The notes under the pieces were generated by a model. It was not told the origin of the DNA. It searched no databases and worked only from the letters and a program-made list of their open reading frames with translations. Below are positions 1 to 56,857 of a DNA stretch of 56,857 bases, one piece after another (position 1 is the first letter of the stretch; each line of letters opens with the position of its first letter). The stretch comes from Candidatus Wolfebacteria bacterium RIFOXYD12_FULL_48_21 (GTDB lineage: Bacteria > Patescibacteriota > Minisyncoccia > UBA6257 > UBA9933): contig MGIW01000003.1 in the NCBI GenBank assembly GCA_001793945.1, positions 1-56,857 of the forward strand, given 5' to 3'. Both the position numbers and the translations under genes were made by a program.

Positions 1-88
1 AGGCGCTCTTCTTGTACCGTTTTTGCCATGCTAATAGCCATATTCCGAGCATATCGGAAAACCGCCATATGTCCTTGCACATTACCCA
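1..88 (-). CDS. 5' end of an unidentified gene running off the left edge
   Basis: ATG at 86-88 (minus) opens MGNVQGHMAVFRYARNMAISMAKTVQEER with no stop before position 1. Too short to name. Confidence 0.2.
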
Positions 89-264
89 TTTTTCTTGACT
101 AAATAATTGTTTTGTGCCATAGTATGAATTACTAATGGGATTTACTTCCCTCCTTGAGGGCTTGGACCGTCGCATTATTTATCCTAAAAATTAGGGGCGG
201 AAGAGAAACTGTCTATGTTGCAATTTTAACAAGCAGCATCATTTCATAATCTTTAAAAAGTACA

Positions 265-1269
265 ATGAAATACACGACTCGATGGAAATTAAAATATGCA
301 AAATCCTATAAATACAATCGCGTTACAAGGTGCGCGGCTGTTCTGCGATACATTATCATTGACGCTCTCAATGTATTATTGCTTTTTTTAGCAAAAAAGA
401 CTCCCAGCATAGATTTAAACACCCATAAAAAGATATTGTTTATAGAGCCACAGAAACAAGGCTATGGCGATTTATTATTTCAAACTCCGCTGTTTCAATA
501 CATAGGGTCACAATGTGTTTTGGATATATTTTGCCAACCAAAACATGCATGCATTCTTGAAAATAATCCGTTCGTTATGTCTATATTTTCAGAAGACAAG
601 GCGGTCAATTTCAACGAATATGATTGCGTTTTTTATCTGTCGCGAAGCACTATAAAAGAAAACATACTCGCGCTAAAATGTAGCTCCGCAGACAAAGTGC
701 CTTTAGATGGGGACTTAGCTATATGGACTGCTGCGTTTAGAAACTATTCGTGTACAAAAGCTTGGCAAATTATCTTTGATTCGATATTTAAAAAAAACCA
801 TACATATACGCAATCCGCTCTTTTTATCGATCGTATGCAAAAAAATGACAACTTAATAATCATGGTTGCCGGAACAGAGCGAAAAGATAAGGGAATACAA
901 AATATAGAAGAGGTGGCGCAATCCTTATGTAGAATTTTTAAAGGTACAGATTACACGATCGAGATAGTTGGAAAAACTGAAGAGCATACTACGATCCCCA
1001 CCAATCCGAGGATTACCAATCTCATAAATAAGATTAGCTACAAAGAATGTATGGAGCATATATCTTCAGCGCGGCTTGTTATCGGGCCCGAAGGAAGTTT
1101 AATACATGTGTCCACTTCACTTGGGACGCCAACGATTGTTGGTGAATACGGGCGGGCATTTAAAATGTGTAGCGAAATCACTAATGCAAATATATTTCTT
1201 ACCGATACAATATCGGCATCTTACATAGAAAGATCACTTCCCAAGATATTGGATGGCCTGCATGGCTAA
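265..1269 (+). CDS. glycosyltransferase family 9 (heptosyltransferase-like)
   Basis: 334-aa ORF. KILFIEPQKQGYGDLLFQTP near the N-terminus and LVIGPEGSLIHVSTSLGTPTIV near the C-terminus resemble GT9 signature regions. Converges on the next gene with a 36-nt overlap. Confidence 0.5.
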   Translation: MKYTTRWKLKYAKSYKYNRVTRCAAVLRYIIIDALNVLLLFLAKKTPSIDLNTHKKILFIEPQKQGYGDLLFQTPLFQYIGSQCVLDIFCQPKHACILENNPFVMSIFSEDKAVNFNEYDCVFYLSRSTIKENILALKCSSADKVPLDGDLAIWTAAFRNYSCTKAWQIIFDSIFKKNHTYTQSALFIDRMQKNDNLIIMVAGTERKDKGIQNIEEVAQSLCRIFKGTDYTIEIVGKTEEHTTIPTNPRITNLINKISYKECMEHISSARLVIGPEGSLIHVSTSLGTPTIVGEYGRAFKMCSEITNANIFLTDTISASYIERSLPKILDGLHG

Positions 1270-2745
1270 ATCTTGCTCTTGTGGGTAAGTAAGTGTTGAC
1301 ACTATATCCCCTATCGTTAACCATAATATTGAATCAATATCGAACCCGCCTTCTTCTGCCTGATTAACCTTGCTATAATCCTCCGCTGAAACGGCTTCAA
1401 CCAAATATGTTGAAACATTGTGCGTAACATATACTCGCTTTAAGAAATATGAATAAGAGTATGGTTCTAGCGCGCTTAATATTGTAGATTTTTGTACTCC
1501 CGTCTCTTCTGTGATTTCTCGAGTAAGCGCCCCCTCAGCATCCTCGGTTTTTTTAATGCCGCCCTTAACCAATCTAAACTCGTAAATTCCGCTGTTTTTA
1601 TTTAATCTTTTCAATACGAGAAATTCGGGGTCTTGCAAGTTTTTTACGATGACAGCTTGTACATCTTTCGGGGTTTTTTGTTTTTTCAATATCGCTTTTT
1701 CATATAAGGAAATGTACGCATGCACCATCTTTTCAAAAGAAAAATTTTCGCTCACCGTCTGCGATGCATTGTTTCTCATTTTTTCACGCGCAGATTCGTC
1801 GAGATCGATAATAAACTCTAAGGTTTCAGCGATGGCACACGGAGATTTCGGCTCAATGATGAAGCCATTAATGCCGTGGGAAATTATCTCTGGGCTGCCT
1901 CCCACATTCGTAGCGACAACAAGCTTCTCCTGAGACATAGCCTCCAGTAGTGCAAGTGATTGCCCCTCAATAAGCGACGGCAAAAGCACTATATCCGCCT
2001 TTTTTAAAAACGACATCCAGCGATCATTATCAAACTCGTGAAAATATACATTCGTTGTGCTGATTTTTGACAACAGATCATTCTTAAATCTTATTTCTTC
2101 TTCAACTTTCCTTCCAGCAGGCGAACACACATGGACCTGTATCCCTGCTTTCAACAAAGGGAGTGCTTCAATGAGATATTCCAAGCCTTTTAATTTTGTG
2201 AACCGTGCCGGCACGGCGACAATCGTTTCTTCCTCATTAAAACGGTCGATGCTCTCTTCGTTCTCCGTTTCAATGGCGATGCCATTCGGTACATATTCGA
2301 TGTCGGACTCATCTCCAACGAATTCTTGAAGCACCCTCCTGTACTGGTCTGATACTGTGGCAAAGATAGTACTGTTATCTGCAATTCTTTTAATTATCGA
2401 ATTGTATTTATCACCATAAAAATCAAAGAATACACCGTGCAATGTAAAAACCAACGGTACCTTAAAGTAGGCCGCTGCCTTAATCGCAAAATCGGCCAAA
2501 TAAAAGGTATGGCAGTGAATGACATTAAAGTCGTATTGCTCAAGCTGACCAATCATATCATCCCATAATGACTCGTCCTCTTTATACGCAACCACGGTAA
2601 CGCCGGTCTCAGGCTTAAGCTCATCCGGAGTTACTACGATTAGCCCATCCTTTTTAAAATAATTGATAAGGCTTTGCACGATGCGCTCTCTCCCCCCAAG
2701 ATGGGGCAATGTCCTTGATATAATAAGCGGTTTAGCATTGATCAT
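1234..2745 (-). CDS. GT4 glycosyltransferase fused to a C-terminal Nudix hydrolase domain
   Basis: 503 aa. The N-terminal ~350 aa are GT4-like (EGQSLALLEAMSQEKLVVATNVGGSPEII). The C-terminal ~140 aa carry a Nudix box, GGIKKTEDAEGALTREITEETGV. 4-nt overlap with the upstream gene. Confidence 0.7.
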   Translation of the reverse strand: MINAKPLIISRTLPHLGGRERIVQSLINYFKKDGLIVVTPDELKPETGVTVVAYKEDESLWDDMIGQLEQYDFNVIHCHTFYLADFAIKAAAYFKVPLVFTLHGVFFDFYGDKYNSIIKRIADNSTIFATVSDQYRRVLQEFVGDESDIEYVPNGIAIETENEESIDRFNEEETIVAVPARFTKLKGLEYLIEALPLLKAGIQVHVCSPAGRKVEEEIRFKNDLLSKISTTNVYFHEFDNDRWMSFLKKADIVLLPSLIEGQSLALLEAMSQEKLVVATNVGGSPEIISHGINGFIIEPKSPCAIAETLEFIIDLDESAREKMRNNASQTVSENFSFEKMVHAYISLYEKAILKKQKTPKDVQAVIVKNLQDPEFLVLKRLNKNSGIYEFRLVKGGIKKTEDAEGALTREITEETGVQKSTILSALEPYSYSYFLKRVYVTHNVSTYLVEAVSAEDYSKVNQAEEGGFDIDSILWLTIGDIVSTLTYPQEQDLAMQAIQYLGK

Positions 2746-3506
2746 GATTTGTGTTTTTTAATAATTAATTCTGATAATTGATTGAGAAGCTCTATGGCGT
2801 TTCGGTTAAAATTGTTCAGCTTTTGCATCTCCATGTCGCCGCCCAGCTCGGACCTCAGCGGAAGTATGCTATTAAGAGTCGATCGATCTATATCCTCATA
2901 TCTTAGTTTGAACTGATCGACTATTTCCTGCTTAGTTCCGAAATAATCGCCGTCATAGATGAGAATCCAATCGATTATTTCGATAACCTTATCAACCAGC
3001 AAAGCAGCTATGTCCTTCTCCGCTTTTTTTGAATTATATCTATTGATAGATACATATTTCCGCAAAATATTAAACCGCGCATGAATAACATTGTAATACA
3101 TCAATGCTTTTCTCGCACTTTCTGCGGTGTCTTTCCCCGCTAAAATAGTTATGAATAGTTTTTGATATTCCGACTCTTCGCCAATCAAGACATTGCCCCA
3201 TGAATAATGCTCCAGATATTCAATGTCGACATATTCACGCAAATCAAACTCCGTGTGCGTTAGAAAAGAAAAAACGATTGCGTATCTGGCGCTCAAACCC
3301 AAAGCTATTTCTTTCAATGACTCAAGAGTTTTATTTGAAATATTACCGTACTGATCCGCTTTTAACAAAAATAAAAAATCGCAATCGCTATACCCTGCTA
3401 TTGCTTCATTTTCACGATAGCTCCCCAGGAGTGCTAGAAATTCAATATCGTCCAGCGCTGCATCATTGATCGAAGACCGCAAGTCCTTAATTATTTGGTC
3501 AATCAT
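2742..3506 (-). CDS. nucleotidyltransferase-fold protein (KNTase/ANT-like size and layout)
   Basis: 254 aa. Minimal NTase motif LGSYRENEAIAGYSDCDFLFLL (GS...D.D) followed by a helical C-terminal half. Tightly packed in the operon. Confidence 0.5.
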   Translation of the reverse strand: MIDQIIKDLRSSINDAALDDIEFLALLGSYRENEAIAGYSDCDFLFLLKADQYGNISNKTLESLKEIALGLSARYAIVFSFLTHTEFDLREYVDIEYLEHYSWGNVLIGEESEYQKLFITILAGKDTAESARKALMYYNVIHARFNILRKYVSINRYNSKKAEKDIAALLVDKVIEIIDWILIYDGDYFGTKQEIVDQFKLRYEDIDRSTLNSILPLRSELGGDMEMQKLNNFNRNAIELLNQLSELIIKKHKS

Positions 3507-3510
3507 AGGA

Positions 3511-3798
3511 TTAATCTATATTTTGGTCGCGCAAAGCTTTCCCGATAATATTATTAATATCGATATCAAATAAAATGGATAATGCCAATATATCGTCAAA
3601 AATATCCGCCAACCCATTTTCGATATCATTTAAATCTTTGGGTGGCTTTTTCTTATTGGTATATTGCAAATATACTTCTGAAAGCTCACCCACTTCTTCC
3701 ATTAGATGAAATAGTCTCTGGTCTTTGCCCCAAACAAATTCCGCTTTCTCTAATTTACCGGCATACTTCTTGATTTCATTTTGAGATATGTATTCCAT
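3511..3798 (-). CDS. MazG-like nucleotide pyrophosphohydrolase
   Basis: Start taken at internal MEYISQNE. HLMEEVGELSEVY and GLADIFDDILALS match the paired EExxE/D helices of MazG-type all-alpha NTP pyrophosphatases. Confidence 0.55.
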   Translation of the reverse strand: MEYISQNEIKKYAGKLEKAEFVWGKDQRLFHLMEEVGELSEVYLQYTNKKKPPKDLNDIENGLADIFDDILALSILFDIDINNIIGKALRDQNID

Positions 3799-3830
3799 AC
3801 GAAAGTATTGTATCAAAAAAATGCGCGCTT

Positions 3831-4277
3831 TTATAGCGCGCACTTAGTTATACAATTATCCAGTTCTTCGCTGGAGAAGAAATGCCTTACGGATTTGACA
3901 ACTTCTTCAATATCCGCGGAAGAATGGGCGACATTCCTTCTAACATCCAACCCGAGCTCTCTCAATGTTCCCGTTCTGGCATTTTTTGGATCAGTAAATC
4001 CAGTCGTTCGATTGAGTAGCTTTACGACATCCTCCACCTCTCCTTTGACTACAAACACCAGGCTATCCGAGCTCTTTAGAAAGTAGCTCATGTCCTCGTA
4101 GAATTCGCGGCCCCTTAGATTGGAGTACAGCACATCGATGTCCTCTTGGGTAAGTCTTAGCCGTTTTTGTAATAGTATCTGCAATCCGCTAAGGGTAATC
4201 CTGCGGAACGCCTCGGCTTCGAGCTGTCGTATAAGGCAGTCGGGTTTTAACATTCCAAACGATAATCCATGAATCAT
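3831..4277 (-). CDS. ndk: nucleoside diphosphate kinase-like protein
   Basis: 148 aa. LSFGMLKPDCL, FTDPKNARTGTLRELG and NVAHSSADIEE parallel the NDK motifs (IKPD, TIRGDF, NxxHGSD catalytic His). Divergent sequence. Confidence 0.6.
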   Translation of the reverse strand: MIHGLSFGMLKPDCLIRQLEAEAFRRITLSGLQILLQKRLRLTQEDIDVLYSNLRGREFYEDMSYFLKSSDSLVFVVKGEVEDVVKLLNRTTGFTDPKNARTGTLRELGLDVRRNVAHSSADIEEVVKSVRHFFSSEELDNCITKCAL

Positions 4278-4362
4278 CGCGAGCCTCCCTTTTTATCTTT
4301 ATTATTTGATTTTGAAATACTTATGTTATATAACTATATTAATGTAAATATGTCAATATTTT

Positions 4363-5265
4363 ATGATTACAGCTGCCAGAATTAAATCTCTCAAAAGGAT
4401 CATTTCTAAAAAATTGCATGTCGATATAATTGAAATTTCTTTCCTCGGAAAGGGCGCTTGCAGTAATATTTTTTCATGCAAAACGCGCACCGGACAATTG
4501 TATTGCTTAAAAGAAGAACGAAGCGATAAATTCGACACGGAAAGCAACGATATAGTAAAGGAGGCAAGATTAATCCAATTTTTAAACACGCAATCCATTG
4601 CGCTTATTCCAGAAGTAACATTTATCCTAAATAAGCCCAGGCTGTATTGCTATAAATACATACAGGGCAAACCCTTGAACACAAGATGGAATTCTCTATC
4701 GGAAAAAAATAAAGTGTCCATTATGAAAAGTATTGGAAAGTATCATGCCGAGCTATATAATAAGATCTCGATTGACGAAGCAGGGTTGGCAGGAGTACGA
4801 AAGGATGAGTCTGACTTTATTCATTCTATTTCAAATATTCTTCCTAAACTCAAATCGATAGATAAGAGCAATAGTCAACTTTACAAAAAGGCGCTGTGGA
4901 TGCAAAAATCCTACAGAAGGGTAACAGATGAACATCCCGTTTATGGATTTTTACATGGCGATCTTCATCAGGGAAACCTGCTCGTTAACCATGGCAAGCT
5001 TGCCGGCATTGTTGATTTTGGCAAATCTGCCATTGGCGATATACATAAAGATTTTAGCCATCACGCAAGGCATTATCCGGAGTATATTGATGTTCTTATT
5101 GATAGTTATAAATCCCATACTGGATTAAAATTATCAAAAGATAAAATAATCTTTTACGCATTTTTAAAGGACCTTGAAAAACTTACCTATCATATTGATA
5201 AGTATGCGACGCATAAAAAAAATATCGAAGCCAAAACTTCCTTATATGATACGCTACTATCTTGA
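4363..5265 (+). CDS. APH/choline-kinase-family phosphotransferase
   Basis: 300 aa. Catalytic loop and DFG-like motif FLHGDLHQGNLLVNHGKLAGIVDFGKSAIGD. Divergent from the NDK operon. Confidence 0.75.
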   Translation: MITAARIKSLKRIISKKLHVDIIEISFLGKGACSNIFSCKTRTGQLYCLKEERSDKFDTESNDIVKEARLIQFLNTQSIALIPEVTFILNKPRLYCYKYIQGKPLNTRWNSLSEKNKVSIMKSIGKYHAELYNKISIDEAGLAGVRKDESDFIHSISNILPKLKSIDKSNSQLYKKALWMQKSYRRVTDEHPVYGFLHGDLHQGNLLVNHGKLAGIVDFGKSAIGDIHKDFSHHARHYPEYIDVLIDSYKSHTGLKLSKDKIIFYAFLKDLEKLTYHIDKYATHKKNIEAKTSLYDTLLS

Positions 5266-5385
5266 ATAAACTTTCTCCCAAGCGCGCATCTGATATTTAT
5301 TGCAATAAAGGCCCCTTCATGTGAGCGACCCCTTTTAAAGAACTATTTTAAATAAATCTCCCGAGGGTAGGTGTATAAGGGATTC

Positions 5386-5533
5386 TAAAGAAACTCAGTT
5401 TTAAACCCTATCGCCTTATGCGCTGCTTTGATATCAGCTTCCCGCTTTGCCTTTGCTTCCTCTGTGTGATAGTCGGGATCAAATATCGCATCCAAACTCA
5501 CATCGAATTTACCCGACAATGTTTTCCAACAAC
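5386..5533 (-). pseudogene. orphan copy of the 3' end of the ThiF/E1-like gene
   Basis: Minus strand reads SGKFDVSLDAIFDPDYHTEEAKAKREADIKAAHKAIGF. It is near-identical to the C-terminus of the 8658-9794 product but has no upstream body. Its frame is offset by a 2-nt difference at the junction with the nitroreductase ORF. Confidence 0.65.
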
Positions 5534-6069
5534 AGTCGCTCGTTTAAGCTAATAATACTCGCCAGCTTACTCACCTCTTCGCGCCCGTCTGCCAGCCGTA
5601 TTTCCTCGCCACCCACCCCTCTCATCTCGCCAATGTTTTGCTTTTCCTCTTCCGTTAACGTGTATGCCTTATATGTCTTACGATTAGTCGCCCGCTCACG
5701 AATCGCCTTGAATAATCCATTTTCTTTTTTATCCGCTGTTCTTTCCAATCGTACCGTTGCGGTATGATCGCTTCGCCCTTGTTCGGGAAACATCGTTACC
5801 GTTGCTTCGTATCCAAAATGCTCAGCTATTATACTTATATTTTCGATCAATGCACCGTGGGCCAAAAAATCGCCTCTGTTCTTGAAATTAAACAAAGTAG
5901 CATCTCTGCCGACAAGATTATAAATATCGATCTCGTTTCCACGCACCTCAAACCGCCACGGCTGGGAATTATCCCCCGATGGTGCATTGATCGCTTCTTG
6001 TATTATTTTTCCGATCAGTTCTCGAGGAATCATTGTGGATATTATACAGGATTTTTGGGGTTTTGGCAT
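5509..6069 (-). CDS. nitroreductase-family protein (Acg-type N-terminal half, apparently truncated)
   Basis: 186 aa. INAPSGDNSQPWRFEV and RERATNRKTY motifs. The ORF ends exactly where the duplicated ThiF tail begins. Confidence 0.6.
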   Translation of the reverse strand: MPKPQKSCIISTMIPRELIGKIIQEAINAPSGDNSQPWRFEVRGNEIDIYNLVGRDATLFNFKNRGDFLAHGALIENISIIAEHFGYEATVTMFPEQGRSDHTATVRLERTADKKENGLFKAIRERATNRKTYKAYTLTEEEKQNIGEMRGVGGEEIRLADGREEVSKLASIISLNERLLLENIVG

Positions 6070-6192
6070 GGCATAGTCTGAGCGGGATGTAAAAAATAGC
6101 GACTATTGGCGCTATTCCCAAAATCGCCGTATACCTTTTGCACTTTACTACATTTGCTTGATTAAGTATAAAAATTGTATCATATAGGTACT

Positions 6193-6414
6193 ATGGAAAA
6201 TACTATGGAACAACATGCCCCAAAAGGATGGGCGCCCGATGTTTGGCAAAAATTCAATAAGAAGATTGAGGAAATGTCCGAAGAAGAACTCATTAAGGCA
6301 TTCCACGATCTTGGCCTTGATTTTCAAGAGCCAGAAAAATTAACAAAAGACGATATCATTGCTGTGGCGGATGAATTATACGAAAAAGATGTAAAGGAAT
6401 ACTTTAAAATATAA
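6193..6414 (+). CDS. small hypothetical protein (73 aa), paralog of 7184-7429
   Basis: ATG chosen over the upstream TTG. Shares a W..W..F....E.LS.EEL.......G..F pattern with the 81-aa minus-strand protein. Followed by a hairpin. Confidence 0.45.
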   Translation: MENTMEQHAPKGWAPDVWQKFNKKIEEMSEEELIKAFHDLGLDFQEPEKLTKDDIIAVADELYEKDVKEYFKI

Positions 6415-6428
6415 CCTTGCTAATAAAA

Positions 6429-6452
6429 ATGCCCTCGGAAATCCGAGGGCAT
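6429..6452. terminator. hairpin terminator between convergent small genes
   Basis: GCCCTCGG-AAAT-CCGAGGGC. A T-run follows on the minus strand (ATTTTTATT); the T-run on the plus strand is weaker. Confidence 0.6.
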
Positions 6453-6483
6453 TTGCGTAGCACGACAAGAATGCTTGCACTCT

Positions 6484-6657
6484 CTATTTTGAAGCCGGGA
6501 TGTGAAGCTTGTCGCTTTGATCTCCTTTGTCATCGTAAACGCGCACATCCCGATGCGGTTCCGGATGACTCTTGCTCGTATGATTGCTGCTCGGCATACT
6601 TGATGTGTTTGGACTTCTTTTCTCCCCTTCCTTTGGGTACCTATTATCCTTACTCAC
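6484..6657 (-). CDS. 57-aa His/Asp/Lys-rich small protein (GTG start), not in the ORF track
   Basis: AGAGGTG precedes the GTG. Product: VSKDNRYPKEGEKRSPNTSSMPSSNHTSKSHPEPHRDVRVYDDKGDQSDKLHIPASK. Resembles the 63-aa product of 6965-7156. Sits behind leader L1 and ahead of the terminator. Confidence 0.4.
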   Translation of the reverse strand: MSKDNRYPKEGEKRSPNTSSMPSSNHTSKSHPEPHRDVRVYDDKGDQSDKLHIPASK

Positions 6658-6794
6658 GGCATCACCTCTTTTGTGTTAAGCATCTTACGGGCCGATCATT
6701 CTTTTTGAATGCTCAATTAAGCATTGTGCGCCGGCAAAATAATTGTCGTGTTCTGAGCTTATTATAGGATATATATATATATATATATTGTCAA
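6658..6794 (-). promoter_or_regulatory. L leader copy 1 with (TA)10-spacer promoter
   Basis: TTGACA (6789-6794), 22-nt spacer made mostly of TA repeats, TATAAT (6761-6766). The conserved core follows: TTGCCGGCGCACAATGCTTAATTGAGCATTCAAAAAGAATGATCGGC. Confidence 0.55.
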
Positions 6795-6820
6795 GGGCTT
6801 GCAGACATCCACTTTTACCC

Positions 6821-6940
6821 CTCCTTCTCCCACCATTTGCCGTCTTTTTCGGAAAAGAACCGTATTATTTGTTCTGCGGAATATTCTTTCATGGCTGGCA
6901 TATTGCCCTTAGTATAGGGGATTTTTGTGTTTGGTGCAAA
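6821..6940 (-). repeat. R module copy 1 (promoter plus leaderless 28-codon sORF)
   Basis: Minus strand: TTGCAC, 17 nt, TATACT, 9 nt, ATG. The sORF at 6815-6901 encodes MPAMKEYSAEQIIRFFSEKDGKWWEKEG and then stops. Confidence 0.85.
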
Positions 6941-6942
6941 AA

Positions 6943-6962
6943 AGAGGCGCCTGCGCGCCTCT
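6943..6962 (-). terminator. rho-independent terminator abutting R copy 1
   Basis: AGAGGCGC-GCAG-GCGCCTCT then TTTTTT on the minus strand. The T-run runs into the TTGCAC -35 of R. Confidence 0.7.
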
Positions 6963-6964
6963 TG

Positions 6965-7156
6965 CTAATCGTCATCTTTCCTTCCGAAAAACCCGGCAAG
7001 GAAATCCATGAAGCTTTCGCTTTCACGAACTCCATGAGTCTCGCCCTCCTTTTTCCCGTCATCACCATAGTGATAGTAATCAACATGGCGATAGGGATGC
7101 CCGGAACTTTCGTGCGGCTTACTCGGCTCAGTCGTGTTCGGAGTATGCTTGCTCAT
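6965..7156 (-). CDS. 63-aa His/Tyr/Asp-rich small protein
   Basis: MSKHTPNTTEPSKPHESSGHPYRHVDYYHYGDDGKKEGETHG...FMDFLAGFFGRKDDD. AAGGAGG lies ~7 nt upstream. Terminator follows immediately. Confidence 0.55.
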   Translation of the reverse strand: MSKHTPNTTEPSKPHESSGHPYRHVDYYHYGDDGKKEGETHGVRESESFMDFLAGFFGRKDDD

Positions 7157-7183
7157 CGCTACCTCCTTTTCGTTGTTCTGCGT

Positions 7184-7429
7184 TTAAGATAACTGTCTCT
7201 CCGCTTCTTCTACTTCGTATACAAGAGCCTCCTTTCTTGTCGCCTCAAGCAATGCGCCGGCGATATGCTCCTTGGGCGTGTATCCCGGCTCAAACTTTAT
7301 GCCATGCTTTTCGCACAGCGTTGAAAGCGATTCGTCAGACAACTTTTCCAATCGCCCCTCGAATTCCAGCCACTCTTCCCACTTCCATCCGTTCATCTCT
7401 TTACCCGGCCCAAAAGTTTGTTCGGTCAT
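7184..7429 (-). CDS. 81-aa hypothetical protein
   Basis: AGGAGG RBS. The start ATG overlaps the stop of a 24-codon upstream sORF (ATGA). Paralog of 6193-6414. Confidence 0.55.
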   Translation of the reverse strand: MTEQTFGPGKEMNGWKWEEWLEFEGRLEKLSDESLSTLCEKHGIKFEPGYTPKEHIAGALLEATRKEALVYEVEEAERQLS

Positions 7430-7508
7430 ATCTTCCTCCTATTATGATGTATATTTTCTGCTACCAATATGTGCTTATTACGACCTTTTGTCAATTGCAT
7501 ATAGAACC

Positions 7509-7628
7509 CTCCTTCTCCCACCATTTGCCGTCTTTTTCGGAAAAGAACCGTATTATTTGTTCTGCGGAATATTCTTTCATGGCTGGCATATTGCCCTTAG
7601 TATAGGGGATTTTTGCGTTTGGTGCAAA
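7509..7628 (-). repeat. R module copy 2
   Basis: Same promoter and start as copy 1. The sORF at 7491-7589 reads on to ...EKEGSICN (32 aa). Confidence 0.85.
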
Positions 7629-7643
7629 AAATGGGCAATCCGC

Positions 7644-8285
7644 TTATCGCCTCCAAAACTGCCATTTCTTATCTTTCTTTTCCTTGCGCTTTTTTTCTCC
7701 TATTATCCTTGCTTCGTCTTTTACCTTCTTCTTTAAATCCTCCGTGCGATATTCTTTTTCCAAATCATGCGCCTCCACTTGAAATCCTTTGTTTTCAAGC
7801 ATGCCTTTTACCCGTTCAAGATGGTTCACGCCCACAATAAATGCAATATTTCGTACACTATCTTTCTTTCTTAAATATTCCTCCAGTCCCTGCACGAACG
7901 CCTTTTCTCTTTTCTCGGTCGACGGTTTTATCCGTATAGTTAGAAATCTTTGCATTTTTGCATCGACAAAAATATGCTTATCGCCATATTTTTCTTCAAG
8001 TATTGTTTTCCCGGAATATATATTCTTTTTCCACCCGTCACCCGGAATCTTGTCGTATGGGCCGCCTTCTTCCACAATAAGATCGGGATTTTCTTCTTCA
8101 CATAATTGCAATAATTTATCCCGTAGCGTTTTTAAGGATGCGTCGAATATCCCTAATAGCTCTTCGGAAAATCCCGCGACCCTCATTTTTTTGATATGCC
8201 GCTTGATATGCCCCTTTGCCTGTATGTGATGCACTACTCCAATCAATTTAATATGTATTTTTTTATAATCTATTTCCTTTGTCAT
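7644..8285 (-). CDS. Tiki/TraB/GumN-like protein with K/R/E-rich tail (copy 1)
   Basis: Start at MTKEIDYKK. IKLIGVVH (GxxH), PDLIVEEGG and FIVGVNHLERVKGMLENKGFQVE resemble the two GxxH motifs plus an acidic motif of the TraB/GumN/ChaN fold. About 85% identical to 16042-16713. Confidence 0.45.
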   Translation of the reverse strand: MTKEIDYKKIHIKLIGVVHHIQAKGHIKRHIKKMRVAGFSEELLGIFDASLKTLRDKLLQLCEEENPDLIVEEGGPYDKIPGDGWKKNIYSGKTILEEKYGDKHIFVDAKMQRFLTIRIKPSTEKREKAFVQGLEEYLRKKDSVRNIAFIVGVNHLERVKGMLENKGFQVEAHDLEKEYRTEDLKKKVKDEARIIGEKKRKEKKDKKWQFWRR

Positions 8286-8305
8286 ATTATTATTTAGCAT
8301 AAGAA

Positions 8306-8331
8306 AAGGGCTCGCGAAACGCGAGCCCTTT
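8306..8331 (-). terminator. intercistronic hairpin (attenuator-like)
   Basis: GGGCTCGCG-TTTC-GCGAGCCC followed by TTTTCTTAT on the minus strand. Lies between the acidic peptide gene and the TraB-like gene. Confidence 0.5.
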
Positions 8332-8347
8332 AGTATAGCGATGACGA

Positions 8348-8503
8348 TCAATCGTCGTCGTCCGGCTCATTCCCCGAAGTATCCGAGTTGCTTCGTGGAT
8401 CATCGTTTCCACACTCCTTCCACGCCGTTTCTTCCGCCTGATCATCGGACACATCAGGATACCCCTCGTCGTCATCCCCAAAAATAAAGTCGAACAGTCC
8501 CAT
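8348..8503 (-). CDS. 51-aa highly acidic peptide (copy 1)
   Basis: AAGGAGG then 7 nt then ATG. Product: MGLFDFIFGDDDEGYPDVSDDQAEETAWKECGNDDPRSNSDTSGNEPDDDD. The longer start in the ORF track lies inside the leader. Confidence 0.6.
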   Translation of the reverse strand: MGLFDFIFGDDDEGYPDVSDDQAEETAWKECGNDDPRSNSDTSGNEPDDDD

Positions 8504-8635
8504 GGCTAAGCCTCCTTTGTGCCAAGTATTCTGCGTGCCGATCATTCTTTTTGAATGCTCAATTAAGCATTGTGCGCCGGCAAAATAATTGTCGTGTTCT
8601 GATTTACTTTATACCCTATATATAACTCTCGTCAA
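8504..8635 (-). promoter_or_regulatory. L leader copy 2 with well-spaced promoter
   Basis: TTGACG (8630-8635), 16-nt spacer with only (TA)4, TATAAA (8608-8613). Same conserved leader core as the other L copies. Confidence 0.6.
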
Positions 8636-8657
8636 TCCCCTGTAATGTCTACCTGCA

Positions 8658-9794
8658 TCACTCGAATCCAATTGCTTTATGCACTTCTTTAATATCAGCT
8701 TCGCGCTTTGCCTTTGATTCCTCTGTGTGATAATCCGGATCAAATATCGCATCCAAACTTACATCGAATTTACCCGACAAAACCTTCTCTCCCAATGCCA
8801 ATCTCCTTACTATATAAGCGATCACCGGACCGCACATCGTCGCGGCATCACCCAACTGTGGCCATGAATACAATGTCTTCCCCACTTCCAAAATAGATTG
8901 CTGCATGCGCGGAACCACCATATACGGGCCGGCTATTTGCGTTGCCAATTTAGGCATGTCGGTCGGCGCCATGGTCTTTAATGTTTCCATTGAAATATCC
9001 CCCGCCGCGCCGTTAAACAGCTGCAATTCCGGATCAAGGTCATGTCGCTCTATATCAACGATGACGCCATCGCCATTGTCGGTCGCCATGATAAGCGGCA
9101 AGCCCTTCTTTTTTGCCGCTTCACGCAACATGATCTTCATCGGCAAGAAATCCACTTCCTCTATTACCACATCTGCGCCATCCAAAAACTCATCCATATT
9201 CTCAGAAGATACACCCTTGTCGTACATATGCACCGTACCATAGGGGTTCAGCTGTACAATATGACTCGCGACCAAATGCGCTTTGTTCTTGTTCAGCGCG
9301 GAGCAATCATACCGTAATCGGTTCAGGTTTGGGCCGGAAACCACATCCGCATCGGCTATTTTGATCGTCTTCGCGCCACCCATCATGGCAATCGTCAAGG
9401 CCGGATGACTACCCACGCTTAATCCGGCAATGGCAACCGTATAGTTATAAAATTTTTCCTGCTCCTCTTTGGTGATTAGGTTTTTATTGCGCGCAGTCCG
9501 CAACTCTTGATGCACCGCATCCGGCAAATAATGGATCAGATTTTTCGTATACGGAAAATAGAACCACTCCCCATCTTCTTCCATCGACTTGCCCGCCAAA
9601 TATTCTTTTTTAAATGCGGCACAGTCTTCCTTGTGCTCGGGAATGAACTTATATTTTGGATTTCGTACCTGAAAAAGTTCGTCGAGCAATGCATCGTACG
9701 CATCTATGGTCTCGATGATCTCAAACTTTTTCTTGAAATCTTCCAGCGACTCCGTCGCCTTATTCCACTGCATCGGTTTTATTTGCGTATCCAT
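8658..9794 (-). CDS. ThiF/E1-like adenylyltransferase (Rv1355c-type ThiF domain, no nitroreductase domain)
   Basis: 378 aa. LRTARNKNLITKEEQEKF, VAIAGLSVGSH (Rossmann), ADADVVSGPNLNRLRY, IMATDNGDGVIVDIERHDLDP and LYSWPQLGDAA. 16-nt overlap with the upstream PaaK-like gene. Confidence 0.7.
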   Translation of the reverse strand: MDTQIKPMQWNKATESLEDFKKKFEIIETIDAYDALLDELFQVRNPKYKFIPEHKEDCAAFKKEYLAGKSMEEDGEWFYFPYTKNLIHYLPDAVHQELRTARNKNLITKEEQEKFYNYTVAIAGLSVGSHPALTIAMMGGAKTIKIADADVVSGPNLNRLRYDCSALNKNKAHLVASHIVQLNPYGTVHMYDKGVSSENMDEFLDGADVVIEEVDFLPMKIMLREAAKKKGLPLIMATDNGDGVIVDIERHDLDPELQLFNGAAGDISMETLKTMAPTDMPKLATQIAGPYMVVPRMQQSILEVGKTLYSWPQLGDAATMCGPVIAYIVRRLALGEKVLSGKFDVSLDAIFDPDYHTEESKAKREADIKEVHKAIGFE

Positions 9795-11284
9795 TTTTGT
9801 TTTGTTCCGGGCTTAAAATGAGTTGGATGTTCTGCGGGCCATAGGCTTATCTTCGGCCGCGCGCGCTCTTTCAAGTAATTCGAAAGTTCCCTGAATTCCG
9901 AATTGTTTTCGCGCAAGAATTTGAATACTTCCTCCGTCAGGATGTCTGCCAGTTTTTTGCTTTCCTTTTTTCCTTTTTTCATCTCGATGTGTATTTCGAG
10001 ATATTGGTTCTGCGCGTCATCAAATGCCGTCATCATGGAAAACTTTCCGGTTACATATGGATGCAACGCATCCTTCAGAAGCACCTCGCGAATCGTCTCC
10101 GGATAGATCTGTAAGCCGTAAAGCGTAGTCGAAAAGTCATTTCGCTCATACACATAAACGAATGGCAGTTGTTGCTCATTCTTCAACTTTGCCCTCTTCA
10201 TTTCCTTGCCCCAGTCGATCCCCTGAATTTTAATGCACTCCATCATTTCGCCATACCCTACCACTCCGCCATTATCTCCGATCGCGTAGCGGACCAACGG
10301 GATAGCACTATTCCCCGTAAGCACCACCTCGCCGTCCGAAGCCTCAAATATGATTTGCAACGGATTATATTGCGCCAGCGTCGGCGTTTTTTTAATTTCC
10401 GAAAAAATATCTTCAAACAACCCCATGTTTTTCATCGCCAATCTTCGTACAAGGATCGCCGTTGGCGTTTCAAATGCCATCGCGCCGATATCCGCAGAGC
10501 CATAAATGCTCATGATGTCTTGAAACAGATTCTTGATCCCTGTTTTTTCCACAAGGTAATCCCTGAAGTTCTCGGTGTATGCCTCTGCTGCGGTCACTAT
10601 GCGCATGTTCAGTTTTTTAAAATCCACCCCGCGCGAACTTCCTTCATCAATAATATCCTTTACCATTGGCGGATATCCCGCCAAAATAACCTGCCCGTAC
10701 AGCGGGGCTATATTTTTTAATGCTTTGAATATCTCTTCCTTATTTATTCCCGGCGTTATGATAGAAACAGGATATTTCCCCCGGTCCGCGGCAATCTCAA
10801 ACGCCTTATAGGTGATCAATCCACCGATCCAAATCCCCATCCCAAATGCCACTATGACCAATGTCGGCTTTTCAACACCAAAAGAACTGTTGCGCAAAAA
10901 AAATTCATGAATGAGTGCGGCATTTTTATCCGCCTCTTCTGTTCGGGGAAAATAAAACGGCTCCCCCGTAGAACCCGAAGTAGCCGTAAAAACAAGTGGT
11001 TTATTCAAATTTCCATCCCAGCACAATTTTTCCAATGGATACTGACGCAAATAATTCTTCTTGCTCGTCAATGGCACACGCTGAAAATCTTCCCAGGTCA
11101 CAATTTTATTATGATCCTTGATCCCGTTCTTTTTCAAAAAATCCTTGTAGGCCGGCACGCGCTGTGCGGCATCATGAAACAGCGCGAGTGCGCGCTTTCG
11201 TCCCTCCTTCTCCCACCATTTGCCGTCTTTTTCGGAAAAGAACCGTATTATTTGTTCTGCGGAATATTCTTTCATGGCTGGCAT
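9779..11284 (-). CDS. PaaK/coenzyme-F390-synthetase-like adenylate-forming enzyme
   Basis: 501 aa. FTATSGSTGEPFYFPRT matches the AMP-binding TSG(S/T)TG motif. The first 28 codons are supplied by R copy 3. Confidence 0.7.
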   Translation of the reverse strand: MPAMKEYSAEQIIRFFSEKDGKWWEKEGRKRALALFHDAAQRVPAYKDFLKKNGIKDHNKIVTWEDFQRVPLTSKKNYLRQYPLEKLCWDGNLNKPLVFTATSGSTGEPFYFPRTEEADKNAALIHEFFLRNSSFGVEKPTLVIVAFGMGIWIGGLITYKAFEIAADRGKYPVSIITPGINKEEIFKALKNIAPLYGQVILAGYPPMVKDIIDEGSSRGVDFKKLNMRIVTAAEAYTENFRDYLVEKTGIKNLFQDIMSIYGSADIGAMAFETPTAILVRRLAMKNMGLFEDIFSEIKKTPTLAQYNPLQIIFEASDGEVVLTGNSAIPLVRYAIGDNGGVVGYGEMMECIKIQGIDWGKEMKRAKLKNEQQLPFVYVYERNDFSTTLYGLQIYPETIREVLLKDALHPYVTGKFSMMTAFDDAQNQYLEIHIEMKKGKKESKKLADILTEEVFKFLRENNSEFRELSNYLKERARPKISLWPAEHPTHFKPGTKQKWIRK

Positions 11285-11323
11285 ATTGCCCTTAGTATAG
11301 GGGATTTTTGCGTTTGGTGCAAA
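11204..11323 (-). repeat. R module copy 3 (the only copy fused in frame to a long gene)
   Basis: Identical promoter and start. The reading frame continues as ...WWEKEGRKRALALFHDAAQRVPAYKDFL. Confidence 0.85.
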
Positions 11324-11341
11324 TATGTGGTTTTCAATTAT

Positions 11342-11370
11342 TTGACATTATTTTTATTTCGTATGATAAT
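11342..11370 (+). promoter_or_regulatory. sigma70-type promoter for radical SAM gene A
   Basis: TTGACA, 17 nt, GATAAT. About 50 nt upstream of the AAGGAG RBS and ATG at 11423. Divergent from R copy 3. Confidence 0.5.
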
Positions 11371-11422
11371 CTTTTCAGTATAGGAGTCTTTAACAATCAC
11401 ATATTCCATAAGGAGCTTTGTC

Positions 11423-12541
11423 ATGCAAAATTCTACACTCCCTGTTCTGCCCCAAGCCGTCATGCCTACTATTAAGGTCGTGTCGAGCACATGCAATCTT
11501 CGCTGCCACTATTGCTATTACAATGCATTAGACCAATCCCGCCCGAATCCAATGAGCACTAAGACTGTCACGAATTTGATCAAAAAAACGATTGAGTTTG
11601 TGCAAGACGACTATGTTCACTTCACATGGCACGGCGGAGAGCCTCTCTTGGCCGGAATGAATTTTTATGAACATATCCTCCGTATCCAAGAGCTGTACGG
11701 CAAGAAGAAAACAATCATCAACGGCATCCAAACCAATGCGACTCTTGTCAGTGACCGGTGGGCGAGCTTCTTCAAGAAACACGATTTCCGTGTTGGGGTA
11801 AGTATTGACGGCCCACCTATGATCCAAAATGCGCATCGAGTACTACCGTCACAAGGAGGAAGTTCTCGATTAGTACAACAAGGATTGCGTGCGCTCCAGC
11901 GCCATGACATCTACCCGCCAGCGATAGCGGTCGTTACCCGAGAATCCCTCGGCAATGCTCGGAAGATCTTCCAGTATTTCCTAAGGAACCATGTCCGTAG
12001 CATACACATCAAAGAATGCTACGAGATAGATCCTTCAACAGGGAGGCCCACTGCGCTTTCTGTTATGCCGGATGAATTCACTGCTTTCCTGATCGAAATA
12101 TTTGACATGTGGTTCGATCTGGATGACCCAAGTATTTCCATCAGAAATCTCGAGCAATTAGTTCGTGGCCTCGTCGGCGGTGAGCCATCCCTCTGCGAAG
12201 CCACGGGTAAATGCTGGCTCTTCCCCGTTGTTGAAGCAGATGGAACAGTTGGCGCATGCGATAGCTTCCCTATCCGTGACTATCACTTCGGCAACATAAA
12301 TGAAATGAGTTGGGGCGATCTCTTTGCAAGTGCCGGCAATATTCGATTCTCTGAGAATATCCGGCAAAATGAAGATAGGTGTCGCTCGTGCGAATGGTTT
12401 TCCATATGCCACGGGTGCTGCTTGCGTCATGCGCATTCCCCCGTTACTCACGAGTGGCACCATAATCTTTTCTGTACATCAAAAAAGCGCCTATTCGGCC
12501 ACATCAAGGCACGCATAGACGCAATTCATGCAGGGGGCTAG
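11423..12541 (+). CDS. radical SAM/SPASM maturase, anSME-like (A)
   Basis: CNLRCHYC (CX3CX2C), FTWHGGEPLL, GIQTNATLV, VGVSIDGP. C-terminal SPASM cysteines: CEATGKC...GACDSF...CRSCEWFSICHGCC. Confidence 0.8.
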   Translation: MQNSTLPVLPQAVMPTIKVVSSTCNLRCHYCYYNALDQSRPNPMSTKTVTNLIKKTIEFVQDDYVHFTWHGGEPLLAGMNFYEHILRIQELYGKKKTIINGIQTNATLVSDRWASFFKKHDFRVGVSIDGPPMIQNAHRVLPSQGGSSRLVQQGLRALQRHDIYPPAIAVVTRESLGNARKIFQYFLRNHVRSIHIKECYEIDPSTGRPTALSVMPDEFTAFLIEIFDMWFDLDDPSISIRNLEQLVRGLVGGEPSLCEATGKCWLFPVVEADGTVGACDSFPIRDYHFGNINEMSWGDLFASAGNIRFSENIRQNEDRCRSCEWFSICHGCCLRHAHSPVTHEWHHNLFCTSKKRLFGHIKARIDAIHAGG

Positions 12542-13563
12542 TAAGCCCCCTTTTTTATTACACTGATAACTCGTGTCATCTCGTCAATAAATTTCTTGTC
12601 GATTGCACGCTTCTTTTCAAAATAATATTGTGATAATGGATACATTTGCCATATCACATAATAGTACAGCCCATCATAAGAGATGATTTTCTTTTCTTTT
12701 ATCGCTTCCATATCATACAACAGCACATCGATCCACCCTAAATTTCTCAATAGCGGCGAGAAATGCTTTGCATGCGCTTGGTAGATGTACCCACTCGGAG
12801 CAATCCCCCCTACGACAATCTCGGTAAGAATATTTTTCTTGGACATTTTTGGCTGAACCAGATCTAATAAATCCATGCCGTCCCGTGATGCTGCCGCGCC
12901 AATGATCTTACTCAATTTTCTGTTGTTATCGAGAAGCACATGCACCATCTCATGCGCCATAACACCCAATGCGGTTTCCATATATTCATCAGAGTTATCT
13001 TCTATCGCTGCTTCCAATGTAATATGACCGCATCCCAAATTCGCACCGCCAGAGGCGCTTTTGTTGTTTATCGGACTCGGTATGATGTGCACGACAAAAT
13101 CCTCCAGCTTTTTATCGGGCTTGATCGCTCGCTCCATCGCCGCCATAAGCTTTATTCCATTTTCCGACTCCGCAATTTTCTTCAACGATCGACCCCATGC
13201 CTTGATCCCCTTCTCATCCCATATTTTTTTAAATCGTGGCTCGAACATGCGAAACACGCTCCGAATCTTTTTATACTCACCTTCCATTACATTTTTTTCT
13301 ACCTCCTCCCATGCTTCTTTCTCGGAGTTAAGAAAAAAATATTGTCCAAGATACACGAGTTTGTTCTTTTTATATTCAAACCCATATTTCCGCATAACAT
13401 CCCCAAAAACATTGATTGCTTCGCTTTCCTTTTCCGTCAGTACCCCCGTTTGCTTTATCCATTCTTTGTTATATTCAGTTCTGCATGAAAAATGCCACTC
13501 GGCAAGGTTCGAGATAAAGAAAAATAAATTTGAAATCCTTGAATGGACTATTTTATACTTCAT
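12538..13563 (-). CDS. HExxH putative zinc metallopeptidase (paralog of 22529-23383)
   Basis: Start at MKYKIVHSR. The longer ORF would overlap the precursor gene. Motif VMAHEMVHVLL. Shares SRxSNxxFF and ExxVxGxxPxGY blocks with the other HExxH protein. Stop overlaps the rSAM stop by 4 nt (convergent). Confidence 0.5.
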   Translation of the reverse strand: MKYKIVHSRISNLFFFISNLAEWHFSCRTEYNKEWIKQTGVLTEKESEAINVFGDVMRKYGFEYKKNKLVYLGQYFFLNSEKEAWEEVEKNVMEGEYKKIRSVFRMFEPRFKKIWDEKGIKAWGRSLKKIAESENGIKLMAAMERAIKPDKKLEDFVVHIIPSPINNKSASGGANLGCGHITLEAAIEDNSDEYMETALGVMAHEMVHVLLDNNRKLSKIIGAAASRDGMDLLDLVQPKMSKKNILTEIVVGGIAPSGYIYQAHAKHFSPLLRNLGWIDVLLYDMEAIKEKKIISYDGLYYYVIWQMYPLSQYYFEKKRAIDKKFIDEMTRVISVIKKGAY

Positions 13564-13600
13564 GATATTCAGTATACCAAAATGATTCGCACTATAAAAT

Positions 13601-13624
13601 AAAGGCTCACATCCGTGAGCCTTT
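13601..13624 (-). terminator. hairpin after the precursor-like sORF (partial terminator)
   Basis: AAAGGCTCAC-GGAT-GTGAGCCTTT then ATTTTAT on the minus strand. Lies between the 62-aa ORF and the HExxH gene. Confidence 0.5.
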
Positions 13625-13654
13625 ATACTATTCTCGACAACAGAACACCTTCCC

Positions 13655-13843
13655 TTAGCCAACAGACTTACTGTGGCCATTGCTGCTGTGGTTGTTGTAG
13701 CTCGGCCCATCATGATGGCAATACAGCCACTGATCACGCGCAACCCTCTCGATTGCACCGAGTACTAAGGCGCCTCGAGGCACCTGCGCACACCCATGAT
13801 TTCCACTTCCCAAACTCTTTTTGGGTACTACCGTTGTCTGCAT
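13655..13843 (-). CDS. 62-aa candidate RiPP precursor (A)
   Basis: AGGAGG then 7 nt then ATG. Product: MQTTVVPKKSLGSGNHGCAQVPRGALVLGAIERVARDQWLYCHHDGPSYNNHSSNGHSKSVG. Own promoter: TTGACA (13980-13985), 17 nt, CACAAT. Confidence 0.5.
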   Translation of the reverse strand: MQTTVVPKKSLGSGNHGCAQVPRGALVLGAIERVARDQWLYCHHDGPSYNNHSSNGHSKSVG

Positions 13844-13998
13844 AATACATCCTCCTTAGGCCAGTTGAATGAATCTTGCTTCTGTTGTTGATACTACTAC
13901 GCAATCAAATTCGATCAATGCGAATCGAATTGCATTTGATTAAATTACTAAATTAAATTGTGTGCTACTTCTACCGAATTGTCAAATGCCCACAAATA

Positions 13999-14117
13999 TC
14001 CTTCTCCCACCATTTGCCGTCTTTTTCGGAAAAGAACCGTATTATTTGCTCTGCGGAATAGTCTTTCATGGCTGGCATAGTGCCATTAGTATAGGGTATT
14101 TTTGGGGTTGGTGCAAA
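13999..14117 (-). repeat. R module copy 4 (most diverged)
   Basis: TTGCAC, 17 nt, ATACTA-type -10. The sORF at 13971-14078 encodes MPAMKDYSAEQIIRFFSEKDGKWWEKDICGHLTIR. The terminal AAGGAGG is mutated to AAGGAT. Confidence 0.8.
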
Positions 14118-14134
14118 AAAAAATAAAGGGATCC

Positions 14135-14623
14135 TTATCCTTTATTGATACCTGCTTTATTCATACGCTCTACCTGCGCTTTTAATTCAGCCAATGGCGG
14201 CACATTGAACCGAGCCCTTTCTTCGTCGGTCATCCCCTTCTTAATAGGGGCGAGCGCCCACTTGCTCTTGGCGCTTTTTTTAAAGAATTGCGTGCCAAAT
14301 TTTTGTTTCTTTCCTTGTTTTATCAATAGTCGATCGGTTCCTGCAGCATGGAGCCATTTCGCTTTTTGATACCCTTTTTTTATGCTTTGTTCGGAAAGCT
14401 TTATTGCCGTTTTATAATCAGCCAACAATTGCCCATGATGGAATATCATTGCTGCAATATAGAAATCTTTACCGGTAATTACCGTTCCCTCCTTTAGCAT
14501 TCTTTTTATAGTATTCTTGCGCTCGACATCTTTTTTTTCGACTACCGAAAAATCGCCGCTTGATCCGATTGCCATACGATCAGCTTGATCTTCTTTAAAC
14601 AATTTTTCCAGATCCTTGTTCAT
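14135..14623 (-). CDS. hypothetical protein (162 aa)
   Basis: Clean ORF with a T-run hairpin at its 3' end (14113-14145). I recognise no diagnostic motif. Confidence 0.5.
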   Translation of the reverse strand: MNKDLEKLFKEDQADRMAIGSSGDFSVVEKKDVERKNTIKRMLKEGTVITGKDFYIAAMIFHHGQLLADYKTAIKLSEQSIKKGYQKAKWLHAAGTDRLLIKQGKKQKFGTQFFKKSAKSKWALAPIKKGMTDEERARFNVPPLAELKAQVERMNKAGINKG

Positions 14624-14701
14624 AAAAAAATATCTACACCCTGCGCTGTGTAGCTATTATAAACTCAGACATCATTACGCACAAGCAAGTTCCCCGTGTA
14701 T

Positions 14702-15451
14702 TTAATCTTTATACTTAATAAACTTAAGCGTTTTTTCAAAAAGCTCCTTTTGGGCTTTTTTGCCGGAAAATAAATGATTGGTCTTTTTTAGTACATAATA
14801 TTTTGACTTGGCCTTGTCTGGTGTTGCACGATAATATTTTTTTGCATCTGTGTCCGTACTTCCTTCCGCAGTAACAATACATGCGTTTTTATGCAAGGAA
14901 TGGAATATGCCCACGGAATCGACGCTGCCAAGTTCTTTATAAAATTTTCCATTGATAGCTATTTTATTACCCTGATTTTTTAATGTTTTCTCCGAATCAA
15001 TAGCAAAGATCTTGTCCATTGCCTTTTTAGACCAGGGCAAGCGACTCTGATCCCATAAAACAAGCTTGGTATTTTTTAAATATTTTTTATTATTAAATAA
15101 AAATAATATTGACATAATTGCGCCAAAACTATGACCGACAAAAATAAACTCGAGATACTTTTTTGGCAATTTTTCTATAACATTTTTTAACTCACTGCTA
15201 TAAAAAGATAGATCGAGATCTTTTATATCAAGTGCATTTCTTTTTTGAATATCTTCATTGCAGAGATTTATACGAAGGGTATCAAAGCCGCTCTTACGAA
15301 AAATCTCCGTCGCATTAATAAAAAGCGGCAAGTCCCGTCCACCAGACAGTCCGCTTAAAAAAATAACGAGTCTTGAGTTGCTCTTTTTCGCAAAAAGTTT
15401 CCCATAAAGGAACCTGCCGGGGATTTTTTTTGATTCAATTTTTATCTCCAT
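14702..15451 (-). CDS. alpha/beta hydrolase
   Basis: Start at MEIKIESKK. Nucleophile elbow FVGHSFGA (GxSxG). Typical length of ~250 aa. Confidence 0.65.
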   Translation of the reverse strand: MEIKIESKKIPGRFLYGKLFAKKSNSRLVIFLSGLSGGRDLPLFINATEIFRKSGFDTLRINLCNEDIQKRNALDIKDLDLSFYSSELKNVIEKLPKKYLEFIFVGHSFGAIMSILFLFNNKKYLKNTKLVLWDQSRLPWSKKAMDKIFAIDSEKTLKNQGNKIAINGKFYKELGSVDSVGIFHSLHKNACIVTAEGSTDTDAKKYYRATPDKAKSKYYVLKKTNHLFSGKKAQKELFEKTLKFIKYKD

Positions 15452-15467
15452 GCTTTTAATTAAAAGG

Positions 15468-15502
15468 CCCCACCACAAAATATATTATCGTATGTGGTGG
15501 GG
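15468..15502 (-). terminator. 10-bp perfect hairpin between the DUF397-like gene and the hydrolase gene
   Basis: CCCCACCACA with a 15-nt loop and TGTGGTGGGG. The minus-strand 3' side is only moderately T-rich, so this could be an attenuator or a processing site. Confidence 0.35.
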
Positions 15503-15529
15503 CATTACACTGGAGCCCATGCTCAGCTT

Positions 15530-15742
15530 CTAAGGCAGATCGAACTCGCCCTTTTTTACGCCCTGGATAAAAGCATCCCACTCCGCATGGGTGAATGACA
15601 GAGTCGGGCTCTGCGGGTCTTTGGTATCTCTTACATCGACCGTTTCGCCGATTTTGACAGCGACACATGTTTTGATGTAAAGATATCTGGTAATTGAAGA
15701 AGTGAGAAATCCTTCCTCTTCGTGCGGATTCCGCTTAGACAT
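15530..15742 (-). CDS. DUF397-like small protein
   Basis: 70 aa. CVAVKIGETVDVRDTKDPQSPTLSFTHAEWDAFIQGVKKGEFDL closely follows the DUF397 pattern (CVEVA...VRDSKDP..P.L.F...EW.AF..GVK.GEFD). AAAGGAG RBS. Confidence 0.6.
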   Translation of the reverse strand: MSKRNPHEEEGFLTSSITRYLYIKTCVAVKIGETVDVRDTKDPQSPTLSFTHAEWDAFIQGVKKGEFDLP

Positions 15743-15879
15743 AATCAGCATCTCCTTTTCAATTTTTACTAACTATCTTGCGTGCCGATCATTCTTTTTG
15801 AATGCTCAATTAAGCATTGTGCGCCGGCAAAATAACTATCTTGTTCTGAGCTGATTATATGATATATATATATTGTCAA
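15743..15879 (-). promoter_or_regulatory. L leader copy 3 with (TA)6-spacer promoter
   Basis: TTGACA (15874-15879), 14-nt spacer, TATAAT (15854-15859). Conserved leader core identical to the other copies. Confidence 0.55.
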
Positions 15880-15905
15880 GGGCTTGCAGACATCCACTTT
15901 TACCC

Positions 15906-16025
15906 CTCCTTCTCCCACCATTTGCCGTCTTTTTCGGAAAAGAACCGTATTATTTGTTCTGCGGAATATTCTTTCATGGCTGGCATATTGCCCTTAGTAT
16001 AGGGGATTTTTGCGTTTGGTGCAAA
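15906..16025 (-). repeat. R module copy 5
   Basis: The sORF at 15900-15986 gives the same 28-aa product as copy 1. The flank through the L promoter is also shared with copy 1. Confidence 0.85.
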
Positions 16026-16041
16026 AATACGGGCAATTCGC

Positions 16042-16713
16042 TTATCGCCTCCAAAGCTGCCATTTTGGCCTTTTCTTTTCCTTCTTTTCTTTGCGCTTTT
16101 TTTCTCTCATTTTTAGCGCATTTTCTCTCATTCTCTGCGCATCTTCCCTTATTTTCCTTCTTAGATCGTCTGTATAATATTTATCACTCAAATTATGCGT
16201 CTCCACTTGAAATCCTTTATTTTCGAGCATAATTTTTACCCGCTCGAGATGGTTCACGCCCACAATAAATGCAACATTCCGCACATCACTTTTCTTCCTT
16301 AAATACTCCTCCAGCCCCCGTACGAACGCCTTTTCCCTTTTCTCGGTCGACGGTTTTATCCGTATAGTTAGGAATCTTTGCATTTTTGCATCGACAAAAA
16401 TATGCTTATCGCCATATTTTTCTTCAAGTATTGTTTTCCCGGAATATATATTCTTTTTCCACCGATCGGCTGGGGTTTTATCGTATGCCCCACCCTCCTC
16501 TACCACAAGGTCGGGATTTTCTTCTTCGCATAATTGCAACAATTCATTACGCAACGCTTTCAAAGTTATATCTAATACGCCCAGTAGGTCTTCGGAAAAT
16601 CCCTTGGCGCGCAACTTTTGAATATGCCACTTGATATGCCCGTTTGCTTGCACATAATGAACCAACCCGATCAATCTAATGTGTATTTTTTTGTATTCTA
16701 TTTCCTTTGTCAT
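16042..16713 (-). CDS. Tiki/TraB/GumN-like protein with K/R/E-rich tail (copy 2)
   Basis: 223 aa. IRLIGLVH, PDLVVEEGG and FIVGVNHLERVKIMLENKGFQVE. Paralog of 7644-8285. Confidence 0.45.
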   Translation of the reverse strand: MTKEIEYKKIHIRLIGLVHYVQANGHIKWHIQKLRAKGFSEDLLGVLDITLKALRNELLQLCEEENPDLVVEEGGAYDKTPADRWKKNIYSGKTILEEKYGDKHIFVDAKMQRFLTIRIKPSTEKREKAFVRGLEEYLRKKSDVRNVAFIVGVNHLERVKIMLENKGFQVETHNLSDKYYTDDLRRKIREDAQRMRENALKMREKKRKEKKEKKRPKWQLWRR

Positions 16714-16735
16714 ATTATTTATTCAGTATAAGAAT

Positions 16736-16759
16736 AGGGCTCGCGAAACGCGAGCCCTA
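16736..16759 (-). terminator. intercistronic hairpin (copy of 8306-8331)
   Basis: AGGGCTCGCG-TTTC-GCGAGCCCT. The downstream T-run is weaker than in copy 1. Confidence 0.4.
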
Positions 16760-16777
16760 TTGGAATCAATGCGGCGA

Positions 16778-16930
16778 TCAATCGTCTTCGCCCGGCACAT
16801 TTCCTGAGGTATCCGAGTTATCCTCAGGAGAACCCCCGGCCTCCTTCCACGCCGCTTCTTCCGCCTGATCGTCAGTCGCATCAGGATACCCCTCGTCGTC
16901 ATCCCCAAAAATGAAGTCGAACAATCCCAT
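16778..16930 (-). CDS. 50-aa highly acidic peptide (copy 2), not in the ORF track in this frame
   Basis: AGAGGTG then ATG. Product: MGLFDFIFGDDDEGYPDATDDQAEEAAWKEAGGSPEDNSDTSGNVPGEDD. The listed 16723-16956 ORF is a different frame. Confidence 0.6.
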   Translation of the reverse strand: MGLFDFIFGDDDEGYPDATDDQAEEAAWKEAGGSPEDNSDTSGNVPGEDD

Positions 16931-17065
16931 AGTAGCACCTCTTTTGTGTTAAGCATCTTACGGGCCGATCATTCTTTTTGAATGCTCAATTAAGCATTGT
17001 GCGCCGGCAAAATAACTATCTTGTTCTGAGCTGATTATATGATATATATATATAGCTCTTGTCAA
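16931..17065 (-). promoter_or_regulatory. L leader copy 4 with 20-nt TA-rich spacer promoter
   Basis: TTGACA (17060-17065), 20-nt spacer, TATAAT (17034-17039). The 5' part matches L3 and the 3' part matches L1. Confidence 0.55.
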
Positions 17066-17090
17066 TACCCTTACCAGCGCGCTTTTACCC

Positions 17091-17210
17091 CTCCTTCTCC
17101 CACCATTTGCCGTCTTTTTCGGAAAAGAACCGTATTATTTGTTCTGCGGAATATTCTTTCATGGCTGGCATAGTGCCCTTAGTATAGGGGATTTTTGCGT
17201 TTGGTGCAAA
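17091..17210 (-). repeat. R module copy 6
   Basis: The sORF at 17085-17171 gives the 28-aa product. Directly preceded by a terminator, as in copy 1. Confidence 0.85.
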
Positions 17211-17212
17211 AA

Positions 17213-17230
17213 AGAGGCGCTTGCGCCTCT
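17213..17230 (-). terminator. terminator (copy of 20414-20433)
   Basis: AGAGGCG-CAAG-CGCCTCT followed by TTTTTT on the minus strand. Follows the truncated response regulator. Confidence 0.6.
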
Positions 17231-17237
17231 TTTGTTT

Positions 17238-17489
17238 TTACCCTTTCATTAACGCTTGCCGGATCTTTTTTACCACTTCTTCGAGGTCGGTGCCTTTTTC
17301 CATAAAATCTACTGCGCCGAGCTCTTTTGCGAGTGCGTCCCTGTCTTTGAACACGGGCCATGGATTGCTCATGCTCGTGAAAAATATTACCTTTACATTT
17401 TTCATCTCCGGTATATCGCGTAACTCGATAAGATACTCCGTGCCATTCATGCCGGGCATGTTTATGTCGAGCAAAAGCAGGTACGCCAT
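17238..17489 (-). pseudogene. 5'-truncated duplicate of response regulator 20441-20833
   Basis: 17205-17482 is essentially identical to 20406-20685. It encodes only from LLLLDINMPG onward and lacks the N-terminal acidic pocket. A new ATG lies at the junction. Confidence 0.7.
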
Positions 17490-17563
17490 CGTATTGAGCT
17501 TTTAAACTGCATTGTGCTATTCTGAGCCTAACAGATGTCAATTCCCTATATAGATACTCGTAA

Positions 17564-17707
17564 ATATTTAAAGAACGCGCGAAGCTGCCCAATAAGAACG
17601 GCGAAGCCTATGAGTTCATGCTGGTCAAAGGTGACTTCGACATAGACTCGATACTATGGACACCAATGGAAGAGGCGGCAATAGCCCTCGCATACCCGCA
17701 AGAGTAG
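17564..17707 (+). pseudogene. Nudix-domain C-terminal remnant
   Basis: The open frame without a start codon reads ...NKNGEAYEFMLVKGDFDIDSILWTPMEEAAIALAYPQE. It parallels GGFDIDSILWLTIGDIVSTLTYPQE at the end of the GT4::Nudix protein. Confidence 0.55.
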
Positions 17708-17747
17708 AATCCAGTTAGGCAAATCATATTTAAGCACTTACTATAAA

Positions 17748-18665
17748 ATGAAGCGGTACCTCCAACAAATCGAAACACTGAAGAACATATTTACTCCCCT
17801 TCAAGGAGAGCATTTCGAGCCGGCAACGGATGGCACCCATTATAAGGTTTTTCTTTCGCATAACTATGTCATCCGGTTCAGAGACGACAACCCAGACCTT
17901 TTGCTACGAGAGGTCGACTTATTAAAACACCTCGAACATCCTTTGATACCAAATGTGCTTTGGGTTGGCAATGTCAATGAATCAATCACTATGGTTGAAA
18001 ATCGCCTCCTTGGGCAAACCGTAAACAAGGTTTGGAAAACTCTTCCGGAAATAAGCAAGGCGACGATCATCGAGGATGTTGTCGGGTTTTTACATTATCT
18101 CAGGACACAACCAGAGCACTCCTACTACTCGATCAATACCGGTAAAACATACACCTCTTATTTGGATTATCTCACTGCCGATGTCGAACAGAAGGTTGCA
18201 ACGATACAAAAATTCGAGCAAGCTAAAGGCCTGTTGCAGGATCTATTGTCGATTATCAAAGAGCCAAAAAACAGTAATTTATTTTCTAACGGAAAGACCG
18301 CACTCATTCACGGAGATCTTATTATTCATAATCTCCTCACTGACGGTGATAAACTAACTGGAGTCCTCGACTGGGAACTGGCGTTGTTCGGCGATCCAGA
18401 TCATGACCTCTTCCGCCTTTTTTATTATCTGGAATGCGCAAAGGCCTACCAAGAGCAAGACACTGACGAATCATTTGAGGCCGATTATATGGACGCATTG
18501 ATCGCGGCAATCAAACGATCTGACATTATAGAAAATGAGCCACTTTTTCAGAAGAAATATAAATTCGTGCGGGCCATCTTTTACCTCAACGCGCTCAACT
18601 GGGCGTCAAATTCAAATAATCCGGAAAAAAATATTGCCGAACTTGTAAATCAGTGGGGTAAATGA
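17748..18665 (+). CDS. APH/choline-kinase-family phosphotransferase (second copy of the family)
   Basis: 305 aa. LIHGDLIIHNLLTDGDKLTGVLDWELALFGDPDHD catalytic region. Confidence 0.75.
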   Translation: MKRYLQQIETLKNIFTPLQGEHFEPATDGTHYKVFLSHNYVIRFRDDNPDLLLREVDLLKHLEHPLIPNVLWVGNVNESITMVENRLLGQTVNKVWKTLPEISKATIIEDVVGFLHYLRTQPEHSYYSINTGKTYTSYLDYLTADVEQKVATIQKFEQAKGLLQDLLSIIKEPKNSNLFSNGKTALIHGDLIIHNLLTDGDKLTGVLDWELALFGDPDHDLFRLFYYLECAKAYQEQDTDESFEADYMDALIAAIKRSDIIENEPLFQKKYKFVRAIFYLNALNWASNSNNPEKNIAELVNQWGK

Positions 18666-18722
18666 TATTTCGCTCCGAACCTTTCTTGATTACATAGCAA
18701 TTCGAACTTGCGCAATAAAAAT

Positions 18723-18750
18723 GGGGTTAGGCGCCGAAACGCCTAACCCC
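18723..18750 (-). terminator. rho-independent terminator after precursor B
   Basis: GGGGTTAGGCG-TTTCGG-CGCCTAACCCC followed by ATTTTTATT on the minus strand. Confidence 0.75.
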
Positions 18751-18763
18751 AACCGGGCTGCTG

Positions 18764-18859
18764 TCATTTGCAGCCCGTTCTCTTGCCGCCAGACAGATTT
18801 CCCGAAGCCATCGGGGAAACCTCGGTAATTTCAATCTTTTTGATCTCGATCTTTTTCAT
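18764..18859 (-). CDS. 31-aa candidate RiPP precursor (B), not in the ORF track
   Basis: AGGAGGTG followed by three ATGs. The third has ~8-nt spacing. Product: MKKIEIKKIEITEVSPMASGNLSGGKRTGCK. Lies 38 nt after the rSAM stop, with a terminator directly after. Confidence 0.55.
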   Translation of the reverse strand: MKKIEIKKIEITEVSPMASGNLSGGKRTGCK

Positions 18860-18897
18860 CATCATCACCTCCTTCATAGTATGTGATCGATTGTTAC

Positions 18898-20310
18898 CTA
18901 CCTTCCGCTTGAATGGATGTACTCAACAGCAAGCGCTTCCGTAACCGCGCGATAAAAATCGCATAGGTCAGCGAAGAGTCTTTGCCGCCTTTCTCCATCC
19001 GAACGCGCAACGATCTCCCTTGTCACATGACATTGGCCTCCACATGACCCTTCTATTGCGCATCCGGAACAGTAATCGTCAGTCCCAGGAAAGCGACTCT
19101 TGACCAACCCAAGCAGACCGCCTACTACCTCGAATGTTCGTTCAAAGGTATCAATGTGTCCGATCTGTGTAGTCGTATGACCACAGACTTTAATACTGCC
19201 GTCGACATTGAACTCAAGAGTCTTCCCTTCGACGGCAGCACAGAATGCGTGGTTTTCCGTCAACAGACTCCTACTGGTCAAGTTGCGAAAGGCGCTATCC
19301 CATGTACCAAAAAAATCGATGCCTTTATTATTGGCATATTTTTTCAGATGCATAAGCTTCGCTACCCTCTTGGTTACGGGAATATCAACCAAGCCTACAA
19401 GGTCGTAGTCAAACGCTATGGATGTCATACCTCGCTGAGCTGCCAGATCAATCACATCGGTATCGATGAGCTCGAAATTGCCGCCTGTTACCGTGATACT
19501 GAATCCGTCCAGCGGATACCCGATATCAGCCAAGAGATCAAATTTTTCCACGATCCTATTGAATGTACCCGCACCCCCTTTGGAAATACGGATTGCGTCA
19601 TTGGCCTGCGCAGTTCCATCAAGCGAGGTTGCTATGCGCACATGGTACTTCTTAAGCACCTCCGCAATCTCCCTCGTCATAAGCGTAAGATTGGTATTGA
19701 TGGCAAACTCAAAGGTCAAATCGCTCATGCCCTCGCAATACCGAAGGACCTTTTCGATTACCGGCCAGTTAATCAGCGGTTCGGCGTTGCCGAAATGCAT
19801 CTTACCGTGCCTGTTCCCGTATTTTTTCATCAGGCCTGCATACTGGTCGATACACTTCTTGGCCGTCTCCCAGCTCATATTGAGCTGCTTTCGATCCGGA
19901 AGTATACCGACATTACTATCAATAGACGACTGAAAGTGGATACAGTGCGTGCACGCAAAGTTACATGAATCGCTGATCGCAAGCCCCATACGATCAACAG
20001 TCCGCCCACTACTCACTTCCACCAAATGGCTTGCCATCTGGTGGCGCAAAAATTCTTTCTCGTCGAACCCGGGTTCGACGAGAAAGAAGACTTCTGCGAA
20101 CGCGCGAATTGTTTCTCTTGGATCTCCATCGCAAATTTGAGCGATTTCTTCTTTAGAGATAGGCCGCCTAAAGAGATTCAGAAATCGCAAACCCTCATCG
20201 TTAATAATGCGGGGGTTGCCATATAAGGCATGATATGCCATTGCAGACCCCGGCTCCGATCCCGTTACGATGCGGATATTCGGTGACAATTGATATTGTC
20301 GCTTTTCCAT
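18898..20310 (-). CDS. radical SAM/SPASM peptide maturase with N-terminal PqqD/RRE-like domain (B)
   Basis: Start at MEKRQYQ (GAGGAGAGG RBS). The N-terminal ~100 aa look RRE-like (EGLRFLNLFRRPISKEEIAQI). CNFACTHC (CX3CX2C). SPASM cysteines: CAAVEG...VCGH...CSGCAIEGSCGGQC. Confidence 0.75.
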   Translation of the reverse strand: MEKRQYQLSPNIRIVTGSEPGSAMAYHALYGNPRIINDEGLRFLNLFRRPISKEEIAQICDGDPRETIRAFAEVFFLVEPGFDEKEFLRHQMASHLVEVSSGRTVDRMGLAISDSCNFACTHCIHFQSSIDSNVGILPDRKQLNMSWETAKKCIDQYAGLMKKYGNRHGKMHFGNAEPLINWPVIEKVLRYCEGMSDLTFEFAINTNLTLMTREIAEVLKKYHVRIATSLDGTAQANDAIRISKGGAGTFNRIVEKFDLLADIGYPLDGFSITVTGGNFELIDTDVIDLAAQRGMTSIAFDYDLVGLVDIPVTKRVAKLMHLKKYANNKGIDFFGTWDSAFRNLTSRSLLTENHAFCAAVEGKTLEFNVDGSIKVCGHTTTQIGHIDTFERTFEVVGGLLGLVKSRFPGTDDYCSGCAIEGSCGGQCHVTREIVARSDGERRQRLFADLCDFYRAVTEALAVEYIHSSGR

Positions 20311-20359
20311 TGCAACCTCTCCTCTTATTCGGTTAGTAAAGGGCTTCAAAACTGCCAAT

Positions 20360-20388
20360 AGAATACCACTGGTGCATATATGTGTCAA
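20360..20388 (-). promoter_or_regulatory. sigma70-type promoter for rSAM B
   Basis: TTGACA (20383-20388), 17 nt, TATTCT (20360-20365) on the minus strand. Confidence 0.5.
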
Positions 20389-20413
20389 ATTGGTATTAAT
20401 CTTATTGCAAAAA

Positions 20414-20433
20414 AGAGGCGCCTGCGCGCCTCT
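20414..20433 (-). terminator. rho-independent terminator after the response regulators
   Basis: AGAGGCGC-GCAG-GCGCCTCT then TTTTTTGC on the minus strand. Confidence 0.7.
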
Positions 20434-20440
20434 TTTGTTT

Positions 20441-20833
20441 TTACCCTTTCATTAACGCTTGCCGGATCTTTTTTACCACTTCTTCGAGGTCGGTGCCTTT
20501 TTCCATAAAATCTACTGCGCCGAGCTCTTTTGCGAGTGCGTCCCTGTCTTTGAACACGGGCCATGGATTGCTCATGCTCGTGAAAAATATTACCTTTACA
20601 TTTTTCATCTCCGGTATATCGCGTAACTCGATAAGATACTCCGTGCCATTCATGCCGGGCATGTTTATGTCGAGCAAAAGCAGGTCCGGTTTATATGTTT
20701 TTACCGTCTCCAATGCAACCTCCGGGTCGTTGACGGTTTTAATGTCAAAGCCCTCGGCTTGCAATTTCATCGATATGATCGACGATAGATCGAGGTCGTC
20801 GTCTACCATCATGATCCTCGGGGTGGTACTCAT
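20441..20833 (-). CDS. single-domain response regulator (CheY-like receiver)
   Basis: 130 aa. IMMVDDD, LLLLDINMPGMNG (phospho-acceptor Asp), conserved T/K region. No output domain. Confidence 0.85.
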   Translation of the reverse strand: MSTTPRIMMVDDDLDLSSIISMKLQAEGFDIKTVNDPEVALETVKTYKPDLLLLDINMPGMNGTEYLIELRDIPEMKNVKVIFFTSMSNPWPVFKDRDALAKELGAVDFMEKGTDLEEVVKKIRQALMKG

Positions 20834-20845
20834 ATAATGATTATA

Positions 20846-21247
20846 TCACATTCCTGCTTCGGGAGCCGCAATAAGCTCCCTCACCTGTTTTATTAGCTGG
20901 TCAAGATCGACCGCCTTATCGATAAATGCTACTGCTCCCAACTCACTTGCAACACTCTGAAGGTCGCCGCCGCCTTTCCATGGATTGATCATCGACGAGA
21001 AAAATGCGACCTTGATCGCCTTTGCATCGGGATTTTCTTTCAGCTCATTGATGAATTCTATTCCGCTCATGCCCGGCATGTTGATATCGAGCAATACCAG
21101 ATCCGGGTGGATCTCTTCGATCATCCGCAGGCCCATCTGCGGCATATCCGCCACATGCACCGCGAACCCTTCGCTTTCCAGTTTTGTCTTGATGATCGAA
21201 TCGAATTCCCGATCTTCATCCACCAATACCACTAAGTTATGTTCCAT
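20846..21247 (-). CDS. single-domain response regulator (CheY-like receiver)
   Basis: 133 aa. VVLVDED, LVLLDINMPGMSG. No output domain. Confidence 0.85.
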   Translation of the reverse strand: MEHNLVVLVDEDREFDSIIKTKLESEGFAVHVADMPQMGLRMIEEIHPDLVLLDINMPGMSGIEFINELKENPDAKAIKVAFFSSMINPWKGGGDLQSVASELGAVAFIDKAVDLDQLIKQVRELIAAPEAGM

Positions 21248-21253
21248 TGTTTA

Positions 21254-22120
21254 TCAGATTCCGTTAAATAATTTCAATCTCTCCGCAACCTTCTTTTTTA
21301 CCGCTTCGATCGGGTCAAGCAACAGCTTGTACGGCGTTACTTCGTCCGGCTTTTCGCTGAGCGCCCGCTCCATACCCTGCCGCCATGCCAACCGTATTTC
21401 CGTATTGATGTGCACGATCGCAATGCCGTTTTGTATCGCGGCAATAAAGTCTTCGTCGCGAATGCCCGAACCGCCATGCAATACCATCGGCACGCCCGCC
21501 GCAACGCGCAGTTCCGCAATGCGCTCGATGAACAGATTCGGGTTTGGCGCGTCTTTGAACATGCCGTGGATGTTGCCGACCGCGGGCGCCAACAGGTCTA
21601 TGCCCGTTTCCTGCACGAACCGCTTCGCTTCTTCGGGCTTGGTCAGGTCTTCGAGTTTGATCGCCGCTCCTTCTGGCACTTCCTTTAGTATGGTCGAGCT
21701 TGTTCCCAAATATCCCAGCTCCGCTTCCACCAGCACTTCAGGGCGGGTCTTCTTTACCCACTCGACCACTTCCTTTGTTTTTGCGATGTTTTCTTCGAAC
21801 GGCAATTTGCCCGCGTCGAACAGCACCGCGTCAAAGCCCGCATTGACCGCTTCTTGTATCTTTTCCAACGAATGCGTATGGTCGGCATTTATGAATATCG
21901 GGTAGCCATATTGCTCGCGGAGATTACGGACCATGTCGGCGGCGTTTTTTGTGCCGACAAAATCACGCTCCCCTTCGGAAAGGCCGATGATTATCGGCAG
22001 GTTAAGCTCCTTTGCCGCTTCAAAAATACCTTTCAGACCTGCGAGATCGGAAATGTTGAAATGCCCGATGGCAACCTTGCGAAGTTTCGCATCTTCTATG
22101 TATTCACGCAGTGTTTTCAT
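21254..22120 (-). CDS. fba: class II fructose-bisphosphate aldolase
   Basis: 288 aa. AIGHFNISD, FINADHTHS, VLHGGSG and HINTE motifs. Confidence 0.85.
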   Translation of the reverse strand: MKTLREYIEDAKLRKVAIGHFNISDLAGLKGIFEAAKELNLPIIIGLSEGERDFVGTKNAADMVRNLREQYGYPIFINADHTHSLEKIQEAVNAGFDAVLFDAGKLPFEENIAKTKEVVEWVKKTRPEVLVEAELGYLGTSSTILKEVPEGAAIKLEDLTKPEEAKRFVQETGIDLLAPAVGNIHGMFKDAPNPNLFIERIAELRVAAGVPMVLHGGSGIRDEDFIAAIQNGIAIVHINTEIRLAWRQGMERALSEKPDEVTPYKLLLDPIEAVKKKVAERLKLFNGI

Positions 22121-22152
22121 TTGCTATAGTATAGCAAAAAAATCGGCATCCG

Positions 22153-22478
22153 TGGAATGGCATGCGGGGGGGTGCGAGATTGGAGGTAAGAGATGAGAGG
22201 TAAGGAAAAAGAGGGGGTGCTGGATTCCCGTTTTCACGGGAATAACAAAGAGAGAGGCTGGTATGACAATGCGTAAATGCTGGATTCCTCCGCCAGTGGG
22301 CGGACGGGAATGACAAAGAGGGAGTATAGTATGACCCCGTAGAGAAAGTTGCTACTTTCCACGGGGCATGCAATGCGGGGGAAGGAGTGGAGGCGAGAGA
22401 TGCGAGATGAGAAAAAGAGAGCGGGCGGGGCTGGGATACTGCAACACCCCTTGGCGTATCCGGAATCCCGCGTTTTTT
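22153..22478. repeat. mosaic of GGAATGACA-type palindromic units and purine-rich words
   Basis: Units include CTGGATTCCCG-TTTTCAC-GGGAATAACA and CTGGATTCCTCCGCC-AGTG-GGCGGACGGGAATGACA, plus GAGGTAAGAGATGAGAGG words. Confidence 0.7.
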
Positions 22479-22528
22479 GCAAATAAACAAAATTTACAGT
22501 TTTCCTACAATATGCCATTATAATTTAT

Positions 22529-23383
22529 ATGAACCTATCAATCATCATTTCCCGTTTTTCTAATTTCTTATTTTTCGTTCAAAAAAATGGGAATTTTTTG
22601 GCAGCCTATCCTTCTAATAATCCTCTTGATTTATCTTTTTACGAGAAAAATGAACGCGCAATATGGAGACAAATAGAACTATCCACCGACAAGCATACTG
22701 CAAAAAAAATTAAAGAAGCTATTACCCCATTAAAGGGTGAGTTTTTTTCTCACTGGAATGCAATATCCGGGCATCTACTTCTCTGGAAACGCTACTTTCA
22801 AAATAACCGGCACTTGCTTCAGCAAGCACTATCCGAAACAAGCGCGTTATGCGGAGTAAAACATTTCGCAATTTCCAACATTCCTATTTATCTCATTTCT
22901 GACCCAGCGAGCGATGACAACGAGATCAATGCGTGGTTTTCGTGGACCCCAAAACAGTCCTTTCTTGTCGTTGAAATTCCGCACAATCTCACCCCTCCTA
23001 ATCATTTATTCCCTGTAAGCGTATTAATTCATGAATTTTTCCATTTATTAATTCGAAGAAATAAAATTCTATTCTCGACAATCGCTACGCTTGCGCAAAA
23101 AGACAGCTCGCTTATTACAAAAATAGCAGGCGGTATACCAAATAGAATATTTTTAGAAGAATTATTAGTTAGCTCATTTATTCCCGAGGGCTATTTGAGT
23201 AAACAATATTTTGACACGAAAATCCCATCTATCAAGCCAAGACCAAAGACGTTATTACAGTGGAGAAAATTCATAGCGTCAAACATGTATCAAATGGCAC
23301 GAACATATATCAACAGCCACCTCGCCATCGATAAACGATATCTTAATACTATAATAAAAATTATTAAGCAAAGTGCAGTATAA
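22529..23383 (+). CDS. HExxH putative zinc metallopeptidase (paralog of 12538-13563)
   Basis: 284 aa. VLIHEFFHLLI. Shares blocks (SRFSNFLFF, EELLVSSFIPEGYL) with the other HExxH protein. Convergent with rSAM C. Confidence 0.5.
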   Translation: MNLSIIISRFSNFLFFVQKNGNFLAAYPSNNPLDLSFYEKNERAIWRQIELSTDKHTAKKIKEAITPLKGEFFSHWNAISGHLLLWKRYFQNNRHLLQQALSETSALCGVKHFAISNIPIYLISDPASDDNEINAWFSWTPKQSFLVVEIPHNLTPPNHLFPVSVLIHEFFHLLIRRNKILFSTIATLAQKDSSLITKIAGGIPNRIFLEELLVSSFIPEGYLSKQYFDTKIPSIKPRPKTLLQWRKFIASNMYQMARTYINSHLAIDKRYLNTIIKIIKQSAV

Positions 23384-23387
23384 AAAA

Positions 23388-23415
23388 CCCTTATCGACTC
23401 ACGAGCCGATAAGGG
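23388..23415. terminator. bidirectional terminator
   Basis: CCCTTATCG with a 10-nt loop and CGATAAGGG. T-runs on both strands. Serves the HExxH gene (+) and precursor C (-). Confidence 0.75.
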
Positions 23416-23441
23416 TTTTTGATTTTATTCGCAAAGATCCA

Positions 23442-23579
23442 TTATTTCCTATTTGCCCAGTGGCCCCTGTCCCATGGACTCCCCTTCCCCGACGCTCTTA
23501 TTACAGCTTTTTCCTTTGCCTGCAACAAAACCTTCGGGATAAGCCGCGGGTGCGCCTTCGTAGTAACAACTTGCTTCAT
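23442..23579 (-). CDS. 45-aa candidate RiPP precursor (C), not in the ORF track
   Basis: AAGGAGGTG then 6 nt then ATG. Product: MKQVVTTKAHPRLIPKVLLQAKEKAVIRASGKGSPWDRGHWANRK. Lies 39 nt after the rSAM C stop. Terminator follows. Confidence 0.6.
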   Translation of the reverse strand: MKQVVTTKAHPRLIPKVLLQAKEKAVIRASGKGSPWDRGHWANRK

Positions 23580-23618
23580 AGCCTTCACCTCCTTTTTTGC
23601 AAATATGCCTTGCTCGGA

Positions 23619-24722
23619 TTACATAAGACCGTACGATCTTATTTTTGTTGAAATATGTTCAAAATATCTTTTTCTATTTTTACAAGCGTCATCCAATGGC
23701 TCGATAGAATCAAGCCGCTCATACCCATCACTTGCGCATCCTCCTTTGCATATAAAATGCCAATTACAATTATGGCAATAGCTCCTCCTTTTCCTTATCG
23801 TTTCCTGAAATATCCGCAAATTCGAATTTGATCTAACGATAGCCGGTTCGTCCAGTATACTGCCAAAATATACCGCGTCTGTTTTGGAAAAAGAATCACA
23901 TCCATAAATCGATCCGTCTGAATAGATAGTGGCAAATCGACCACATTGCCCCGTGTAAATACATTCGCGTTTATTCCCACCAAGCATCAGATCAACAACG
24001 CTTTGAATATCGCGAATCTCGACTTCCTGATCATCCGCCTCCAGCCAAAGATCAAATATGGCAATCATAAAATCCGTGTATTGCGTAGGCGAAATTGCCA
24101 GCGACGACACATCCCCACAATCACCAGTATCTTTCACTCTGGCAAATTTCAACTTCTTCATGCCTTTCTCAAGAAAAAAGTTAAAAATTTCTCTTGGGAA
24201 TTCATGGTTTATAGCGCTGATGCCACAAATAACCCCATTGAATATCCCTTCGTTACGCAACAAATTGATTCCCTCCATAACATCATCGTATGATCCTTTT
24301 TTATCGGAATATCGCCGAACTTGATCATGAAATTCCTTTGGCCCGTCAAGACTCACTCCGACAAGAAAGTTATTTCCCGCGAATAATCTGATCCATTCCG
24401 TAGTAAGTAGTGTGGCATTGGTCTGGATAAAATTCTCTATTCTTTTCCCTTTCTGCCTCCATACATACTGCAATTCTACCGCTTTTTGATAAAAGCATAA
24501 TCCTGCAAGCAACGGCTCTCCTCCATGCCAAATAAATTCAACATCATCTTGATCGTGGCAGAAAAAATCTATTACAGCTTTTAATATCTCGGGCTGCATA
24601 CGATTTTTTACATTACAATCCCTCAGTCCAGAAACATAGCAGTATGAACAGGACAAATTACATAATGCATCAACCGGCTTTATAATCGGTACTGAAATCA
24701 ACTGATGGGACATGTTAACCAC
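23619..24722 (-). CDS. radical SAM/SPASM maturase, anSME-like (C)
   Basis: CNLSCSYC (CX3CX2C), FIWHGGEPLLAG, FIQTNATLL, VGVSLDGP. SPASM cysteines: CIYTGQC...GCDSF...CHNCNWHFICKGGC. Confidence 0.8.
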   Translation of the reverse strand: MVNMSHQLISVPIIKPVDALCNLSCSYCYVSGLRDCNVKNRMQPEILKAVIDFFCHDQDDVEFIWHGGEPLLAGLCFYQKAVELQYVWRQKGKRIENFIQTNATLLTTEWIRLFAGNNFLVGVSLDGPKEFHDQVRRYSDKKGSYDDVMEGINLLRNEGIFNGVICGISAINHEFPREIFNFFLEKGMKKLKFARVKDTGDCGDVSSLAISPTQYTDFMIAIFDLWLEADDQEVEIRDIQSVVDLMLGGNKRECIYTGQCGRFATIYSDGSIYGCDSFSKTDAVYFGSILDEPAIVRSNSNLRIFQETIRKRRSYCHNCNWHFICKGGCASDGYERLDSIEPLDDACKNRKRYFEHISTKIRSYGLM

Positions 24723-24772
24723 CTCTTTTTGTAAAGGTTCTTTCCGATACTTAATCGAAATTTCTGCCTGAA

Positions 24773-24802
24773 TTATAAACTGTACTTATTAATTTTTTCA
24801 AC
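24773..24802 (-). promoter_or_regulatory. sigma70-type promoter for rSAM C
   Basis: TTGAAA (24797-24802), 18 nt, TATAAT (24773-24778). AGAGGTGG RBS before the ATG at 24722. Confidence 0.5.
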
Positions 24803-24849
24803 CGGATTCGCTATAATATATTCCCTAATACAGTATAACATAGGAAAAA

Positions 24850-24868
24850 TACCGCTTGAAGCGGTATT
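24850..24868. terminator. hairpin terminator downstream of ychF
   Basis: ATACCGC-TTGAA-GCGGTAT flanked by A-runs and T-runs on both sides. Confidence 0.6.
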
Positions 24869-24877
24869 TTTGTATGA

Positions 24878-24984
24878 TGTCATCCCGAGTGCAACGCAGC
24901 GAAGCGGAGTGGCATCGAGAGATCTGCCGTACATCAGAGGCAGATTCCTCGGCTACGCGGATTACCGCTGCGCTCGGAATGACA
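24878..24984. repeat. GGAATGACA-type palindromic element (long form)
   Basis: TGTCATCCCGAGTGCAACGCAGCGAAGCGGAG...GAGATCTGCC...GGCAGATTCCTCGGCTACGCGG...CTCGGAATGACA. The termini are inverted repeats. Confidence 0.75.
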
Positions 24985-25020
24985 CTTTGACGCTTATTTT
25001 AAATAAGTATGCGCTTTACT

Positions 25021-26025
25021 TCAGGAGTGCAAAATTACCATGACATCCCCATCGACAACGACATACTCCTTTCCTTCGGTGCGGATCCAGCCTTTTTGCT
25101 TTGCCTCTTTCCATCCGCCTGCTTCAAGCAACTTTTCCGTAGCTATTACCTCGGCGCGAATGAACTTCTTTTCAAAATCGCTGTGTATCTCCCCTGCCGC
25201 TTCCGGCGCCTTTGCGCCTTTGCGAATGGTCCACGCACGGGTTTCTTCCTCCCCTGTCGTGAAGTAGCTGATCAATCCGAGTATTTCGTATGCTTTCGTT
25301 ATTAGGTCGTTCACATCCAATGTGTCGTGCAGGTCGTAAATGACATAATCGGCACCCGCCTCTTTGATCTTCGCCTTCAGCTCATCGCTTACATGTTCCG
25401 GCGCGCCGTTAAGCAAATAGATCATCTTCTTTGCCGTGAGCAGGGTCATTTCCTTAATCGCCGGCTCGGCGAGCATATCGTCCGAAAGTGTGTTCGCCAT
25501 CTTACCTTCGTCCAATACCACGCGGAGTTTTTTGACAAGCTCCGCATCTGCCGCCTTGTTCTTGTCTGCGCGCGCTTCGCTTTCCAACCTACCGATGCGC
25601 TTGTCTACCGTATCAAGATCTTTCAACACGAGTTCCGTATTGATGATATCCATGTCGCGAACCGGGTCCACTCCCTGCTCCACATGGATGATCTCGTCCG
25701 ACGGAAAACAACGCAATACTTCTACGATGGCATCCGTTTCACGAATGTGGGTCAAAAACTGGTTGCCCAGCCCTTCGCCTGCCGATGCACCTTTTACCAA
25801 ACCTGCAATGTCGTAAAATTCGACCACCGCAGGAATGATCCTTTTCGTGCCCGACATGGTCGCAAGTTTTTGCAAACGCTCATCCGGAACCGGCACTACG
25901 CCCACATTCGGGTCGATGGTCGCAAACGGATAGTTTGCGATCGTGATGTTCAGATCGGTCAATAATTTAAAGAGGGTCGATTTGCCAACATTCGGCATAC
26001 CCACAATGCCCATGGATAGTTTCAT
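25021..26025 (-). CDS. ychF: ribosome-binding ATPase YchF
   Basis: [20 protein letters not shown]-loop, [14 protein letters not shown]-terminal TGS-like [29 protein letters not shown]. Confidence 0.85.
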
Positions 26026-26095
26026 AATCCCTACTGTAGCAGATTTTGTTCAAAAGAAAAGGGGGTCGCCATGCGGCGAACCCCTTTTTTACTGA

Positions 26096-26656
26096 TCACG
26101 GGATATGCTCAATGATCTCATCGAGAAATCCCCGTTCGAGCGCTTCGGTTGCGCTCATATTCATTTCCAGTTTGGAGAACTTGGCCGCTTCCTTGAGTGA
26201 CCGGCCCGACCGCTTCGCGATGATGAGATGCGCGGCATGTTGCCGCGCACGCGCTGCCGCAAGCTTCTTATCGATTTCGCTGTGCGAATCCGTCACGCAA
26301 ATCACACCCTCATTGACGATCAGATCGTGAAACAATACCTCCGCGCTCGAAAACGCCGAACGCACATGGCATGCCTGCAAAATGATCGCCGCCGACGAAT
26401 AGGCGCGGCGGTACACGACCCCCCGGATGGGAGTCTTTGAGTATTTGACCATGTCGTATATCTGCAGTGCCGCGATGTTTGAACCGCCGCCACTGTCGAT
26501 GAACAGCGTGATCTCCTCGAACTTCTTCGCAGCGTTCAGCCACACCACAGCTCGGCCGAATTGCTCGGCCATTTTTGCCGTGATCTCTCCGGAGAGATAC
26601 AATATCCCCCGGTCAAACAAATCCTTCAAAAAATCCTCTTCACATAAGCGAGCCAT
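26096..26656 (-). CDS. clpP: ClpP-family serine peptidase
   Basis: 186 aa. ILYLSGEI, LFIDSGGGSNIAALQIYDM, and a Ser region YSSAAIILQA parallel to ClpP LYINSPGG/G.AASM. Divergent, so the assignment is moderate. Confidence 0.55.
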   Translation of the reverse strand: MARLCEEDFLKDLFDRGILYLSGEITAKMAEQFGRAVVWLNAAKKFEEITLFIDSGGGSNIAALQIYDMVKYSKTPIRGVVYRRAYSSAAIILQACHVRSAFSSAEVLFHDLIVNEGVICVTDSHSEIDKKLAAARARQHAAHLIIAKRSGRSLKEAAKFSKLEMNMSATEALERGFLDEIIEHIP

Positions 26657-26786
26657 GTGTTGTCCTCCTTTGTCCGATATTCTTTTATCAAAGGGCCGTT
26701 GTATCTATGCCCGTTTTACTGTATAATACTATAATATAAAACTAATCTAATGTCAATGTCGTGACATTTACTCATTTTTACCCACT

Positions 26787-27029
26787 ATGTTTGAAGGATT
26801 CTTTTCAAAAGAGCGCGCAAAGCAGGAGTCAGAAAAAATGCAGGAAAAGGTAGTAACCGGACAGGCAAAGGACTACCATGAGGCCGAAGAGCAGGTAGAA
26901 CAGGACATGAAGGACCGTGAAGCGGCTGCGCAGAAAGAGAAAACCTATGCCGTCGACGAAAAAGGCGTAGTACTTACCGAAGAAGAGCGCAAGCAGCGCA
27001 TGGAGCAAGGACCGGAGCACAATCAATGA
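26787..27029 (+). CDS. 80-aa charged hypothetical protein
   Basis: Clean ORF followed directly by a strong bidirectional terminator. No recognisable motif. Confidence 0.45.
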   Translation: MFEGFFSKERAKQESEKMQEKVVTGQAKDYHEAEEQVEQDMKDREAAAQKEKTYAVDEKGVVLTEEERKQRMEQGPEHNQ

Positions 27030-27035
27030 CCCACA

Positions 27036-27063
27036 AAAAAGACCCCGATCGGGGTCTTTTTTT
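27036..27063. terminator. bidirectional terminator
   Basis: AAAAAAGACCCCGATCGGGGTCTTTTTTT. Confidence 0.8.
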
Positions 27064-27075
27064 GTGGGAACAGAA

Positions 27076-27534
27076 TTACAATCCCAGTTTATTTTTGATT
27101 AGGTCGCTGACCGTTTTTGAATCTGCGCGGCCCTTGATCTGCGGATTGATCTCGGCCATGACTTTGCCCATGTCCTTGATTTCCTTTGCCTCCGTTTTTG
27201 CGATCGCCGCAGTTACTACCTTGTCGAGTTCTTCCGCCGAAATCGCTTCGGGCAAAAACTCCTTTATGATGGCCACTTCCGCGATTTCAACATCTGCCAG
27301 TTCCTGCCTGCCTGCCTGCGTGTATACATCGGCGGATTCATTGCGGCGCTTTACCTCTTTCATCAATACATCGATCACATCGTCGTCGGTCAATTCCACT
27401 TCGATCCCCTTTCCGCGGTTTTCCACTTCACGGTTCTTGATTGCGTTCATCGCCAAGCGCAAAATGTTCGTACGATCGGATGTTCCGGCTTTCATGGATT
27501 CCTTTATTTTTTCCGTCAATTGTTCTTTGATCAT
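27076..27534 (-). CDS. yqeY: GatB/YqeY domain protein
   Basis: 152 aa. LTEKIKESMKAG, LRLAMNAIKN, VLMKEVKRRNESADVY...IIKEFLP pattern typical of YqeY. Confidence 0.8.
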   Translation of the reverse strand: MIKEQLTEKIKESMKAGTSDRTNILRLAMNAIKNREVENRGKGIEVELTDDDVIDVLMKEVKRRNESADVYTQAGRQELADVEIAEVAIIKEFLPEAISAEELDKVVTAAIAKTEAKEIKDMGKVMAEINPQIKGRADSKTVSDLIKNKLGL

Positions 27535-27572
27535 ATTTGGATAATTTTTAATTTATAATTTTTAATTTGAAA

Positions 27573-27730
27573 TGGATTCCTCCGTCCATGGCGGACGGGA
27601 ATGACAACCTGAGATTTATTACCGTTATATTATCAATAAAATCGCTGTTTGTCATTCCGAGCGGAGTGGCACTCTGTGGAATCAATCCGTCAGCTGACAG
27701 ATGCAGATCCCTCGGCAAGCTCGGGATGAC
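27573..27730. repeat. GGAATGACA-type palindromic units (short plus long form)
   Basis: TGGATTCCTCCGTCC-ATGG-CGGACGGGAATGACA, then TGTCATTCCGAGCGGAGTGG...CTCGGGATGACA. Confidence 0.75.
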
Positions 27731-27765
27731 AAATACACTAAAAATAGCACCGAAGTGCTATTTTT

Positions 27766-27975
27766 TTAGAATGTGCCCAACTTCTTTGCTGTCTCTATCT
27801 CCGTGCGCTTTTCTTCGCGGTAGATCGCCGCAACTCTTCGCTTGTTCTTGTTGACGGCGCGGGGGCGGGTGCGTCGCTTTTTTGCTTCCTTCAAGACACC
27901 GCTGTGCTGCATCTTTTTGGAAAAGCGGTACAGGAACGCGCTTACCGATTCACCTTCTCGACGTTTTAATTCCAT
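27766..27975 (-). CDS. rpsU: 30S ribosomal protein S21
   Basis: 69 aa, basic. ESVSAFLYRFSKKMQHSGVLKEAKKRR parallels S21 (ALRRFKR...G.L.E.R.R). Confidence 0.65.
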   Translation of the reverse strand: MELKRREGESVSAFLYRFSKKMQHSGVLKEAKKRRTRPRAVNKNKRRVAAIYREEKRTEIETAKKLGTF

Positions 27976-28001
27976 GCTTCTTAAAATAAGGATTAATTAA
28001 T

Positions 28002-28047
28002 ACTATTGAACTGGATTCCGGCCTCCGCCGGAATGACAGAGGAAAGC
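28002..28047. repeat. GGAATGACA-type short unit
   Basis: CTGGATTCCGGC-CTCC-GCCGGAATGACA. Confidence 0.7.
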
Positions 28048-28057
28048 GGAATGGCAT

Positions 28058-28480
28058 TCAGGAACTCACATTGCCTGCGGCAATAATGCGATCCTTGATG
28101 TCTTTCAGCGATTCCTTCGGAGGATTTCCGACAACGCTATGGAGCGATCCACCACCGTCATTATGCCACCGGGGCATAATATGAATATGCAGGTGGTCTA
28201 TCGCTTGCCCAGCCACTTTACCATGGTTGATACCGATTGTAAAGCCATTGGGACCCAGCGCCTTCTGCAAAATGGCCGTCATTTTCCTGACCGCCATAAA
28301 TAGCGGTTCCACCTCCCCTTCCGGCAAATCGAGGATGGTTTCGGCATGCACCTTGGGGATAACCATGGTGTGCCCCGGGGTGCGCGGGAATGGATCAAGT
28401 ATTCCGACCGCATGATCATCTTCGTAGACGATATAAGCTTCGCGTTGCTTATTTGTTATTTGGCAGAAGAGACAATCCAT
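28058..28480 (-). CDS. HIT-family (histidine triad) protein
   Basis: 140 aa. CLFCQI, PRTPGHTMVIPK and the HLHIHIMPR triad. Confidence 0.9.
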   Translation of the reverse strand: MDCLFCQITNKQREAYIVYEDDHAVGILDPFPRTPGHTMVIPKVHAETILDLPEGEVEPLFMAVRKMTAILQKALGPNGFTIGINHGKVAGQAIDHLHIHIMPRWHNDGGGSLHSVVGNPPKESLKDIKDRIIAAGNVSS

Positions 28481-28585
28481 AATGAGTGTTCGCGAATAAT
28501 GCGAATTAAAGGCGAATAATGCAAATCAATCGCTCTATTTGAATTTACATTAGCATTATTTGCCCTATATTAGCATTATTAGCGA
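28481..28585. repeat. word-hairpin spacer (AATAATGC words)
   Basis: 5' arm is GCGAATAATGCGAAT...GCGAATAATGCAAAT. 3' arm is ATTAGCATTATTTGCC...ATTAGCATTATTAGCG. The arms are built from reverse-complement words. Confidence 0.55.
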
Positions 28586-29890
28586 TTACTTTAACCGTTT
28601 CTTCACTTCTTCCACTGCCCGCTCCAGCGGCACGCTTTCCTGTGTGCCCGTTTGCATGTTGCGGATGATGATACTCCCCTCAAACACTTCCCGCTGACCA
28701 AGGATCATAGCCAAATGAGCGCGGTCCTTGTCTGCGACGCGCAATTGGGATTTCAGCGAATCCTTACCGAACGATTCATTGATGCGTATGCCCGCCTTGC
28801 GGAACTCTTCGATCAATGCCAGGCCACGCTTTTTTGCCTCATCCCCCATGTGCACCAAAAATACCTTTGCGCTTGCCTTTGCCGCGATTCCCTTACCGCT
28901 TGCCTTGAGCACCTCCACCACCCTATCCATGCCAATGGTACTGCCTACCGCAGACAACTTTCCAAGCTTAAGCGTTTCGGACAAATAATCATACCGTCCA
29001 CCGGCGGCTATGGCATAAGTGAACCCTTCCGTAAACAGTTCGAAAACCGTGCGGTTATAGTAATCGAGTCCGCGCACCAAATGCGAATCGATATGGTATG
29101 GGATTTTTACCTCGTCCAAATATTCGAGCACCTTCGTAAAATGCGCCTTGCACTCCGTGTCGAGAAAATCCAGGATGATCGGCGCATCCGCCTTTACCAA
29201 TTGGCACTTTTCCTCTTTGCAATCAAGCACGCGAAGCGGATTACGCGTTATGCGCACTTTGCAATCTTTGCATGTTTTTTGCGCGTTCTTTTTGTAATAC
29301 GCTTCGAGCTTTTTAATATATGCGGTGCGGCACTTGTGGCAACCGATGCTATTTATATGCACGGCCACATTTTTGATCTTCAGTTCCTCGAGTATCCGAT
29401 ACACGCCCAAAATCGCCTGTGCGTCGTAGATCGGGTCGCTTTCTGCGCCCACTATTTCAAACCCTGCTTGATAAAACTGGCGGAACCGGCCCGCTTGCGG
29501 TTGCTCGTGTCGGAACACCGGTCCTTCATAATATAGCTTTACCGGCTGACCGTACTGACCCAGTCCATGCTGGAAATACGCACGCATGACCGCAGCCGTA
29601 AACTCGGGCCGCATGACCATTTTGTCGCCCTTGGTCTTTACGACGAACATTTCCTTTTCTACGATGTCCGTCCCCGCTCCCAAACCGCGCTCGAACAGAT
29701 CGGCGCTTTCAAGAATAGGAGTATCGATGCGTAAAAAATTATAAAAGTCGCCCACATGCCGCGCGGCCGATCGAACCCTATCCCATACCGGTTGGTCGTC
29801 CGGCAGGATGTCATGCATTCCCTTTACGGACTGATAGGCCATTTTTTTCGCCTTCACTTTCTTTTTTGGAGCGGCTTCTTTTGCTGCCAT
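28586..29890 (-). CDS. hisS: histidine--tRNA ligase
   Basis: 434 aa. GMHDILP, MRPEFT, YYEGPVFRHEQPQAGRFRQFYQ, GGRYD. Confidence 0.9.
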   Translation of the reverse strand: MAAKEAAPKKKVKAKKMAYQSVKGMHDILPDDQPVWDRVRSAARHVGDFYNFLRIDTPILESADLFERGLGAGTDIVEKEMFVVKTKGDKMVMRPEFTAAVMRAYFQHGLGQYGQPVKLYYEGPVFRHEQPQAGRFRQFYQAGFEIVGAESDPIYDAQAILGVYRILEELKIKNVAVHINSIGCHKCRTAYIKKLEAYYKKNAQKTCKDCKVRITRNPLRVLDCKEEKCQLVKADAPIILDFLDTECKAHFTKVLEYLDEVKIPYHIDSHLVRGLDYYNRTVFELFTEGFTYAIAAGGRYDYLSETLKLGKLSAVGSTIGMDRVVEVLKASGKGIAAKASAKVFLVHMGDEAKKRGLALIEEFRKAGIRINESFGKDSLKSQLRVADKDRAHLAMILGQREVFEGSIIIRNMQTGTQESVPLERAVEEVKKRLK

Positions 29891-29995
29891 AAATTCGAAA
29901 TATGAAAAATGAAATATGAAAAATGAGGAAATACAGTCTTCAGATTCTTGCCGTGCGACTTCTTTTTTCGTTTTTCGTTTTTCTTTACTCGTGTA
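29891..29995. repeat. word-hairpin spacer (GAAAAATGA / TTTTTCG words)
   Basis: 5' arm is ATATGAAAAATGAAATATGAAAAATGA. 3' arm is TTTTTTCGTTTTTCGTTTTTC. Complementary if U-G pairs are allowed on the plus-strand RNA. Confidence 0.5.
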
Positions 29996-30544
29996 TTAGT
30001 ACGAAGGCTTTTCGAACGCCATGACCTTGTTGAGCGGCCATAGCCTAACCCATACTGATCCGATCATTTCGGACCGTTCAAGCGCACCCCATTGCCGCGA
30101 ATCAAAACTTGCATCGCGATTATCGCCCATGACGAAATATTCCTCGCTGCCCAATACCATATCCTTTTCGCCCATGGTCTGCAGATCTTTTGGAAGATAT
30201 TCTTCGTTGATCAGCGTTCCTGCGCTGCCGTCGTTTTCATATACATACAATTCACCCCCGGTAACCACAACGCGTTCTCCCGGCAAGCCGACGATGCGCT
30301 TAACAAAAAAGGTTCGCTCGTCTCCCGGATAGCGGAACACGATGACCTCCCCTCGCTCAGGCTCGCGGAACCGGTACGAAAGTTCGTTGATCAAAATATA
30401 ATCCCCGCCGTGAAAGTTGGGTTCCATGCTTGCCCCGCTTACCAAAAACGGTTGCACCAAAAAACTGCGGACGCCAAAGACGACCAGCACCGCAACCAAC
30501 ACTATCTCTATGATCTCGCGAAGCGCGTACAGGAATGATTTCAT
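29996..30544 (-). CDS. lepB: signal peptidase I
   Basis: 182 aa. N-terminal TM helix, SGASMEPNF (catalytic Ser box), GDNRDASFDSR box. Confidence 0.9.
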   Translation of the reverse strand: MKSFLYALREIIEIVLVAVLVVFGVRSFLVQPFLVSGASMEPNFHGGDYILINELSYRFREPERGEVIVFRYPGDERTFFVKRIVGLPGERVVVTGGELYVYENDGSAGTLINEEYLPKDLQTMGEKDMVLGSEEYFVMGDNRDASFDSRQWGALERSEMIGSVWVRLWPLNKVMAFEKPSY

Positions 30545-30649
30545 CTCGTTTGCTAATTTGTTAACTTCATTTTAGTATAAATGTAGGCAATGTCAAACAA
30601 GTTAACTTTTAACTGATGACTAATAACTAATAACGAGCTGAATAGTTTT

Positions 30650-30731
30650 TGTCATTCCTACGGCCTGCCTGCCAGTGGGCAGGAAAGCAGGAAGCTGTCC
30701 AGCATAGATTCCGGATCAAGTCCAGAATGAC
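30650..30731. repeat. GGAATGACA-type units
   Basis: TGTCATTCC...CCTGCCTGCCAGTGGGCAGG...GATTCCGGATCAAGTCCAGAATGACA. Confidence 0.7.
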
Positions 30732-30757
30732 ATCCTTACGCTCCGATCCGTTAGACC

Positions 30758-31267
30758 ATGAAAAAATCCCCAACACTCTCCGCCATCGATATCATCATCG
30801 CCCTTGGCAACCCGGGCTCCGAATACGCGCATACCTACCACAATGCAGGGGCTCTTTTCGTGCGCTTTCTTCGGGACTCGGCCCTTGCCACCCCGCCCGC
30901 CGTCGAGTCCTTGGGGGTTTTCATGAATGTTTCCGGCCCTGCCGTAAAAAAAATCCTTAAAAAGGACGGGGTTAAGCCGGAACGCATGCTTTTAGTGCAC
31001 GATGATGTCGACATTCCCGTGGGCGAATACAAACTTTCGTTCGGCAGCGGAGCGGCCGGACACCATGGCGTAGAATCGACCATAGAAACACTCGGCACAA
31101 AAGACTTTTGGCGTTTACGCATCGGCATTGCAAAGACCATCGAAACGCACGAGGGAACCTTTATTAAATTGAAGGCCGATACATATGTACTGAAACATAT
31201 CTCACAGGCAGACAACACGCTTCTGCAAACCGCATTTGAAAAAGCGGCCGAACAATTAAATGCGTAA
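30758..31267 (+). CDS. pth: peptidyl-tRNA hydrolase
   Basis: 169 aa. IIALGNPGSEYAHTYHNAGALFV and VHDDVDIPVGEYKL motifs. Confidence 0.85.
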   Translation: MKKSPTLSAIDIIIALGNPGSEYAHTYHNAGALFVRFLRDSALATPPAVESLGVFMNVSGPAVKKILKKDGVKPERMLLVHDDVDIPVGEYKLSFGSGAAGHHGVESTIETLGTKDFWRLRIGIAKTIETHEGTFIKLKADTYVLKHISQADNTLLQTAFEKAAEQLNA

Positions 31268-31293
31268 CGACTTACGATGTCGTTATGCACACG

Positions 31294-31515
31294 GTCATCC
31301 CCACGAAGGCGGAAATCTACGGCATACTGGATTCCCGCCTTCGCGGGAATGACAATGCGTGGGGGGGGAGAAGGGTATAAAGTATAAGGTATAGGGTATA
31401 CGGTATGGGAGGGTAATTTCTAATTACTAATTTTTAATTTCTACTGGATTCCCGCCTCCGCAGGAATGACAGATAGGGGGCTGGGATGACAGCATGCGGG
31501 CCGGGATGACGGTAC
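31294..31515. repeat. repeat mosaic (palindromic units, GGTAT words, AATTTCTAATTACTAATTTTTAATTTCT block)
   Basis: CTGGATTCCCGC-CTTC-GCGGGAATGACA and CTGGATTCCCGCCTCCGCAGGAATGACA. The AT-rich block recurs at 39246-39280. Confidence 0.75.
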
Positions 31516-31516
31516 A

Positions 31517-31553
31517 AAAAAGGGCCCGCTACATACCGTAGCGGGCCCTTTGT
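31517..31553. terminator. bidirectional terminator (pth / dipeptidase)
   Basis: GGGCCCGCTAC-ATACC-GTAGCGGGCCC with A-runs and T-runs on both sides. Confidence 0.75.
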
Positions 31554-31564
31554 ATAAGCCCTCC

Positions 31565-32536
31565 TTAATCCACTGGAAGGCTCCGGCGGAAGAAGTTAAG
31601 GAGATTCTTCCCGAAGATATCCTCGACCGGCATCTCGCCAAGCATCGCAAACTTGTATAAATTACCTTGTGATATGAGCGCATGGCTCGGGCTTCTGGTG
31701 CTCAGTGTGCCATGCGGGTCAAGCAGCGCATTCATTTTCACGAACGCCGTCTGTTCTTCTTTCATCATGTATTTGCCGTATGGCGCAGCAGAACCAATGA
31801 CGACATTGTTCTTACCGCATACCTCAACGGCATGCTCGAGATGATCGAAGAATGGGCCTATGCCATTGTTTTCCTGATGCAGAATGAATGTGAGACCGGC
31901 AATGCCAACCACGCCTCTTCGCTTCGCAATGGCATGCAATACATCGTCGGGCAGATTGAAGATATGCGGATAGAGCGCATAGCAACCGCAATGCGACGCC
32001 ATGACCTCCATATCCAGATTCTTCCGGTCGATCCATTCAAGCGCTTCACGCGCCATACGATGACCTGCATGCGACAGATCAAGAATGAACCCAAGCTCGG
32101 CCATACACCGCAACACCCCCCTTCCCGCTTCCGTCAATCCGACATCGAGGTTCAAGCACCCCGATCCATACCGGTTTGCCTTATCGTAGGCAAGTGCCAA
32201 TACGCGCACACCCATGGCACGCAACTGCCGAAGCGCAGTGTGATTTATATCGTCCGGCATATTCTGCAATCCGAGAACCACCTTCATCCGGTCATCTTCA
32301 TCCAGATCGGTCACTTTTGACGCGATCACTACTTGGTCCCCTCCCGATCGCGCCAGCTCGACCTTGAATCGCTCGATTGCCCTCAACAGCAAGCCCGTGT
32401 GCTTCACGCACAACCCAACCGGCGGCGCGCATGTTACATGCGCGAGATTCGGCATCATGCCCATTTCGACTTTCGGCAACTCGCCGGGTAACCCAAGGAA
32501 CGCCATTGCATCCCCGATAAACAGTTTCTTATCCAT
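31565..32536 (-). CDS. membrane dipeptidase (peptidase M19 family)
   Basis: Start at MDKKLFIGD (AGGAGG then 6 nt). FILDLSHAGHRMAREAL and the overall TIM-barrel dipeptidase pattern. Confidence 0.6.
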   Translation of the reverse strand: MDKKLFIGDAMAFLGLPGELPKVEMGMMPNLAHVTCAPPVGLCVKHTGLLLRAIERFKVELARSGGDQVVIASKVTDLDEDDRMKVVLGLQNMPDDINHTALRQLRAMGVRVLALAYDKANRYGSGCLNLDVGLTEAGRGVLRCMAELGFILDLSHAGHRMAREALEWIDRKNLDMEVMASHCGCYALYPHIFNLPDDVLHAIAKRRGVVGIAGLTFILHQENNGIGPFFDHLEHAVEVCGKNNVVIGSAAPYGKYMMKEEQTAFVKMNALLDPHGTLSTRSPSHALISQGNLYKFAMLGEMPVEDIFGKNLLNFFRRSLPVD

Positions 32537-32649
32537 TTCCTGCCTCCTGTGGTTTTGTTCTTTATTCAAAAATAAACAGTTCTGAATATGTTATATACTG
32601 CTTATGGTTGGGTTGTCAATTTTTACAAAACCACCCGAGCGAGTGGGTT

Positions 32650-33552
32650 TTACTTTTCTATCTTCGATTCAATATATGTGCGCATTTCATCGTAATTACC
32701 CTGCCCGAGGCGTGGCAGAAGTACATAGGCAATGTCCGCGCCGTATGGCACCTGCGAACTTTGCAATATGCCTGTTTTAAAGTCTATGACAATATTGTTG
32801 AGTCGCACTCCCCCGAATTTACGCATGGTCGGCAACAGTTCCTTGAAGTCTATGTTCGTATCCAGTTTGCCAAGTTCCGGCGTCATTTTGAACAAAAACG
32901 CCGTCTTTTCCATGGCGCTCAACCCTTTGAACTTTTTCAAAATTGCGCGCATCATTTCCTGCTGGTTCTTTTCCCGAAAGAAATCGCCCTCTGGTGAATA
33001 TCTGTTCCTCGACAGCCAAATAGCCTGATCACCGTTGATATGATTATCCCCGGCCGGGATCGTATACCCACTTACGGCATCCACCGCTTTTTCGGGCAAG
33101 GTCAGGTCGATACCGCCGAGCTCATCGACCACCGTTTTCAAGGTGTCGATGTTTACCACCACATATTTATCGGTTTTGATGCCCGTCATTTGCGGCAGCA
33201 CTTCCATGAGTTCGGGCAGTTTCCCACGCCGCAAGACTTCGTTCAGTTTGAACGACTCGCTTCCGAGCGTAACAAACAGGTCGCGCGGGAGCGACACCAA
33301 ATTAACCACCCCTATCTGCGGGCGGTAATCCACCACGATCATACTATCGGCGAGGTCAGGCGCGTTGCTCCAGCCTATGGCGCGGCCCGTTTGCCCGAGC
33401 AATAAAAAACTGATCCGCTCTTCGCTTATCGGGTTATCATCGCTATTGGCAAATACTGATATTTCCCTTTGATAGCTCATCAAAAACCCAAAGCCGACCA
33501 AAACGGCTATTACAATAAAAACTTTTGCGATTGTCTTTATCTTTGAGGGCAT
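32650..33552 (-). CDS. LytR/CpsA/Psr (LCP) family protein
   Basis: 300 aa. N-terminal TM helix, FLLLGQTG, DSMIVVDY, VSLPRDL, KLNEV. Confidence 0.8.
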   Translation of the reverse strand: MPSKIKTIAKVFIVIAVLVGFGFLMSYQREISVFANSDDNPISEERISFLLLGQTGRAIGWSNAPDLADSMIVVDYRPQIGVVNLVSLPRDLFVTLGSESFKLNEVLRRGKLPELMEVLPQMTGIKTDKYVVVNIDTLKTVVDELGGIDLTLPEKAVDAVSGYTIPAGDNHINGDQAIWLSRNRYSPEGDFFREKNQQEMMRAILKKFKGLSAMEKTAFLFKMTPELGKLDTNIDFKELLPTMRKFGGVRLNNIVIDFKTGILQSSQVPYGADIAYVLLPRLGQGNYDEMRTYIESKIEK

Positions 33553-33565
33553 GGTTGATATTTTT

Positions 33566-33691
33566 TGTCATTCCGAGTGAAGAAGTACTCTGTCGTAGCC
33601 GAGGAATCCGTTTTTATGAGCTGCAGATCCCTCGACTTCTCCGCCAGCCCTGCCTGCCGGCAGGCAGGTGGCGGATGCGCTCGGGATGACA
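33566..33691. repeat. GGAATGACA-type long element with CCTGCCTGCCGGCAGGCAGG palindrome
   Basis: TGTCATTCCGAGTGAAG...CCGAGGAATCC...CAGATCCCTCGAC...CCTGCCTGCCGGCAGGCAGG...CTCGGGATGACA. Confidence 0.75.
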
Positions 33692-33870
33692 ATGCTTATA
33701 GATTCATGTTTTCCTATTTGTTAGCAGATAAGCTCGTTGATATTACCTCTTTTTTTATTCATTCCTATTGACTGCTTCCTTTACTGTATTGTATCAGATT
33801 TTACCTTTCTTCTTATAACGATCTAAAATGCCCCGCGTTTCCGCAAGGCATTTTACCATAATTCATTGCA

Positions 33871-35556
33871 TTACATCTGCTCCACCGTTTTGATGCCCAA
33901 TAAGCGCAATCCTGTTTTGAGGGTTTGCGCTGCGGCGCCTATGAGCGCAAGCCGTGCATTGCGCTCGGCGTCTTCGGCCTTGAGCACCTGCACCGTGGCA
34001 TACATCGTATTTACATCCTTTGCGAGCGCATACAAGTAATCCGTAAGATGATGCGGAAAATAATTTTTGGTTATACCTTCGATGACATCGGGGAACTGTT
34101 GCAACCGCAATATCACCTGCAGTTCTGTTTCATCCTTCAAATTATCGACATCGCAAGTCGATATATTTTCACCTTTGCGCAAGATGCTCTTCAAGCGCGC
34201 ATATGCGTATTGCAGGTACGGGCCCGAGTTGCCTTCGAAGTTCAACATGCGATCCCAATTGAATGCGATGTCGGACTGCCTGTTCTGCGATAGATCGTTA
34301 TATTTGACCGCGCCGATGCCCACAACCTTTGCAATTTCCACACGCTCCGCTTCCGACATGTCCGGCTGTTTTTCATCGACGACCTTCTTTGCGCGAATGA
34401 TCGCTTCTTGCAACAGATCAAACAACGAAACCGTTTTGCCGGCGCGTGTCGAAAACTTTTTCATATCTTCGCCGAGCATCATGCCGAATTTTATGTGGAC
34501 CATTTGTTGGTCGTCTATAATGCCGAGCTTCTTTACCGCCTTAAATAGTTGATTAAAGTGAAACGATTGCTCGTTGCCCACAACATACAACATAAGGTCG
34601 GCATTAAAATCCTTAACACGGTGCTTAACGGCGGCGATGTCGGTGGTCGGATACAAATACGCTCCGTCGGACTTGCGGATGATCATGGGCGTTTCTGACC
34701 CTTCAATCGGAATGACAATGGCGCCTTCGCTTTCCACGGCGACCTTCTTTTCCAACGCTTCGCTTACGACGGCCGCAAGTTGGTCGTTATAAAAACTTTC
34801 ACCCAAATAATGGTCAAATGAAACATCCAACAGTTTGTACATGCGATCAAACTCGGCAAGACTTACCTTATAAAACTTTTTCCAAATGGCGGTGTTTTCT
34901 TCGTCGCCATCCTGCAACTTCTTCACCTCCCGCTTTGCGACTTCGCCCAACTCGGTATTTTCCTTCATCCGGGACGAGTAATCCACATACAATTTCATCA
35001 GGTAGTCTATCGAAACTTCTTCGGGTTTGTTGTCTTCCTTATATGCCGCGATCAATACGCCGAATTGCTTTCCCCAGTCCCCTACATGGTTGTCGCCGAT
35101 GGCGTTCCACCCGCTGAATTTGAATATATTGTAGAGCGTCTGCCCAATAATGGTCGAGCGCAAATGCCCTACGCCCATCGGCTTGGCGATGTTCGGCGCG
35201 GAGTAGTCCACCACAACGGTCTTTTGCTCCTCGACTGGCGGTTTCCCCCAGTTTTCTTTTGCCGTTACGATCTCGGCAAAACCTTTTTGGATCGCTTCGT
35301 GGGTCAGCCACATATTCACAAATCCCGGCTTCGCCGTTTCTACCTTTGCAAAAAATCCTTTTGGTGCTGCAGTTTGCAGTCCTCCTACTATTTCATCTGC
35401 CACTTCCATTGGGCTCTTGCCGCGTATTTTCGCCAGCCGCAATGCAACATTGGTCGAAAAATGACCGAATTGTTCGTGTTCGGGGATAGTTAGTTCTATA
35501 TTATCTGCACCTGGAACCGCTTTCTGCAGATATTGTTCTACTTCTTTGCGTAGCAT
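33871..35556 (-). CDS. argS: arginine--tRNA ligase
   Basis: 561 aa. SAPNIAKPMGVGHLRSTIIG (HIGH-like), class I fold, C-terminal DALR-type anticodon-binding region. Confidence 0.9.
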   Translation of the reverse strand: MLRKEVEQYLQKAVPGADNIELTIPEHEQFGHFSTNVALRLAKIRGKSPMEVADEIVGGLQTAAPKGFFAKVETAKPGFVNMWLTHEAIQKGFAEIVTAKENWGKPPVEEQKTVVVDYSAPNIAKPMGVGHLRSTIIGQTLYNIFKFSGWNAIGDNHVGDWGKQFGVLIAAYKEDNKPEEVSIDYLMKLYVDYSSRMKENTELGEVAKREVKKLQDGDEENTAIWKKFYKVSLAEFDRMYKLLDVSFDHYLGESFYNDQLAAVVSEALEKKVAVESEGAIVIPIEGSETPMIIRKSDGAYLYPTTDIAAVKHRVKDFNADLMLYVVGNEQSFHFNQLFKAVKKLGIIDDQQMVHIKFGMMLGEDMKKFSTRAGKTVSLFDLLQEAIIRAKKVVDEKQPDMSEAERVEIAKVVGIGAVKYNDLSQNRQSDIAFNWDRMLNFEGNSGPYLQYAYARLKSILRKGENISTCDVDNLKDETELQVILRLQQFPDVIEGITKNYFPHHLTDYLYALAKDVNTMYATVQVLKAEDAERNARLALIGAAAQTLKTGLRLLGIKTVEQM

Positions 35557-35633
35557 TTGTTGGTAGTGTAGCGCAAATAGAGCATGAATTAAAGACCCTT
35601 GCGTATGTTCACAGTCAACAGTTCACGGGTAAA

Positions 35634-35900
35634 TTGATTCCCGTCCCCGATCGAGTCGAGGACAGGCCCTCACCCGAGGGAATGACAATGCGAGGGAAAA
35701 GAGTGCCATCCCGTGCCACGACACGGAATCCAGAGTTTTCTGCAGTAATGACTATTATGCCTTTAGGCTCTGGATTCCGGATCAAGTCCGGAATGACAAT
35801 GCAATAAAAATGCCGATATTAAAAAGGCGTTATCCTGATTCGTCACCTGCCTGCCGGCAGGCAGGGCCGACAGATCAGTGCAAGGCAAGTCCGGGATGAC
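35634..35900. repeat. repeat mosaic
   Basis: GATTCCCGTCCCCGATCGAGTCGAGGACAGG...GGGAATGACA. CCATCCCGTGCCACGACACGGAATCCAGAGTTTTCTGCAGTAATGAC...CTCTGGATTCCGGATCAAGTCCGGAATGACA. CCTGCCTGCCGGCAGGCAGG. Confidence 0.75.
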
Positions 35901-35955
35901 AGGAGTTGGGTTGAGTAATGACAAAACTCCTCTTTATTCCTATACTTACCCATAT

Positions 35956-36393
35956 ATGGAGGCCATTTCAAATAAAAGAGCACATTTTGATTACGAGATC
36001 CTCGAAACCTACGAGGCGGGCTTGGAATTGCTTGGAACGGAGGTGCAGGCCATCAAACATGGCAGAATGAACCTTTCGAGCACCTATGTCCTGCTCCGCA
36101 ACGGCATTCCGCTGCTCTTTAATGCCGATGTACCACCCTATCAGCCCAAAAATGCCCCCAAGGATTACGACCCCACGCGCACCCGCCGGCTCCTTTTGAC
36201 AGCCAAGGAAATCAAGTATTTAACAGGGAAAATAGAAGAAAAAGGGTTGACATTAGTGCCTCTTAAAGTATATACTAAGCATCAGCGAATTAAGGTTCTT
36301 ATCGGTCTCGCAAAGAGCCGCAAGGAACACGACAAGCGCGAAGCCATTAAAAAACGTGAGGATTGGAAGCAGATCCGCAAGGATGTCTTCTAA
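35956..36393 (+). CDS. smpB: SsrA-binding protein SmpB
   Basis: Start at MEAISNKRAHFDYEI. GTEVQAIKHGRMNL and the C-terminal basic tail. Confidence 0.9.
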   Translation: MEAISNKRAHFDYEILETYEAGLELLGTEVQAIKHGRMNLSSTYVLLRNGIPLLFNADVPPYQPKNAPKDYDPTRTRRLLLTAKEIKYLTGKIEEKGLTLVPLKVYTKHQRIKVLIGLAKSRKEHDKREAIKKREDWKQIRKDVF

Positions 36394-36417
36394 ACTACTA
36401 CAAAATGCGACACTCAT

Positions 36418-36485
36418 TGTCATCCTGAGCCTGTCGAAGGATCTGTATTAAAAAAATCAGATTCCTCGGCAAGCTCGGAATGACA
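36418..36485. repeat. GGAATGACA-type element
   Basis: TGTCATCCTGAGCCTGTCGAAGGATCTG...CAGATTCCTCGGCAAGCTCGGAATGACA. Confidence 0.75.
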
Positions 36486-36508
36486 ATCCTGACCAATTTT
36501 GTAATTAT

Positions 36509-36847
36509 GGGGATGGCAGGCTTAGACATCAGAAGTTCATTGATAAACTGCAGACCGGGCGCTATCCCGCAACATGGCAAAAAACAAGAACTGCCAACAA
36601 AACAGCAGTCCCTGCATTCGCTTTCGCGTAATGCGGTGTCGCCTCACCTGAAGCTTGTACGGTGAACGCGGCATAAACCCTCAAGCTGGTTCAGAATCCG
36701 TGCCGTAGGCTTCTGAACGAGAACCAAATCGGCAAACTCACGGGTGATTCGTCGGATTTTCTGCCTGTGTTTTACACCAACCCGACTATGTCTGTAGATG
36801 TTTTTCAATACCTCTTTTGGACGGGAGTTCAATTCTCCTCATCTCCA
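36509..36847 (+). ncRNA. ssrA: tmRNA
   Basis: 5' GGGGATG pairs with 3' CATCTCC, followed by discriminator A. T-arm GGACGGGAGTTCAATTCTCC. Internal tag frame GCC AAC AAA ACA GCA GTC CCT GCA TTC GCT TTC GCG TAA = ANKTAVPAFAFA. Adjacent to smpB. CCA is not encoded. Confidence 0.9.
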
Positions 36848-36879
36848 CAACCACATTCACACGCTAACCAAAAACTGAT

Positions 36880-37386
36880 TTGGAACAACCACTTCGTCTT
36901 AACCATCAAATTAAATCCCCTGAATTGCGCGTCGTTGACGAACAAGGAGAATTCCTCGGTATATTCTCCCTTTCCGAAGCGTTGCGCATCGCAGGCGAGC
37001 GCGAACTCGATCTGATCGAGATCGCCCCGAATGCGAAACCACCCGTCGGAAAGATCATCGATTACGATAAGTTTCGGTACCAGCGGGAAAAGGAGATGAA
37101 GAAACAGCGCGCTCTGCAAAAGACGAGCGATCTGAAACAAGTCAGGTTTGGCGCCCGCGCGGCGAAAAACGATATGGAGATCAAGATCAAACAGATCGAC
37201 AAATTCGTAGCCGACGGACACAAAGTGGAAATCATGCTCGTCCTCAAAGGGCGGGAGAAATACAACAGGGAATGGGCGCAGCAACGATTGCGCGAGTTCC
37301 TTGGCATGATCCCTTTTGAATACAAGACCATCGTCGAGCCTAAGTTCGGCGGCAGAGGGCTCTTGACCCAAATAACCAAGAAATAA
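36880..37386 (+). CDS. infC: translation initiation factor IF-3
   Basis: IKSPELRVVDEQGEFLGI, ELDLIEIAPNAKPPVGKIIDYDKFRYQ. The start is non-ATG (TTG at 36880, or in-frame ATT at ~36910), as is usual for infC. Confidence 0.9.
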   Translation: MEQPLRLNHQIKSPELRVVDEQGEFLGIFSLSEALRIAGERELDLIEIAPNAKPPVGKIIDYDKFRYQREKEMKKQRALQKTSDLKQVRFGARAAKNDMEIKIKQIDKFVADGHKVEIMLVLKGREKYNREWAQQRLREFLGMIPFEYKTIVEPKFGGRGLLTQITKK

Positions 37387-37394
37387 TCACTACC

Positions 37395-37565
37395 ATGAAA
37401 AAAACCATCTCAAAGCGCTTGCGCATTACCCCAACCGGAAAGGTCCTGCATCGGGCAATGGGCCTCGGACACAACCGCTCCCGCAAGAGCTCAACCCAGC
37501 TTCGCCGAAAAGCAAACATGCGCATCCTCGGCGGCGCCGCGGCATTGATCAAGCAAAATATGTAA
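37395..37565 (+). CDS. rpmI: 50S ribosomal protein L35, not in the ORF track
   Basis: 56 aa. MKKTISKRLRITPTGKVLHRAMGLGHNRSRKSSTQLRRKANMRILGGAAALIKQNM. Lies in the canonical infC-rpmI-rplT position. Confidence 0.85.
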   Translation: MKKTISKRLRITPTGKVLHRAMGLGHNRSRKSSTQLRRKANMRILGGAAALIKQNM

Positions 37566-37672
37566 AGGCACGGATACCGCAATAAGCAAAAGGAAATAAG
37601 GGAATGACTACGGATTCTCCGTAAAACAAATCTTCCTTATTCCTTACTTCTTATTCCTTATTCCTTATTATT
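37566..37672. repeat. word-hairpin spacer (GGAAATAAGG / CCTTATT words)
   Basis: 5' arm is AAGGAAATAAGGGAATGA. 3' arm is CTTCCTTATTCCTTACTTCTTATTCCTTATTCCTTATT. Confidence 0.5.
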
Positions 37673-38017
37673 ATGACACGAGTAAAACGAGGCGTCTCAG
37701 CCCACAAAAAACGAGAAAAGCTGCTGACCTATGTGAAGGGATTCAAATGGGGACGCAAAACAAAGGAGCGCGCAGCCAAGGAAGCTTTGCTCCATGCATG
37801 GAGCCACGCCTTCCAAGGGCGCAAGCAGAAGAAGCGCGATTACCGAGCCCTTTGGGTTGTGCAGATAAACGCAGCACTCCGCAACTTGGGAACGACCTAC
37901 AGCAAGTTCATCGACGGCACAAAGAAAGCAAACATCCAGATCGACCGCAAGGTTCTTTCGGATATTGCCAGGACCGCGCCGAACACCTTTGCACAGATCG
38001 TAAGCAAGGTAAAATAA
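37673..38017 (+). CDS. rplT: 50S ribosomal protein L20
   Basis: MTRVKRGVSAHKKREKLL...RDYRALWVVQINAA. Confidence 0.95.
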   Translation: MTRVKRGVSAHKKREKLLTYVKGFKWGRKTKERAAKEALLHAWSHAFQGRKQKKRDYRALWVVQINAALRNLGTTYSKFIDGTKKANIQIDRKVLSDIARTAPNTFAQIVSKVK

Positions 38018-38030
38018 ATACGAACTAAAA

Positions 38031-38054
38031 ACGACCCTCAAGTGGGTCGTTTTT
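38031..38054 (+). terminator. rho-independent terminator after rplT
   Basis: ACGACCC-TCAAGT-GGGTCGT followed by TTTTATG. Confidence 0.75.
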
Positions 38055-38060
38055 ATGTAT

Positions 38061-38390
38061 GAGTAAGACAATGCGGGAGGGGGAAAGGGTATAAAGTATA
38101 TGGTATAAGGTATGAGGTATGAGATGGGAGGTTAGAGGTGAGAGGTATGAGGTTGGAGGCGTGAGATGGGAGGGGGATGACAATGCAGGAGGAATGTCAT
38201 CCCGAGTGCAATGCAGCGAAGCGAAATGAAATCGAGGGATCTGTAGTAAAAACACTACAGATTCCTCGACTACAGTTTACCCTGATCCGCCACCTGCCTG
38301 CCGGCAGGCAGGGCCGGCGGACGAATGGGCCGGTATGACAATACGGGAAAGGCAAGCCTCTGGATTCCGAATCAATGCCGAAATGACAAT
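38061..38390. repeat. repeat mosaic (GGTAT/GAGGT words plus palindromic units)
   Basis: GGGTATAAAGTATATGGTATAAGGTATGAGGTATGAGATGGGAGGTTAGAGG. TGTCATCCCGAGTGCAATGCAGCGAAGCGAAATGAAATCGAGGGATCTG. CCTGCCTGCCGGCAGGCAGG. Confidence 0.75.
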
Positions 38391-38417
38391 ACAAAAAATG
38401 ACAAAAAGACGGGCGCG

Positions 38418-39101
38418 TCAGTTTCCGGGGCGTTGCGGTGCCGGACGATTTCCTTGCGGCCTTCCCCGATCGAACGGCGGACGCTTTTCCTGCCCGGGTT
38501 GTGCGGGGCGTTGCTGAGGACGGCCATAGAACCGCCTCTGGCGTGGCATAGCGCTTCGCGATGGCGGTTGCACACCGGAACGCACTTGACTCCCCTGCGG
38601 GGCTACAGGCCCCGCTTCTTGCCTTCTCTGCGGCCTCCGCACTATCTTTTGCTTTCGCACATCCAGATTCCTGAGAAAATTATGCGCCTGCTTAAGCACT
38701 CCCTGACTATCTTCCTTGACCAATACCTTTAGCGCTTCCTTGTAGGTGAACCAGCCGTAGCCCTCGTGCTTTTCACCCTCCGCATCGGTCTGTTCGGGTA
38801 ATTTAATGCGCTGCTGCGTCGTTTCGGCAAGATAAAAAACGATCGTTTTATAGATCTTTTCTTTGTTCCTCCAAAATGTGAAATTCTCCGATGTCTTGAA
38901 ACTTTCGTCGAACCGGAGGTCATTTCGCGTAAGGCCCGTCTCTTCCCTTACTTCGCGAACCGCTGTTTGGAAACTCTTTTCTTCGCTTTCAATTTTCCCT
39001 TTCGGGAAATTCCAATAGTTGTGTCCGTGATATAAAATTAGAAAACGAGGGCCCTCCGCAGTTTTTCGGTATGCTATGATACCAGCGGAAATTTCTCGCA
39101 T
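38418..39101 (-). CDS. Nudix hydrolase with R/P/Q-rich C-terminal extension
   Basis: Nudix box FPKGKIESEEKSFQTAVREVREETGL. The last ~75 aa (RRPQRRQEAGP...RPAPQRPGN) are low complexity and GC-rich. Confidence 0.75.
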   Translation of the reverse strand: MREISAGIIAYRKTAEGPRFLILYHGHNYWNFPKGKIESEEKSFQTAVREVREETGLTRNDLRFDESFKTSENFTFWRNKEKIYKTIVFYLAETTQQRIKLPEQTDAEGEKHEGYGWFTYKEALKVLVKEDSQGVLKQAHNFLRNLDVRKQKIVRRPQRRQEAGPVAPQGSQVRSGVQPPSRSAMPRQRRFYGRPQQRPAQPGQEKRPPFDRGRPQGNRPAPQRPGN

Positions 39102-39147
39102 ATTGCATATACTATAGCACAGTCGTTCCTTTTTTACAAACCACGGG

Positions 39148-39462
39148 GTGTGGGGGTATAAAATATAGGGTATAGAGTATAGAGTATAGGGTATAGGGTA
39201 TGAGGTATGAGGTTGGAGGTTGGAGGTGAGAGGTAGGGGGGGGAAATTTCTAATTACTAATTTTTAATTTCTAATGAAGAATACTGGATTCCGGCTTCCT
39301 CCAGTTGGCGGACAGGCTTAGGCCGGAATGACAATGCGGAAGGAATGTCATCCCGAGTGCAATGCAGCGAAGCGAAATGAAATCGAGGGATCTGTAGTAA
39401 AAACACTGCAGGTTCCTCGGCTACAGTTTACCCTGAGCGAAGTCGAATGGGCTCGGAATGCC
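39148..39462. repeat. repeat mosaic
   Basis: GGTATAGAGTATAGAGTATAGGGTATAGGGTATGAGGTATGAGGTTGGAGGTTGGAGG words. AATTTCTAATTACTAATTTTTAATTTCT block. A long palindromic element near-identical to 38196-38290. Confidence 0.75.
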
Positions 39463-39474
39463 AAAGGGAGGCGT

Positions 39475-39501
39475 AAAAAAACCCACAGCGTGTGCTGCGG
39501 G
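39475..39501 (-). terminator. rho-independent terminator of the GC-rich two-gene unit
   Basis: CCCGCAGC-ACAC-GCTGTGGG then TTTTTTT on the minus strand. Confidence 0.7.
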
Positions 39502-39526
39502 TAGGTGCCTCCTTGGCGGTTCGCTC

Positions 39527-39778
39527 TTACGCGTAAAACGCGATGATCGAAACGACCATAGCCGTGTAAAATATGGCTACTCCCGGTCGATACATCTTTG
39601 AGCTCTCGGCGGCGACAAAGGCGGCGAAGGCGCAGGCGATGGCGGCGGCGAAGGAGAGGCCAAAGGAGAGGCAGGTGGCGGCGCCAACAACGGTGACGAA
39701 GGCGGTGGCGAAGGCGCAGGCGGCGCTTTTACATCTTCCACGCGACCTCAACCAATTCGACAATGCCATCAAGAGCAT
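39527..39778 (-). CDS. 83-aa hydrophobic (membrane) protein
   Basis: Ala/Phe/Val-rich with 2-3 predicted TM stretches. A minus-strand terminator follows. The overlapping plus-strand ORF 39573-39812 has no such support. Confidence 0.4.
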   Translation of the reverse strand: MLLMALSNWLRSRGRCKSAACAFATAFVTVVGAATCLSFGLSFAAAIACAFAAFVAAESSKMYRPGVAIFYTAMVVSIIAFYA

Positions 39779-39806
39779 CGCCGCGGCCCAGAAGAAAATA
39801 TACGGG

Positions 39807-40172
39807 TTATAGGTCAGTTCCGAGCTTATAACCTTTCCTTTTCTGGGGACAATGTCTATGACATTGTCCCCCCGTCAGTACGACACCAAGCTCAAGGACC
39901 GCGTCCTTTTGCTGGTGCACCATGTCGATCATGGCGCCGGGCGTAACGCTTGTCTTTACCGGCACTATGGTGCCGGGATTCTTGAATGCCTGCTTCCACT
40001 GCGCCGGGTACTTCTGCGCCTCCGGCGTTACGACGACATCAGTTTGCTGCCACTGCTCGGCAGGTTGCGCTACGCGCAACGAACCATTAAACACCTCCAC
40101 TCTGTCTGCCGCGCCAACATTGGCGGCGGCGAACAGGACTGCCAACAACATCCACATAGCGACCTTCTTCAT
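39807..40172 (-). CDS. secreted hypothetical protein
   Basis: GGAGG then 8 nt then ATG. Signal peptide MKKVAMWMLLAVLFAAANVGAAD. Local GC is clearly above the surroundings. Confidence 0.5.
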   Translation of the reverse strand: MKKVAMWMLLAVLFAAANVGAADRVEVFNGSLRVAQPAEQWQQTDVVVTPEAQKYPAQWKQAFKNPGTIVPVKTSVTPGAMIDMVHQQKDAVLELGVVLTGGQCHRHCPQKRKGYKLGTDL

Positions 40173-40275
40173 GGTCTTAGCCTCCAAAAAATTTTAAAAT
40201 CTGCGTGGGGACAAACTGCCCCCCAATCTGATTGCTTTTGTTATATAAGCATATTTTTATAGATATGTCAAGCGC

Positions 40276-40718
40276 ATGGGGGGAAATAGGGGGGGTATGA
40301 GGTTAGAGGTGGGAGATGAGAGGGGGTGTCACCCCGGCCCGTTCGACAGGCTCAGGGTAAAACTCCGGCCGGGGTCCAGGTTTTTATGCACTGCTTGGAT
40401 GTTCAGACTCTGGATACCGGCTTCCGCCGGTATGACAAAAGGCGCGGGGAGGACAATGCGGGCAGGTTGTCATCCCGACCTGCTCCGCCACCTGCCTGCC
40501 GGCAGGCAGGCAGGGCCGGCGGAGCAGCGGAGGGATCTGAAGCCCGCAGACAGAAAACAGATTCCTCGACTCCGCGGAGTACCGCTCCACTCGGAATGAC
40601 AACGCGGACAACTATAGAATCCTGCTTTCTTGTCTACCGGCAGGCAGGCGCAAGAATGCCAAAACAAAATACTGGATTCCCGTTTTCACGGGAATGACAG
40701 AGGGGGTAGAATGGCAAA
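40276..40718. repeat. large repeat mosaic
   Basis: GGTATGAGGTTAGAGGTGGGAGATGAGAGG words. Several TGTCA(T/C)CCC...GGAATGACA units. CCTGCCTGCCGGCAGGCAGG occurs twice. Confidence 0.75.
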
Positions 40719-40731
40719 GAGAAGCGCAAAC

Positions 40732-40760
40732 AAAAACACCCGCCTTGGGCGGGTGTTTTT
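40732..40760 (-). terminator. terminator directly after rpsJ
   Basis: AACACCCGCC-CAAG-GGCGGGTGTT then TTTGTTT on the minus strand. The same stem sequence is used at 49912-49940. Confidence 0.7.
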
Positions 40761-40778
40761 GAGCGATTATCATTCCAT

Positions 40779-41105
40779 TTACTTCATTTTGATCTCGATA
40801 TCCACCCCGGAAGGCAGGTTGAGCGTGCTCAACGACTCGATGATCTTTTGACTCGGATTGACGATGTCGATGATCCGGTTGTGTACACGCAACTCGAATT
40901 GCTCACGCGCGGTCTTGTGGACGAATGTGGAGCGGTTGACCGTATACTTTTTGTGTTCGGTCGGCAACGGAATCGGACCTACTATTTCCGCTCCGTTTCG
41001 AACGGCCGTATCAACAATTTGCTTGATCGAGTTATCGATCAGCTTATGGTCGTACGATCGTACGCGTAGTCTCAATTTGGATTGTGCTTCTTCTTTCTTG
41101 GCCAT
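40779..41105 (-). CDS. rpsJ: 30S ribosomal protein S10
   Basis: LRLRVRSYDHKLIDNSIKQIVDTA...GPIPLPT...FELRVHNRIIDI. Confidence 0.95.
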   Translation of the reverse strand: MAKKEEAQSKLRLRVRSYDHKLIDNSIKQIVDTAVRNGAEIVGPIPLPTEHKKYTVNRSTFVHKTAREQFELRVHNRIIDIVNPSQKIIESLSTLNLPSGVDIEIKMK

Positions 41106-41152
41106 TGTCAAAATGCTTTATATGAATAATCGCTTTGTTTATACAAGTTTAA

Positions 41153-41210
41153 CTGCAGATCCTTCGACTCCTCCGCCCGCTTGAGGCAGGCGGAGTCGCT
41201 CAGGATGACA
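41153..41210. repeat. palindromic unit between tuf and rpsJ
   Basis: CTGCAGATCCTTCGACTCCTCCGCCCGC-TTGA-GGCAGGCGGAGTCGCTCAGGATGACA. Confidence 0.7.
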
Positions 41211-41219
41211 CAGTTACGC

Positions 41220-42413
41220 TTACTTTATTATCTTTGTTACAACACCTGCGCCTACAGTTCGTCCACCCTCGCGGATAGCAAAACGCTGTTTTTCTTCCAA
41301 AGCTACCGGAGCGATAAGCTTTACGCCAAAGGTGACAGTGTCGCCCGGCATAACCATTTCCATTCCGGCCGGGAGCTCTACTTCTCCGGTCACATCAGTG
41401 GTGCGGATGTAGAACTGCGGCTTATAGCCCTTGAAGAACGGCGTGTGTCGTCCTCCTTCTTCTTTGCTCAAGATAAGCACTTCGGCTTCGAACTCGGTGT
41501 GCGGGGTGAGCGATCCCGGCTTTGCCAGAACCTGTCCTCGTTCCACATCTTCCTTCTTCAAACCGCGCAAGAGCAAACCAACATTATCTCCTGCCATGCC
41601 GGAATCGAGCAATTTGTTGAACATTTCAATACCGGTAACGACTGACTTTGCAGTCGGTCGGATGCCGATGATTTCTATTTCGTCGTTCACCTTAAGCGTA
41701 CCGCGCTCGATACGTCCGGTTACCACAGTTCCGCGACCTTCGATCGAGAAAATGTCTTCTACCGGCATAAGGAACGGCTTATCGGTATCACGAACCGGCT
41801 GCGGGATGTAATCATCACATGCCTTTACCAATTCAAGAATCGGCTTCAATGCTTCGTCATCGACATTGGTCGCCTCAACTGCCTTCAATGCGGAACCACG
41901 AATGATCGGGGTTTCATCGCCAGGGAAGCCATACTTCTTCAACAACTCGCGAACTTCAGCTTCGACGAGGTCGATCAATTCGATATCGTCAACCATGTCG
42001 CACTTGTTCAAGAATACTACAATAGACGGAACGCCAACCTGACGAGCCAACAAAATGTGCTCGCGGGTCTGCGGCATCGGGCCGTCGGTCGCGGAAACTA
42101 CGAGGATCGCACCGTCCATCTGGGCGGCACCGGTGATCATGTTCTTGATGTAGTCTGCGTGTCCCGGAGCATCGATGTGCGCATAGTGGCGCTTCTCGGA
42201 CTCGTATTCGGAGTGGTGCAAAGCGATCGTGATACCACGAGCTTTTTCTTCCGGAGCGTTGTCGATCTGATCGACATTCTCCTTCTTTTTCGTCAACCCT
42301 TTAAGAAACAAGGCGTTGGTGATGGCTGCAGTCAATGTGGTCTTGCCATGGTCAACGTGACCGATGGTGCCGATATTGACATGCGGCTTTGTTCGTTCAA
42401 ATTTTTCTGCCAT
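41220..42413 (-). CDS. tuf: elongation factor Tu
   Basis: 397 aa. [22 protein letters not shown] and the full EF-Tu pattern. Confidence 0.98.
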
Positions 42414-42586
42414 AATTTTTTAATTGATGTAGGATTTAAGATTTATGATTTAAGAACATATGCATTGAGGATATTTGCCTCAATTCACATCATTCCTAAA
42501 TCTTAAATCTTACCTCTTAAATCTAACAATTTGTTAGTCGACTTGTTTGTTTAATATATCGTATTTTATCTCTTTTCGTCAATATG
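42414..42586. repeat. word-hairpin spacer (GATTTAAGA words)
   Basis: 5' arm is AGGATTTAAGATTTATGATTTAAGA. The centre holds a nested hairpin, TTGAGGATATTTGCCTCAA. 3' arm is CCTAAATCTTAAATCTTACCTCTTAAATCT. Confidence 0.55.
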
Positions 42587-42704
42587 CTGGATTCCCGCCG
42601 GAGTTTATCCCGTACTTGATACGGGACCCGCGTTGGGAATAACAATGCGTGACATTGTTCGTCAACCCAGAATGCACTGGATTCCGGCCTGCGCCGGAAT
42701 GACA
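42587..42704. repeat. GGAATGACA-type units
   Basis: CTGGATTCCCGCCGGAGTTTATCCCGTACTTGATACGGGACCCGCGTTGGGAATAACA (also at 48003-48060 and 49760-49817), then CTGGATTCCGGC-CTGC-GCCGGAATGACA. Confidence 0.75.
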
Positions 42705-42712
42705 GAAAGGGG

Positions 42713-43066
42713 TCAAGAAACGAATTCGATGGTTGCCATCGCCGATCCGTCGCGCATGCGCGCTTCGGCCGACTTTACAACGCGAAGATATCCGCCGTGG
42801 CGCGCCTTATATTTCGGAGCGACCTCGTAAAATATCTTTTCCGCCGCCTTCTTCGGGAGCCGAGCGATGAGCAAGCGCAAGCTTGCCGTATCCTGGTTCT
42901 TTGCGAGGGTTACCATTTTTTCCACTTCCGGCTTCAGCTCTTTTGCTTTTGCCTCGGTAGTCGTGATGCGCTCCTCCAAGATCAGGTTGTTCGCCAAGGT
43001 CTTCATGAGCGCCGTGCGCTGGCCGGTCTTCCTATGAAATTTTCTTCCTTTGCTGAGATGTTTCAT
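42713..43066 (-). CDS. rplQ: 50S ribosomal protein L17
   Basis: MKHLSKGRKFHRKTGQRTALMKTLANNLI..ERITTT.AKAKEL. Confidence 0.9.
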   Translation of the reverse strand: MKHLSKGRKFHRKTGQRTALMKTLANNLILEERITTTEAKAKELKPEVEKMVTLAKNQDTASLRLLIARLPKKAAEKIFYEVAPKYKARHGGYLRVVKSAEARMRDGSAMATIEFVS

Positions 43067-43839
43067 GCTTTTGGTTCTTTCTTTGCTTTCTTTTTCGGTT
43101 CCGGTGCTTCTTCTTCGGAAGATTCTTCGTCCTTTCCTGCTATGCTCGCTCCAATCTCTGCCGCTTTGGCAAAGTGATCCTTAAGGATATTCGCCGCCTT
43201 GTGCACCGCCATGGAAGGCTTAATGCTTCCGTCGGTTTCTACCGTAAGCTTGATGCGGTTAAAGTCGGTCCGCTCGCCGATGCGCATGTTCTCGATGACG
43301 AAGTTTACATTCGTTACCGGGGTAAATATCGCATCAATGGCTATTACGCCAACCGGAAGCTTCTCTATCTTGCGTGCTTCGACCGGTACATAGCCCAATC
43401 CCTTTTCAACGGTTATTTCCATTGAAAGCTCGGTCTTTTTGTCCGTAATGGTCGCAATGTGCGCTTCCGGATTTACAACCTCTACCTGCGCATTCGCCTT
43501 GATGTCTCCTGCGGTCACTTCCTTCTCGCCTTTTACATCGAGTGTCAGGACCTGCGGCTCATCCGCGTGGAACGCGAAGCGGATCTTTTTCATGTTGAGC
43601 GCGAGCTCTACGACATCTTCCATAATACCATCGATCGTCGTGAACTCATGCTTTACATTTTTGATCTTGATCTGTGTTACACATGCACCCGGAAGCGATG
43701 ACAGCAACGCGCGGCGCAATGAGTTTCCTACCGTCAGGCCGTAGCCCGCGTACAGACCTTCGATCTCAAAAACTCCCACCTTATCGGTCTCCGATATCGT
43801 ATTGATTTTTACTGACTCGCTTAATCGTGCGTATTCCAT
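43063..43839 (-). CDS. rpoA: RNA polymerase alpha subunit, N-terminal domain only
   Basis: 258 aa. GNSLRRALLSSLPGA and the full alpha-NTD. It ends in an acidic/Lys-rich tail (KDEESSEEEAPEPKKKAKKEPKA) where the alpha-CTD would normally be. Confidence 0.9.
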   Translation of the reverse strand: MEYARLSESVKINTISETDKVGVFEIEGLYAGYGLTVGNSLRRALLSSLPGACVTQIKIKNVKHEFTTIDGIMEDVVELALNMKKIRFAFHADEPQVLTLDVKGEKEVTAGDIKANAQVEVVNPEAHIATITDKKTELSMEITVEKGLGYVPVEARKIEKLPVGVIAIDAIFTPVTNVNFVIENMRIGERTDFNRIKLTVETDGSIKPSMAVHKAANILKDHFAKAAEIGASIAGKDEESSEEEAPEPKKKAKKEPKA

Positions 43840-43856
43840 AAAAAGAAGAAGTTAGA

Positions 43857-44471
43857 TTATTTTGAGTAGAAGTCAACGACCAAGTTAATATCGAATGGGA
43901 TCTCGACATCGAACGGGAGAGATTTTACCTTTCCTTCGAGCTTTTCCCTGTCGAGCTGCAGCCATGTCGGTGTTTCGTATTTCTTCAGATTCTCCGCCAA
44001 GTCTTTGAACAACGGGGAGGTTTTTGATTTCTCGCGGACCGCCAGTATGTCGCCAACGCGTACCTTAAAGGACGAAATGGTTACCCTGCGTCCGTTGACC
44101 AATATGTGGCCGTGGCTGATGTACTGCTTTGCCGTGATGCGCGACGGGGCAAGACCCATGCGGAATACCGCGTTATCGAGTCGTCGTTCAAGCAGGTTTA
44201 CGATCGTTGTCGTAATGGCCTCCTTTTTATGCAACGCTTCGGTAAATATCCTTTCCATCGCCTTTTCCCTTAGGCCGTAGCTGAACATGATCTTCTGTTT
44301 TTCTGCGAGCTGCAACCCGTATTCAGACAGCTGTTTGCGTCGGGATTTCCCGTGCACACCCGGACGATACGGTCGTCGGATCAATGCGCACTTCCCGGAA
44401 CTGCATCGCTCTGCCTTGAGGAAGAGGTGCACACCGAGTGCCCGTTCTTTTTTTTCTTTTGGACCCATCAT
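43857..44471 (-). CDS. rpsD: 30S ribosomal protein S4
   Basis: 204 aa. RRPYRPGVHGKSRRKQLSEYGLQL and the S4 domain RLDNAVFRMGLAPSR..A.Q.I.HGHI.VNG. Confidence 0.9.
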   Translation of the reverse strand: MMGPKEKKERALGVHLFLKAERCSSGKCALIRRPYRPGVHGKSRRKQLSEYGLQLAEKQKIMFSYGLREKAMERIFTEALHKKEAITTTIVNLLERRLDNAVFRMGLAPSRITAKQYISHGHILVNGRRVTISSFKVRVGDILAVREKSKTSPLFKDLAENLKKYETPTWLQLDREKLEGKVKSLPFDVEIPFDINLVVDFYSK

Positions 44472-44579
44472 ATAAATGACTCAGAACTTATAACTCATAA
44501 CTTATAACGAAATTCTTTAGAGATACCTCCTCCGATCCGCCTTCTGTCATCAGTCAATAGTTATTGGTTAATAGTTTTT
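44472..44579. repeat. word-hairpin spacer (TTATAAC / GTTATTGG words)
   Basis: 5' arm is AACTTATAACTCATAACTTATAAC. 3' arm is CAATAGTTATTGGTTAATAGTT. The arms pair imperfectly. Confidence 0.5.
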
Positions 44580-45035
44580 TTAAATTCTCCGTGGTTTCTT
44601 TGCCCGAGGACCGTTGTGCGGGATAGGAGTTACATCCTTTACCGAAACGATATTGAACCCCTGGTTTGCGAATGAACGAATTGCCGAATCACGGCCCGAG
44701 CCTACGCCCTTTACCACTACTTCGATCTCGTTCAAACCAACCTTCCGCAATTTCTCGACCAATGCCGCAACCGCTTTTGAAGCGGCAAACGGGGTCGCCT
44801 TTTTCGGACCGGCAAAACCAAGGCTTCCTGCGGATACCCATGCGATAACATCGCCGCCCTTATTGGTGACGGTTATCAGCGTGTTGTTATAGGTAGCGTT
44901 GATGAACACCTTTCCCTGCTCGATTTTGCGTGATCCTCCCCCCTTCCCCGAGACCTTGGTCATGGTCTTTTCAAGGGTGTCGCTTTCTTTCAGCACCTGC
45001 GCTTCAGTTTGTTTTATGACTTTTTTCTTACCCAT
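44580..45035 (-). CDS. rpsK: 30S ribosomal protein S11
   Basis: 151 aa. INATYNNTLITVTNKGGDVIAWVSAGSLGFAGPKKATPFAA. Confidence 0.9.
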   Translation of the reverse strand: MGKKKVIKQTEAQVLKESDTLEKTMTKVSGKGGGSRKIEQGKVFINATYNNTLITVTNKGGDVIAWVSAGSLGFAGPKKATPFAASKAVAALVEKLRKVGLNEIEVVVKGVGSGRDSAIRSFANQGFNIVSVKDVTPIPHNGPRAKKPRRI

Positions 45036-45139
45036 AGTATTGACTTATAACTTATAACCTATGACCTATGACAAATGCTTACTTGCTTCATTGCAGGCCA
45101 TTAACCCCATGTTATTTGTTATTAGTTATCAGTTATTTG
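45036..45139. repeat. word-hairpin spacer (TTATAAC/CTATGAC and GTTATTTG words)
   Basis: 5' arm is ACTTATAACTTATAACCTATGACCTATGAC. 3' arm is GTTATTTGTTATTAGTTATCAGTTATTTGTTATTTG. Confidence 0.5.
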
Positions 45140-45523
45140 TTATTTGAGTGAGGACTTGCGCTTTCCGCTTGCAGCGGTCTTGCGTACATTTCCTCGTACG
45201 GTTCGCGAGTTGGTTTTCGTTCGCTGTCCGCGGGTCGGGAGCTTCTTTATGTGCCGGGTGCCCCGGTAACAATTGATATCCTTCAAGCGGGCGATGTTCG
45301 TTTTGATCACCTGTCTCAATTCGCCTTCGACCTTGCAGTTCTTTTCCACATATTCCTGGATCTTTTTCATTTCCTCCTGCGTGAGGTCCTTTGCCATCTT
45401 ATCGGCAGGGATCTTGGTAGCAGCCAAAATAGCATCCGAAGTGGTTTTTCCGATGCCGTGAATGTATGTCAACGCATACTCGACTCTCTTATTGTCTGGA
45501 ATGTTTACACCGACTAATCGCAT
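45140..45523 (-). CDS. rpsM: 30S ribosomal protein S13
   Basis: MRLVGVNIPDNKRVEYALTYIHGIG...YRGTRHIKKLPTRGQRTKTN. Confidence 0.9.
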   Translation of the reverse strand: MRLVGVNIPDNKRVEYALTYIHGIGKTTSDAILAATKIPADKMAKDLTQEEMKKIQEYVEKNCKVEGELRQVIKTNIARLKDINCYRGTRHIKKLPTRGQRTKTNSRTVRGNVRKTAASGKRKSSLK

Positions 45524-45538
45524 GGTAGTGAATGATTA

Positions 45539-45655
45539 TTACCCTTGGCGCTGTTTATGCTTAGGGTTTTTCTTGCAGATGATAAATACGCGACCCTGTC
45601 GGCGCACGGATTTACAATCCTTACAAATTTTTTTGACTGAAGCTCGAACCTTCAT
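45539..45655 (-). CDS. rpmJ: 50S ribosomal protein L36, not in the ORF track
   Basis: 38 aa. [38 protein letters not shown]. Canonical position between infA and rpsM. Confidence 0.9.
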
Positions 45656-45763
45656 AATAAATGACTTAGAACTTTTAACTTTTAACTTTTAACGGGATGC
45701 GGAGAATCCTCTCCTTAGCCCGTCTTCCGTCATTAGTTATTGGTCAATGGTTAATAGTTTATT
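45656..45763. repeat. word-hairpin spacer (ACTTTTAAC x3 / GTTATTGG words)
   Basis: 5' arm is GAACTTTTAACTTTTAACTTTTAAC. 3' arm is CATTAGTTATTGGTCAATGGTTAATAGTT. Confidence 0.5.
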
Positions 45764-46003
45764 TTACATTCTCCTCGTGATCCTCCCCCGCGCTCCGTCT
45801 TCGCTCAATTCGAGCGTCACCGTGTCGCCGGGCAGTATCTTGATGTAGTGTATCCGCATCTTGCCGGAGAGATACGCAAGTATCTCTTCGCCTTTTTCCA
45901 GTCGCACCCGGAAGGTCGTGGCCGGCAATGATTCAACAACAATGCCTCGCACGATCGTCTTACCTTGATCTTTTGGTTGTCTCGGTTGCCTCCTGGGTCT
46001 CAT
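45764..46003 (-). CDS. infA: translation initiation factor IF-1
   Basis: 79 aa. [27 protein letters not shown]...IKILPGD.V..ELS, an S1-like fold. Confidence 0.9.
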
Positions 46004-46165
46004 GTAAATGTAGATATTAGACTAAAACAAGTGAACAGTCAAGTGTAAATCACCGCTTTTACGGTGTTTCTCATGACTTGTTCACTTCGTGCGCAGCAAT
46101 ACTTACGGTATGTTTATTATAGTACACTGTTTTTTGAAAAAAACAAGGCTTCTGGCCTTGTTTTT

Positions 46166-47752
46166 TTACTGCAATTCCACTTTTACCCGCTCAACATCGT
46201 TTGGCACGGTGCGGACCCAGAATGGCCACAGTGAAACATCCGCCTTATCCAAGCCATCCGAGCTAAATATGATCGCCTTTAGCTCGTCTTGTGTCTTTCC
46301 CATAACCTTCGATTTGAAATCATCAAGATCGATCGGCTTCCAAAACACCCCCTTGAAATCAACCGGGAGCGTTATTGAACCCGTTTTTGCATCTACAGCC
46401 ATAGTGCCATAGGAAATCGTGTGGCTTTTAATGTGCAATGCATTATCGCCTTTCGCCTGCCGGGCAAGTTCCGTCATCAGTTCAAGTACCTGCGCTTCTT
46501 TGAGCGCGTCTACTCCCCCTTCGGCTTCTATATATACCGAGAAATTGCCGCGATCGTCCACGCCTTCATTTACCACCGTTCTGACGACGGTAAACTTTCT
46601 ACTGCTCTCCATGACCCTGAATCCCTCGGGGACTACCTGCGTGGCAAGAAACGCCTCTATAATATCCTTCATTTGCTGTTCGGCGCTTTCTTTTGCCATT
46701 CGGATATCATCCGCGGTCGGGTATTTGCTTTCGCCGATAAACCCTCCCGTCATCGGGTCTTTCGAGCTCGCATAAAATCCTTCAAACTTTGGCGTTCCCA
46801 CGAACCCGGGGATCGTAAACTTGCTTATTGAGCCCACATTATATGCTTCCCCTGCCTTGTCTGCCGTTACATCTGCTTCAATACTTGCCGCAACCAACTC
46901 GCCGCCTGCCTTTGCCGCCCCCGGAATAACCACGCGGGCATTCAGCCGAAATATCTTCCCATCGGGTGTTTCCAAGCGCGTTCCCGCAACCAACGGCTGG
47001 GAACTCTCGCTAAACTCGTTATATATAGTAACTCTTCCGATTGCCTTTCGTTCTATGCTCTTTGCCGCTCCCGTTGCCGGAAATTGAAATACATTTGTCT
47101 TTTTTTCCAAAAATACCGCTACCGGGATCCTTCGCCCGGCCGGATCCACTTCCGCTATGTTCGTACCGGCACTGATCGTATTTGCGTATTCCCAGTTCGC
47201 CTTTTTGGACACCAATGTTATTTCCGCGCGCGGCAATACGGCCGCAACAACATATGCCGCCATGCCAAGCGCCACGCATACACCGGTCCACGCGACAATG
47301 CCCCCCCATTTGACCCGCTTGTGCTTTTTTCCACCCGAACGCTCTCGGCGTTCTATGCGCTCCAGCACCCTTTTTTCTTCCCGTGATGTCTTTTCTTTGG
47401 GGATATAGGCTATCGGATGATCCATATCCAGCGAAGACATGCTCGGCGCCATGCTCTCGTGCCTATCTTCTCCACTATGCGCGTTTATAATGCGCGGAGC
47501 AGGATGCTCGGAAATATTTTGCACTTCACTTTTTTCATCGATCACTGTTTCCGTCACCGTGCGCCCTTCATTTGCGCTGCCGTTTCTGCCAACGGCTTCC
47601 TTTTGCACTTCCATGTGCAACGATTCCCTTTTTCGTTCATTGGCAAATTGTTCCCGCTGACCCTTTCCGAGTAGCGGATTTATATCATCCTGTACGGATT
47701 TTTTCCGCACGATGTCCATCATCTTCACTTTTTTCAACGGTGCATTGGCCAT
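46166..47752 (-). CDS. membrane-anchored hypothetical protein (528 aa)
   Basis: Charged N-terminal region, a single TM helix (WGGIVAWTGVCVALGMAAYVVAAVL), and a large extracytoplasmic domain. I cannot assign a family with confidence. Confidence 0.55.
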   Translation of the reverse strand: MANAPLKKVKMMDIVRKKSVQDDINPLLGKGQREQFANERKRESLHMEVQKEAVGRNGSANEGRTVTETVIDEKSEVQNISEHPAPRIINAHSGEDRHESMAPSMSSLDMDHPIAYIPKEKTSREEKRVLERIERRERSGGKKHKRVKWGGIVAWTGVCVALGMAAYVVAAVLPRAEITLVSKKANWEYANTISAGTNIAEVDPAGRRIPVAVFLEKKTNVFQFPATGAAKSIERKAIGRVTIYNEFSESSQPLVAGTRLETPDGKIFRLNARVVIPGAAKAGGELVAASIEADVTADKAGEAYNVGSISKFTIPGFVGTPKFEGFYASSKDPMTGGFIGESKYPTADDIRMAKESAEQQMKDIIEAFLATQVVPEGFRVMESSRKFTVVRTVVNEGVDDRGNFSVYIEAEGGVDALKEAQVLELMTELARQAKGDNALHIKSHTISYGTMAVDAKTGSITLPVDFKGVFWKPIDLDDFKSKVMGKTQDELKAIIFSSDGLDKADVSLWPFWVRTVPNDVERVKVELQ

Positions 47753-47818
47753 AAGATAATCTCTGTTGCTTGTATGTTGGTATCATAGCAAATTTTGTGT
47801 GAAATAAAAACGGTTGCA

Positions 47819-48060
47819 TTGTCATCCTGAACTCGTTTCAGGATCTCGCGCGAAGAAAACGAGATTCCGAAATAAATTCGGAATGACCCCGTAAAGTCCG
47901 CCATGGGCGGGCCACGGGGCAAGCAATGCGGGGAGGGTGTCATCCCGTGCCACGACACGGGATCCAGTGTTTTCTGCAGTAGTGACGCAAGGGCATTTAG
48001 ACTCTGGATTCCCGCCGGAGTTTATCCCGTACTTGATACGGGACCCGCGTTCGGAATGAC
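47819..48060. repeat. repeat mosaic upstream of gpmI
   Basis: TGTCATCCTGAACTCGTTTCAGGATCTCG...GATTCCGAAATAAATTCGGAATGAC, then a ~140-bp composite that recurs at 49675-49817. Confidence 0.8.
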
Positions 48061-48112
48061 GCCCTACTTTATTATTTGTCGGCTACGGGCTATTTGCAGT
48101 ACAATACTCTAT

Positions 48113-49666
48113 ATGCAAACACGCAGAACCGTCATTCTTGTTGTTATCGACGGATGGGGCGTCGGGCGACCCGATTTTTCCAATCCTATCCACACCGTCA
48201 ATCCGCAAACGATCGATTTTTTGAAACACAATTTCCCCAGCGGCACCTTGCAGGCTTCGGGCATTTCCGTCGGACTTCCGTGGGGCGAAGAAGGCAATAG
48301 CGAAGTGGGCCACATGAACATGGGCGTCGGCCGGGTCGTGTACCAAAACTATCCAAAGATCACGCTCAGTATTCGCAACAAAACATTTTTTGACAATCCG
48401 GCATTGCAGGATGCGTTCAAGCACGCGACCGCGAACAATTCGTCGGTAAACATCGTCGGGCTTTTGGGCGAAGCAAATGTGCATGCTTCTTTTGAGCATC
48501 TTGAGGCCCTTTTGCAATATGCCGATCAAATACACTTTCCCGCGGATCGGGTCAACTTGCACTTGATTACCGATGGCCGGGACAGCGACCCGCATTCGGC
48601 AATGAAACTTATCGCCAAACTCCCCCACCCCGAACAGCTCGCGAGCATCGGCGGGCGTTATTACGGCATGGATCGCGACAAGCATTGGGACCGCATTCAA
48701 CCCACCTATGCCGTCATGACCGGCTCAGGCGCGGTAGTTACCGATCTCAAGCAGCACATAGAACAGTTCTACGCCAAAGACCTGAATGATGAATACATAG
48801 AGCCCACCCTTGTCGGTCAAACCGCCCGACCGATCAAAAACGACGATGTGGTCATCTTTTTCAATTTCCGCGAAGATCGCATGAAACAGCTGGTCAAAGC
48901 ATTCACCGACCCCACATTCGCCGAGTTTCCTACCGCACCGCTTTCCAATGTGCATTTCTGTTCGTTCATCGAATACGATCGATCGTTCGGGATTCCCGCA
49001 TTTTTCCCGCCCGACCCGCTTGGCAATCCACTTGGCAAAGTACTTGCCGATCATAATAGAACACAGTGGCGCATTGCGGAAACGGAAAAATATGCACATA
49101 TTACCTATTTCTTCAACGGCCTGCGCGAAAAGCCTTTCGACGGAGAATATCGCGTACTCATCCCATCGCGAAAGGAGTTCAGCCATGCCGAGCGCCCGGA
49201 AATGCGCGCAGAAGAAATCACTACGCGCCTCGTGGAAGCCATAGAGGAGCGCGCGTACGACTTTATTTTGGTCAATTACGCAAACGCGGACATCGTCGCG
49301 CATACCGGCAATATGCAGGCAACCGAGCAAGCCGTCAAAATCATCGACACATCCATTAAAAAAGTGGTCGACGCGACGCTTGCAACCGACTCTATTATGG
49401 TCGTCACATCGGACCATGGCAATGCCGAACGCCTTGCCGATCCGTTAACCGGAAAGGCGGAGACGAAGCATGATGCCAGTCCCGTACCTATTTATCTTGT
49501 GGCAAACGAATACAAGCGCCTGCGCAGCGATGCGGAAGTCCACTCGGCGGAACAAGCCTCTATCGGCGTACTCGCCGACATTGCGCCGACCATTCTTGAA
49601 TTGATGCACATCCCGAGACCAGAAGAAATGACCGCGCAAAGTTTAGTGGATCTAATGATTGACTAA
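48113..49666 (+). CDS. gpmI: 2,3-bisphosphoglycerate-independent phosphoglycerate mutase
   Basis: Start at MQTRRTVILVVIDGWG. NSEVGHMNMGVGRVVYQ, ITDGRDSDP, TSDHGNAE. Confidence 0.9.
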   Translation: MQTRRTVILVVIDGWGVGRPDFSNPIHTVNPQTIDFLKHNFPSGTLQASGISVGLPWGEEGNSEVGHMNMGVGRVVYQNYPKITLSIRNKTFFDNPALQDAFKHATANNSSVNIVGLLGEANVHASFEHLEALLQYADQIHFPADRVNLHLITDGRDSDPHSAMKLIAKLPHPEQLASIGGRYYGMDRDKHWDRIQPTYAVMTGSGAVVTDLKQHIEQFYAKDLNDEYIEPTLVGQTARPIKNDDVVIFFNFREDRMKQLVKAFTDPTFAEFPTAPLSNVHFCSFIEYDRSFGIPAFFPPDPLGNPLGKVLADHNRTQWRIAETEKYAHITYFFNGLREKPFDGEYRVLIPSRKEFSHAERPEMRAEEITTRLVEAIEERAYDFILVNYANADIVAHTGNMQATEQAVKIIDTSIKKVVDATLATDSIMVVTSDHGNAERLADPLTGKAETKHDASPVPIYLVANEYKRLRSDAEVHSAEQASIGVLADIAPTILELMHIPRPEEMTAQSLVDLMID

Positions 49667-49674
49667 ACCACGCG

Positions 49675-49887
49675 GGCAAGCAATGCGGGAGAGGGTGTCA
49701 TCCCGGACTTGATCCGGGATCCAGAGTTTTCTGCAGTAGTGACGCAAGGGCATTTAGACTCTGGATTCCCGCCGGAGTTTATCCCGTACTTGATACGGGA
49801 CCCGCGTTCGGAATGACAATGCGGGGATGGAGGGTGGAGGTAAGAGATAAGAGATGCGAGGTGCGAAAAGAGGGTTGGGAATGACAA
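49675..49887. repeat. repeat mosaic downstream of gpmI
   Basis: Direct copy of the 47918-48060 composite, followed by GGAGGTAAGAGATAAGAGATGCGAGGTGCGAAAAGAGGG words. Confidence 0.8.
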
Positions 49888-49911
49888 TACAGATTAAGGA
49901 AATAACACATA

Positions 49912-49940
49912 AAAACACCCGCCAATGGCGGGTGTTTTTA
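49912..49940 (-). terminator. terminator after eno
   Basis: AACACCCGCC-ATTG-GCGGGTGTT then TTTTATG on the minus strand. Confidence 0.7.
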
Positions 49941-49944
49941 TGTG

Positions 49945-51174
49945 TTATTTTCCTTGCTTGATCAGCGCTTCCACGGCGACCACGCGGTCGTATTTTACCG
50001 TGCGTTCCGGCTTGCCGGGTGCGCCCGATTTCAACCCCCATGCGCCAACGGCGACGGCAAGATCAGCAATAAAATCGTCCATGGTCTCGCCGCTGCGATG
50101 CGACACGACAACCTTCCAATTGTTGCTATATGCCATGCGCACTACGCGCAATGTTTCCGTTAATGAGCCTATTTGGTTCAGCTTTACCAAAATGGCGTTT
50201 CCCACCTGCTCGGCTATGGCCTTTTCGAACCGCTTCGGGTTCGTGGTCGTCAAATCGTCTGTAATGATCAACGCATCGAGGCCTCCTTGGTTCAAACGCA
50301 TATACAACATTTTGAAATCACCAAACGCTTCCTGCTCGAACGGATCTTCGAACGAAAGAATATCGTAGCGAAAAATGAGGTCGTAATAAATGCCCAACAA
50401 TTCCTGCGCGGAAAGCCGGCGGCCATCCACCATATACCCCCCGTCGGTAAAGAACGAAGTCGCCGCAACATCCATGCCGATGCGCAACGGATAATTATTT
50501 GCCGCAATGACCGATTTCATGAGCGCCACCGCTTCTTCGTTGCTTTCAAACGGTGCGGAGTAACCCGCTTCGTCGCCCAGCGTTACATTTTCCGCTCCGA
50601 ACTTTTGGCGAATGGCTTCGCCCAGCTTTCCGTAATATTCCTTTCCTATGCGATATGCTTCTTCGAAGCTATCCACCATCGGTATAACTTGAAACTCCTG
50701 AAAGTCGAGCTTGTTGTTCGCATGCGCGCCGCCATTGATGACATTAAAGATCGGGTACTTTACCATGCGGCTTCCCACGATCTCGAGTCCGCTGATGTCG
50801 CGAATGTAACGGAACAATTCCTTGCCCTCTTCTTGCGCTTTGAGCCGCGCGAATGCAAGCGACAATGTAAGAATCAAATTACCTCCAAGCCGTTCCTTGT
50901 TTTCCGTTCCGTCGAGGGCAATCAGAAATTCGTCAAACTCCTTTTGGCTCGCGAAGTCCTTTGCCAATATATCCGCCTTTATGGATTCAAGTATTACCTG
51001 CGCCTTCGCCGGTTCCAACACGAATGCCTCGTGCACGCCAGTGCTTTTTCCGCTCGGCGCGCTTGCCTTTGCGGATACTGTTTGCCCGTTATTATCCCAA
51101 GACAAGGTAGCTTCGAGCGTATCCTGCCCACGGGAATCCTGAATGATGATTACTGCAATGTCGTGTATTTTCAT
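49945..51174 (-). CDS. eno: enolase
   Basis: Start at MKIHDIAV. SAPSGKSTGVHEA, DDLTTTNP, VSHRSGET. Confidence 0.9.
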   Translation of the reverse strand: MKIHDIAVIIIQDSRGQDTLEATLSWDNNGQTVSAKASAPSGKSTGVHEAFVLEPAKAQVILESIKADILAKDFASQKEFDEFLIALDGTENKERLGGNLILTLSLAFARLKAQEEGKELFRYIRDISGLEIVGSRMVKYPIFNVINGGAHANNKLDFQEFQVIPMVDSFEEAYRIGKEYYGKLGEAIRQKFGAENVTLGDEAGYSAPFESNEEAVALMKSVIAANNYPLRIGMDVAATSFFTDGGYMVDGRRLSAQELLGIYYDLIFRYDILSFEDPFEQEAFGDFKMLYMRLNQGGLDALIITDDLTTTNPKRFEKAIAEQVGNAILVKLNQIGSLTETLRVVRMAYSNNWKVVVSHRSGETMDDFIADLAVAVGAWGLKSGAPGKPERTVKYDRVVAVEALIKQGK

Positions 51175-51200
51175 GGTTTCTGTATTGCGCAATACATAGT

Positions 51201-51320
51201 ATTGTCATCCCGAGCCCGTTCGACAAGCTCAGGGTAAACTCCGCGGAACGAAGTCGAGGGATCTGCATACATACTACAGATTCCTCGGCTCCGCAGAGTA
51301 CTGCCCCACTCGGAATAACA
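51201..51320. repeat. GGAATGACA-type long element
   Basis: TGTCATCCCGAGCCCGTTCGACAAGCTCAGGGTAAACTCCGCGGAACGAAGTCGAGGGATCTGC...CAGATTCCTCGGCTCCGC...CTCGGAATAACA. Confidence 0.75.
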
Positions 51321-51338
51321 AGGCGCATATCTTTCCCT

Positions 51339-52415
51339 TTAGTATACCAAAACCACATGCAAATTGCATGCGGTTGTACTGGTCCAGCACATATGAGACT
51401 CCTCGGGAGTTAATTTGTTACAAATATATCGCATCGGCGGAATAAGGCCAATAGACCAGTGTGGACGCCTGGTATTGTACCAGAGAAGCCACCGCATGAG
51501 CCTTTGGTTGAACTCCTCGATATCGTAAGCGAGAAGATATCGGTTGGGCATGATGAAGGCCTCGGAGAGCGTGCGGTTGAACCGCTCGATTTCGCTCTGC
51601 ATCTTTGGGGTGCGGGGATAGGCATGGAAATGGATGATGCCCTCCTTGTCCAGGAACGCATGGAAGTGGTCCGCAAACTCGCTCCCGTTGTCGGTCTGCA
51701 CATGGGTCAAAGAAATGGGGGCAACATCTTTGAATGTTGCCATGAAATCGGCGGCAGTTTTCGAGGAATGCGAGGCGTACGCATAGGCGAAAGCGAACTC
51801 GCTTTCGCAGTCGATGCCGGTCAGGATATATCGCTTGATGCCGTTGGTGAATCGGACGACGGTGTCCGCTTTCGCCAGCTGCCCAGCATGCCCCTTGCTG
51901 CGCAGTTTCTGCACTGTTTTGCGGGGTTTTCGCTCCATGAGGCGGCCTGTTTTGCCATTGAGAACATACCTGACCGCATTAGGGAGCTTGCCTTGCTTCT
52001 TGAGGTCGGTAAGCATTCTGCCGACCGTGGATGGGGAATGGTCGGCAATGCCGTCCTCTTTCAGGAGGACGGCTATCTTGTCTTTGCCGATCTTCTCGAA
52101 AGCACGCTCCTTGATGATGAGGTTTTTCACCGCATCGGGGATGACGCGTTCGCGCCGGCTGATCGGGGCTGTGCTTTTTGGATTCAGAGCCTCAAGCTTT
52201 CCGCCTCCTTCTTTGAGATCCTTTTGCCAGCGGAAGAGCGTGGCACGGGAAGCCTTGAAGGCTTCCCGTGTTGCCACATCCCCATGCTTCTTCCAAAATG
52301 CCAGAATGCGCATACGCTCCTGTGCCTGTTGGGTGATCATATCCCGATAGCGTAACGCCTCATTATATGTGGATACAATACCCCTAATTCCCTTGGTTTT
52401 ATTGTATTGTTGCAT
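51339..52415 (-). CDS. DDE (rve) transposase, IS481/IS3-like
   Basis: 358 aa. N-terminal HTH region, HVQTDNGSEF, YNTRRPHWSIG integrase-core motifs. The start may be the internal MITQQAQ. Confidence 0.8.
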   Translation of the reverse strand: MQQYNKTKGIRGIVSTYNEALRYRDMITQQAQERMRILAFWKKHGDVATREAFKASRATLFRWQKDLKEGGGKLEALNPKSTAPISRRERVIPDAVKNLIIKERAFEKIGKDKIAVLLKEDGIADHSPSTVGRMLTDLKKQGKLPNAVRYVLNGKTGRLMERKPRKTVQKLRSKGHAGQLAKADTVVRFTNGIKRYILTGIDCESEFAFAYAYASHSSKTAADFMATFKDVAPISLTHVQTDNGSEFADHFHAFLDKEGIIHFHAYPRTPKMQSEIERFNRTLSEAFIMPNRYLLAYDIEEFNQRLMRWLLWYNTRRPHWSIGLIPPMRYICNKLTPEESHMCWTSTTACNLHVVLVY

Positions 52416-52470
52416 GACTTTTCGGATTGCCGAAAAGTCTCATATGTATCTGAACTTATGCACGGTTTTG
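51340..52470 (-). mobile_element. IS481-family-like insertion sequence (ends approximate)
   Basis: A single DDE transposase ORF. Candidate imperfect terminal inverted repeats are CAAAACCACATGCAAATTG (51348-51366) and the reverse complement of AACTTATGCACGGTTTTG (52453-52470). I saw no clear target duplication. Confidence 0.45.
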
Positions 52471-52484
52471 ACGCGCCCCATTGA

Positions 52485-53960
52485 TTACCAATTTGGCGTT
52501 GATATCCTGTCGTTTCCCGTTTTCCATGCCGAACATGTTCCGCCAACACATACGCGCCATTCACATACCTTATAATAGTTTACGTATGATTGCGGATATA
52601 CATAGCATGGACCGTATTCTATCGTTGGCGTTCCGCCTGCCATTGCCGTTATCGTTTTGCAGTTTGCACCATTTATATCACAATAATTCCCCGAATTGAT
52701 CTGCGTTGCCTTTGCGGTCCCGTTGACGTCCAATTTTTGTGTCGGAGCCGATGCATCAATACCCACATTCCCGCCGCCTGAATTAAGGATCAGTGGAGCA
52801 TTTCCACCGGAGCCGGAATCGATTCTCCCGTTATTGCTTCCGTCTACCCATACGTACAACCCCCGCACTCCTCCGACATTCTCGATCGCAAGGCCACCGG
52901 TAAAGGCATTCGTAGATTGCCGAACGACCAGCTTTGTAGCGGGCGCCGTCGTCCCAATTCCAATATTTCCATCCCCGCGTATATATAAATAATAGTTCGT
53001 CGAGGATCTATCCATTACACTTAACGCAGCATTCGTAGACGAATCTCCTGCCCTGACTGTTAATCCCCAGCTATCATTAGGCACGGTGTTTTCTATTAAT
53101 GTCGCCCATGCGCCTGCTTGTGTGTGGCTTACTCTTAGTCTACTTGATCCAGGATTGGTATTCCCTATCCCCACATTACCTGTGATATTGGAATACATAC
53201 TGTTAGTAGATGTGGCCATCCACAACGAAGAGCCAATATCGCCCCAAGTTCCGTTGGCCTTCCCGCGAAAAGACTTGCTGGTGGAATTGTAATAAATGGA
53301 ACCGTCTATGCCGAAGGGGTCTGCGGAAATGATACCTAAGTTAAGGAGGTTAGAGAGGGATATGTTCTTCCAGCGTTTGGTGCCGGAAAAGCCGACCTCG
53401 TAACTGTCGTCCGCGTTAGGGAGCAGGTCGGAGTCGAAGGTGGCGGCGGAAACGCGGGAAATGCCTGAACGCAATGCACGGGATATCTTACTGGGGCCGG
53501 TGGCGGTATTGGAAAACTGCAGGTCGACCGAGACTTGGTCGTGGCCGCCCGAAAACTCCACGCGCTTGAAGAATGCGGTGTCGACGATGACTTTACTGGT
53601 GGTGAGGTCGGTGGATGCGGATGCGCAGTTCTGCTTTTGGAATTCATCGGGGCCTTGGGAAAGTTTCAGGACGCCGTTTTGCACAAACACGCAAGTCGGG
53701 TCAAGCGCGGGATCGTTCATGCGCAGCTTGAGCGTGCCGGTTGTAGTGGTAGCCGTTTCTATGGCCGAAGATTCACGGACCAAACGGGAAACCGTTTCCA
53801 TGGCGAACTGCAGTTGACTGGAAACTTCATCGCCCGATATTTCCTGCGTGGAAATGCGGACCACATTGGTAAGAATGCCAAACAACGATCCACCGATGAT
53901 GGCGAAGATGCCGAGGTACAACAATGTTTCCAACAAAGAGAAGCCGCGGGTGTGTTTCAT
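52485..53960 (-). CDS. type IV pilin-like (prepilin N-terminus) protein with large repeat-bearing C-terminal domain
   Basis: Start at MKHTRGFSLLETLLYLGIFAIIGG (class III signal: G/F then E at +5). Repeated GN(V/I)GIG(N/T)T.P..(K/R)L.V motifs. Cys-rich C-terminus. The start coordinate is inferred from the ORF frame, so it may be off by 1 nt. Confidence 0.7.
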   Translation of the reverse strand: MKHTRGFSLLETLLYLGIFAIIGGSLFGILTNVVRISTQEISGDEVSSQLQFAMETVSRLVRESSAIETATTTTGTLKLRMNDPALDPTCVFVQNGVLKLSQGPDEFQKQNCASASTDLTTSKVIVDTAFFKRVEFSGGHDQVSVDLQFSNTATGPSKISRALRSGISRVSAATFDSDLLPNADDSYEVGFSGTKRWKNISLSNLLNLGIISADPFGIDGSIYYNSTSKSFRGKANGTWGDIGSSLWMATSTNSMYSNITGNVGIGNTNPGSSRLRVSHTQAGAWATLIENTVPNDSWGLTVRAGDSSTNAALSVMDRSSTNYYLYIRGDGNIGIGTTAPATKLVVRQSTNAFTGGLAIENVGGVRGLYVWVDGSNNGRIDSGSGGNAPLILNSGGGNVGIDASAPTQKLDVNGTAKATQINSGNYCDINGANCKTITAMAGGTPTIEYGPCYVYPQSYVNYYKVCEWRVCVGGTCSAWKTGNDRISTPNW

Positions 53961-53967
53961 GGGATTA

Positions 53968-53976
53968 TTATAGCAT
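53968..53976 (-). promoter_or_regulatory. extended -10 (TGCTATAAT) 6 nt upstream of the pilin-like ATG
   Basis: The minus strand reads AATATGCTATAATAATCCCATG. This implies a leaderless or near-leaderless mRNA. No SD is present. Confidence 0.4.
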
Positions 53977-53989
53977 ATTGGGGAGGGGG

Positions 53990-54210
53990 GTGGGTATAGG
54001 GTAGTAGGTATAGGGTATACGGTATACGGTATGGGATGGAGTGTCATCCCGAGTGCAATGCAGCGAAGCGGAGTGAAACCGAGGGATCTGCAGTCATGAA
54101 GCAGATTCCTCGGCTGCTCCGTCCGCCAGCTGGCGGACGGATTCGCTCGGAATGACAATGCCGGGGAACAGAAATAAGAGGTAAGAAGTACGAGGTGCGA
54201 AAAGAGGGCC
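53990..54210. repeat. repeat mosaic
   Basis: GGGTATAGGGTAGTAGGTATAGGGTATACGGTATACGGTATGGG words. A long TGTCATCCCGAGTGCAATGCAGCGAAGCGGAG...CTCGGAATGACA element. AAGAGGTAAGAAGTACGAGGTGCGAAAAGAGGG words. Confidence 0.75.
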
Positions 54211-54244
54211 ACCGGTATGGGAATGCTTATGCTATACTAAACAC

Positions 54245-56419
54245 ATGAAGAAGTTGTTGCTTATTGATGCGAATGCGCTCATTCATCGTGCGTTCCATGC
54301 CATTCCAAATCTGACCACACCCGACGGGCGGCCAAGCGGTGCGCTGTATGGCCTTGCCAATGTGTTGATAAAGATATTCAGGGAAGAGCACCCCGAATAT
54401 GCGGTCGCCTTTTTTGACCGTCCGGAACCCACCTTTCGCAAGAAGATGTACGCCGAATACAAGGCACACCGCCCGAAGGCTCCCGACGAATTGGTATCGC
54501 AGATCATTGAAGCTCACAACCTGTTTGATATATTCGGCGTAAAAACATACGAAGTCCCCGGGTTTGAAGGAGACGACCTTATCGGCACCGCAGCGGAACA
54601 ATTCAAGGGAGAAAAAGATGTACAGGTCGTCATTTTGACGGGCGATCTTGATGCGTTGCAGCTGGTCGAAGGGAACAAGGTCGTCGTGGAAACACTTAAG
54701 CAGGGCATCAGCGAAACCATCACCTATGACACAACCGCGGTCGAGGCGCGCTACGGCATAACGCCTTCGCAACTTGCCGATTACAAAGGTCTTGTAGGCG
54801 ATACATCGGACAACATTGCCGGTGTGCGCGGCGTAGGGCCAAAGACCGCTGCTGCAATCATTCAAGAATTTAGTTCGCTGGAAAACTTTTTTGCAACCGT
54901 TAAAGCGTCTGATTCTACGGATAAAAAAATGCTTTCCTACAAAAAGATCGCGGAGCATGAGGAAATTGCCATGCTTTCAAAACAACTCGCGACCATTCGG
55001 CGCGATGCGCCAATTGGCATCACTTCGATTAATGAGATTAAGTATGAACAGTTCCCTATCGAGGCCATTGTTCCGTATCTGCAAGATTTGGGATTTACGA
55101 GTATTATCAAGCGGTTGGCTCCGGAAGCGCGCGAGACAAGAGGTACGAGACAAGAGGTACGAGAAACCCAAGGACAACTTTCTTTTTTGGATGCGCAACC
55201 GACACTTTCAAAAACGCTTCTTGATGATGTCGAGCGACCGCTCGTGCCCATTCTTGAAGAAATGAAGCAATGGGGCATTATGATCGACCGCGTACGCTTG
55301 GCGGAAAAGGAGGTTATACTTGATCGCGATATTGATGCGTTGACCAAGGAGCTTTATCGCGAAGCCGGACAGGTCTTTAACCCGAACTCGCCCAAGCAAC
55401 TCCTTGAACTACTCAAAACGAAATATCAGCTCAAGATCAAATCGACCAATATCGACAAGATCGAGCAGTTTCGCGCCACCGTGCCGCTTGTCGATCTTAT
55501 CCTCAAGTATCGGGAACTTTTCAAAGTAAAGTCCACCTATCTTGAGCCACTAAAACGCATGAGCGACCCTTCGACGAGCTCAGGGCAAATGGGCGACAGT
55601 CGCATCCACCCGACATTCGTACAACTCAAGGCGGCAACCGGGCGCATCACCTGCGAACAACCAAACCTGCAGAATATTCCGCCGTCGGTGCGCGACATAT
55701 TTGTCGCGCCCGCCGGCTCCAAGCTCGTTTCGCTCGATTATTCGCAGATCGAACTGCGCATCCTTGCTTCATTGACCGAAGACCCCGAAATGCTGCGCGC
55801 GTTCAAAAGCAATTCCGACATTCATCAGATCACGGCAAGCAAAATATATAATGTGCCGCTTGCGGATGTTACGCCGACCATGCGCAAGGTCGCCAAGACG
55901 CTGAACTTCGGCGTGATCTACGGCATGGGCGCACGGGCACTCGCCCAACAGAGCGGTCTTTCGCCAAAAGAGGCGAAAGCATTCATAGAAGAATACTTTA
56001 AGGATTTTGCGACCATCAAGCACTGGCAGGAGGGCATATTGGCGAAGGTCCGCGAGCAAGGATTTGTTGAGAACATCAATGGACGCATTCGGCCGCTTCC
56101 CGAAATCGTTTCGTTCAATAAGATGCTGCAATCGGAGGCTGAGCGCATGGCAATTAACTTCCCCATTCAAAGCGTCGGGGCCGACATCATCAAGTCGGCC
56201 ATGGTCAAGGTAAAGGAACATCTTTCCGCCGAAGGCCTGTGGGGTGCCGATGTAAAAATGCTTTTGACCGTACACGACGAACTCGTGTTTGAAATAAAAG
56301 ACACCGAACGCTTACCGCAGACCGTCAACGAGATCAAAGACATTTTGGAATCCGTCTATACGCTCAAGGTTCCGCTGACCGTGAATGTTGAAATCGGAGA
56401 TAATTGGGGGGAACTATAA
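54245..56419 (+). CDS. polA: DNA polymerase I (5'-3' exonuclease plus polymerase domains, no 3'-5' exonuclease domain)
   Basis: 724 aa. N-terminal FEN-like LLLIDANALIHRAFHA...GDTSDNIAGVRGVGPKTA. Polymerase motifs DYSQIELRILA, RKVAKTLNFGVIYG, VHDELVFE. Only a ~40-aa linker lies between the two domains. Confidence 0.95.
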   Translation: MKKLLLIDANALIHRAFHAIPNLTTPDGRPSGALYGLANVLIKIFREEHPEYAVAFFDRPEPTFRKKMYAEYKAHRPKAPDELVSQIIEAHNLFDIFGVKTYEVPGFEGDDLIGTAAEQFKGEKDVQVVILTGDLDALQLVEGNKVVVETLKQGISETITYDTTAVEARYGITPSQLADYKGLVGDTSDNIAGVRGVGPKTAAAIIQEFSSLENFFATVKASDSTDKKMLSYKKIAEHEEIAMLSKQLATIRRDAPIGITSINEIKYEQFPIEAIVPYLQDLGFTSIIKRLAPEARETRGTRQEVRETQGQLSFLDAQPTLSKTLLDDVERPLVPILEEMKQWGIMIDRVRLAEKEVILDRDIDALTKELYREAGQVFNPNSPKQLLELLKTKYQLKIKSTNIDKIEQFRATVPLVDLILKYRELFKVKSTYLEPLKRMSDPSTSSGQMGDSRIHPTFVQLKAATGRITCEQPNLQNIPPSVRDIFVAPAGSKLVSLDYSQIELRILASLTEDPEMLRAFKSNSDIHQITASKIYNVPLADVTPTMRKVAKTLNFGVIYGMGARALAQQSGLSPKEAKAFIEEYFKDFATIKHWQEGILAKVREQGFVENINGRIRPLPEIVSFNKMLQSEAERMAINFPIQSVGADIIKSAMVKVKEHLSAEGLWGADVKMLLTVHDELVFEIKDTERLPQTVNEIKDILESVYTLKVPLTVNVEIGDNWGEL

Positions 56420-56456
56420 TTATAACAAGTCATAAGCGACATGTTGCAATGCGACA

Positions 56457-56492
56457 TAAAAATCCCGTCCGCGAAAGCGTACGGGATTTTTA
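56457..56492. terminator. bidirectional terminator after polA
   Basis: AAAAATCCCGTCCGCG-AAA-GCGTACGGGATTTTT. Confidence 0.7.
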
Positions 56493-56577
56493 TGTGCCAT
56501 ACTTCATAGATTCACCTTAGACTTACCCTTGGCGAAGCTATTTCTATAAAAGATGATGGCCGTTGTTTACCCAATTG

Positions 56578-56857
56578 TTAAACCTTACAGCACCTCCAAC
56601 TGAAGCCGGCATCCCCCGATCCAGTTGTGCCACAATGCATATTATAAAATTCATCATGATGACCTCTTCCAAAATCGCCATAGCTCACACAAGCGGCTCC
56701 CCGGGCAGAGCATGTGGTATTCCCTGTTTGACCTGCAACCTTTCTAACATCCGAGCAAGTGAGTACCCCTCCCCCTCCCGTTGCCGCCCTGCAATTATTT
56801 CCATTCTGATCGCAATATTCCGTGGCGCCCACTTTTCCCTCAACATCCAATTTCAAG
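56578..56857 (-). CDS. 3' end of a gene paralogous to the pilin-like C-terminal domain (5' part beyond the window)
   Basis: KLDVEGKVGATEYCDQNGNNC parallels KLDVNGTAKATQINSGNYCDINGANC in 52485-53960. Cys-rich tail. Open to the right window edge. Confidence 0.55.
   Translation of the reverse strand, partial: LKLDVEGKVGATEYCDQNGNNCRAATGGGGVLTCSDVRKVAGQTGNTTCSARGAACVSYGDFGRGHHDEFYNMHCGTTGSGDAGFSWRCCKV

What the first reader, a model, noticed from the sequence alone, without database searches (positions are those of the whole stretch)
6658..17033. Conserved ~100-nt 5' leader present four times upstream of unrelated small ORFs: candidate new cis-regulatory RNA (L)
Copies lie at 6658-6760, 8504-8607, 15743-15853 and 16931-17033, all on the minus strand. 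They share an invariant core: UUAUUUUGCCGGCGCACAAUGCUUAAUUGAGCAUUCAAAAAGAAUGAUCGGC.

The downstream ORFs are not all homologous:
- a 57-aa His-rich peptide
- two acidic MGLFDF peptides
- a DUF397-like protein

The core can fold in two mutually exclusive ways:
- hairpin AAUGCU-UAAUUG-AGCAUU, enclosed by GCCG...CGGC
- hairpin CAUUC-AAAAA-GAAUG, which consumes the 3' arm of the first hairpin

Short ORFs inside the leader (MLN, MIGP, MIGTQDS) are not conserved in frame, so the conservation looks RNA-level. I could not match the core to any riboswitch or leader family I know.
Basis: partly seen in the sequence, partly recalled or inferred. Interest (0 to 1): 0.8.

Follow-up and report, generated by a model that had tools for sequence, protein, structure and literature searches.

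The report
New structured mRNA leader in Wolfebacteria
A roughly 75-base RNA leader, copied four times in front of small-protein genes in an uncultivated groundwater bacterium, folds into a conserved shape supported by compensatory mutations in relatives and matches no known RNA family, but its function is still unknown.

Summary
A 52-nt core occurs four times, exactly identical, on the minus strand. Each copy lies between a sigma-70-like promoter and a small gene that has its own terminator.

Nine related lineages carry divergent versions. They come from groundwater and sediment metagenomes and include a Candidatus Wolfebacteria MAG. These versions show a conserved fold:
- an outer helix, AUUUUGC:GYARRAU
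- a C·C or C·U mismatch
- a 3-bp helix
- a 15-nt 5' bulge with invariant GCUUAA

In this fold 92% of cells pair, and 8 of 18 pairs show changes on both sides. There are 24 G·U cells against 2 A·C cells, which places the pairing on the sense RNA strand. A sequence not used to build the model was found at 49.7 bits.

No Rfam family matches. The element contains no terminator, no Shine-Dalgarno (SD) sequestration, no conserved leader peptide and no N-terminal extension.

The exact identity of the four copies partly reflects segmental duplication and gene conversion.

My best reading is a new cis-acting leader RNA that recruits a factor at its conserved bulge. The mechanism is inferred, not shown.

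Separately, the promoter spacer carries a (TA)n tract whose length varies between copies and strains.

The parts
6658..6755 (-). L copy 1. Leader from the predicted transcription start (CAGAACA) to the GTG start of the 57-aa His-rich gene. The covariance-model core is 6675-6755.
   Evidence: Exact core. Covariance-model hit of 90.7 bits. Sequence.
8504..8601 (-). L copy 2. Leader of acidic peptide A. P1 is 8580-8586 with 8528-8534. P1b is 8576-8578 with 8536-8538. The bulge is 8561-8575. P2 is 8553-8560 with 8540-8547, with its loop at 8548-8552.
   Evidence: 91.8 bits. Structure columns.
15743..15848 (-). L copy 3. Leader of the DUF397 gene.
   Evidence: 94.2 bits.
16931..17028 (-). L copy 4. 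Leader of acidic peptide B.
   Evidence: 91.7 bits.
6761..6794 (-). Promoter of copy 1. TTGACA, a 22-nt spacer containing a (TA)10-type tract, then TATAAT.
8608..8635 (-). Promoter of copy 2. TTGACG, a 16-nt spacer with a TA tract, then TATAAA.
15854..15879 (-). Promoter of copy 3. TTGACA, a 14-nt spacer with a TA tract, then TATAAT.
17034..17065 (-). Promoter of copy 4. TTGACA, a 20-nt spacer with a TA tract, then TATAAT.
6484..6657 (-). The 57-aa His-rich small protein driven by L copy 1. It is a paralogue of the 63-aa protein at 6965-7156. It is followed by a terminator at about 6422-6452.
8348..8503 (-). Acidic peptide A, 51 aa (MGLFDF...NSDTSGNEPDDDD). It is followed by a terminator at about 8301-8330 and then the TraB-like gene at 7644-8285.
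15530..15742 (-). DUF397 small protein driven by L copy 3. It is followed by a terminator at about 15461-15502.
16778..16930 (-). Acidic peptide B, 50 aa. It is followed by a terminator at about 16730-16758 and then the TraB-like gene at 16042-16713.
6777..6942 (-). D1 repeat directly upstream of L copy 1. It consists of the ligase promoter plus its first 28 codons, ending in a stop. Other D1 copies lie at 7465-7630, 11160-11325 (the real ligase gene start), 13954-14119, 15862-16027 and 17047-17212.
   Evidence: family D1. Sequences.

Best explanation
L is a real, previously undescribed structured 5' leader RNA. It is transcribed from its own sigma-70-type promoter, with the transcript starting at about CAGAACA.

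Its conserved fold is one irregular stem:
- P1, 7 bp, AU-rich
- a C·C or C·U mismatch
- P1b, 3 bp
- a 15-nt bulge on the 5' side, with invariant G-C...GCUUAA
- P2, an 8-bp hairpin that is free in sequence but keeps its pairing

Ancestrally, one copy precedes a small acidic-peptide gene in a gene cluster encoding a PaaK-like ligase, a ThiF/E1-like protein, a TraB-like protein and a nitroreductase. In the window's lineage the 'promoter + L' module was copied by segmental duplication and recombination in front of four small monocistronic genes. The copies are kept identical by gene conversion together with functional constraint.

Proposed mechanism (inferred, not shown): the invariant bulge or junction, held in place by the covarying helices, is a binding site for a trans-acting factor, more likely a protein than a metabolite. 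This factor would co-regulate all L-bearing mRNAs after transcription starts, through mRNA stability, processing or translation efficiency. It would not act by occluding the SD or by forming a terminator, because neither is present in the element.
For: Shown:
- Four exact copies are present.
- Each has a consensus promoter at a fixed distance from CAGAACA, in the window and in all relatives.
- There are 13 distinct variants from about 9 lineages.
- RNAalifold recovers the same fold independently.
- On the MAFFT alignment 91.6% of cells pair. On the model-fitted alignment the figure is 92.3%, against 31-46% when partners are slid.
- 6 to 8 of 18 pairs have changes on both sides. Only 8 of 500 and 2 of 500 shuffles reach this.
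- P2 alone has 5 of 8 pairs with changes on both sides.
- There are 24 G·U cells against 2 A·C cells, so the pairing is on the sense RNA strand and is not a DNA palindrome.
- L028, which was not used to build the model, was found at 49.7 bits, E 3e-9, and adds compensatory pairs.
- 24 columns are invariant, and 13 of these are unpaired, including GCUUAA. Four-fold degenerate sites of the adjacent gene are only 33-50% identical between the same lineages and 67% identical between the window's own paralogues.
- No reading frame is conserved.
- The consensus fold, P1 to P2, is the minimum-free-energy (MFE) structure in 6 of 13 full leaders, and in these folds the SD is largely unpaired.

Inferred: the transcription start, the existence of a trans factor, and the effect on mRNA fate.
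Against: - Thermodynamic support is weak. Folding z-scores range from -0.96 to +0.74, and the MFE fold differs between sequences.
- P1 is almost invariant, so it carries little covariation. The structural evidence rests mainly on P2 and two pairs of P1/P1b.
- There are only about 9 lineages, all close relatives, so relatedness inflates the shuffle statistics.
- No expression platform and no candidate binding protein were identified. The neighbouring response regulators are receiver-only domains.
- No transcript data are available. The promoter spacers of three window copies (14, 20 and 22 nt) are non-optimal.
- Exact identity of the four copies can be produced by gene conversion alone.
Confidence: 0.4

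Rival explanations
1. L is a passive mRNA stabiliser or processing signal with no specific ligand. In this reading the roughly 22 bp of stacked helix is a 5'-proximal protective hairpin or an RNase III substrate. Alternatively, the single-stranded UUAAUU just before P2 is an endonuclease site, and cleavage there leaves a hairpin-capped stable mRNA. Either way it would give high, constant expression of small genes. This is comparable to 5' stabilisers such as the ompA and aprE leaders (own knowledge) and to the RNase III-processed hmw 5'-UTR hairpin.
For: - The element starts within about 10-15 nt of the predicted 5' end.
- It contains no terminator and does not occlude the SD.
- It acts as a portable module placed in front of unrelated small genes, each with a strong SD and its own terminator.
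- The combined helices add up to about 22 bp.
- There is a precedent for an expression-enhancing, RNase III-cleaved 5'-UTR hairpin (PMC12721329).
Against: - A pure stabiliser does not need 13 invariant unpaired positions, including GCUUAA and AGAACA, across lineages whose neutral sites are near saturation.
- The helices are AU-rich and thermodynamically weak.
- The bulge is strongly one-sided, which is unlike classical RNase III sites.
Confidence: 0.22
2. L is an orphan riboswitch aptamer. The junction or bulge would bind a small molecule or ion, P1 would close on binding, and the small-protein genes would respond.
For: L has the typical riboswitch anatomy:
- a closing P1
- covarying stems
- invariant junction nucleotides
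- a 5'-UTR location
- several copies per genome in front of different genes

. His-rich and poly-Asp products would fit a metal-related regulon, though this is speculation.
Against: - There is no expression platform. No terminator is present, the SD lies 11-20 nt beyond P1 and is unpaired in the predicted folds, and the candidate alternative 5' hairpin is weak or absent in 3 lineages.
- The phylogenetic range is very narrow. One hit was found among 185,579 species representatives and two among the JGI contigs.
- The gene context does not point to any metabolite.
- The bulge is small (15 nt) for a ligand pocket.
Confidence: 0.13
3. The conservation acts at the DNA level. In this reading TTTGCC...GCTTAA, at about +15 to +40, is an operator or promoter-proximal site for a transcription factor, and the hairpin is incidental.
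For: - The invariant blocks lie directly downstream of a conserved promoter.
- P1 is an inverted repeat that hardly varies.
- All L-bearing genes would be co-regulated.
Against: - A DNA site does not explain the compensatory changes in P2.
- It does not explain the 24:2 excess of G·U over A·C, which is strand-specific and specific to RNA.
- The invariant blocks show no dyad or direct-repeat symmetry.
- No DNA-binding regulator is present in the conserved neighbourhood.
Confidence: 0.08
4. L is a selfish or accidental repeat, either a MITE-like inverted-repeat element or a recombination scar. In this reading its identity among copies reflects recent spread and gene conversion rather than function.
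For: - The locus is full of duplications and mosaic junctions: repeat families D1, D3, D6, D7 and D16, and flanks swapped between strains.
- Copy 3 is flanked by an 11-nt direct repeat, CAAGATAGTTA.
- L is bounded by an inverted repeat (P1).
Against: - There are only four copies in 57 kb, all in the same promoter-leader-small-ORF context.
- Relatives hold a single copy at the orthologous position. Where the adjacent TraB-like gene is present (8 lineages), it is down to 49% identical in amino acids.
- Compensatory substitutions and invariant blocks imply long-term purifying selection.
- The flanking direct repeat is absent from the other copies.
Confidence: 0.05

Closest known systems
Orphan riboswitch candidates and structured 5' leader motifs found by comparative genomics (the Rfam 'Cis-reg' class)
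   Same: - It lies in a 5' UTR.
- It has a closing helix, covarying stems and invariant junction nucleotides.
- Several copies per genome sit in front of different genes.
   Different: - It matches none of the 4227 Rfam 15 models, even at E up to 10 on five different homologues.
- It has no recognisable expression platform.
- It is confined to a handful of Wolfebacteria-like genomes.
- It regulates tiny proteins of unknown function.
Haemophilus influenzae hmw1A 5'-UTR hairpin processed by RNase III (PMC12721329)
   Same: Both are long, imperfect 5'-UTR hairpins acting in cis, in loci where a simple sequence repeat also modulates expression.
   Different: - In hmw the repeat is transcribed and forms one arm of the hairpin. 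Here the (TA)n tract lies in the promoter spacer, outside the RNA.
- RNase III cleavage is not shown here.
- There is no sequence similarity.
H. influenzae hifA/hifB (TA)n phase-variable promoter (van Ham 1993 and Geluk 1998, as summarised in PMC2651432)
   Same: A TA dinucleotide tract lies between the -35 and -10 boxes. Its length differs in 2-bp steps between copies and strains, giving spacers of 14, 16, 18, 20 and 22 nt.
   Different: - This concerns the promoter attached to L, not L itself.
- Switching of expression is not shown here.
- The organism is an uncultivated, non-pathogenic bacterium of the Candidate Phyla Radiation (CPR).
5'-terminal mRNA stabiliser hairpins (E. coli ompA leader, B. 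subtilis aprE leader; own knowledge)
   Same: It is a promoter-proximal stem-loop in the leader of a highly expressed gene, followed by an A-rich linker and a strong SD.
   Different: Those stabilisers need only structure close to the 5' end. L also keeps 13 unpaired positions invariant, and its helices are weak.

Membership tests
Any Rfam 15 family | Score at or above the family's gathering threshold, or a consistent sub-threshold hit across homologues | tested here: not met
   The gathering-threshold scan of the window finds only tmRNA. E-value scans up to 5-10 found nothing overlapping L, except one sub-threshold match on copy 2 alone (RF02646 Cis8_sRNA, 18.2 bits against a gathering score of 58, E 0.36), which no homologue shares. 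They covered 5-21 kb of the window, copy 2 alone, and loci L025, L026, L028 and L012.
Riboswitch (generic) | Conserved aptamer fold with covariation and invariant junction nucleotides, located in a 5' UTR | tested here: met
   The 5'-UTR location is inferred from the conserved promoter.
Riboswitch (generic) | Expression platform: an intrinsic terminator or antiterminator, or SD sequestration coupled to P1 | tested here: not met
No terminator-like site lies in L. In the predicted folds the SD is largely unpaired. The alternative 5' hairpin is weak or absent.
Riboswitch (generic) | Direct, specific binding of a small ligand | not testable with these tools
   This needs in-line probing, ITC or similar.
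Leader-peptide attenuator | Conserved short ORF in the leader, coupled to a terminator | tested here: not met
   MLN, MIGP and MIGTQDS are not conserved. A 9-aa ORF, MLILPxxRA, occurs only in L011 and L017. Single-nucleotide indels separate lineages. No terminator is present.
MITE / REP-type mobile repeat | Many dispersed copies with terminal inverted repeats and target-site duplications, and presence/absence polymorphism | tested here: not met
   The covariance model with filters off finds only the 4 copies in 57 kb. Relatives hold a single orthologous copy. Only copy 3 has a flanking direct repeat.
SSR phase-variable promoter (hif type); this applies to the promoter attached to L | A simple sequence repeat between the -35 and -10 boxes, with length polymorphism among strains | tested here: met
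   Spacers are 14, 16, 18, 20 and 22 nt and differ only in the number of TA units. The TA tract of L025 is one TA unit longer than that of L024 and L027, which carry the same L variant and peptide gene. L020 carries G10 instead.
SSR phase-variable promoter (hif type) | Reversible on/off or graded change of expression with repeat number | not testable with these tools
   This needs reporter assays or metatranscriptomics resolved to the population level.
RNase III-processed 5'-UTR hairpin (hmw type) | About two turns of double-stranded RNA, with mapped RNase III cleavage | tested here: inconclusive
   The helices sum to about 22 bp only if they stack across a 15-nt bulge. Cleavage is not testable here.

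The most novel reading that the evidence does not exclude
L may be the sensor domain of a new class of regulatory RNA in CPR/Patescibacteria. It could be either of two things:
- an orphan riboswitch for an unknown ligand, for example a metal or a product of the neighbouring ligase/E1-like/nitroreductase pathway
- an RNA polymerase- or protein-binding leader, such as a put/EAR-like processive antiterminator that lets transcription pass the strong terminator after each small gene

Together with the (TA)n-variable promoter, it would then control a phase-variable regulon of small acidic, His-rich and DUF397 proteins in an episymbiotic bacterium.
Probability: 0.15. Interest if true: 0.75.

Novelty: new member of a known kind. 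Interest (0 to 1): 0.5.

Why it matters
Few regulatory RNAs have been described in Candidate Phyla Radiation bacteria (no paper in the held library mentions both Wolfebacteria and riboswitches), and as I understand it these organisms have small genomes and few recognisable transcription factors (own knowledge). A conserved, covariation-supported leader that is shared by a set of tiny, unannotated proteins, and that is attached to a promoter with a length-variable TA tract, would be a concrete handle on how such organisms co-regulate, and possibly phase-vary, small proteins. It would also add a new family to the catalogue of cis-regulatory RNAs.

If L proved to bind a ligand or a protein, that partner would point to the function of a conserved but uncharacterised gene cluster. 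The cluster encodes a PaaK-like ligase, a ThiF/E1-like protein, a TraB-like protein and acidic peptides.

If L is only a stabiliser, it is an ordinary though new leader.

Tried and rejected
Counted on 12 variants, it is not conserved and does no better than shuffles.
It is possible in the window but is not the conserved register. Relatives carry GCCA/GCTA/GCTG on the 5' side and a variable tetranucleotide at the 3' position (CTGC, TAGC, CAGC, CCGC and others; CGGC only in L018).
- **Alternative 5' hairpin** (CAAAAU-loop-AUUUUG) competing with P1. It is weak, 0 to -4.2 kcal/mol, and absent in L013, L018 and L020.
- **P0 extension below P1.** Only about 55% of cells pair, and the alignment there is ambiguous.
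- **SD sequestration or an anti-SD inside L.** None was found.
- **Leader peptide or N-terminal extension.** The 65-aa MIGTQNTW... form of peptide A exists only in copy 2. The other copies, and all relatives, have stops or no ATG.
- **L as a trans-acting seed.** The complement of GCTTAATTGA occurs in the window no more often than chance.
- **Rfam.** No family matched.
- **Viral contigs.** Three pattern hits, all rejected by the covariance model.
- **Integron attC and MITE readings.** Rejected on copy number and context.
- **A nucleic-acid-binding domain in the neighbouring 81-aa and 79-aa proteins.** No Pfam support.
- **Enlarging the family.** This was limited. The TraB-like family has only 10 clusters and the peptide family only 6. 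Both collection scans gave only one further species.

Full report
**Observation**

Shuffled sequence gives none. A covariance model run without filters over the whole window finds these four copies (90.7-94.2 bits) and nothing else above noise.

Each copy lies between a sigma-70-like promoter (TTGACA ... TATAAT/TATAAA) and a small ORF with a strong Shine-Dalgarno (SD) sequence. Each ORF is followed by its own hairpin plus T-run. The four units therefore have the layout promoter, L, small ORF, terminator.

The downstream ORFs are:
- a 57-aa His-rich protein
- two acidic MGLFDF peptides
- a DUF397 protein (PF04149, E 1e-12)

**Origin and context**

The identical ligase protein is found on Rifle aquifer groundwater scaffolds. 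The only hit among 185,579 species-representative genomes is a MAG named Candidatus Wolfebacteria bacterium RIFOXYB1_FULL_54_12. The window also carries a tmRNA gene, which is most simply read as a bacterial chromosome from the Candidate Phyla Radiation (CPR, Patescibacteria).

L sits in a locus that encodes:
- a PaaK-like ligase
- a ThiF/Rv1355c-like E1 enzyme
- radical SAM/SPASM enzymes
- a TraB-like protein
- a nitroreductase remnant
- receiver-only response regulators

.

The locus is heavily rearranged:
- The segment 'L, acidic peptide, terminator, TraB-like gene' is duplicated (families D3 and D6).
- The 57-aa protein is a paralogue of the 63-aa protein at 6965-7156.
- Three of the four L copies are preceded by repeat D1. 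D1 is the ligase promoter plus its first 28 codons, ending in a stop, and it is present six times.

Between strains of the same species, the flanks of L copies are exchanged. For example, the His-gene copy in L002 carries the promoter and 5' flank of the DUF397 copy. This is direct evidence of gene conversion among the copies.

The four copies are therefore not independent occurrences. Even so, four-fold degenerate sites of the two TraB-like paralogues are only 67% identical. Fifty-two unchanged bases in all four copies therefore need gene conversion, selection, or both.

**Relatives**

Homologues of the TraB-like protein (only 10 clusters in 5.8 billion proteins) and of the acidic peptide (6 clusters) led to divergent loci. 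One pattern scan of each large collection added one more species.

In total there are 13 distinct L variants from about nine lineages:
- the four window copies
- L013
- L021, which is the same as L022 and L023
- L011
- L017
- L018
- L020
- L024, which is the same as L025 and L027
- L026
- L028

.

In most relatives a single L precedes the acidic peptide gene. In the RIFOXYB1 species the peptide and the TraB-like gene are absent, and L precedes DUF397. The association is therefore with small genes of this cluster, not with one gene family.

**Structure**

RNAalifold on the MAFFT alignment predicts one irregular stem:
- P1: alignment columns 17/18-23 with 69-74/75 (AUUUUGC with GYARRAU)
- a C·C or C·U mismatch
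- P1b: columns 25-27 with 65-67
- a 15-nt bulge on the 5' side
- P2: columns 43-50 with 56-63, with a 4-6 nt loop

| Measure | MAFFT alignment | Model-fitted alignment, 13 variants |
|---|---|---|
| Cells forming a standard pair | 91.6% | 92.3% |
| Cells paired when 3' partners are slid by 1-3 columns | 31-46% | 31-46% |
| Pairs with changes on both sides | 6 of 18 | 8 of 18 |
| Shuffles that reach this | 8 of 500 | 2 of 500 |

P2 carries most of the signal. Its stem reads:
- GAGCAUUC/GAAUGAUC in the window
- GAUUAUGC/GCAUGAUC in L018
- GAUUAUCC/GGAUGAUC in L024
- GGCCGAUC/GAACGGUC in L026
- GGCUGUUC/GAAUGGCU in L028

L028 was not used to build the model. It was found at 49.7 bits (E 3e-9) and adds compensatory pairs in both P1b and P2.

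G·U cells outnumber A·C cells 24 to 2. This places the pairing on the sense strand of an RNA and argues against a DNA palindrome.

Twenty-four columns are invariant. Thirteen of them are unpaired: AGAACA at the predicted 5' end, C29, and GCUUAA in the bulge. In the same lineages, four-fold sites of the adjacent gene are only 33-50% identical.

Caveats:
- The lineages are few and related.
- P1 hardly varies.
- The model-fitted alignment leans towards the model's structure.
- Thermodynamic z-scores are unremarkable, from -0.96 to +0.74.
- The consensus fold is the minimum-free-energy (MFE) structure in only about half of the full leaders.

**What is not there**

In the closest relative, a G-to-U change breaks it while completing P2. 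The proposed pair of mutually exclusive folds is therefore a peculiarity of one lineage and not a conserved switch.
- *Other helices are unsupported.* An alternative 5' hairpin that could compete with P1 is weak or absent in three lineages. An extension of P1 is not supported.
- *There is no expression platform.* No terminator-like site lies inside L. The SD lies 11-20 nt beyond P1 and is largely unpaired in the predicted folds.
- *L is not coding.* The short ORFs in the leader are not conserved, and 1-nt indels separate lineages. The 65-aa extended form of peptide A is unique to copy 2.
- *No Rfam family matches L*, in the window or in divergent homologues, even at E up to 10.
- *Nothing turned up elsewhere.* No paper in the held library links Wolfebacteria with riboswitches. 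Pattern hits in viral contigs are chance matches.

**Mechanism**

Three things are shown:
- There is a conserved RNA fold on the sense strand.
- Invariant unpaired nucleotides sit at its junction.
- It lies directly downstream of a conserved promoter.

How it acts is inferred. Neither a terminator nor SD occlusion is available. The unpaired bulge is also more conserved than a simple protective hairpin would require. I therefore commit to a factor-binding cis-regulatory leader. In this model a protein (more likely) or a ligand recognises the GCUUAA junction, which is presented by P1/P1b and P2, and changes the stability, processing or translation of every L-bearing mRNA. My confidence in this specific mechanism is about 0.4. 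My confidence that L is a genuine structured cis-acting RNA of some kind is about 0.8.

Rivals:
- A passive stabiliser or RNase target, 0.22. The RNase III-processed hmw leader is a precedent (PMC12721329).
- An orphan riboswitch, 0.13.
- A DNA operator, 0.08. The G·U bias and the P2 covariation argue against it.
- A MITE-like or accidental repeat, 0.05. Copy number, context and long-term conservation argue against it.

**Second layer, noticed while mapping the promoters**

The -35/-10 spacer of every TA-type L promoter contains a (TA)n tract. The spacer is 14, 16, 18, 20 or 22 nt long depending on the copy and the strain. The tract in L025 is one TA unit longer than in L024 and L027, which carry the same L variant and peptide gene. 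L020 has a G10 run instead.

This is the architecture of the H. influenzae hifA/hifB phase-variable promoter (PMC2651432). Whether expression switches here is untested. Assembly slippage in TA runs cannot be fully excluded.

**Comparison and novelty**

L works like an orphan riboswitch candidate or a protein-binding leader, but it is not a member of any described family. It meets the aptamer-like criteria: fold, covariation, invariant junction and 5'-UTR position. It fails the expression-platform criterion. Ligand binding cannot be tested here.

I classify it as a new member of a known kind, namely structured cis-regulatory leader RNAs. Its range is very narrow, and it has an unusual history of duplication within one locus.

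**Verdict**

L is a new structured leader RNA, but with a different fold from the one proposed and without the proposed switch.
- Interest is 0.5.

Noticed in passing
window 6767-6788, 8614-8629, 15860-15873, 17040-17059 (minus strand); also L011, L017, L021-L025, L027, L020: The -35/-10 spacer of the L promoters holds a (TA)n tract. Spacer length is 14, 16, 18, 20 or 22 nt, differing in 2-bp steps between copies and between strains. In L025 the tract is one TA unit longer than in L024 and L027, which carry the same L variant and peptide gene. L020 has a G10 run instead. This resembles SSR-driven promoter phase variation of the H. influenzae hif type.
   Followed up: partly
window 6777-6942, 7465-7630, 11160-11325, 13954-14119, 15862-16027, 17047-17212 (minus strand): Repeat D1 has six copies of 166 nt at 75-100% identity. 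It consists of the PaaK-like ligase promoter (TTTGCA-18-TATACT), a near-leaderless start, and the first 28 codons (MPAMKEYSAEQIIRFFSEKDGKWWEKEG). In the non-genic copies it ends in a stop. It precedes three L copies and two other genes, and looks like the footprint of repeated recombination. Its -10 region forms a terminator-like hairpin on the plus strand (CCCTTAGTATAGGGG followed by a T-run).
   Followed up: partly
L002 14469-14670 versus window 6607-6808; L001 4204-4405 versus window 16880-17081; gene order in L004 and L007: Strains of the same species differ in which promoter and 5' flank is joined to which L copy, and in gene order. In L007 the 81-aa and 63-aa genes lie upstream of the ligase, as in the distant relative L017. 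This indicates gene conversion and recombination at the L and D1 repeats.
   Followed up: partly
window 5385-5519 versus 8665-8780; 5509-6069: A 116-nt copy (90% identity) of the 3' end of the ThiF-like gene lies next to a nitroreductase ORF of only 186 aa. Relatives have about 350 aa directly after ThiF. The block 'L, peptide ... His57' therefore looks inserted between ThiF and the nitroreductase, with decay of the latter.
   Followed up: no
window 17208-17485 versus 20411-20688: This is a 278-nt duplicate at 97% identity. It is a truncated copy (83 aa) of the response-regulator gene at 20441-20833, including its terminator.
   Followed up: no
window 8348-8503, 16778-16930, 6965-7156; L011, L017, L018, L020, L024, L026, L028: The acidic peptides (42-51 aa) form a tiny family. 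They have a conserved N-terminus, MG[LMIF]F..[LF]G, and a conserved C-terminus, NS[DN]TSGN[VEL]P[DG][DE]DD. The C-terminus of the 63-aa protein (FMDFLAGFFGRKDDD) resembles the N-terminus of these peptides. They are nearly always followed by a TraB/PrgY-like gene, which suggests a peptide plus a processing enzyme. Their function is unknown.
   Followed up: partly
window 22169-22420, 31325-31486, 38066-38321, 39142-39436, 40278-40714, 49691-49874, 53987-54208 and others: The right half of the window is packed with other intergenic repeat families. One is a set of GC-rich hairpin units (GGATTCCCGC...GCGGGAATGACA). Another is a set of tracts with 7-nt periodicity (GGTATRR / GAGGTNR). A third is a 61-nt unit (GTCATCCCGAGTGCAATGCAGCGAAGCG...). 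They are unrelated to L.
   Followed up: no
window 36509-36850 (+): A tmRNA gene (RF00023, 114.7 bits) lies here.
   Followed up: no
window 15838-15848 and 15771-15781 (minus strand): The 11-nt direct repeat CAAGATAGTTA flanks the core of L copy 3 on both sides. In several relatives the 3' flank also resembles the 5' CAGAACA region (AAGAACAG in L011 and L026). This may be a consequence of both segments being complementary to the P1 5' strand. It is not explained further.
   Followed up: partly
L011 1964-1993; L017 4855-4884: A 9-codon ORF, AUG UUG AUU UUG CCA ... GCU UAA (MLILPxxRA), runs through P1 and the bulge and ends at the invariant GCUUAA. It occurs only in these two lineages. The other lineages lack the start codon.
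   Followed up: yes

What the first reader, a model, noticed from the sequence alone, without database searches (positions are those of the whole stretch)
6761..6794. (TA)n tract forms the -35/-10 spacer of the L promoters, with four different lengths: candidate phase-variable promoters
Every L copy is driven by a TTGAC(A/G) ... TATAA(T/A) pair. The spacer between them is largely a TA dinucleotide repeat whose length differs by copy:
- 22 bp at 6767-6788 (TA x10)
- 16 bp at 8614-8629 (TA x4)
- 14 bp at 15860-15873 (TA x6)
- 20 bp at 17040-17059

Only the 16-bp version has near-optimal sigma70 spacing. Dinucleotide slippage in a promoter spacer is the established on/off mechanism of the Haemophilus influenzae hifA/hifB fimbrial promoter. 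Here the same design would switch individual small-peptide cassettes on or off independently.
Basis: partly seen in the sequence, partly recalled or inferred. Interest (0 to 1): 0.7.

Follow-up and report, generated by a model that had tools for sequence, protein, structure and literature searches.

The report
TA microsatellite inside duplicated promoter spacers
Four copies of one promoter-plus-leader unit in an uncultivated groundwater bacterium carry a TA repeat of different length between their -35 and -10 boxes; the repeat clearly changes over evolutionary time, but rapid on/off switching is not shown.

Summary
On the minus strand there are four TTGAC(A/G)...TATAA(T/A) pairs with spacers of 22, 16, 14 and 20 bp made largely of TA repeats.

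Each pair begins a duplicated unit, L. L consists of a promoter, a conserved structured 57-nt leader RNA and a small gene. Six divergent related contigs keep both hexamers and the leader, so the hexamers are very probably a real promoter.

Among variants with matching flanks the spacer differs by whole TA units: (TA)4, 5, 5, 6 and 6, giving 16, 18 and 20 bp. One relative carries a G10 run in the same spacer. The tract is therefore a slippage hotspot.

The evidence for fast switching is thin:
- Every locus has the same consensus length in all assemblies that do not show a block swap.
- Tracts of 4 to 6.5 units show no variants in the three to five samples examined per tract.
- Only the (TA)10 tract is polymorphic, with TA9 and TA10 at about 1:1 in one sample of six.
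- Three of the four L copies sit behind a second promoter (R) with no terminator between them. The fourth lies inside an operon.
- No RNA data map to the region.

Verdict: a mutable promoter "tuning knob". Phase variation is possible for the (TA)10 copy but unproven.

The parts
6761..6794 (-). L1 promoter. -35 TTGACA at 6789-6794; 22-bp spacer at 6767-6788 containing (AT)10 at 6769-6788; -10 TATAAT at 6761-6766. An alternative -10, TATCCT at 6766-6771, lies 17 bp from the -35.
   Evidence: A TA9 variant appears in one sample.
8608..8635 (-). L2 promoter. -35 TTGACG at 8630-8635; 16-bp spacer AGAGT(TA)4GGG at 8614-8629; -10 TATAAA at 8608-8613. It lies downstream of the ThiF-like gene with no R unit directly upstream.
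   Evidence: All nine assemblies of this strain, window included, give the same spacer; three contigs of a divergent strain also have 16 bp.
15854..15879 (-). L3 promoter. -35 TTGACA at 15874-15879; 14-bp spacer (AT)6CA at 15860-15873; -10 TATAAT at 15854-15859.
   Evidence: No length variants in the five samples examined.
17034..17065 (-). L4 promoter. -35 TTGACA at 17060-17065; 20-bp spacer AGAGC(TA)6TCA at 17040-17059; -10 TATAAT at 17034-17039.
   Evidence: No length variants in the five samples examined.
6683..6739 (-). Conserved 57-nt structured leader RNA of L1. It has an outer stem UUUUGCC / GC.CG.AA and an inner hairpin GAnCAUUC-N5-GAAUGAUC. The same element lies at 8529-8585, 15776-15832 and 16956-17012. 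It always starts 21-22 nt after the -10.
   Evidence: No Rfam family matches.
6484..6657 (-). 57-aa hydrophilic small protein driven by L1 (GTG start), followed by a terminator-like hairpin.
   Evidence: No Pfam or NCBIfam hit.
8348..8503 (-). 51-aa acidic peptide (MGLFDFIFGDDD...NSDTSGNEPDDDD) driven by L2. This is the ancestral partner gene of the L unit. A 213-aa gene follows at 7644-8285.
   Evidence: Relatives keep the order peptide then 209-223-aa gene.
15530..15751 (-). DUF397 small protein (70-73 aa) driven by L3.
   Evidence: PF04149, E = 1.2e-12.
16778..16930 (-). 50-aa acidic peptide, a paralogue of the L2 peptide, driven by L4. A 223-aa gene follows at 16042-16713.
6777..6942 (-). 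R unit, copy 1 of 6. The others are at 7465-7630, 11160-11325, 13954-14119, 15862-16027 and 17047-17212. Each holds a TTGCAC-17-TATACT promoter plus the first 28 codons (MPAMKEYSAEQIIRFFSEKDGKWWEKEG) of the PaaK-like ligase gene. Only copy 3 continues into the full gene (9779-11284). Copies 1, 5 and 6 abut L1, L3 and L4 with no terminator between.

Best explanation
**What L is.** L is a sigma-70-type promoter fused to a structured 5' leader. Its original job is to drive a small acidic peptide gene that lies next to a ThiF-like/PaaK-like ligase operon. In this genome the unit has been duplicated four times. Three copies were placed behind copies of a second promoter unit, R.

**What the TA tract does.** The spacer between the -35 and -10 boxes contains a TA microsatellite that gains and loses whole TA units by replication slippage. 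Paralogous copies and orthologous copies in related lineages have therefore come to have spacers of 14, 16, 18, 20 and 22 bp. By the usual rule for sigma-70 spacing, this gives each copy a different and mostly reduced intrinsic promoter strength.

**How fast it changes.** The tract acts as a mutational tuning knob on evolutionary time scales. Only the (TA)10 copy is long enough to be unstable within a population, and it shows a TA9/TA10 polymorphism. Upstream promoters read through into every L copy, so tract length would modulate expression of the small genes rather than switch it fully on or off.

**Shown:** the anatomy, conservation of the hexamers and the leader, the series of TA-unit alleles, and one within-sample polymorphism.

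**Inferred:** that the hexamers are used, that spacer length changes promoter strength, and that R transcripts read through.
For: - **Sites and coordinates:** four sites at exact coordinates.
- **Unit boundary:** the L unit starts exactly at TTGAC in five different upstream contexts.
- **Conservation:** TTGAC and TAT are invariant across 12 variants, including contigs L029, L031, L032, L034, L035 and L036. The neighbouring protein there is only 53-59% identical.
- **Leader:** a leader structure starts a fixed 21-22 nt after the -10. It shows 94.9% paired cells against 31-46% in slid controls, and 5 pairs with changes on both sides.
- **TA-unit series with matching flanks:** AGAGT(TA)4GGG in the window and L004; AGAGT(TA)6GGG in L001; AGAAG(TA)5GGG in L035; AGAAG(TA)6GGG in L031; AAAGT(TA)5GGG in L029.
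- **Polymorphism:** TA9 and TA10 unitigs at depth 4.1 and 4.5 in sample S2.
- **Stable short tracts:** no variants at tracts of 6.5 units or fewer.
- **Read-through:** no terminator-like site between R and L, but one directly upstream of R copies 2, 5 and 6 by scan and copy 1 by eye.
- **Specificity:** TA tracts of 6 or more units occur only in L promoters within the window.
Against: - No transcription start sites or RNA reads are available. Use of the hexamers, and the effect of spacer length, rest on E. coli-type rules applied to an unknown organism.
- Five of the thirteen distinct variants have 20-22-bp spacers, including L031, which has no R unit upstream. That is odd if spacing matters and the promoters are needed. 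It could mean the organism tolerates long spacers, or that these are captured OFF states of a true switch.
- Only assembler contigs could be examined, not raw reads, and contigs drop rare variants. Low-frequency heterogeneity at the shorter tracts cannot be excluded.
Confidence: 0.55

Rival explanations
1. **True contingency loci.** High-frequency, reversible TA slippage in the spacer switches individual L promoters between ON lengths (about 16-18 bp) and OFF lengths (14, 20, 22 bp). This would create subpopulations that express different small-protein cassettes, as in the hifA/hifB fimbrial promoter of Haemophilus influenzae.
For: - The architecture is identical in kind to hif, where a (TA)9-11 tract lies between -35 and -10 (PMC2651432).
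- The (AT)10 tract falls within the hif length range.
- TA9 and TA10 coexist at roughly 1:1 in one sample. Five other samples at depth 5.6-30 show no stutter branch, which argues against a PCR artefact.
- Orthologous promoters sit at TA4, TA5 and TA6, straddling the optimum.
- A different repeat, G10, occupies the same spacer in relative L034.
- Long TA tracts are confined to these promoters.
Against: - Three of the four tracts have 4 to 6.5 units and show no variant in the four or five samples examined per tract. A (TA)6 tract in a co-occurring strain is also uniform at depth 13-33.
- The consensus length at each locus is the same in all assemblies that are not block-swapped.
- Both alleles observed at L1 (22 and 20 bp) are OFF lengths relative to TATAAT.
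- R or operon read-through would blunt any OFF state.
- Relatives L032 and L036 have non-repetitive or interrupted spacers, so the repeat is dispensable.
- The target genes are small hydrophilic proteins with no predicted surface role.
Confidence: 0.27
2. **The hexamers are not the operative promoter in this genome.** Under this reading the small genes are transcribed from the upstream R promoters, or from the ligase-ThiF operon for L2. The TA tract is then neutral, slippage-prone sequence inside a long 5' UTR, and its length has no regulatory consequence.
For: - R has a canonical 17-bp spacing (TTGCAC-17-TATACT). By scan, a terminator-like hairpin lies directly 5' of R copies 2, 5 and 6, and by eye 5' of copy 1; none is found 3' of any R.
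- The R-fused copies have the most aberrant spacers (14, 20 and 22 bp), as expected if constraint is relaxed.
- No RNA evidence exists for any start site.
Against: - Both hexamers are strictly conserved in contigs that lack R, while the spacer sequence diverges completely.
- The duplicated unit always begins precisely at TTGAC.
- The leader structure keeps a fixed distance from the -10.
- These points show the promoter is functional at least ancestrally and in the L2 context.
Confidence: 0.15
3. **Assembly or sequencing artefact.** Under this reading the differing TA lengths are errors of short-read assembly in low-complexity, repeated sequence.
For: - The R and L repeats do confuse assemblers. 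At the L1 and L4 loci some assemblies (L005, L007, L016, L018) carry the whole 14-bp L3-type block with its linked SNPs, and gene order differs between contigs.
Against: - Each of the four tract variants is recovered identically as k=31 unitigs in up to six samples and in many independent assemblies.
- The tracts (at most 20 nt) are shorter than k, so unitigs span them directly.
Confidence: 0.03

Closest known systems
Haemophilus influenzae hifA/hifB fimbrial promoter, (TA)9-11 spacer phase variation (van Ham et al. 1993, as summarised in PMC2651432)
   Same: A TA dinucleotide repeat lies between the -35 and -10 hexamers, so each unit gained or lost changes the spacer by 2 bp. L1 has 10 units, as hif does.
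   Different: - hif is a single pair of overlapping divergent promoters that controls surface fimbriae in a host-adapted pathogen, and its switching has been shown experimentally.
- Here the promoters face one way and exist in four copies. Most tracts are short (4 to 6.5 units).
- They drive small cytoplasmic-looking proteins in a groundwater bacterium and have a second promoter upstream.
- Switching has not been demonstrated.
Homopolymer spacer tracts in other bacteria: Neisseria meningitidis porA, opc and fetA (poly-G/poly-C) and Mycoplasma hyorhinis vlp (poly-A). This comparison is from my own knowledge.
   Same: A simple repeat in the promoter spacer tunes or switches transcription. Relative L034 has a G10 run in the same spacer of the same promoter family.
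   Different: Those are mononucleotide tracts with graded or on/off effects on surface antigens, measured in culture. The G10 run here is seen in a single contig and has not been studied further.
Non-switching short TA tract at hif in H. influenzae strain R2866, (TA)4ATTA (PMC2651432)
   Same: This shows that the same promoter position can hold a short or interrupted TA tract that is not regarded as phase variable. It resembles L2 with (TA)4 and relative L036 with an interrupted tract.
   Different: None of substance. It serves as the cautionary comparator.

Membership tests
Phase variation by a simple repeat in the promoter spacer (hifA/hifB type) | The repeat lies between the -35 and -10 hexamers of a promoter | tested here: met
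   Searches give the positions. The hexamers are conserved across 12 variants while the spacer varies. The transcription start itself has not been mapped.
Phase variation by a simple repeat in the promoter spacer (hifA/hifB type) | The tract is long enough for high-frequency slippage (hif has 9-11 TA units; genome surveys use 5 or more units as the threshold, PMC2651432) | tested here: inconclusive
   L1 has 10 units and meets it. L3 (6) and L4 (6.5) are borderline. L2 (4) is below the threshold.
Phase variation by a simple repeat in the promoter spacer (hifA/hifB type) | Tract length is heterogeneous within a population | tested here: inconclusive
   TA9 and TA10 occur at depths 4.1 and 4.5 at L1 in one sample of six. 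No variant is seen at L2, L3, L4 or at the (TA)6 tract of the second strain. Only assembler contigs were available, and these hide rare variants.
Phase variation by a simple repeat in the promoter spacer (hifA/hifB type) | Changes in tract length switch transcription on and off reversibly | not testable with these tools
   No RNA maps to the region in the metatranscriptomes of the same study. The organism is uncultivated.
Phase variation by a simple repeat in the promoter spacer (hifA/hifB type) | The variable promoter is the main driver of the gene, so an OFF length silences it | tested here: not met
   L1, L3 and L4 lie 25-30 nt downstream of an R promoter unit with no terminator-like site between them. 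L2 lies inside the ligase-ThiF operon. This rests on sequence prediction only.
Phase variation by a simple repeat in the promoter spacer (hifA/hifB type) | hif-specific: one repeat is shared by two overlapping divergent promoters | tested here: not met
   All L and R units and their genes are on the minus strand. No divergent gene lies next to them.
Canonical sigma-70 promoter | -35 and -10 hexamers separated by 16-19 bp | tested here: inconclusive
   L2 meets it at 16 bp. L1 meets it only through TTGACA-17-TATCCT. L3 (14 bp) and L4 (20 bp) do not. Five of the six related contigs have 18-19 bp, as do several other promoter-like sites in the window (17-18 bp).
Known RNA families in Rfam 15, tested for the L leader | A match at or near a family's gathering score | tested here: not met
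   The whole-window scan finds only tmRNA. A permissive scan of 6450-6960 gives a single 17-bit hit, on the opposite strand, to a family whose gathering score is 100 bits.

The most novel reading that the evidence does not exclude
A conserved promoter-plus-leader cassette for a small acidic peptide carries interchangeable simple repeats in its spacer: (TA)n in most lineages and G10 in one. In this reading the repeats work as true contingency switches in uncultivated, free-living groundwater bacteria. In this genome the cassette has been copied in front of several unrelated small genes, so each could be switched stochastically and independently. That would take promoter-spacer phase variation, so far known in host-adapted pathogens and mycoplasmas, into environmental bacteria. 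It would also tie it to a new structured leader RNA.
Probability: 0.2. Interest if true: 0.65.

Novelty: new member of a known kind. Interest (0 to 1): 0.4.

Why it matters
Simple repeats in promoter spacers are textbook switches in pathogens. Whether free-living or uncultivated bacteria use them is largely unexplored.

This locus offers a natural allelic series. One promoter is seen with spacers of 14, 16, 18, 20 and 22 bp, which could be tested directly with reporters.

The same unit contains an uncatalogued, covariation-supported leader RNA. It also drives a conserved acidic peptide of unknown function that sits beside ThiF-like, PaaK-like and nitroreductase genes.

If switching were shown, it would mean bet-hedging on the expression of small proteins in an aquifer bacterium. 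If not, the locus is still a clear example of microsatellite drift tuning duplicated promoters.

Tried and rejected
1. **Species-representative genomes (genome-contig collection).** An exact 41-mer from the L core and a protein-guided scan with the 213/223-aa neighbouring protein both found no relatives. The organism could therefore not be named. It is known only from groundwater and sediment metagenomes. The longest contig carrying these proteins is 893 kb.

2. **Metatranscriptomes of the same study.** Nothing maps to 5000-20000 apart from one unrelated 32-nt match, so there is no information on transcription starts.

3. **Raw reads.** None were available. All runs are held as Logan contigs, so rare length variants cannot be counted.

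5. **The L core as a coding sequence.** I considered whether its 100% conservation reflects an open frame (...SSEQDSYFAGAQCLIEHSKRMIG). I rejected this. There is no start codon on an L-initiated transcript. The changes in L001 and L004 fall as compensatory pairs in a hairpin (C:G to U:A; a G-A mismatch to U-G or U:A) plus loop changes.

6. **A frame switch in an upstream ORF.** A GTG-initiated ORF with a good Shine-Dalgarno sequence crosses the TA tract in L1 and L3, so the tract could in principle shift its frame. I left this as untested speculation. L4, L2 and all relatives lack that ORF.

7. **\"Copies without R keep the optimal spacing.\"** I rejected this pattern after finding a 20-bp spacer in L031, which has no R unit upstream.

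8. **The 14-bp block at the L1 and L4 loci in some assemblies.** This is a whole-block replacement with linked SNPs. It reflects either gene conversion or an assembler switching path through the repeats, not slippage.

Full report
**1. The observation**

All relevant features are on the minus strand. A search for TTGACR-N12-24-TATAAW finds exactly four sites, against 0.44 expected from shuffles:

| Copy | Site | Spacer | Spacer sequence |
|---|---|---|---|
| L1 | 6761-6794 | 22 bp | (AT)10CC |
| L2 | 8608-8635 | 16 bp | AGAGT(TA)4GGG |
| L3 | 15854-15879 | 14 bp | (AT)6CA |
| L4 | 17034-17065 | 20 bp | AGAGC(TA)6TCA |

Tandem Repeats Finder reports the (AT)10 tract at 6769-6788. TA tracts of 6 or more units occur only at these promoters in the 56.9-kb window.

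**2. What the units are**

*The L unit.* The four sites begin a roughly 110-nt repeat, L (family D4, alignment). Downstream of the -10 lies a 45-nt core that is 100% identical in all four copies. A Shine-Dalgarno sequence and a small gene follow:
- a 57-aa hydrophilic protein (6484-6657);
- two paralogous acidic peptides of 50 and 51 aa (8348-8503 and 16778-16930);
- a DUF397 protein (15530-15751).

*The R unit.* Three L copies (L1, L3 and L4) lie immediately behind a second repeat, R, which has six copies (family D1, alignment). R consists of a TTGCAC-17-TATACT promoter plus the first 28 codons of a PaaK-like ligase gene. Only the copy at 11160-11325 continues into the full 501-aa gene (9779-11284).

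*Terminators.* The terminator scan places a terminator-like hairpin directly upstream of R copies 2, 5 and 6. R copy 1 has a similar GC-rich hairpin plus T-run that I read by eye in the sequence. None lies between R and L.

*L2.* L2 sits downstream of the ThiF-like gene (8658-9794) inside the ligase-ThiF operon.

*Source.* The window comes from an uncultivated bacterium found in groundwater metagenomes. It carries a tmRNA gene and housekeeping genes. It has no relative among species-representative genomes.

**3. Are the hexamers a real promoter?**

Homologues of the 213/223-aa gene that follows the acidic peptide (53-59% identity) led to six related contigs. In each of them the peptide gene is preceded by the same unit.

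TTGAC and TAT(AAA) are invariant or nearly so in an alignment of 12 variants. The spacer, by contrast, ranges from TA repeats to unrelated sequence.

In the window and its close strains the unit begins exactly at TTGAC in five different upstream contexts. A conserved leader begins a fixed 21-22 nt after the -10.

This is good comparative evidence for a functional promoter, at least ancestrally and in contexts without R. There is no direct evidence of transcription: the metatranscriptomes of the same study contain nothing from this region.

**4. The leader**

RNAalifold predicts a 57-nt structure with an outer stem UUUUGCC...GC.CGCAAAA and an inner hairpin. Counting pairs on the alignment gives 94.9% paired cells, against 31-46% when the partners are slid. 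Five pairs show changes on both sides, and 0-1 of 500 shuffles reach the observed counts.

A U-G pair in L001 is compatible only with the minus (sense) strand. No Rfam family matches. L is therefore a promoter plus a structured 5' UTR.

**5. Does the TA tract vary?**

*Between lineages: yes, by whole units with matching flanks.*

| Spacer sequence | Spacer | Where found |
|---|---|---|
| AGAGT(TA)4GGG | 16 bp | window and strain L004 |
| AGAGT(TA)6GGG | 20 bp | co-occurring strain L001, also in sediment runs |
| AGAAG(TA)5GGG | 18 bp | L035 |
| AGAAG(TA)6GGG | 20 bp | L031 |
| AAAGT(TA)5GGG | 18 bp | L029 |

Other relatives differ in kind. L036 has an interrupted tract (18 bp). L032 has no repeat (18 bp). 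L034 has a G10 run (19 bp to TATTCT).

*Between assemblies of the same locus: no pure TA-unit differences.*
- L1 is (AT)10 in nine assemblies, window included.
- L2 is 16 bp in nine assemblies of this strain and in three of a divergent strain.
- L3 is 14 bp in four.
- L4 is 20 bp in four.
- Where assemblies disagree (L005, L007, L016 and L018), the whole L3-type block with its linked SNPs replaces the resident block. This is gene conversion or an assembler path switch, not slippage.

*Within samples: one variant only.* Only Logan contigs could be examined.
- At L1, sample S2 shows a bubble: a 44-nt unitig with TA10 (depth 4.5) and a 42-nt unitig with TA9 (depth 4.1).
- Five other samples give a single unbranched 80-nt unitig at depth 5.6-30.
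- No insertion or deletion is seen at L2, L3 or L4 in the four or five samples examined for each, at depths up to about 50.
- None is seen at the (TA)6 tract of the second strain at depth 13-33.

**6. Consequences for promoter function**

These consequences are inferred from sigma-70 rules. Non-repeat relatives and other promoter-like sites in the window use 17-19 bp. Spacers of 16 and 18 bp should therefore be active, and 14, 20 and 22 bp weak.

L1 is a special case. At (AT)10 the sequence offers TTGACA-17-TATCCT, so the dominant allele may be active through an alternative -10.

R promoters, or the operon, read into every L copy. The tract can therefore at most modulate expression, not silence it.

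**7. Verdict**

The architecture matches the known promoter-spacer class, for example the hifA/hifB (TA)9-11 tract (PMC2651432). The tract is demonstrably mutable on evolutionary time scales, and at the 10-unit copy it is polymorphic within one population.

The evidence falls short of phase variation for four reasons:
- the short tracts are stable;
- each locus has one consensus length;
- upstream promoters read through;
- there are no expression data.

I rate the readings as follows:
- an evolutionary tuning knob with possible population-level instability at L1: 0.55;
- true contingency switching: about 0.27;
- irrelevance of the hexamers in this genome: about 0.15.

Novelty: a new member of a known kind. 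The structured leader and the acidic peptide family are side findings worth following up.

Noticed in passing
window 6683-6739, 8529-8585, 15776-15832, 16956-17012 (minus strand); also L029, L031, L032, L034, L035, L036: A conserved 57-nt structured leader RNA lies between the L promoter and the small genes. It has covariation support (94.9% paired cells against 31-46% in slid controls; 5 pairs changed on both sides) and matches no Rfam family. It may be a new cis-regulatory motif.
   Followed up: partly
window 6777-6942, 7465-7630, 11160-11325, 13954-14119, 15862-16027, 17047-17212 (minus strand): There are six copies of R: a promoter plus the first 28 codons of the PaaK-like ligase gene. About 120 nt are nearly invariant, including third codon positions. 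Five copies end as a 28-35-aa mini-ORF in front of unrelated genes. The start codon lies only about 9 nt after the -10, so the mRNA is nearly leaderless.
   Followed up: partly
L034 307-337: In a related contig the same promoter spacer holds a G10 homopolymer in place of TA repeats (TTGACA-AACACTTGC-G10-TATTCT). This is a second kind of simple repeat at the same position.
   Followed up: no
L031 3813-3945: The acidic peptide gene of this relative has a C7 run that puts the conserved C-terminus (NSDTSGNVPDDDD) out of frame. This is either a sequencing error or a coding-region homopolymer frameshift.
   Followed up: no
window 8348-8503 and 16778-16930; L032, L034, L035, L036: A conserved family of acidic peptides of 42-51 aa (MG[LIF][FW]..LFG.DD...AW...NS[DN]TSGN[VE]P..DD*). 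Each is followed by a 209-223-aa protein with a faint TraB/PrgY/GumN signal. ThiF-like, PaaK-like ligase and nitroreductase genes are often nearby. The function is unknown.
   Followed up: partly
window 8658-9794 and 5509-6069: The ThiF-like protein matches the N-terminal half of the mycobacterial Rv1355c family. The 186-aa nitroreductase matches the C-terminal half of that family and also the Acg/Rv3131 family. The pair looks like a split version of one protein. Window 5404-5519 is a 90% copy of the 3' end of the ThiF-like gene.
   Followed up: no
L005, L007, L014, L016, L018 compared with window 6400-17200: Independent assemblies differ in which promoter block precedes a given gene and in which gene lies upstream of an R copy. 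The R and L repeats either drive real recombination or gene conversion, or cause chimeric assemblies.
   Followed up: partly
window 22218-54157: Many REP-like palindromes of the form ATTCCC-N8-GGGAAT (for example TGGATTCCCGCCTTCGCGGGAATGACA, 8 copies). Arrays of 7-nt tandem repeats (GGTATAA, GGTATGA, TATAGGG) flank intergenic regions.
   Followed up: no
window 36509-36850 (+): A tmRNA gene (Rfam RF00023, 114.7 bits). This confirms that the window is bacterial chromosomal sequence.
   Followed up: no
window 17208-17485 and 20411-20688: A 278-nt direct repeat (97% identical) covers a short response-regulator receiver gene (83 aa). The two copies flank a radical SAM/SPASM peptide maturase gene (18898-20388).
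   Followed up: no

What the first reader, a model, noticed from the sequence alone, without database searches (positions are those of the whole stretch)
6815..17210. Six direct copies of a ~120-bp portable module: consensus promoter plus leaderless 28-codon start (R)
Copies lie at 6821-6940, 7509-7628, 11204-11323, 13999-14117, 15906-16025 and 17091-17210. All have the same orientation, and all are near-identical except copy 4.

On the minus strand each copy reads TTGCAC, 17 nt, TATACT, 9 nt, then ATG CCA GCC ATG AAA. This encodes MPAMKEYSAEQIIRFFSEKDGKWWEKEG. There is no Shine-Dalgarno sequence, so the transcript would be leaderless or nearly so.

Only copy 3 continues in frame into a real gene, the PaaK-like enzyme. 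That enzyme's family-typical sequence appears to begin only after the repeat. The other five copies stop after 28-35 codons and sit in front of unrelated cassettes:
- L leader plus small ORFs
- an 81-aa gene
- a RiPP-like precursor

Copies 1 and 6 directly abut a terminator hairpin whose T-run supplies the first T of the -35. The module carries two adjacent Trp codons and ends in AAGGAGG.

This does not look like a MITE, because it has no terminal inverted repeats. It is not a simple segmental duplication either, because most flanks differ. It behaves like a mobile or gene-converted expression module. I know of no described class that matches it.
Basis: seen in the sequence. Interest (0 to 1): 0.8.

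Follow-up and report, generated by a model that had tools for sequence, protein, structure and literature searches.

The report
Duplicated gene-start fragments bracketing inserted cassettes
The six 120-bp repeats are real. They are copies of the own promoter and first 28 codons of one conserved enzyme gene, left at the borders of small gene cassettes that recombination has piled into this locus of a Wolfebacteria (CPR) genome, so they show an active recombination hotspot rather than a new kind of mobile expression element.

Summary
There are six direct copies of about 122-125 nt on the minus strand. Five are 99-100% identical and copy 4 is 94% identical. None would be expected by chance.

R is not a free-standing module. 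It is the native promoter plus the conserved N-terminus of the 501-aa PaaK-like gene. Residues 6-28 align in at least 96% of 120 homologues (W24 in 98%, K19 in 88%). The same promoter hexamers, and an ATG 9 nt after the -10, occur in single-copy relatives.

Related Wolfebacteria carry a compact operon: RR, RR, PaaK-like, ThiF-like, nitroreductase, HisK. The junction between the second response regulator and the PaaK-like gene holds different cassettes in different lineages, with 1, 2 or 6 R copies.

Other gene ends are duplicated in the same way. A 283-bp 3' end of the response-regulator gene flanks a radical-SAM cassette. A 116-bp 3' end of the ThiF-like gene is also duplicated.

Copies within one genome are nearly identical, while copies in different species are only 80-92% alike. 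This indicates gene conversion. Each cassette has its own TTGACA promoter and its own terminator.

Best explanation: Campbell-type or unequal homologous insertion-duplication at a cassette hotspot, followed by homogenisation of the repeats. Interest is moderate.

The parts
6819..6943 (-). R copy 1: promoter plus 28-codon PaaK 5' fragment, then a stop. Preceded by a copy of the RR2 terminator (6935-6963) and followed by L.
7507..7631 (-). R copy 2: 32-codon ORF. Preceded by the terminator of the 235-aa gene and followed by the p81/p63 cassette with its own promoter (7494-7466).
11202..11326 (-). R copy 3: the functional copy. It is the promoter and first 28 codons of the intact PaaK-like gene.
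13999..14120 (-). R copy 4: the diverged copy (94%). It keeps the ancestral AACCCC and GAC (Asp) states seen in the 93% relative. 35-codon ORF. Followed by a cassette promoter at 13985-13957.
15904..16028 (-). R copy 5: 28-codon ORF. Preceded by the terminator of the 223-aa gene and followed by L.
17077..17213 (-). R copy 6: sits at the ancestral junction. Preceded by the RR2 3' fragment and terminator, collinear with the RR2-PaaK junction of relative L012. Homology to PaaK runs 14 nt past the common R end, with CGA changed to TAA.
9779..11284 (-). PaaK-like adenylate-forming enzyme gene (501 aa), the parent gene of R.
8658..9794 (-). ThiF-like (Rv1355c-family N-domain) gene, the operon partner of the PaaK-like gene.
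17205..17485 (-). Duplicate of the RR2 3' end plus terminator (283 bp, 98.6% to 20406-20688). It is the downstream bracket of the rSAM496/pep37/APH305 cassette.
20406..20688 (-). 3' end and terminator of the intact RR2 gene. It is the upstream bracket of the rSAM cassette. The terminator and T-run are followed by a cassette promoter (20388-20360) instead of R.
5404..5519 (-). Orphan copy of the ThiF 3' end (89.7% to 8665-8780). It is joined directly behind the truncated nitroreductase, which is the reverse of the ancestral order.
5509..6069 (-). Truncated nitroreductase: residues 1-171 of a protein that is about 353 aa in relatives. The rest of the gene and the HisK gene are absent from the window.
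6944..7506 (-). Cassette p81 plus p63, with its own promoter and a terminator. In relatives C, L029 and L030, and in variant contig L007, it lies directly upstream of PaaK.
7632..8657 (-). Cassette L' plus 65-aa acidic ORF plus 235-aa ORF. It is a paralogue (81%) of the cassette at 16029-17071.
11327..13998 (.). Cassette with a 406-aa ORF (-) and the radical-SAM/SPASM gene (372 aa, +).
14121..15903 (-). Cassette L plus DUF397 plus alpha/beta hydrolase plus a 162-aa ORF. In the 93% relative, L, DUF397 and the hydrolase lie between a truncated R and R:PaaK.
16029..17088 (-). Cassette L plus 50-aa acidic ORF plus 223-aa ORF.
6070..6818 (.). Terminal cassette L plus p57 (6484-6657, -) plus p79 (6175-6414, +). 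The same gene pair sits between RR2 and PaaK in relatives L026 and L028.
17486..20405 (.). Cassette radical-SAM (496 aa, -) plus 37-aa ORF (-) plus APH-like kinase (305 aa, +), bracketed by the 283-bp RR2 3' repeat.

Best explanation
R is the native sigma-70-type promoter, the (near-)leaderless start codon and the first 28 codons of the PaaK-like gene of a Candidatus Wolfebacteria genome.

The ancestral locus is a compact operon: aldolase, RR1, RR2, PaaK-like, ThiF-like, nitroreductase, HisK. The boundary between RR2 and the PaaK-like gene is a hotspot where self-contained cassettes (own promoter, one to three genes, own terminator) accumulate.

The extra R copies are by-products of how the cassettes got in. 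I infer homologous insertion-duplication. Either a circular or repeat-ended DNA carrying a cassette plus a stretch of the target integrated by Campbell-type crossover, or arrays with different cassettes underwent unequal crossover.

This process leaves one intact gene and one truncated end-fragment on the other side of the insert. It yields a promoter-bearing 5' fragment for PaaK and 3' fragments for RR2 and ThiF.

Once two R copies existed, recombination between R copies could add, move or delete cassettes. Gene conversion kept the copies identical to the selected copy in front of PaaK.

Each truncated R probably still fires as a promoter and makes a 28-35-aa peptide. I consider both incidental, because every cassette has its own promoter.

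Shown: the identity of R, the ancestral operon, the hotspot, the parallel duplications and the concerted evolution. Inferred: the recombination route, promoter activity, and the absence of a function for the peptide.
For: 1. The N-terminus is conserved. 2637 homologues of about 500 aa cover 95-100% of the query. P0002-P0018 read MK(D/E)YSAEQII.FFSEKDGKWWEKEG. Residues 6-28 are aligned in at least 96% of 120 homologues, with W24 at 98% and K19 at 88%.

2. Single-copy relatives have RR2, a terminator with its T-run, TTGCAC or TTGTAA/T, a 16-17-nt spacer, TATA(A/C)T, 9 nt, then ATG. The whole of R is therefore the native gene start.

3. Relatives at 70-93% protein identity show the compact operon (L012, L013, L027). 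Others show one cassette at the same junction: L026, L028, L029, L030, L016/L022 and CP011209.

4. The window's RR2' fragment plus R6 is collinear with the RR2-PaaK junction of L012.

5. Other gene ends are duplicated around inserts:
- RR2 3' end, 283 bp at 98.6%, in the window.
- RR2 3' end, 78 bp at 93.6%, in L026.
- ThiF 3' end, 116 bp, in the window.
- R, 84 bp, in lineage C, and R, 116 bp, in lineage B.

6. Evolution is concerted. Copies within a genome are 96-100% identical, while copies between species are 80-92% identical. R is 100% identical inside flanks of 55-88% identity. R6 and the upstream copy in lineage B share an orthologous R-L junction but carry different promoter variants.

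7. In CP011209 the extra copy lacks the promoter and the ATG and carries a T8-for-T7 frameshift. It is nevertheless nearly identical to the genic copy. This argues against selection on the peptide.

8. The cassettes carry their own promoters and terminators.

9. Variant contig L007 places p81-p63 between two R copies directly in front of PaaK. This is the product expected from R x R recombination, and it is also the arrangement seen in lineage C.
Against: - The event that created the first duplication was not observed.
- The 5' edge of R falls within 0-3 nt of the -35 at four different junction types. The 3' edges cluster within about 17 nt. This is tighter than random breakpoints would give. 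It needs serial propagation from few founding events, microhomology at terminator T-runs, or a site preference.
- No circular intermediates or read-level data were available.
- L007 could be a mis-walk through a collapsed repeat in the assembly graph.
- Lineages L028 and L030 carry a cassette with no duplication. Duplication is therefore not obligatory.
- I could not scan the rest of this genome for R copies outside the window.
Confidence: 0.65

Rival explanations
1. R is retained as a selected expression or co-regulation module. Duplicating the PaaK promoter in front of each cassette puts the cassettes under the same control as the PaaK-ThiF operon, possibly through the adjacent response regulators. 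R would then be adaptive rather than a scar. This reading can coexist with a recombinational origin.
For: The promoter hexamers and their spacing are conserved across lineages. Five of the six copies keep an intact promoter, start codon and ORF. All copies face the same way as most cassette genes. The ancestral operon is flanked by two response regulators and a histidine kinase.
Against: Every cassette has its own near-consensus promoter 12-24 nt after R, and in copies 1, 5 and 6 a second promoter plus the L leader follows R directly.

In lineage B the two copies share the coding part but differ in the promoter part. In lineage C the extra copy has no promoter at all. Homogenisation therefore tracks the coding homology, not promoter function.

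The histidine kinase is missing from this window. 3' gene fragments without promoters are duplicated in the same way.
Confidence: 0.2
2. R is an attachment site for a site-specific recombinase acting in trans. The cassettes would then be integrated and excised as in integrons, Xer-dependent dif modules or tandem islands at a gene end. The element would carry a replacement gene start, so that PaaK stays intact.
For: R has sharp and recurrent boundaries. The repeats are direct and bracket each cassette. The cassettes vary between lineages at one locus. A small imperfect palindrome (CCCCTATACTAAGGG) lies around the -10.
Against: No integrase or recombinase gene lies within about 10 kb on either side. 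The only candidate is an rve (IS-type) gene at the far end of L001.

R has no attC-like or dif-like inverted arms. The 3' junctions differ by up to 17 nt between events, and the lineage C copy has a different 5' edge.

Duplications of other segments with other lengths (78, 116 and 283 bp) flank inserts at the same locus. This fits homology-driven events better than a fixed core site.
Confidence: 0.1
3. R encodes a functional small peptide. This could be a multi-copy 28-aa gene, a RiPP precursor for the neighbouring radical-SAM enzymes, or a Trp-codon leader peptide acting as an attenuator.
For: There are five short intact ORFs with two adjacent Trp codons. Radical-SAM/SPASM genes and other small ORFs lie nearby.
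Against: The peptide is simply the conserved enzyme N-terminus. All copies are identical, with no variable core.

The copy in CP011209 and L029 lacks a start codon and is frameshifted. The C-terminal extensions differ arbitrarily (28, 32, 35 and 37 aa).

There is no alternative-hairpin structure: the fold z-score is 0.15. There is no Rfam match. The WW or FW pair is conserved in all homologues as protein sequence.
Confidence: 0.03

Closest known systems
Insertion-duplication (Campbell-type single-crossover integration) and the direct repeats of a gene end that flank integrated elements (for example, tRNA 3'-end duplications at island borders). Stated from general knowledge.
   Same: An insert is bracketed by direct repeats of a piece of the target gene. 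One copy of the gene stays intact and the other is a truncated end-fragment. Repeated events give tandem arrays separated by the repeat. Here this applies to the PaaK 5' end, the RR2 3' end and the ThiF 3' end.
   Different: No integrase, plasmid or phage backbone is present in the inserts. The inserts are tiny (0.6-3 kb) cassettes. The repeated piece is a promoter plus a 5' coding end, not a tRNA or 3' end. There are six copies in 10 kb. The copies are homogenised over their whole length.
Minimal mobile elements (MMEs) of Neisseria. [quoted passage not shown] 2007).
   Same: Two conserved genes (RR2 and the PaaK-like gene) have different whole-gene cassettes between them in different lineages. 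No dedicated mobility genes are present.
   Different: MMEs normally hold one alternative cassette per strain and do not duplicate the flanking gene. Here the cassettes are stacked, each separated by a copy of the flanking gene's start. Transformation and homologous exchange are not demonstrated for Wolfebacteria.
Integron cassette arrays. Stated from general knowledge.
   Same: A one-directional array of small, unrelated gene cassettes is separated by a repeated sequence next to a fixed platform.
   Different: There is no intI integrase, and no attI or attC palindromic sites. The cassettes carry their own promoters. The repeat is a fragment of a resident gene.
IS26-type translocatable units and pseudo-compound arrays. 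Stated from general knowledge.
   Same: Cassettes are each accompanied by one copy of a directly repeated element, can loop out as circles carrying one repeat, and can re-enter next to another copy. This builds arrays.
   Different: R encodes no transposase and has no terminal inverted repeats. Any such cycling would have to rely on host homologous recombination.

Membership tests
5' gene fragment (segmental duplicate) of the PaaK-like gene, homogenised by gene conversion | The copies are homologous to the parent gene's own promoter and first codons, and that N-terminus is a conserved part of the protein family. | tested here: met
5' gene fragment (segmental duplicate) of the PaaK-like gene, homogenised by gene conversion | Paralogous copies within a genome are more alike than orthologous copies between genomes, and identity drops sharply outside the repeat. 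| tested here: met
Minimal-mobile-element-type cassette site | Two conserved flanking genes have different whole-gene cassettes between them in different strains or lineages. | tested here: met
   The RR2/PaaK junction is empty in L012, L013 and L027. It holds p81-p63 in L019, L029 and L030, p57/p79 in L026 and L028, and L-DUF397-hydrolase in L016 and L022.
Minimal-mobile-element-type cassette site | The cassettes are incorporated by homologous recombination through the flanking genes (after DNA uptake). | not testable with these tools
   This is only inferred from the repeat structure.
MITE / IS-derived repeat | Terminal inverted repeats and short target-site duplications. | tested here: not met
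   The only inverted repeat is the neighbouring terminator stem at 6942-6963.
MITE / IS-derived repeat | Copies dispersed over unrelated loci of the genome. | tested here: inconclusive
   All six copies in the 57-kb window lie within 10.4 kb. The complete genome of relative CP011209 has only two pattern matches, and both are at this locus. The rest of the window's own genome could not be scanned.
Integron | An intI integrase gene with attI next to the array. | tested here: not met
   The precomputed Pfam annotation for about 10 kb on each side shows none. The only hit is an rve gene at the far end of L001.
Integron | Promoterless cassettes, each ending in an imperfect-palindrome attC site. | tested here: not met
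   The cassettes have their own TTGACA promoters and intrinsic terminators. R is not palindromic.
Leader-peptide attenuator (trp-type) | A short ORF with regulatory codons, followed by mutually exclusive terminator and antiterminator hairpins upstream of the regulated genes. | tested here: not met
   The fold z-score is 0.15. There is no Rfam hit. The WW pair is part of the conserved enzyme sequence.
RiPP precursor peptide family | Stand-alone precursor genes with a conserved leader and a variable or modified core, conserved as ORFs in relatives. | tested here: not met
   The copies are identical and equal the enzyme's N-terminus. The relative's copy lacks a start codon and is frameshifted.

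The most novel reading that the evidence does not exclude
The Wolfebacteria RR2/PaaK locus could be a genuine integrase-free cassette-capture platform. In this reading the 120-bp promoter-plus-leaderless-start segment serves both as the recombination site and as an outward-firing promoter. Self-contained cassettes would cycle as R-bearing circles between positions and between genomes by host homologous recombination and DNA uptake. The tight clustering of the R boundaries would then reflect a real site preference, not just descent from a few founding events.
Probability: 0.15. Interest if true: 0.65.

Novelty: new variant of a known kind. Interest (0 to 1): 0.35.

Why it matters
CPR/Patescibacteria are uncultivated and have tiny, streamlined genomes. 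Direct evidence for how they gain, lose and shuffle accessory genes is therefore scarce.

This locus gives a clean natural record of three things:
- A recurrent cassette hotspot between two conserved genes across several Wolfebacteria species.
- Insertions that duplicate gene ends so that the resident genes stay intact.
- Ongoing gene conversion over a 120-bp tract.

It also gives annotators a caution. Short 'leaderless peptide genes' with perfect promoters can be recombination scars.

The cassettes themselves may be of interest for competition or secondary metabolism in these episymbionts. They include radical-SAM/SPASM genes with small ORFs and APH-like kinases, pairs of small proteins, and a conserved L leader.

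Tried and rejected
- RNA element: the R transcript folds no better than shuffled sequence (z = 0.15). Rfam at gathering threshold finds only the tmRNA. The relaxed Rfam scan gives one chance-level hit at the RR2 terminator.
- MITE or transposon: R has no terminal inverted repeats.
- Attenuator or RiPP precursor: rejected because the peptide is the conserved enzyme N-terminus and a relative's copy is non-coding.
- Assembly artefact: rejected, because four independent assemblies give the same six-copy order. The single variant contig L007 cannot be distinguished from a mis-walk through the repeat.
- My interim idea that the second ATG is the true start: dropped. The first ATG, 9 nt after the -10, is the one kept in lineages B, C, D and L030, where the second is AAG, AAA or ACG.
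- Search for p81 homologues in other genomic contexts: only three protein clusters exist, and those whose context I inspected lie at this locus. There is therefore no evidence that the cassettes move to other sites.
- Collection scans with a degenerate R pattern did not return the window's own genome. Genome-wide copy number in this species remains unknown.
- Pfam gives no hit for the PaaK-like protein. NCBIfam gives only sub-threshold PaaK matches.

Full report
**1.

The repeat finder reports a six-member direct-repeat family between 6.8 and 17.2 kb. An alignment of the six copies on the minus strand shows an invariant block. It runs from the T-run before TTGCAC to ...GAGAAGGAGGG, and the flanks are unrelated in most copies.

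By BLAST the copies lie at 6819-6943, 7507-7631, 11202-11326, 13999-14120, 15904-16028 and 17089-17213. Five are 99-100% identical and copy 4 is 94% identical. A 41-nt core occurs six times, and never in 100 shuffles.

Each copy reads TTGCAC, 17 nt, TATACT, 9 nt, ATG. The ORFs are 28, 32, 501, 35, 28 and 28 codons long. Copies 1 and 6 abut a G+C-rich terminator hairpin.

The same six-copy order appears in independent assemblies of the same population from several groundwater samples (L001, L002, L003, L006). Many shorter contigs break exactly at R. The repeats are therefore real and not an assembly artefact.

**2. R is the native start of the PaaK-like gene**

The 501-aa ORF that continues from copy 3 has more than 2600 homologues. 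Almost all are about 500 aa long and cover 95-100% of the query. Those that carry a name come from Patescibacteria/CPR. NCBIfam gives only sub-threshold PaaK-type matches.

The N-termini of the closest 17 homologues read M..MK(D/E)YSAEQII.FFSEKDGKWWEKEG. More distant ones keep YSAEqIl.lirtKk..FW.rEre. In an alignment of 120 homologues, residues 6-28 of the window protein are occupied in at least 96% of the sequences. K19 is kept in 88%, W24 in 98% and I12 in 72%.

The non-coding half of R is native too. In relatives with a single copy, the sequence is RR2 stop, terminator with T-run, TTGCAC or TTGTAA/TTGTAT, a 16-17-nt spacer, TATACT or TATAAT, 9 nt, ATG (L012, L013, L018/L019, L030). The hexamers and the spacing are kept while the spacer sequence drifts. 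That is the footprint of a real promoter.

The ATG 9 nt after the -10 is kept in lineages A, B, C, D and L030. The second ATG is AAG, AAA or ACG in three of them. A leaderless or nearly leaderless start is therefore plausible. It is a property of the PaaK-like gene, not of a portable module.

**3. The locus in relatives**

The collection scans place the family in Candidatus Wolfebacteria.

Relatives at 76-87% PaaK identity have a compact operon: aldolase, RR1, RR2, PaaK-like, ThiF-like (378 aa), nitroreductase (about 353 aa), HisK. These are L012, L013/L017/L020/L025 and L027.

Other lineages carry one cassette at the RR2/PaaK boundary:
- p81-p63 in CP011209/L019/L023 and L029, with an 84-nt R fragment upstream. 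That fragment is 96.4% identical to the genic copy, has no promoter and carries a T8/T7 frameshift.
- p81-p63 without any duplication in L030/L031.
- The p57/p79 gene pair in L026 and L028, in opposite orientations. In L026 it is flanked by a 78-bp duplicate of the RR2 3' end.
- L-DUF397-hydrolase in the 93% relative (L011, L016, L022, L024), flanked by two R copies that are 97.4% alike over 116 nt.

R copy number is therefore 1, 2 or 6, depending on the lineage.

**4. The window genome is the extreme case**

Read along the minus strand, the order is:
- aldolase, RR1, RR2, terminator T
- [rSAM496, pep37, APH305(+)]
- RR2' fragment, T, R6
- [L, acid50, p223], R5
- [L, DUF397, hydrolase, p162], R4
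- [p406, rSAM372(+)], R3:PaaK, ThiF
- [L', acid65, p235], R2
- [p81, p63, T], R1
- [L, p57, p79(+)]
- nitroreductase residues 1-171, then a ThiF 3' fragment.

RR2' plus R6 is collinear with the RR2-PaaK junction of L012 (82.6% over 407 nt). R6 therefore marks the ancestral junction.

The radical-SAM cassette is bracketed by a 283-bp direct repeat of the RR2 3' end plus terminator, at 98.6% identity. The ThiF 3' end is present twice. The nitroreductase is truncated, and HisK is absent from the window.

R is thus only the most amplified of several duplicated gene ends at this locus. Each duplication leaves one intact gene and one fragment.

**5. The cassettes do not need R**

A near-consensus promoter (TTGACA, 17 nt, xAxAxT) begins 12-24 nt after the end of each truncated R and after the RR2 terminator. 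These sit at 7494, 13985, 6794 and 20388, plus the L promoters. Each cassette ends in a terminator whose T-run abuts the next R.

For the p81 cassette in three lineages, homology starts exactly at its -35.

**6. Concerted evolution**

Within each genome the R copies are nearly identical. Between species they are 80-92% alike.

In the R2 and R5 paralogous blocks, identity is 55-88% in the flanks and jumps to 100% across R.

Copy 4 keeps ancestral states that it shares with the 93% relative (AACCCC in the spacer, and GAC for Asp). The other five copies share derived states.

R6 and the upstream copy of lineage B share an orthologous R-L junction but carry different promoter variants. At least one copy must therefore have been overwritten.

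In lineage B the homogenised tract covers the coding part but not the promoter. In lineage C the extra copy is non-coding yet almost identical to the genic copy. Homogenisation therefore reflects gene conversion, or very recent copying, from the selected genic copy. It does not reflect selection on a peptide or on promoter identity.

**7. Mechanism (inferred)**

Campbell-type integration of a DNA circle that carries a 5'-terminal gene fragment, including its promoter, yields fragment-insert-intact gene. A 3'-terminal fragment yields intact gene-insert-fragment. Both patterns are seen here, for PaaK and for RR2 and ThiF respectively.

Circles carrying one R plus a cassette can arise by R x R looping-out. 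Unequal crossover between arrays with different cassettes would stack them.

The triple R+L block of 260-300 bp fits such homology-driven propagation. So does the duplicated L-acidic-p223/235-R unit (81% over 1.18 kb).

Contig L007 has R, p81, p63, R:PaaK immediately after rSAM372. This is the product predicted from excising the R2 cassette and re-integrating it at R3, and it mirrors the order in lineage C. It could also be a mis-walk through a collapsed repeat in the assembly graph.

Precise R x R deletion would restore a scar-free compact operon. The patchy distribution of cassettes therefore cannot be polarised with confidence.

**8. What remains unexplained**

The 5' edge of R lies within 0-3 nt of the -35 at four different junction types. 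The 3' edges fall in a 17-nt window: after GAAGGA, after GGAGGG, or after ..AAAGCG.

Three factors can account for this: descent from a few founding events, microhomology at terminator T-runs, and selection for an intact promoter in front of PaaK. A site preference is not excluded.

No recombinase gene lies within about 10 kb. The only candidate is an IS-type rve gene at the far end. R has no inverted arms.

**9. Comparison with known systems**

The locus satisfies the descriptive definition of a minimal mobile element: two conserved genes with different whole-gene cassettes between them, incorporated by homologous recombination (PMC3082526). It differs in that cassettes are stacked and the flanking gene's start is duplicated.

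It resembles the duplication of gene ends at the borders of integrated elements, but without an integrase or an element backbone.

It resembles an integron array only in its layout. It fails the integrase, attC and promoterless-cassette criteria.

No paper in the library combined 'Wolfebacteria' with 'direct repeats'. I found no description of this arrangement. I regard it as a new variant of known recombination outcomes, not a new class of element.

**10. Verdict**

The 'portable promoter-plus-leaderless-ORF module of no known class' reading is replaced by 'duplicated native gene start marking a recombinational cassette hotspot, homogenised by gene conversion'.

Confidence that R is the PaaK gene's own start is about 0.95. 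Confidence in the homology-driven insertion-duplication route is about 0.6.

Interest is moderate (0.35). The locus is an informative natural record of recombination and cassette flux in CPR bacteria, but standard processes explain it.

Noticed in passing
window 6670-6780, 8516-8626, 15763-15873, 16943-17053 (minus strand); L016 about 3925-4040 (minus strand): The 'L' element is a TTGACA..TATAAT promoter followed by a leader of about 75 nt. The leader is almost invariant within the genome and in the 93% relative (TTATTTTGCCGGCGCACAATGCTTAATTGAGCATTCAAAAAGAATGATCGGC). It precedes different genes: an acidic 50/65-aa ORF, DUF397 and p57. RNAalifold predicts two small hairpins with one compensatory change, and there is no Rfam match. 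It is a candidate cis-regulatory 5' UTR.
   Followed up: partly
window 24877-24956, 38174-38285, 39325-39436, 54038-54115; also 35686-35778, 42587-42649, 47912-48060, 49668-49817: Two related families of repeats, mostly intergenic, have inverted ends (GGAATGACAATGCG ... GTGTCATCCCG) and internal palindromes. They are MITE- or REP-like elements scattered through the other half of the window. They are unrelated to R.
   Followed up: partly
window 18898-20388 / 18764-18877 / 17748-18665; 23619-24722 / 22529-23383; 11423-12541 / 12538-13758; 4363-5265: There are three paralogous radical-SAM(/SPASM) genes. Each lies next to an oppositely oriented or adjacent partner. Two are APH-like kinases. The 284-aa and 406-aa proteins share a distant C-terminal similarity. 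One set also has a 37-aa ORF. These look like RiPP-type maturation cassettes. The 93% relative L011 carries an ATP-grasp (MvdD-type) gene plus a 46-aa ORF downstream of HisK.
   Followed up: partly
window 5404-6069 (minus strand): The nitroreductase is cut after residue 171 of about 353. It is joined directly to an orphan 116-nt ThiF 3' end, which is the reverse of the ancestral ThiF-nitroreductase order. The HisK gene that follows in all relatives is missing from the window. This suggests a former tandem duplication followed by deletion.
   Followed up: partly
L026 4402-5121 versus L028 9012-10000: The same two-gene cassette (homologues of p57 and p79) sits between RR2 and PaaK in opposite orientations in two lineages. 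Only L026 shows a flanking 78-bp RR2 3' duplication.
   Followed up: partly
window 7184-7429 / 6965-7156 versus 6175-6414 / 6484-6657: p81 and p79 are distant paralogues (29% identity). p63 is about 40% identical to the L026 and L028 homologues of p57. The small-protein pair has therefore been duplicated and has diverged. The p81 family has only three clusters in a database of 5.8 billion proteins.
   Followed up: partly
window 36509-36850 (+): tmRNA gene with tag peptide ANKTAVPAFAFA.
   Followed up: no
L028 4573-6450: In the 71% relative, a large serine recombinase (625 aa) and a set of small ORFs are inserted next to a truncated YchF gene upstream of the aldolase. This is probably an integrated element near the same neighbourhood.
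   Followed up: no
window about 1-73 (minus strand) / L001 21217-21506: An rve-family (IS-type) integrase gene starts at the very edge of the window. It lies about 4 kb beyond the end of the cassette region.
   Followed up: no
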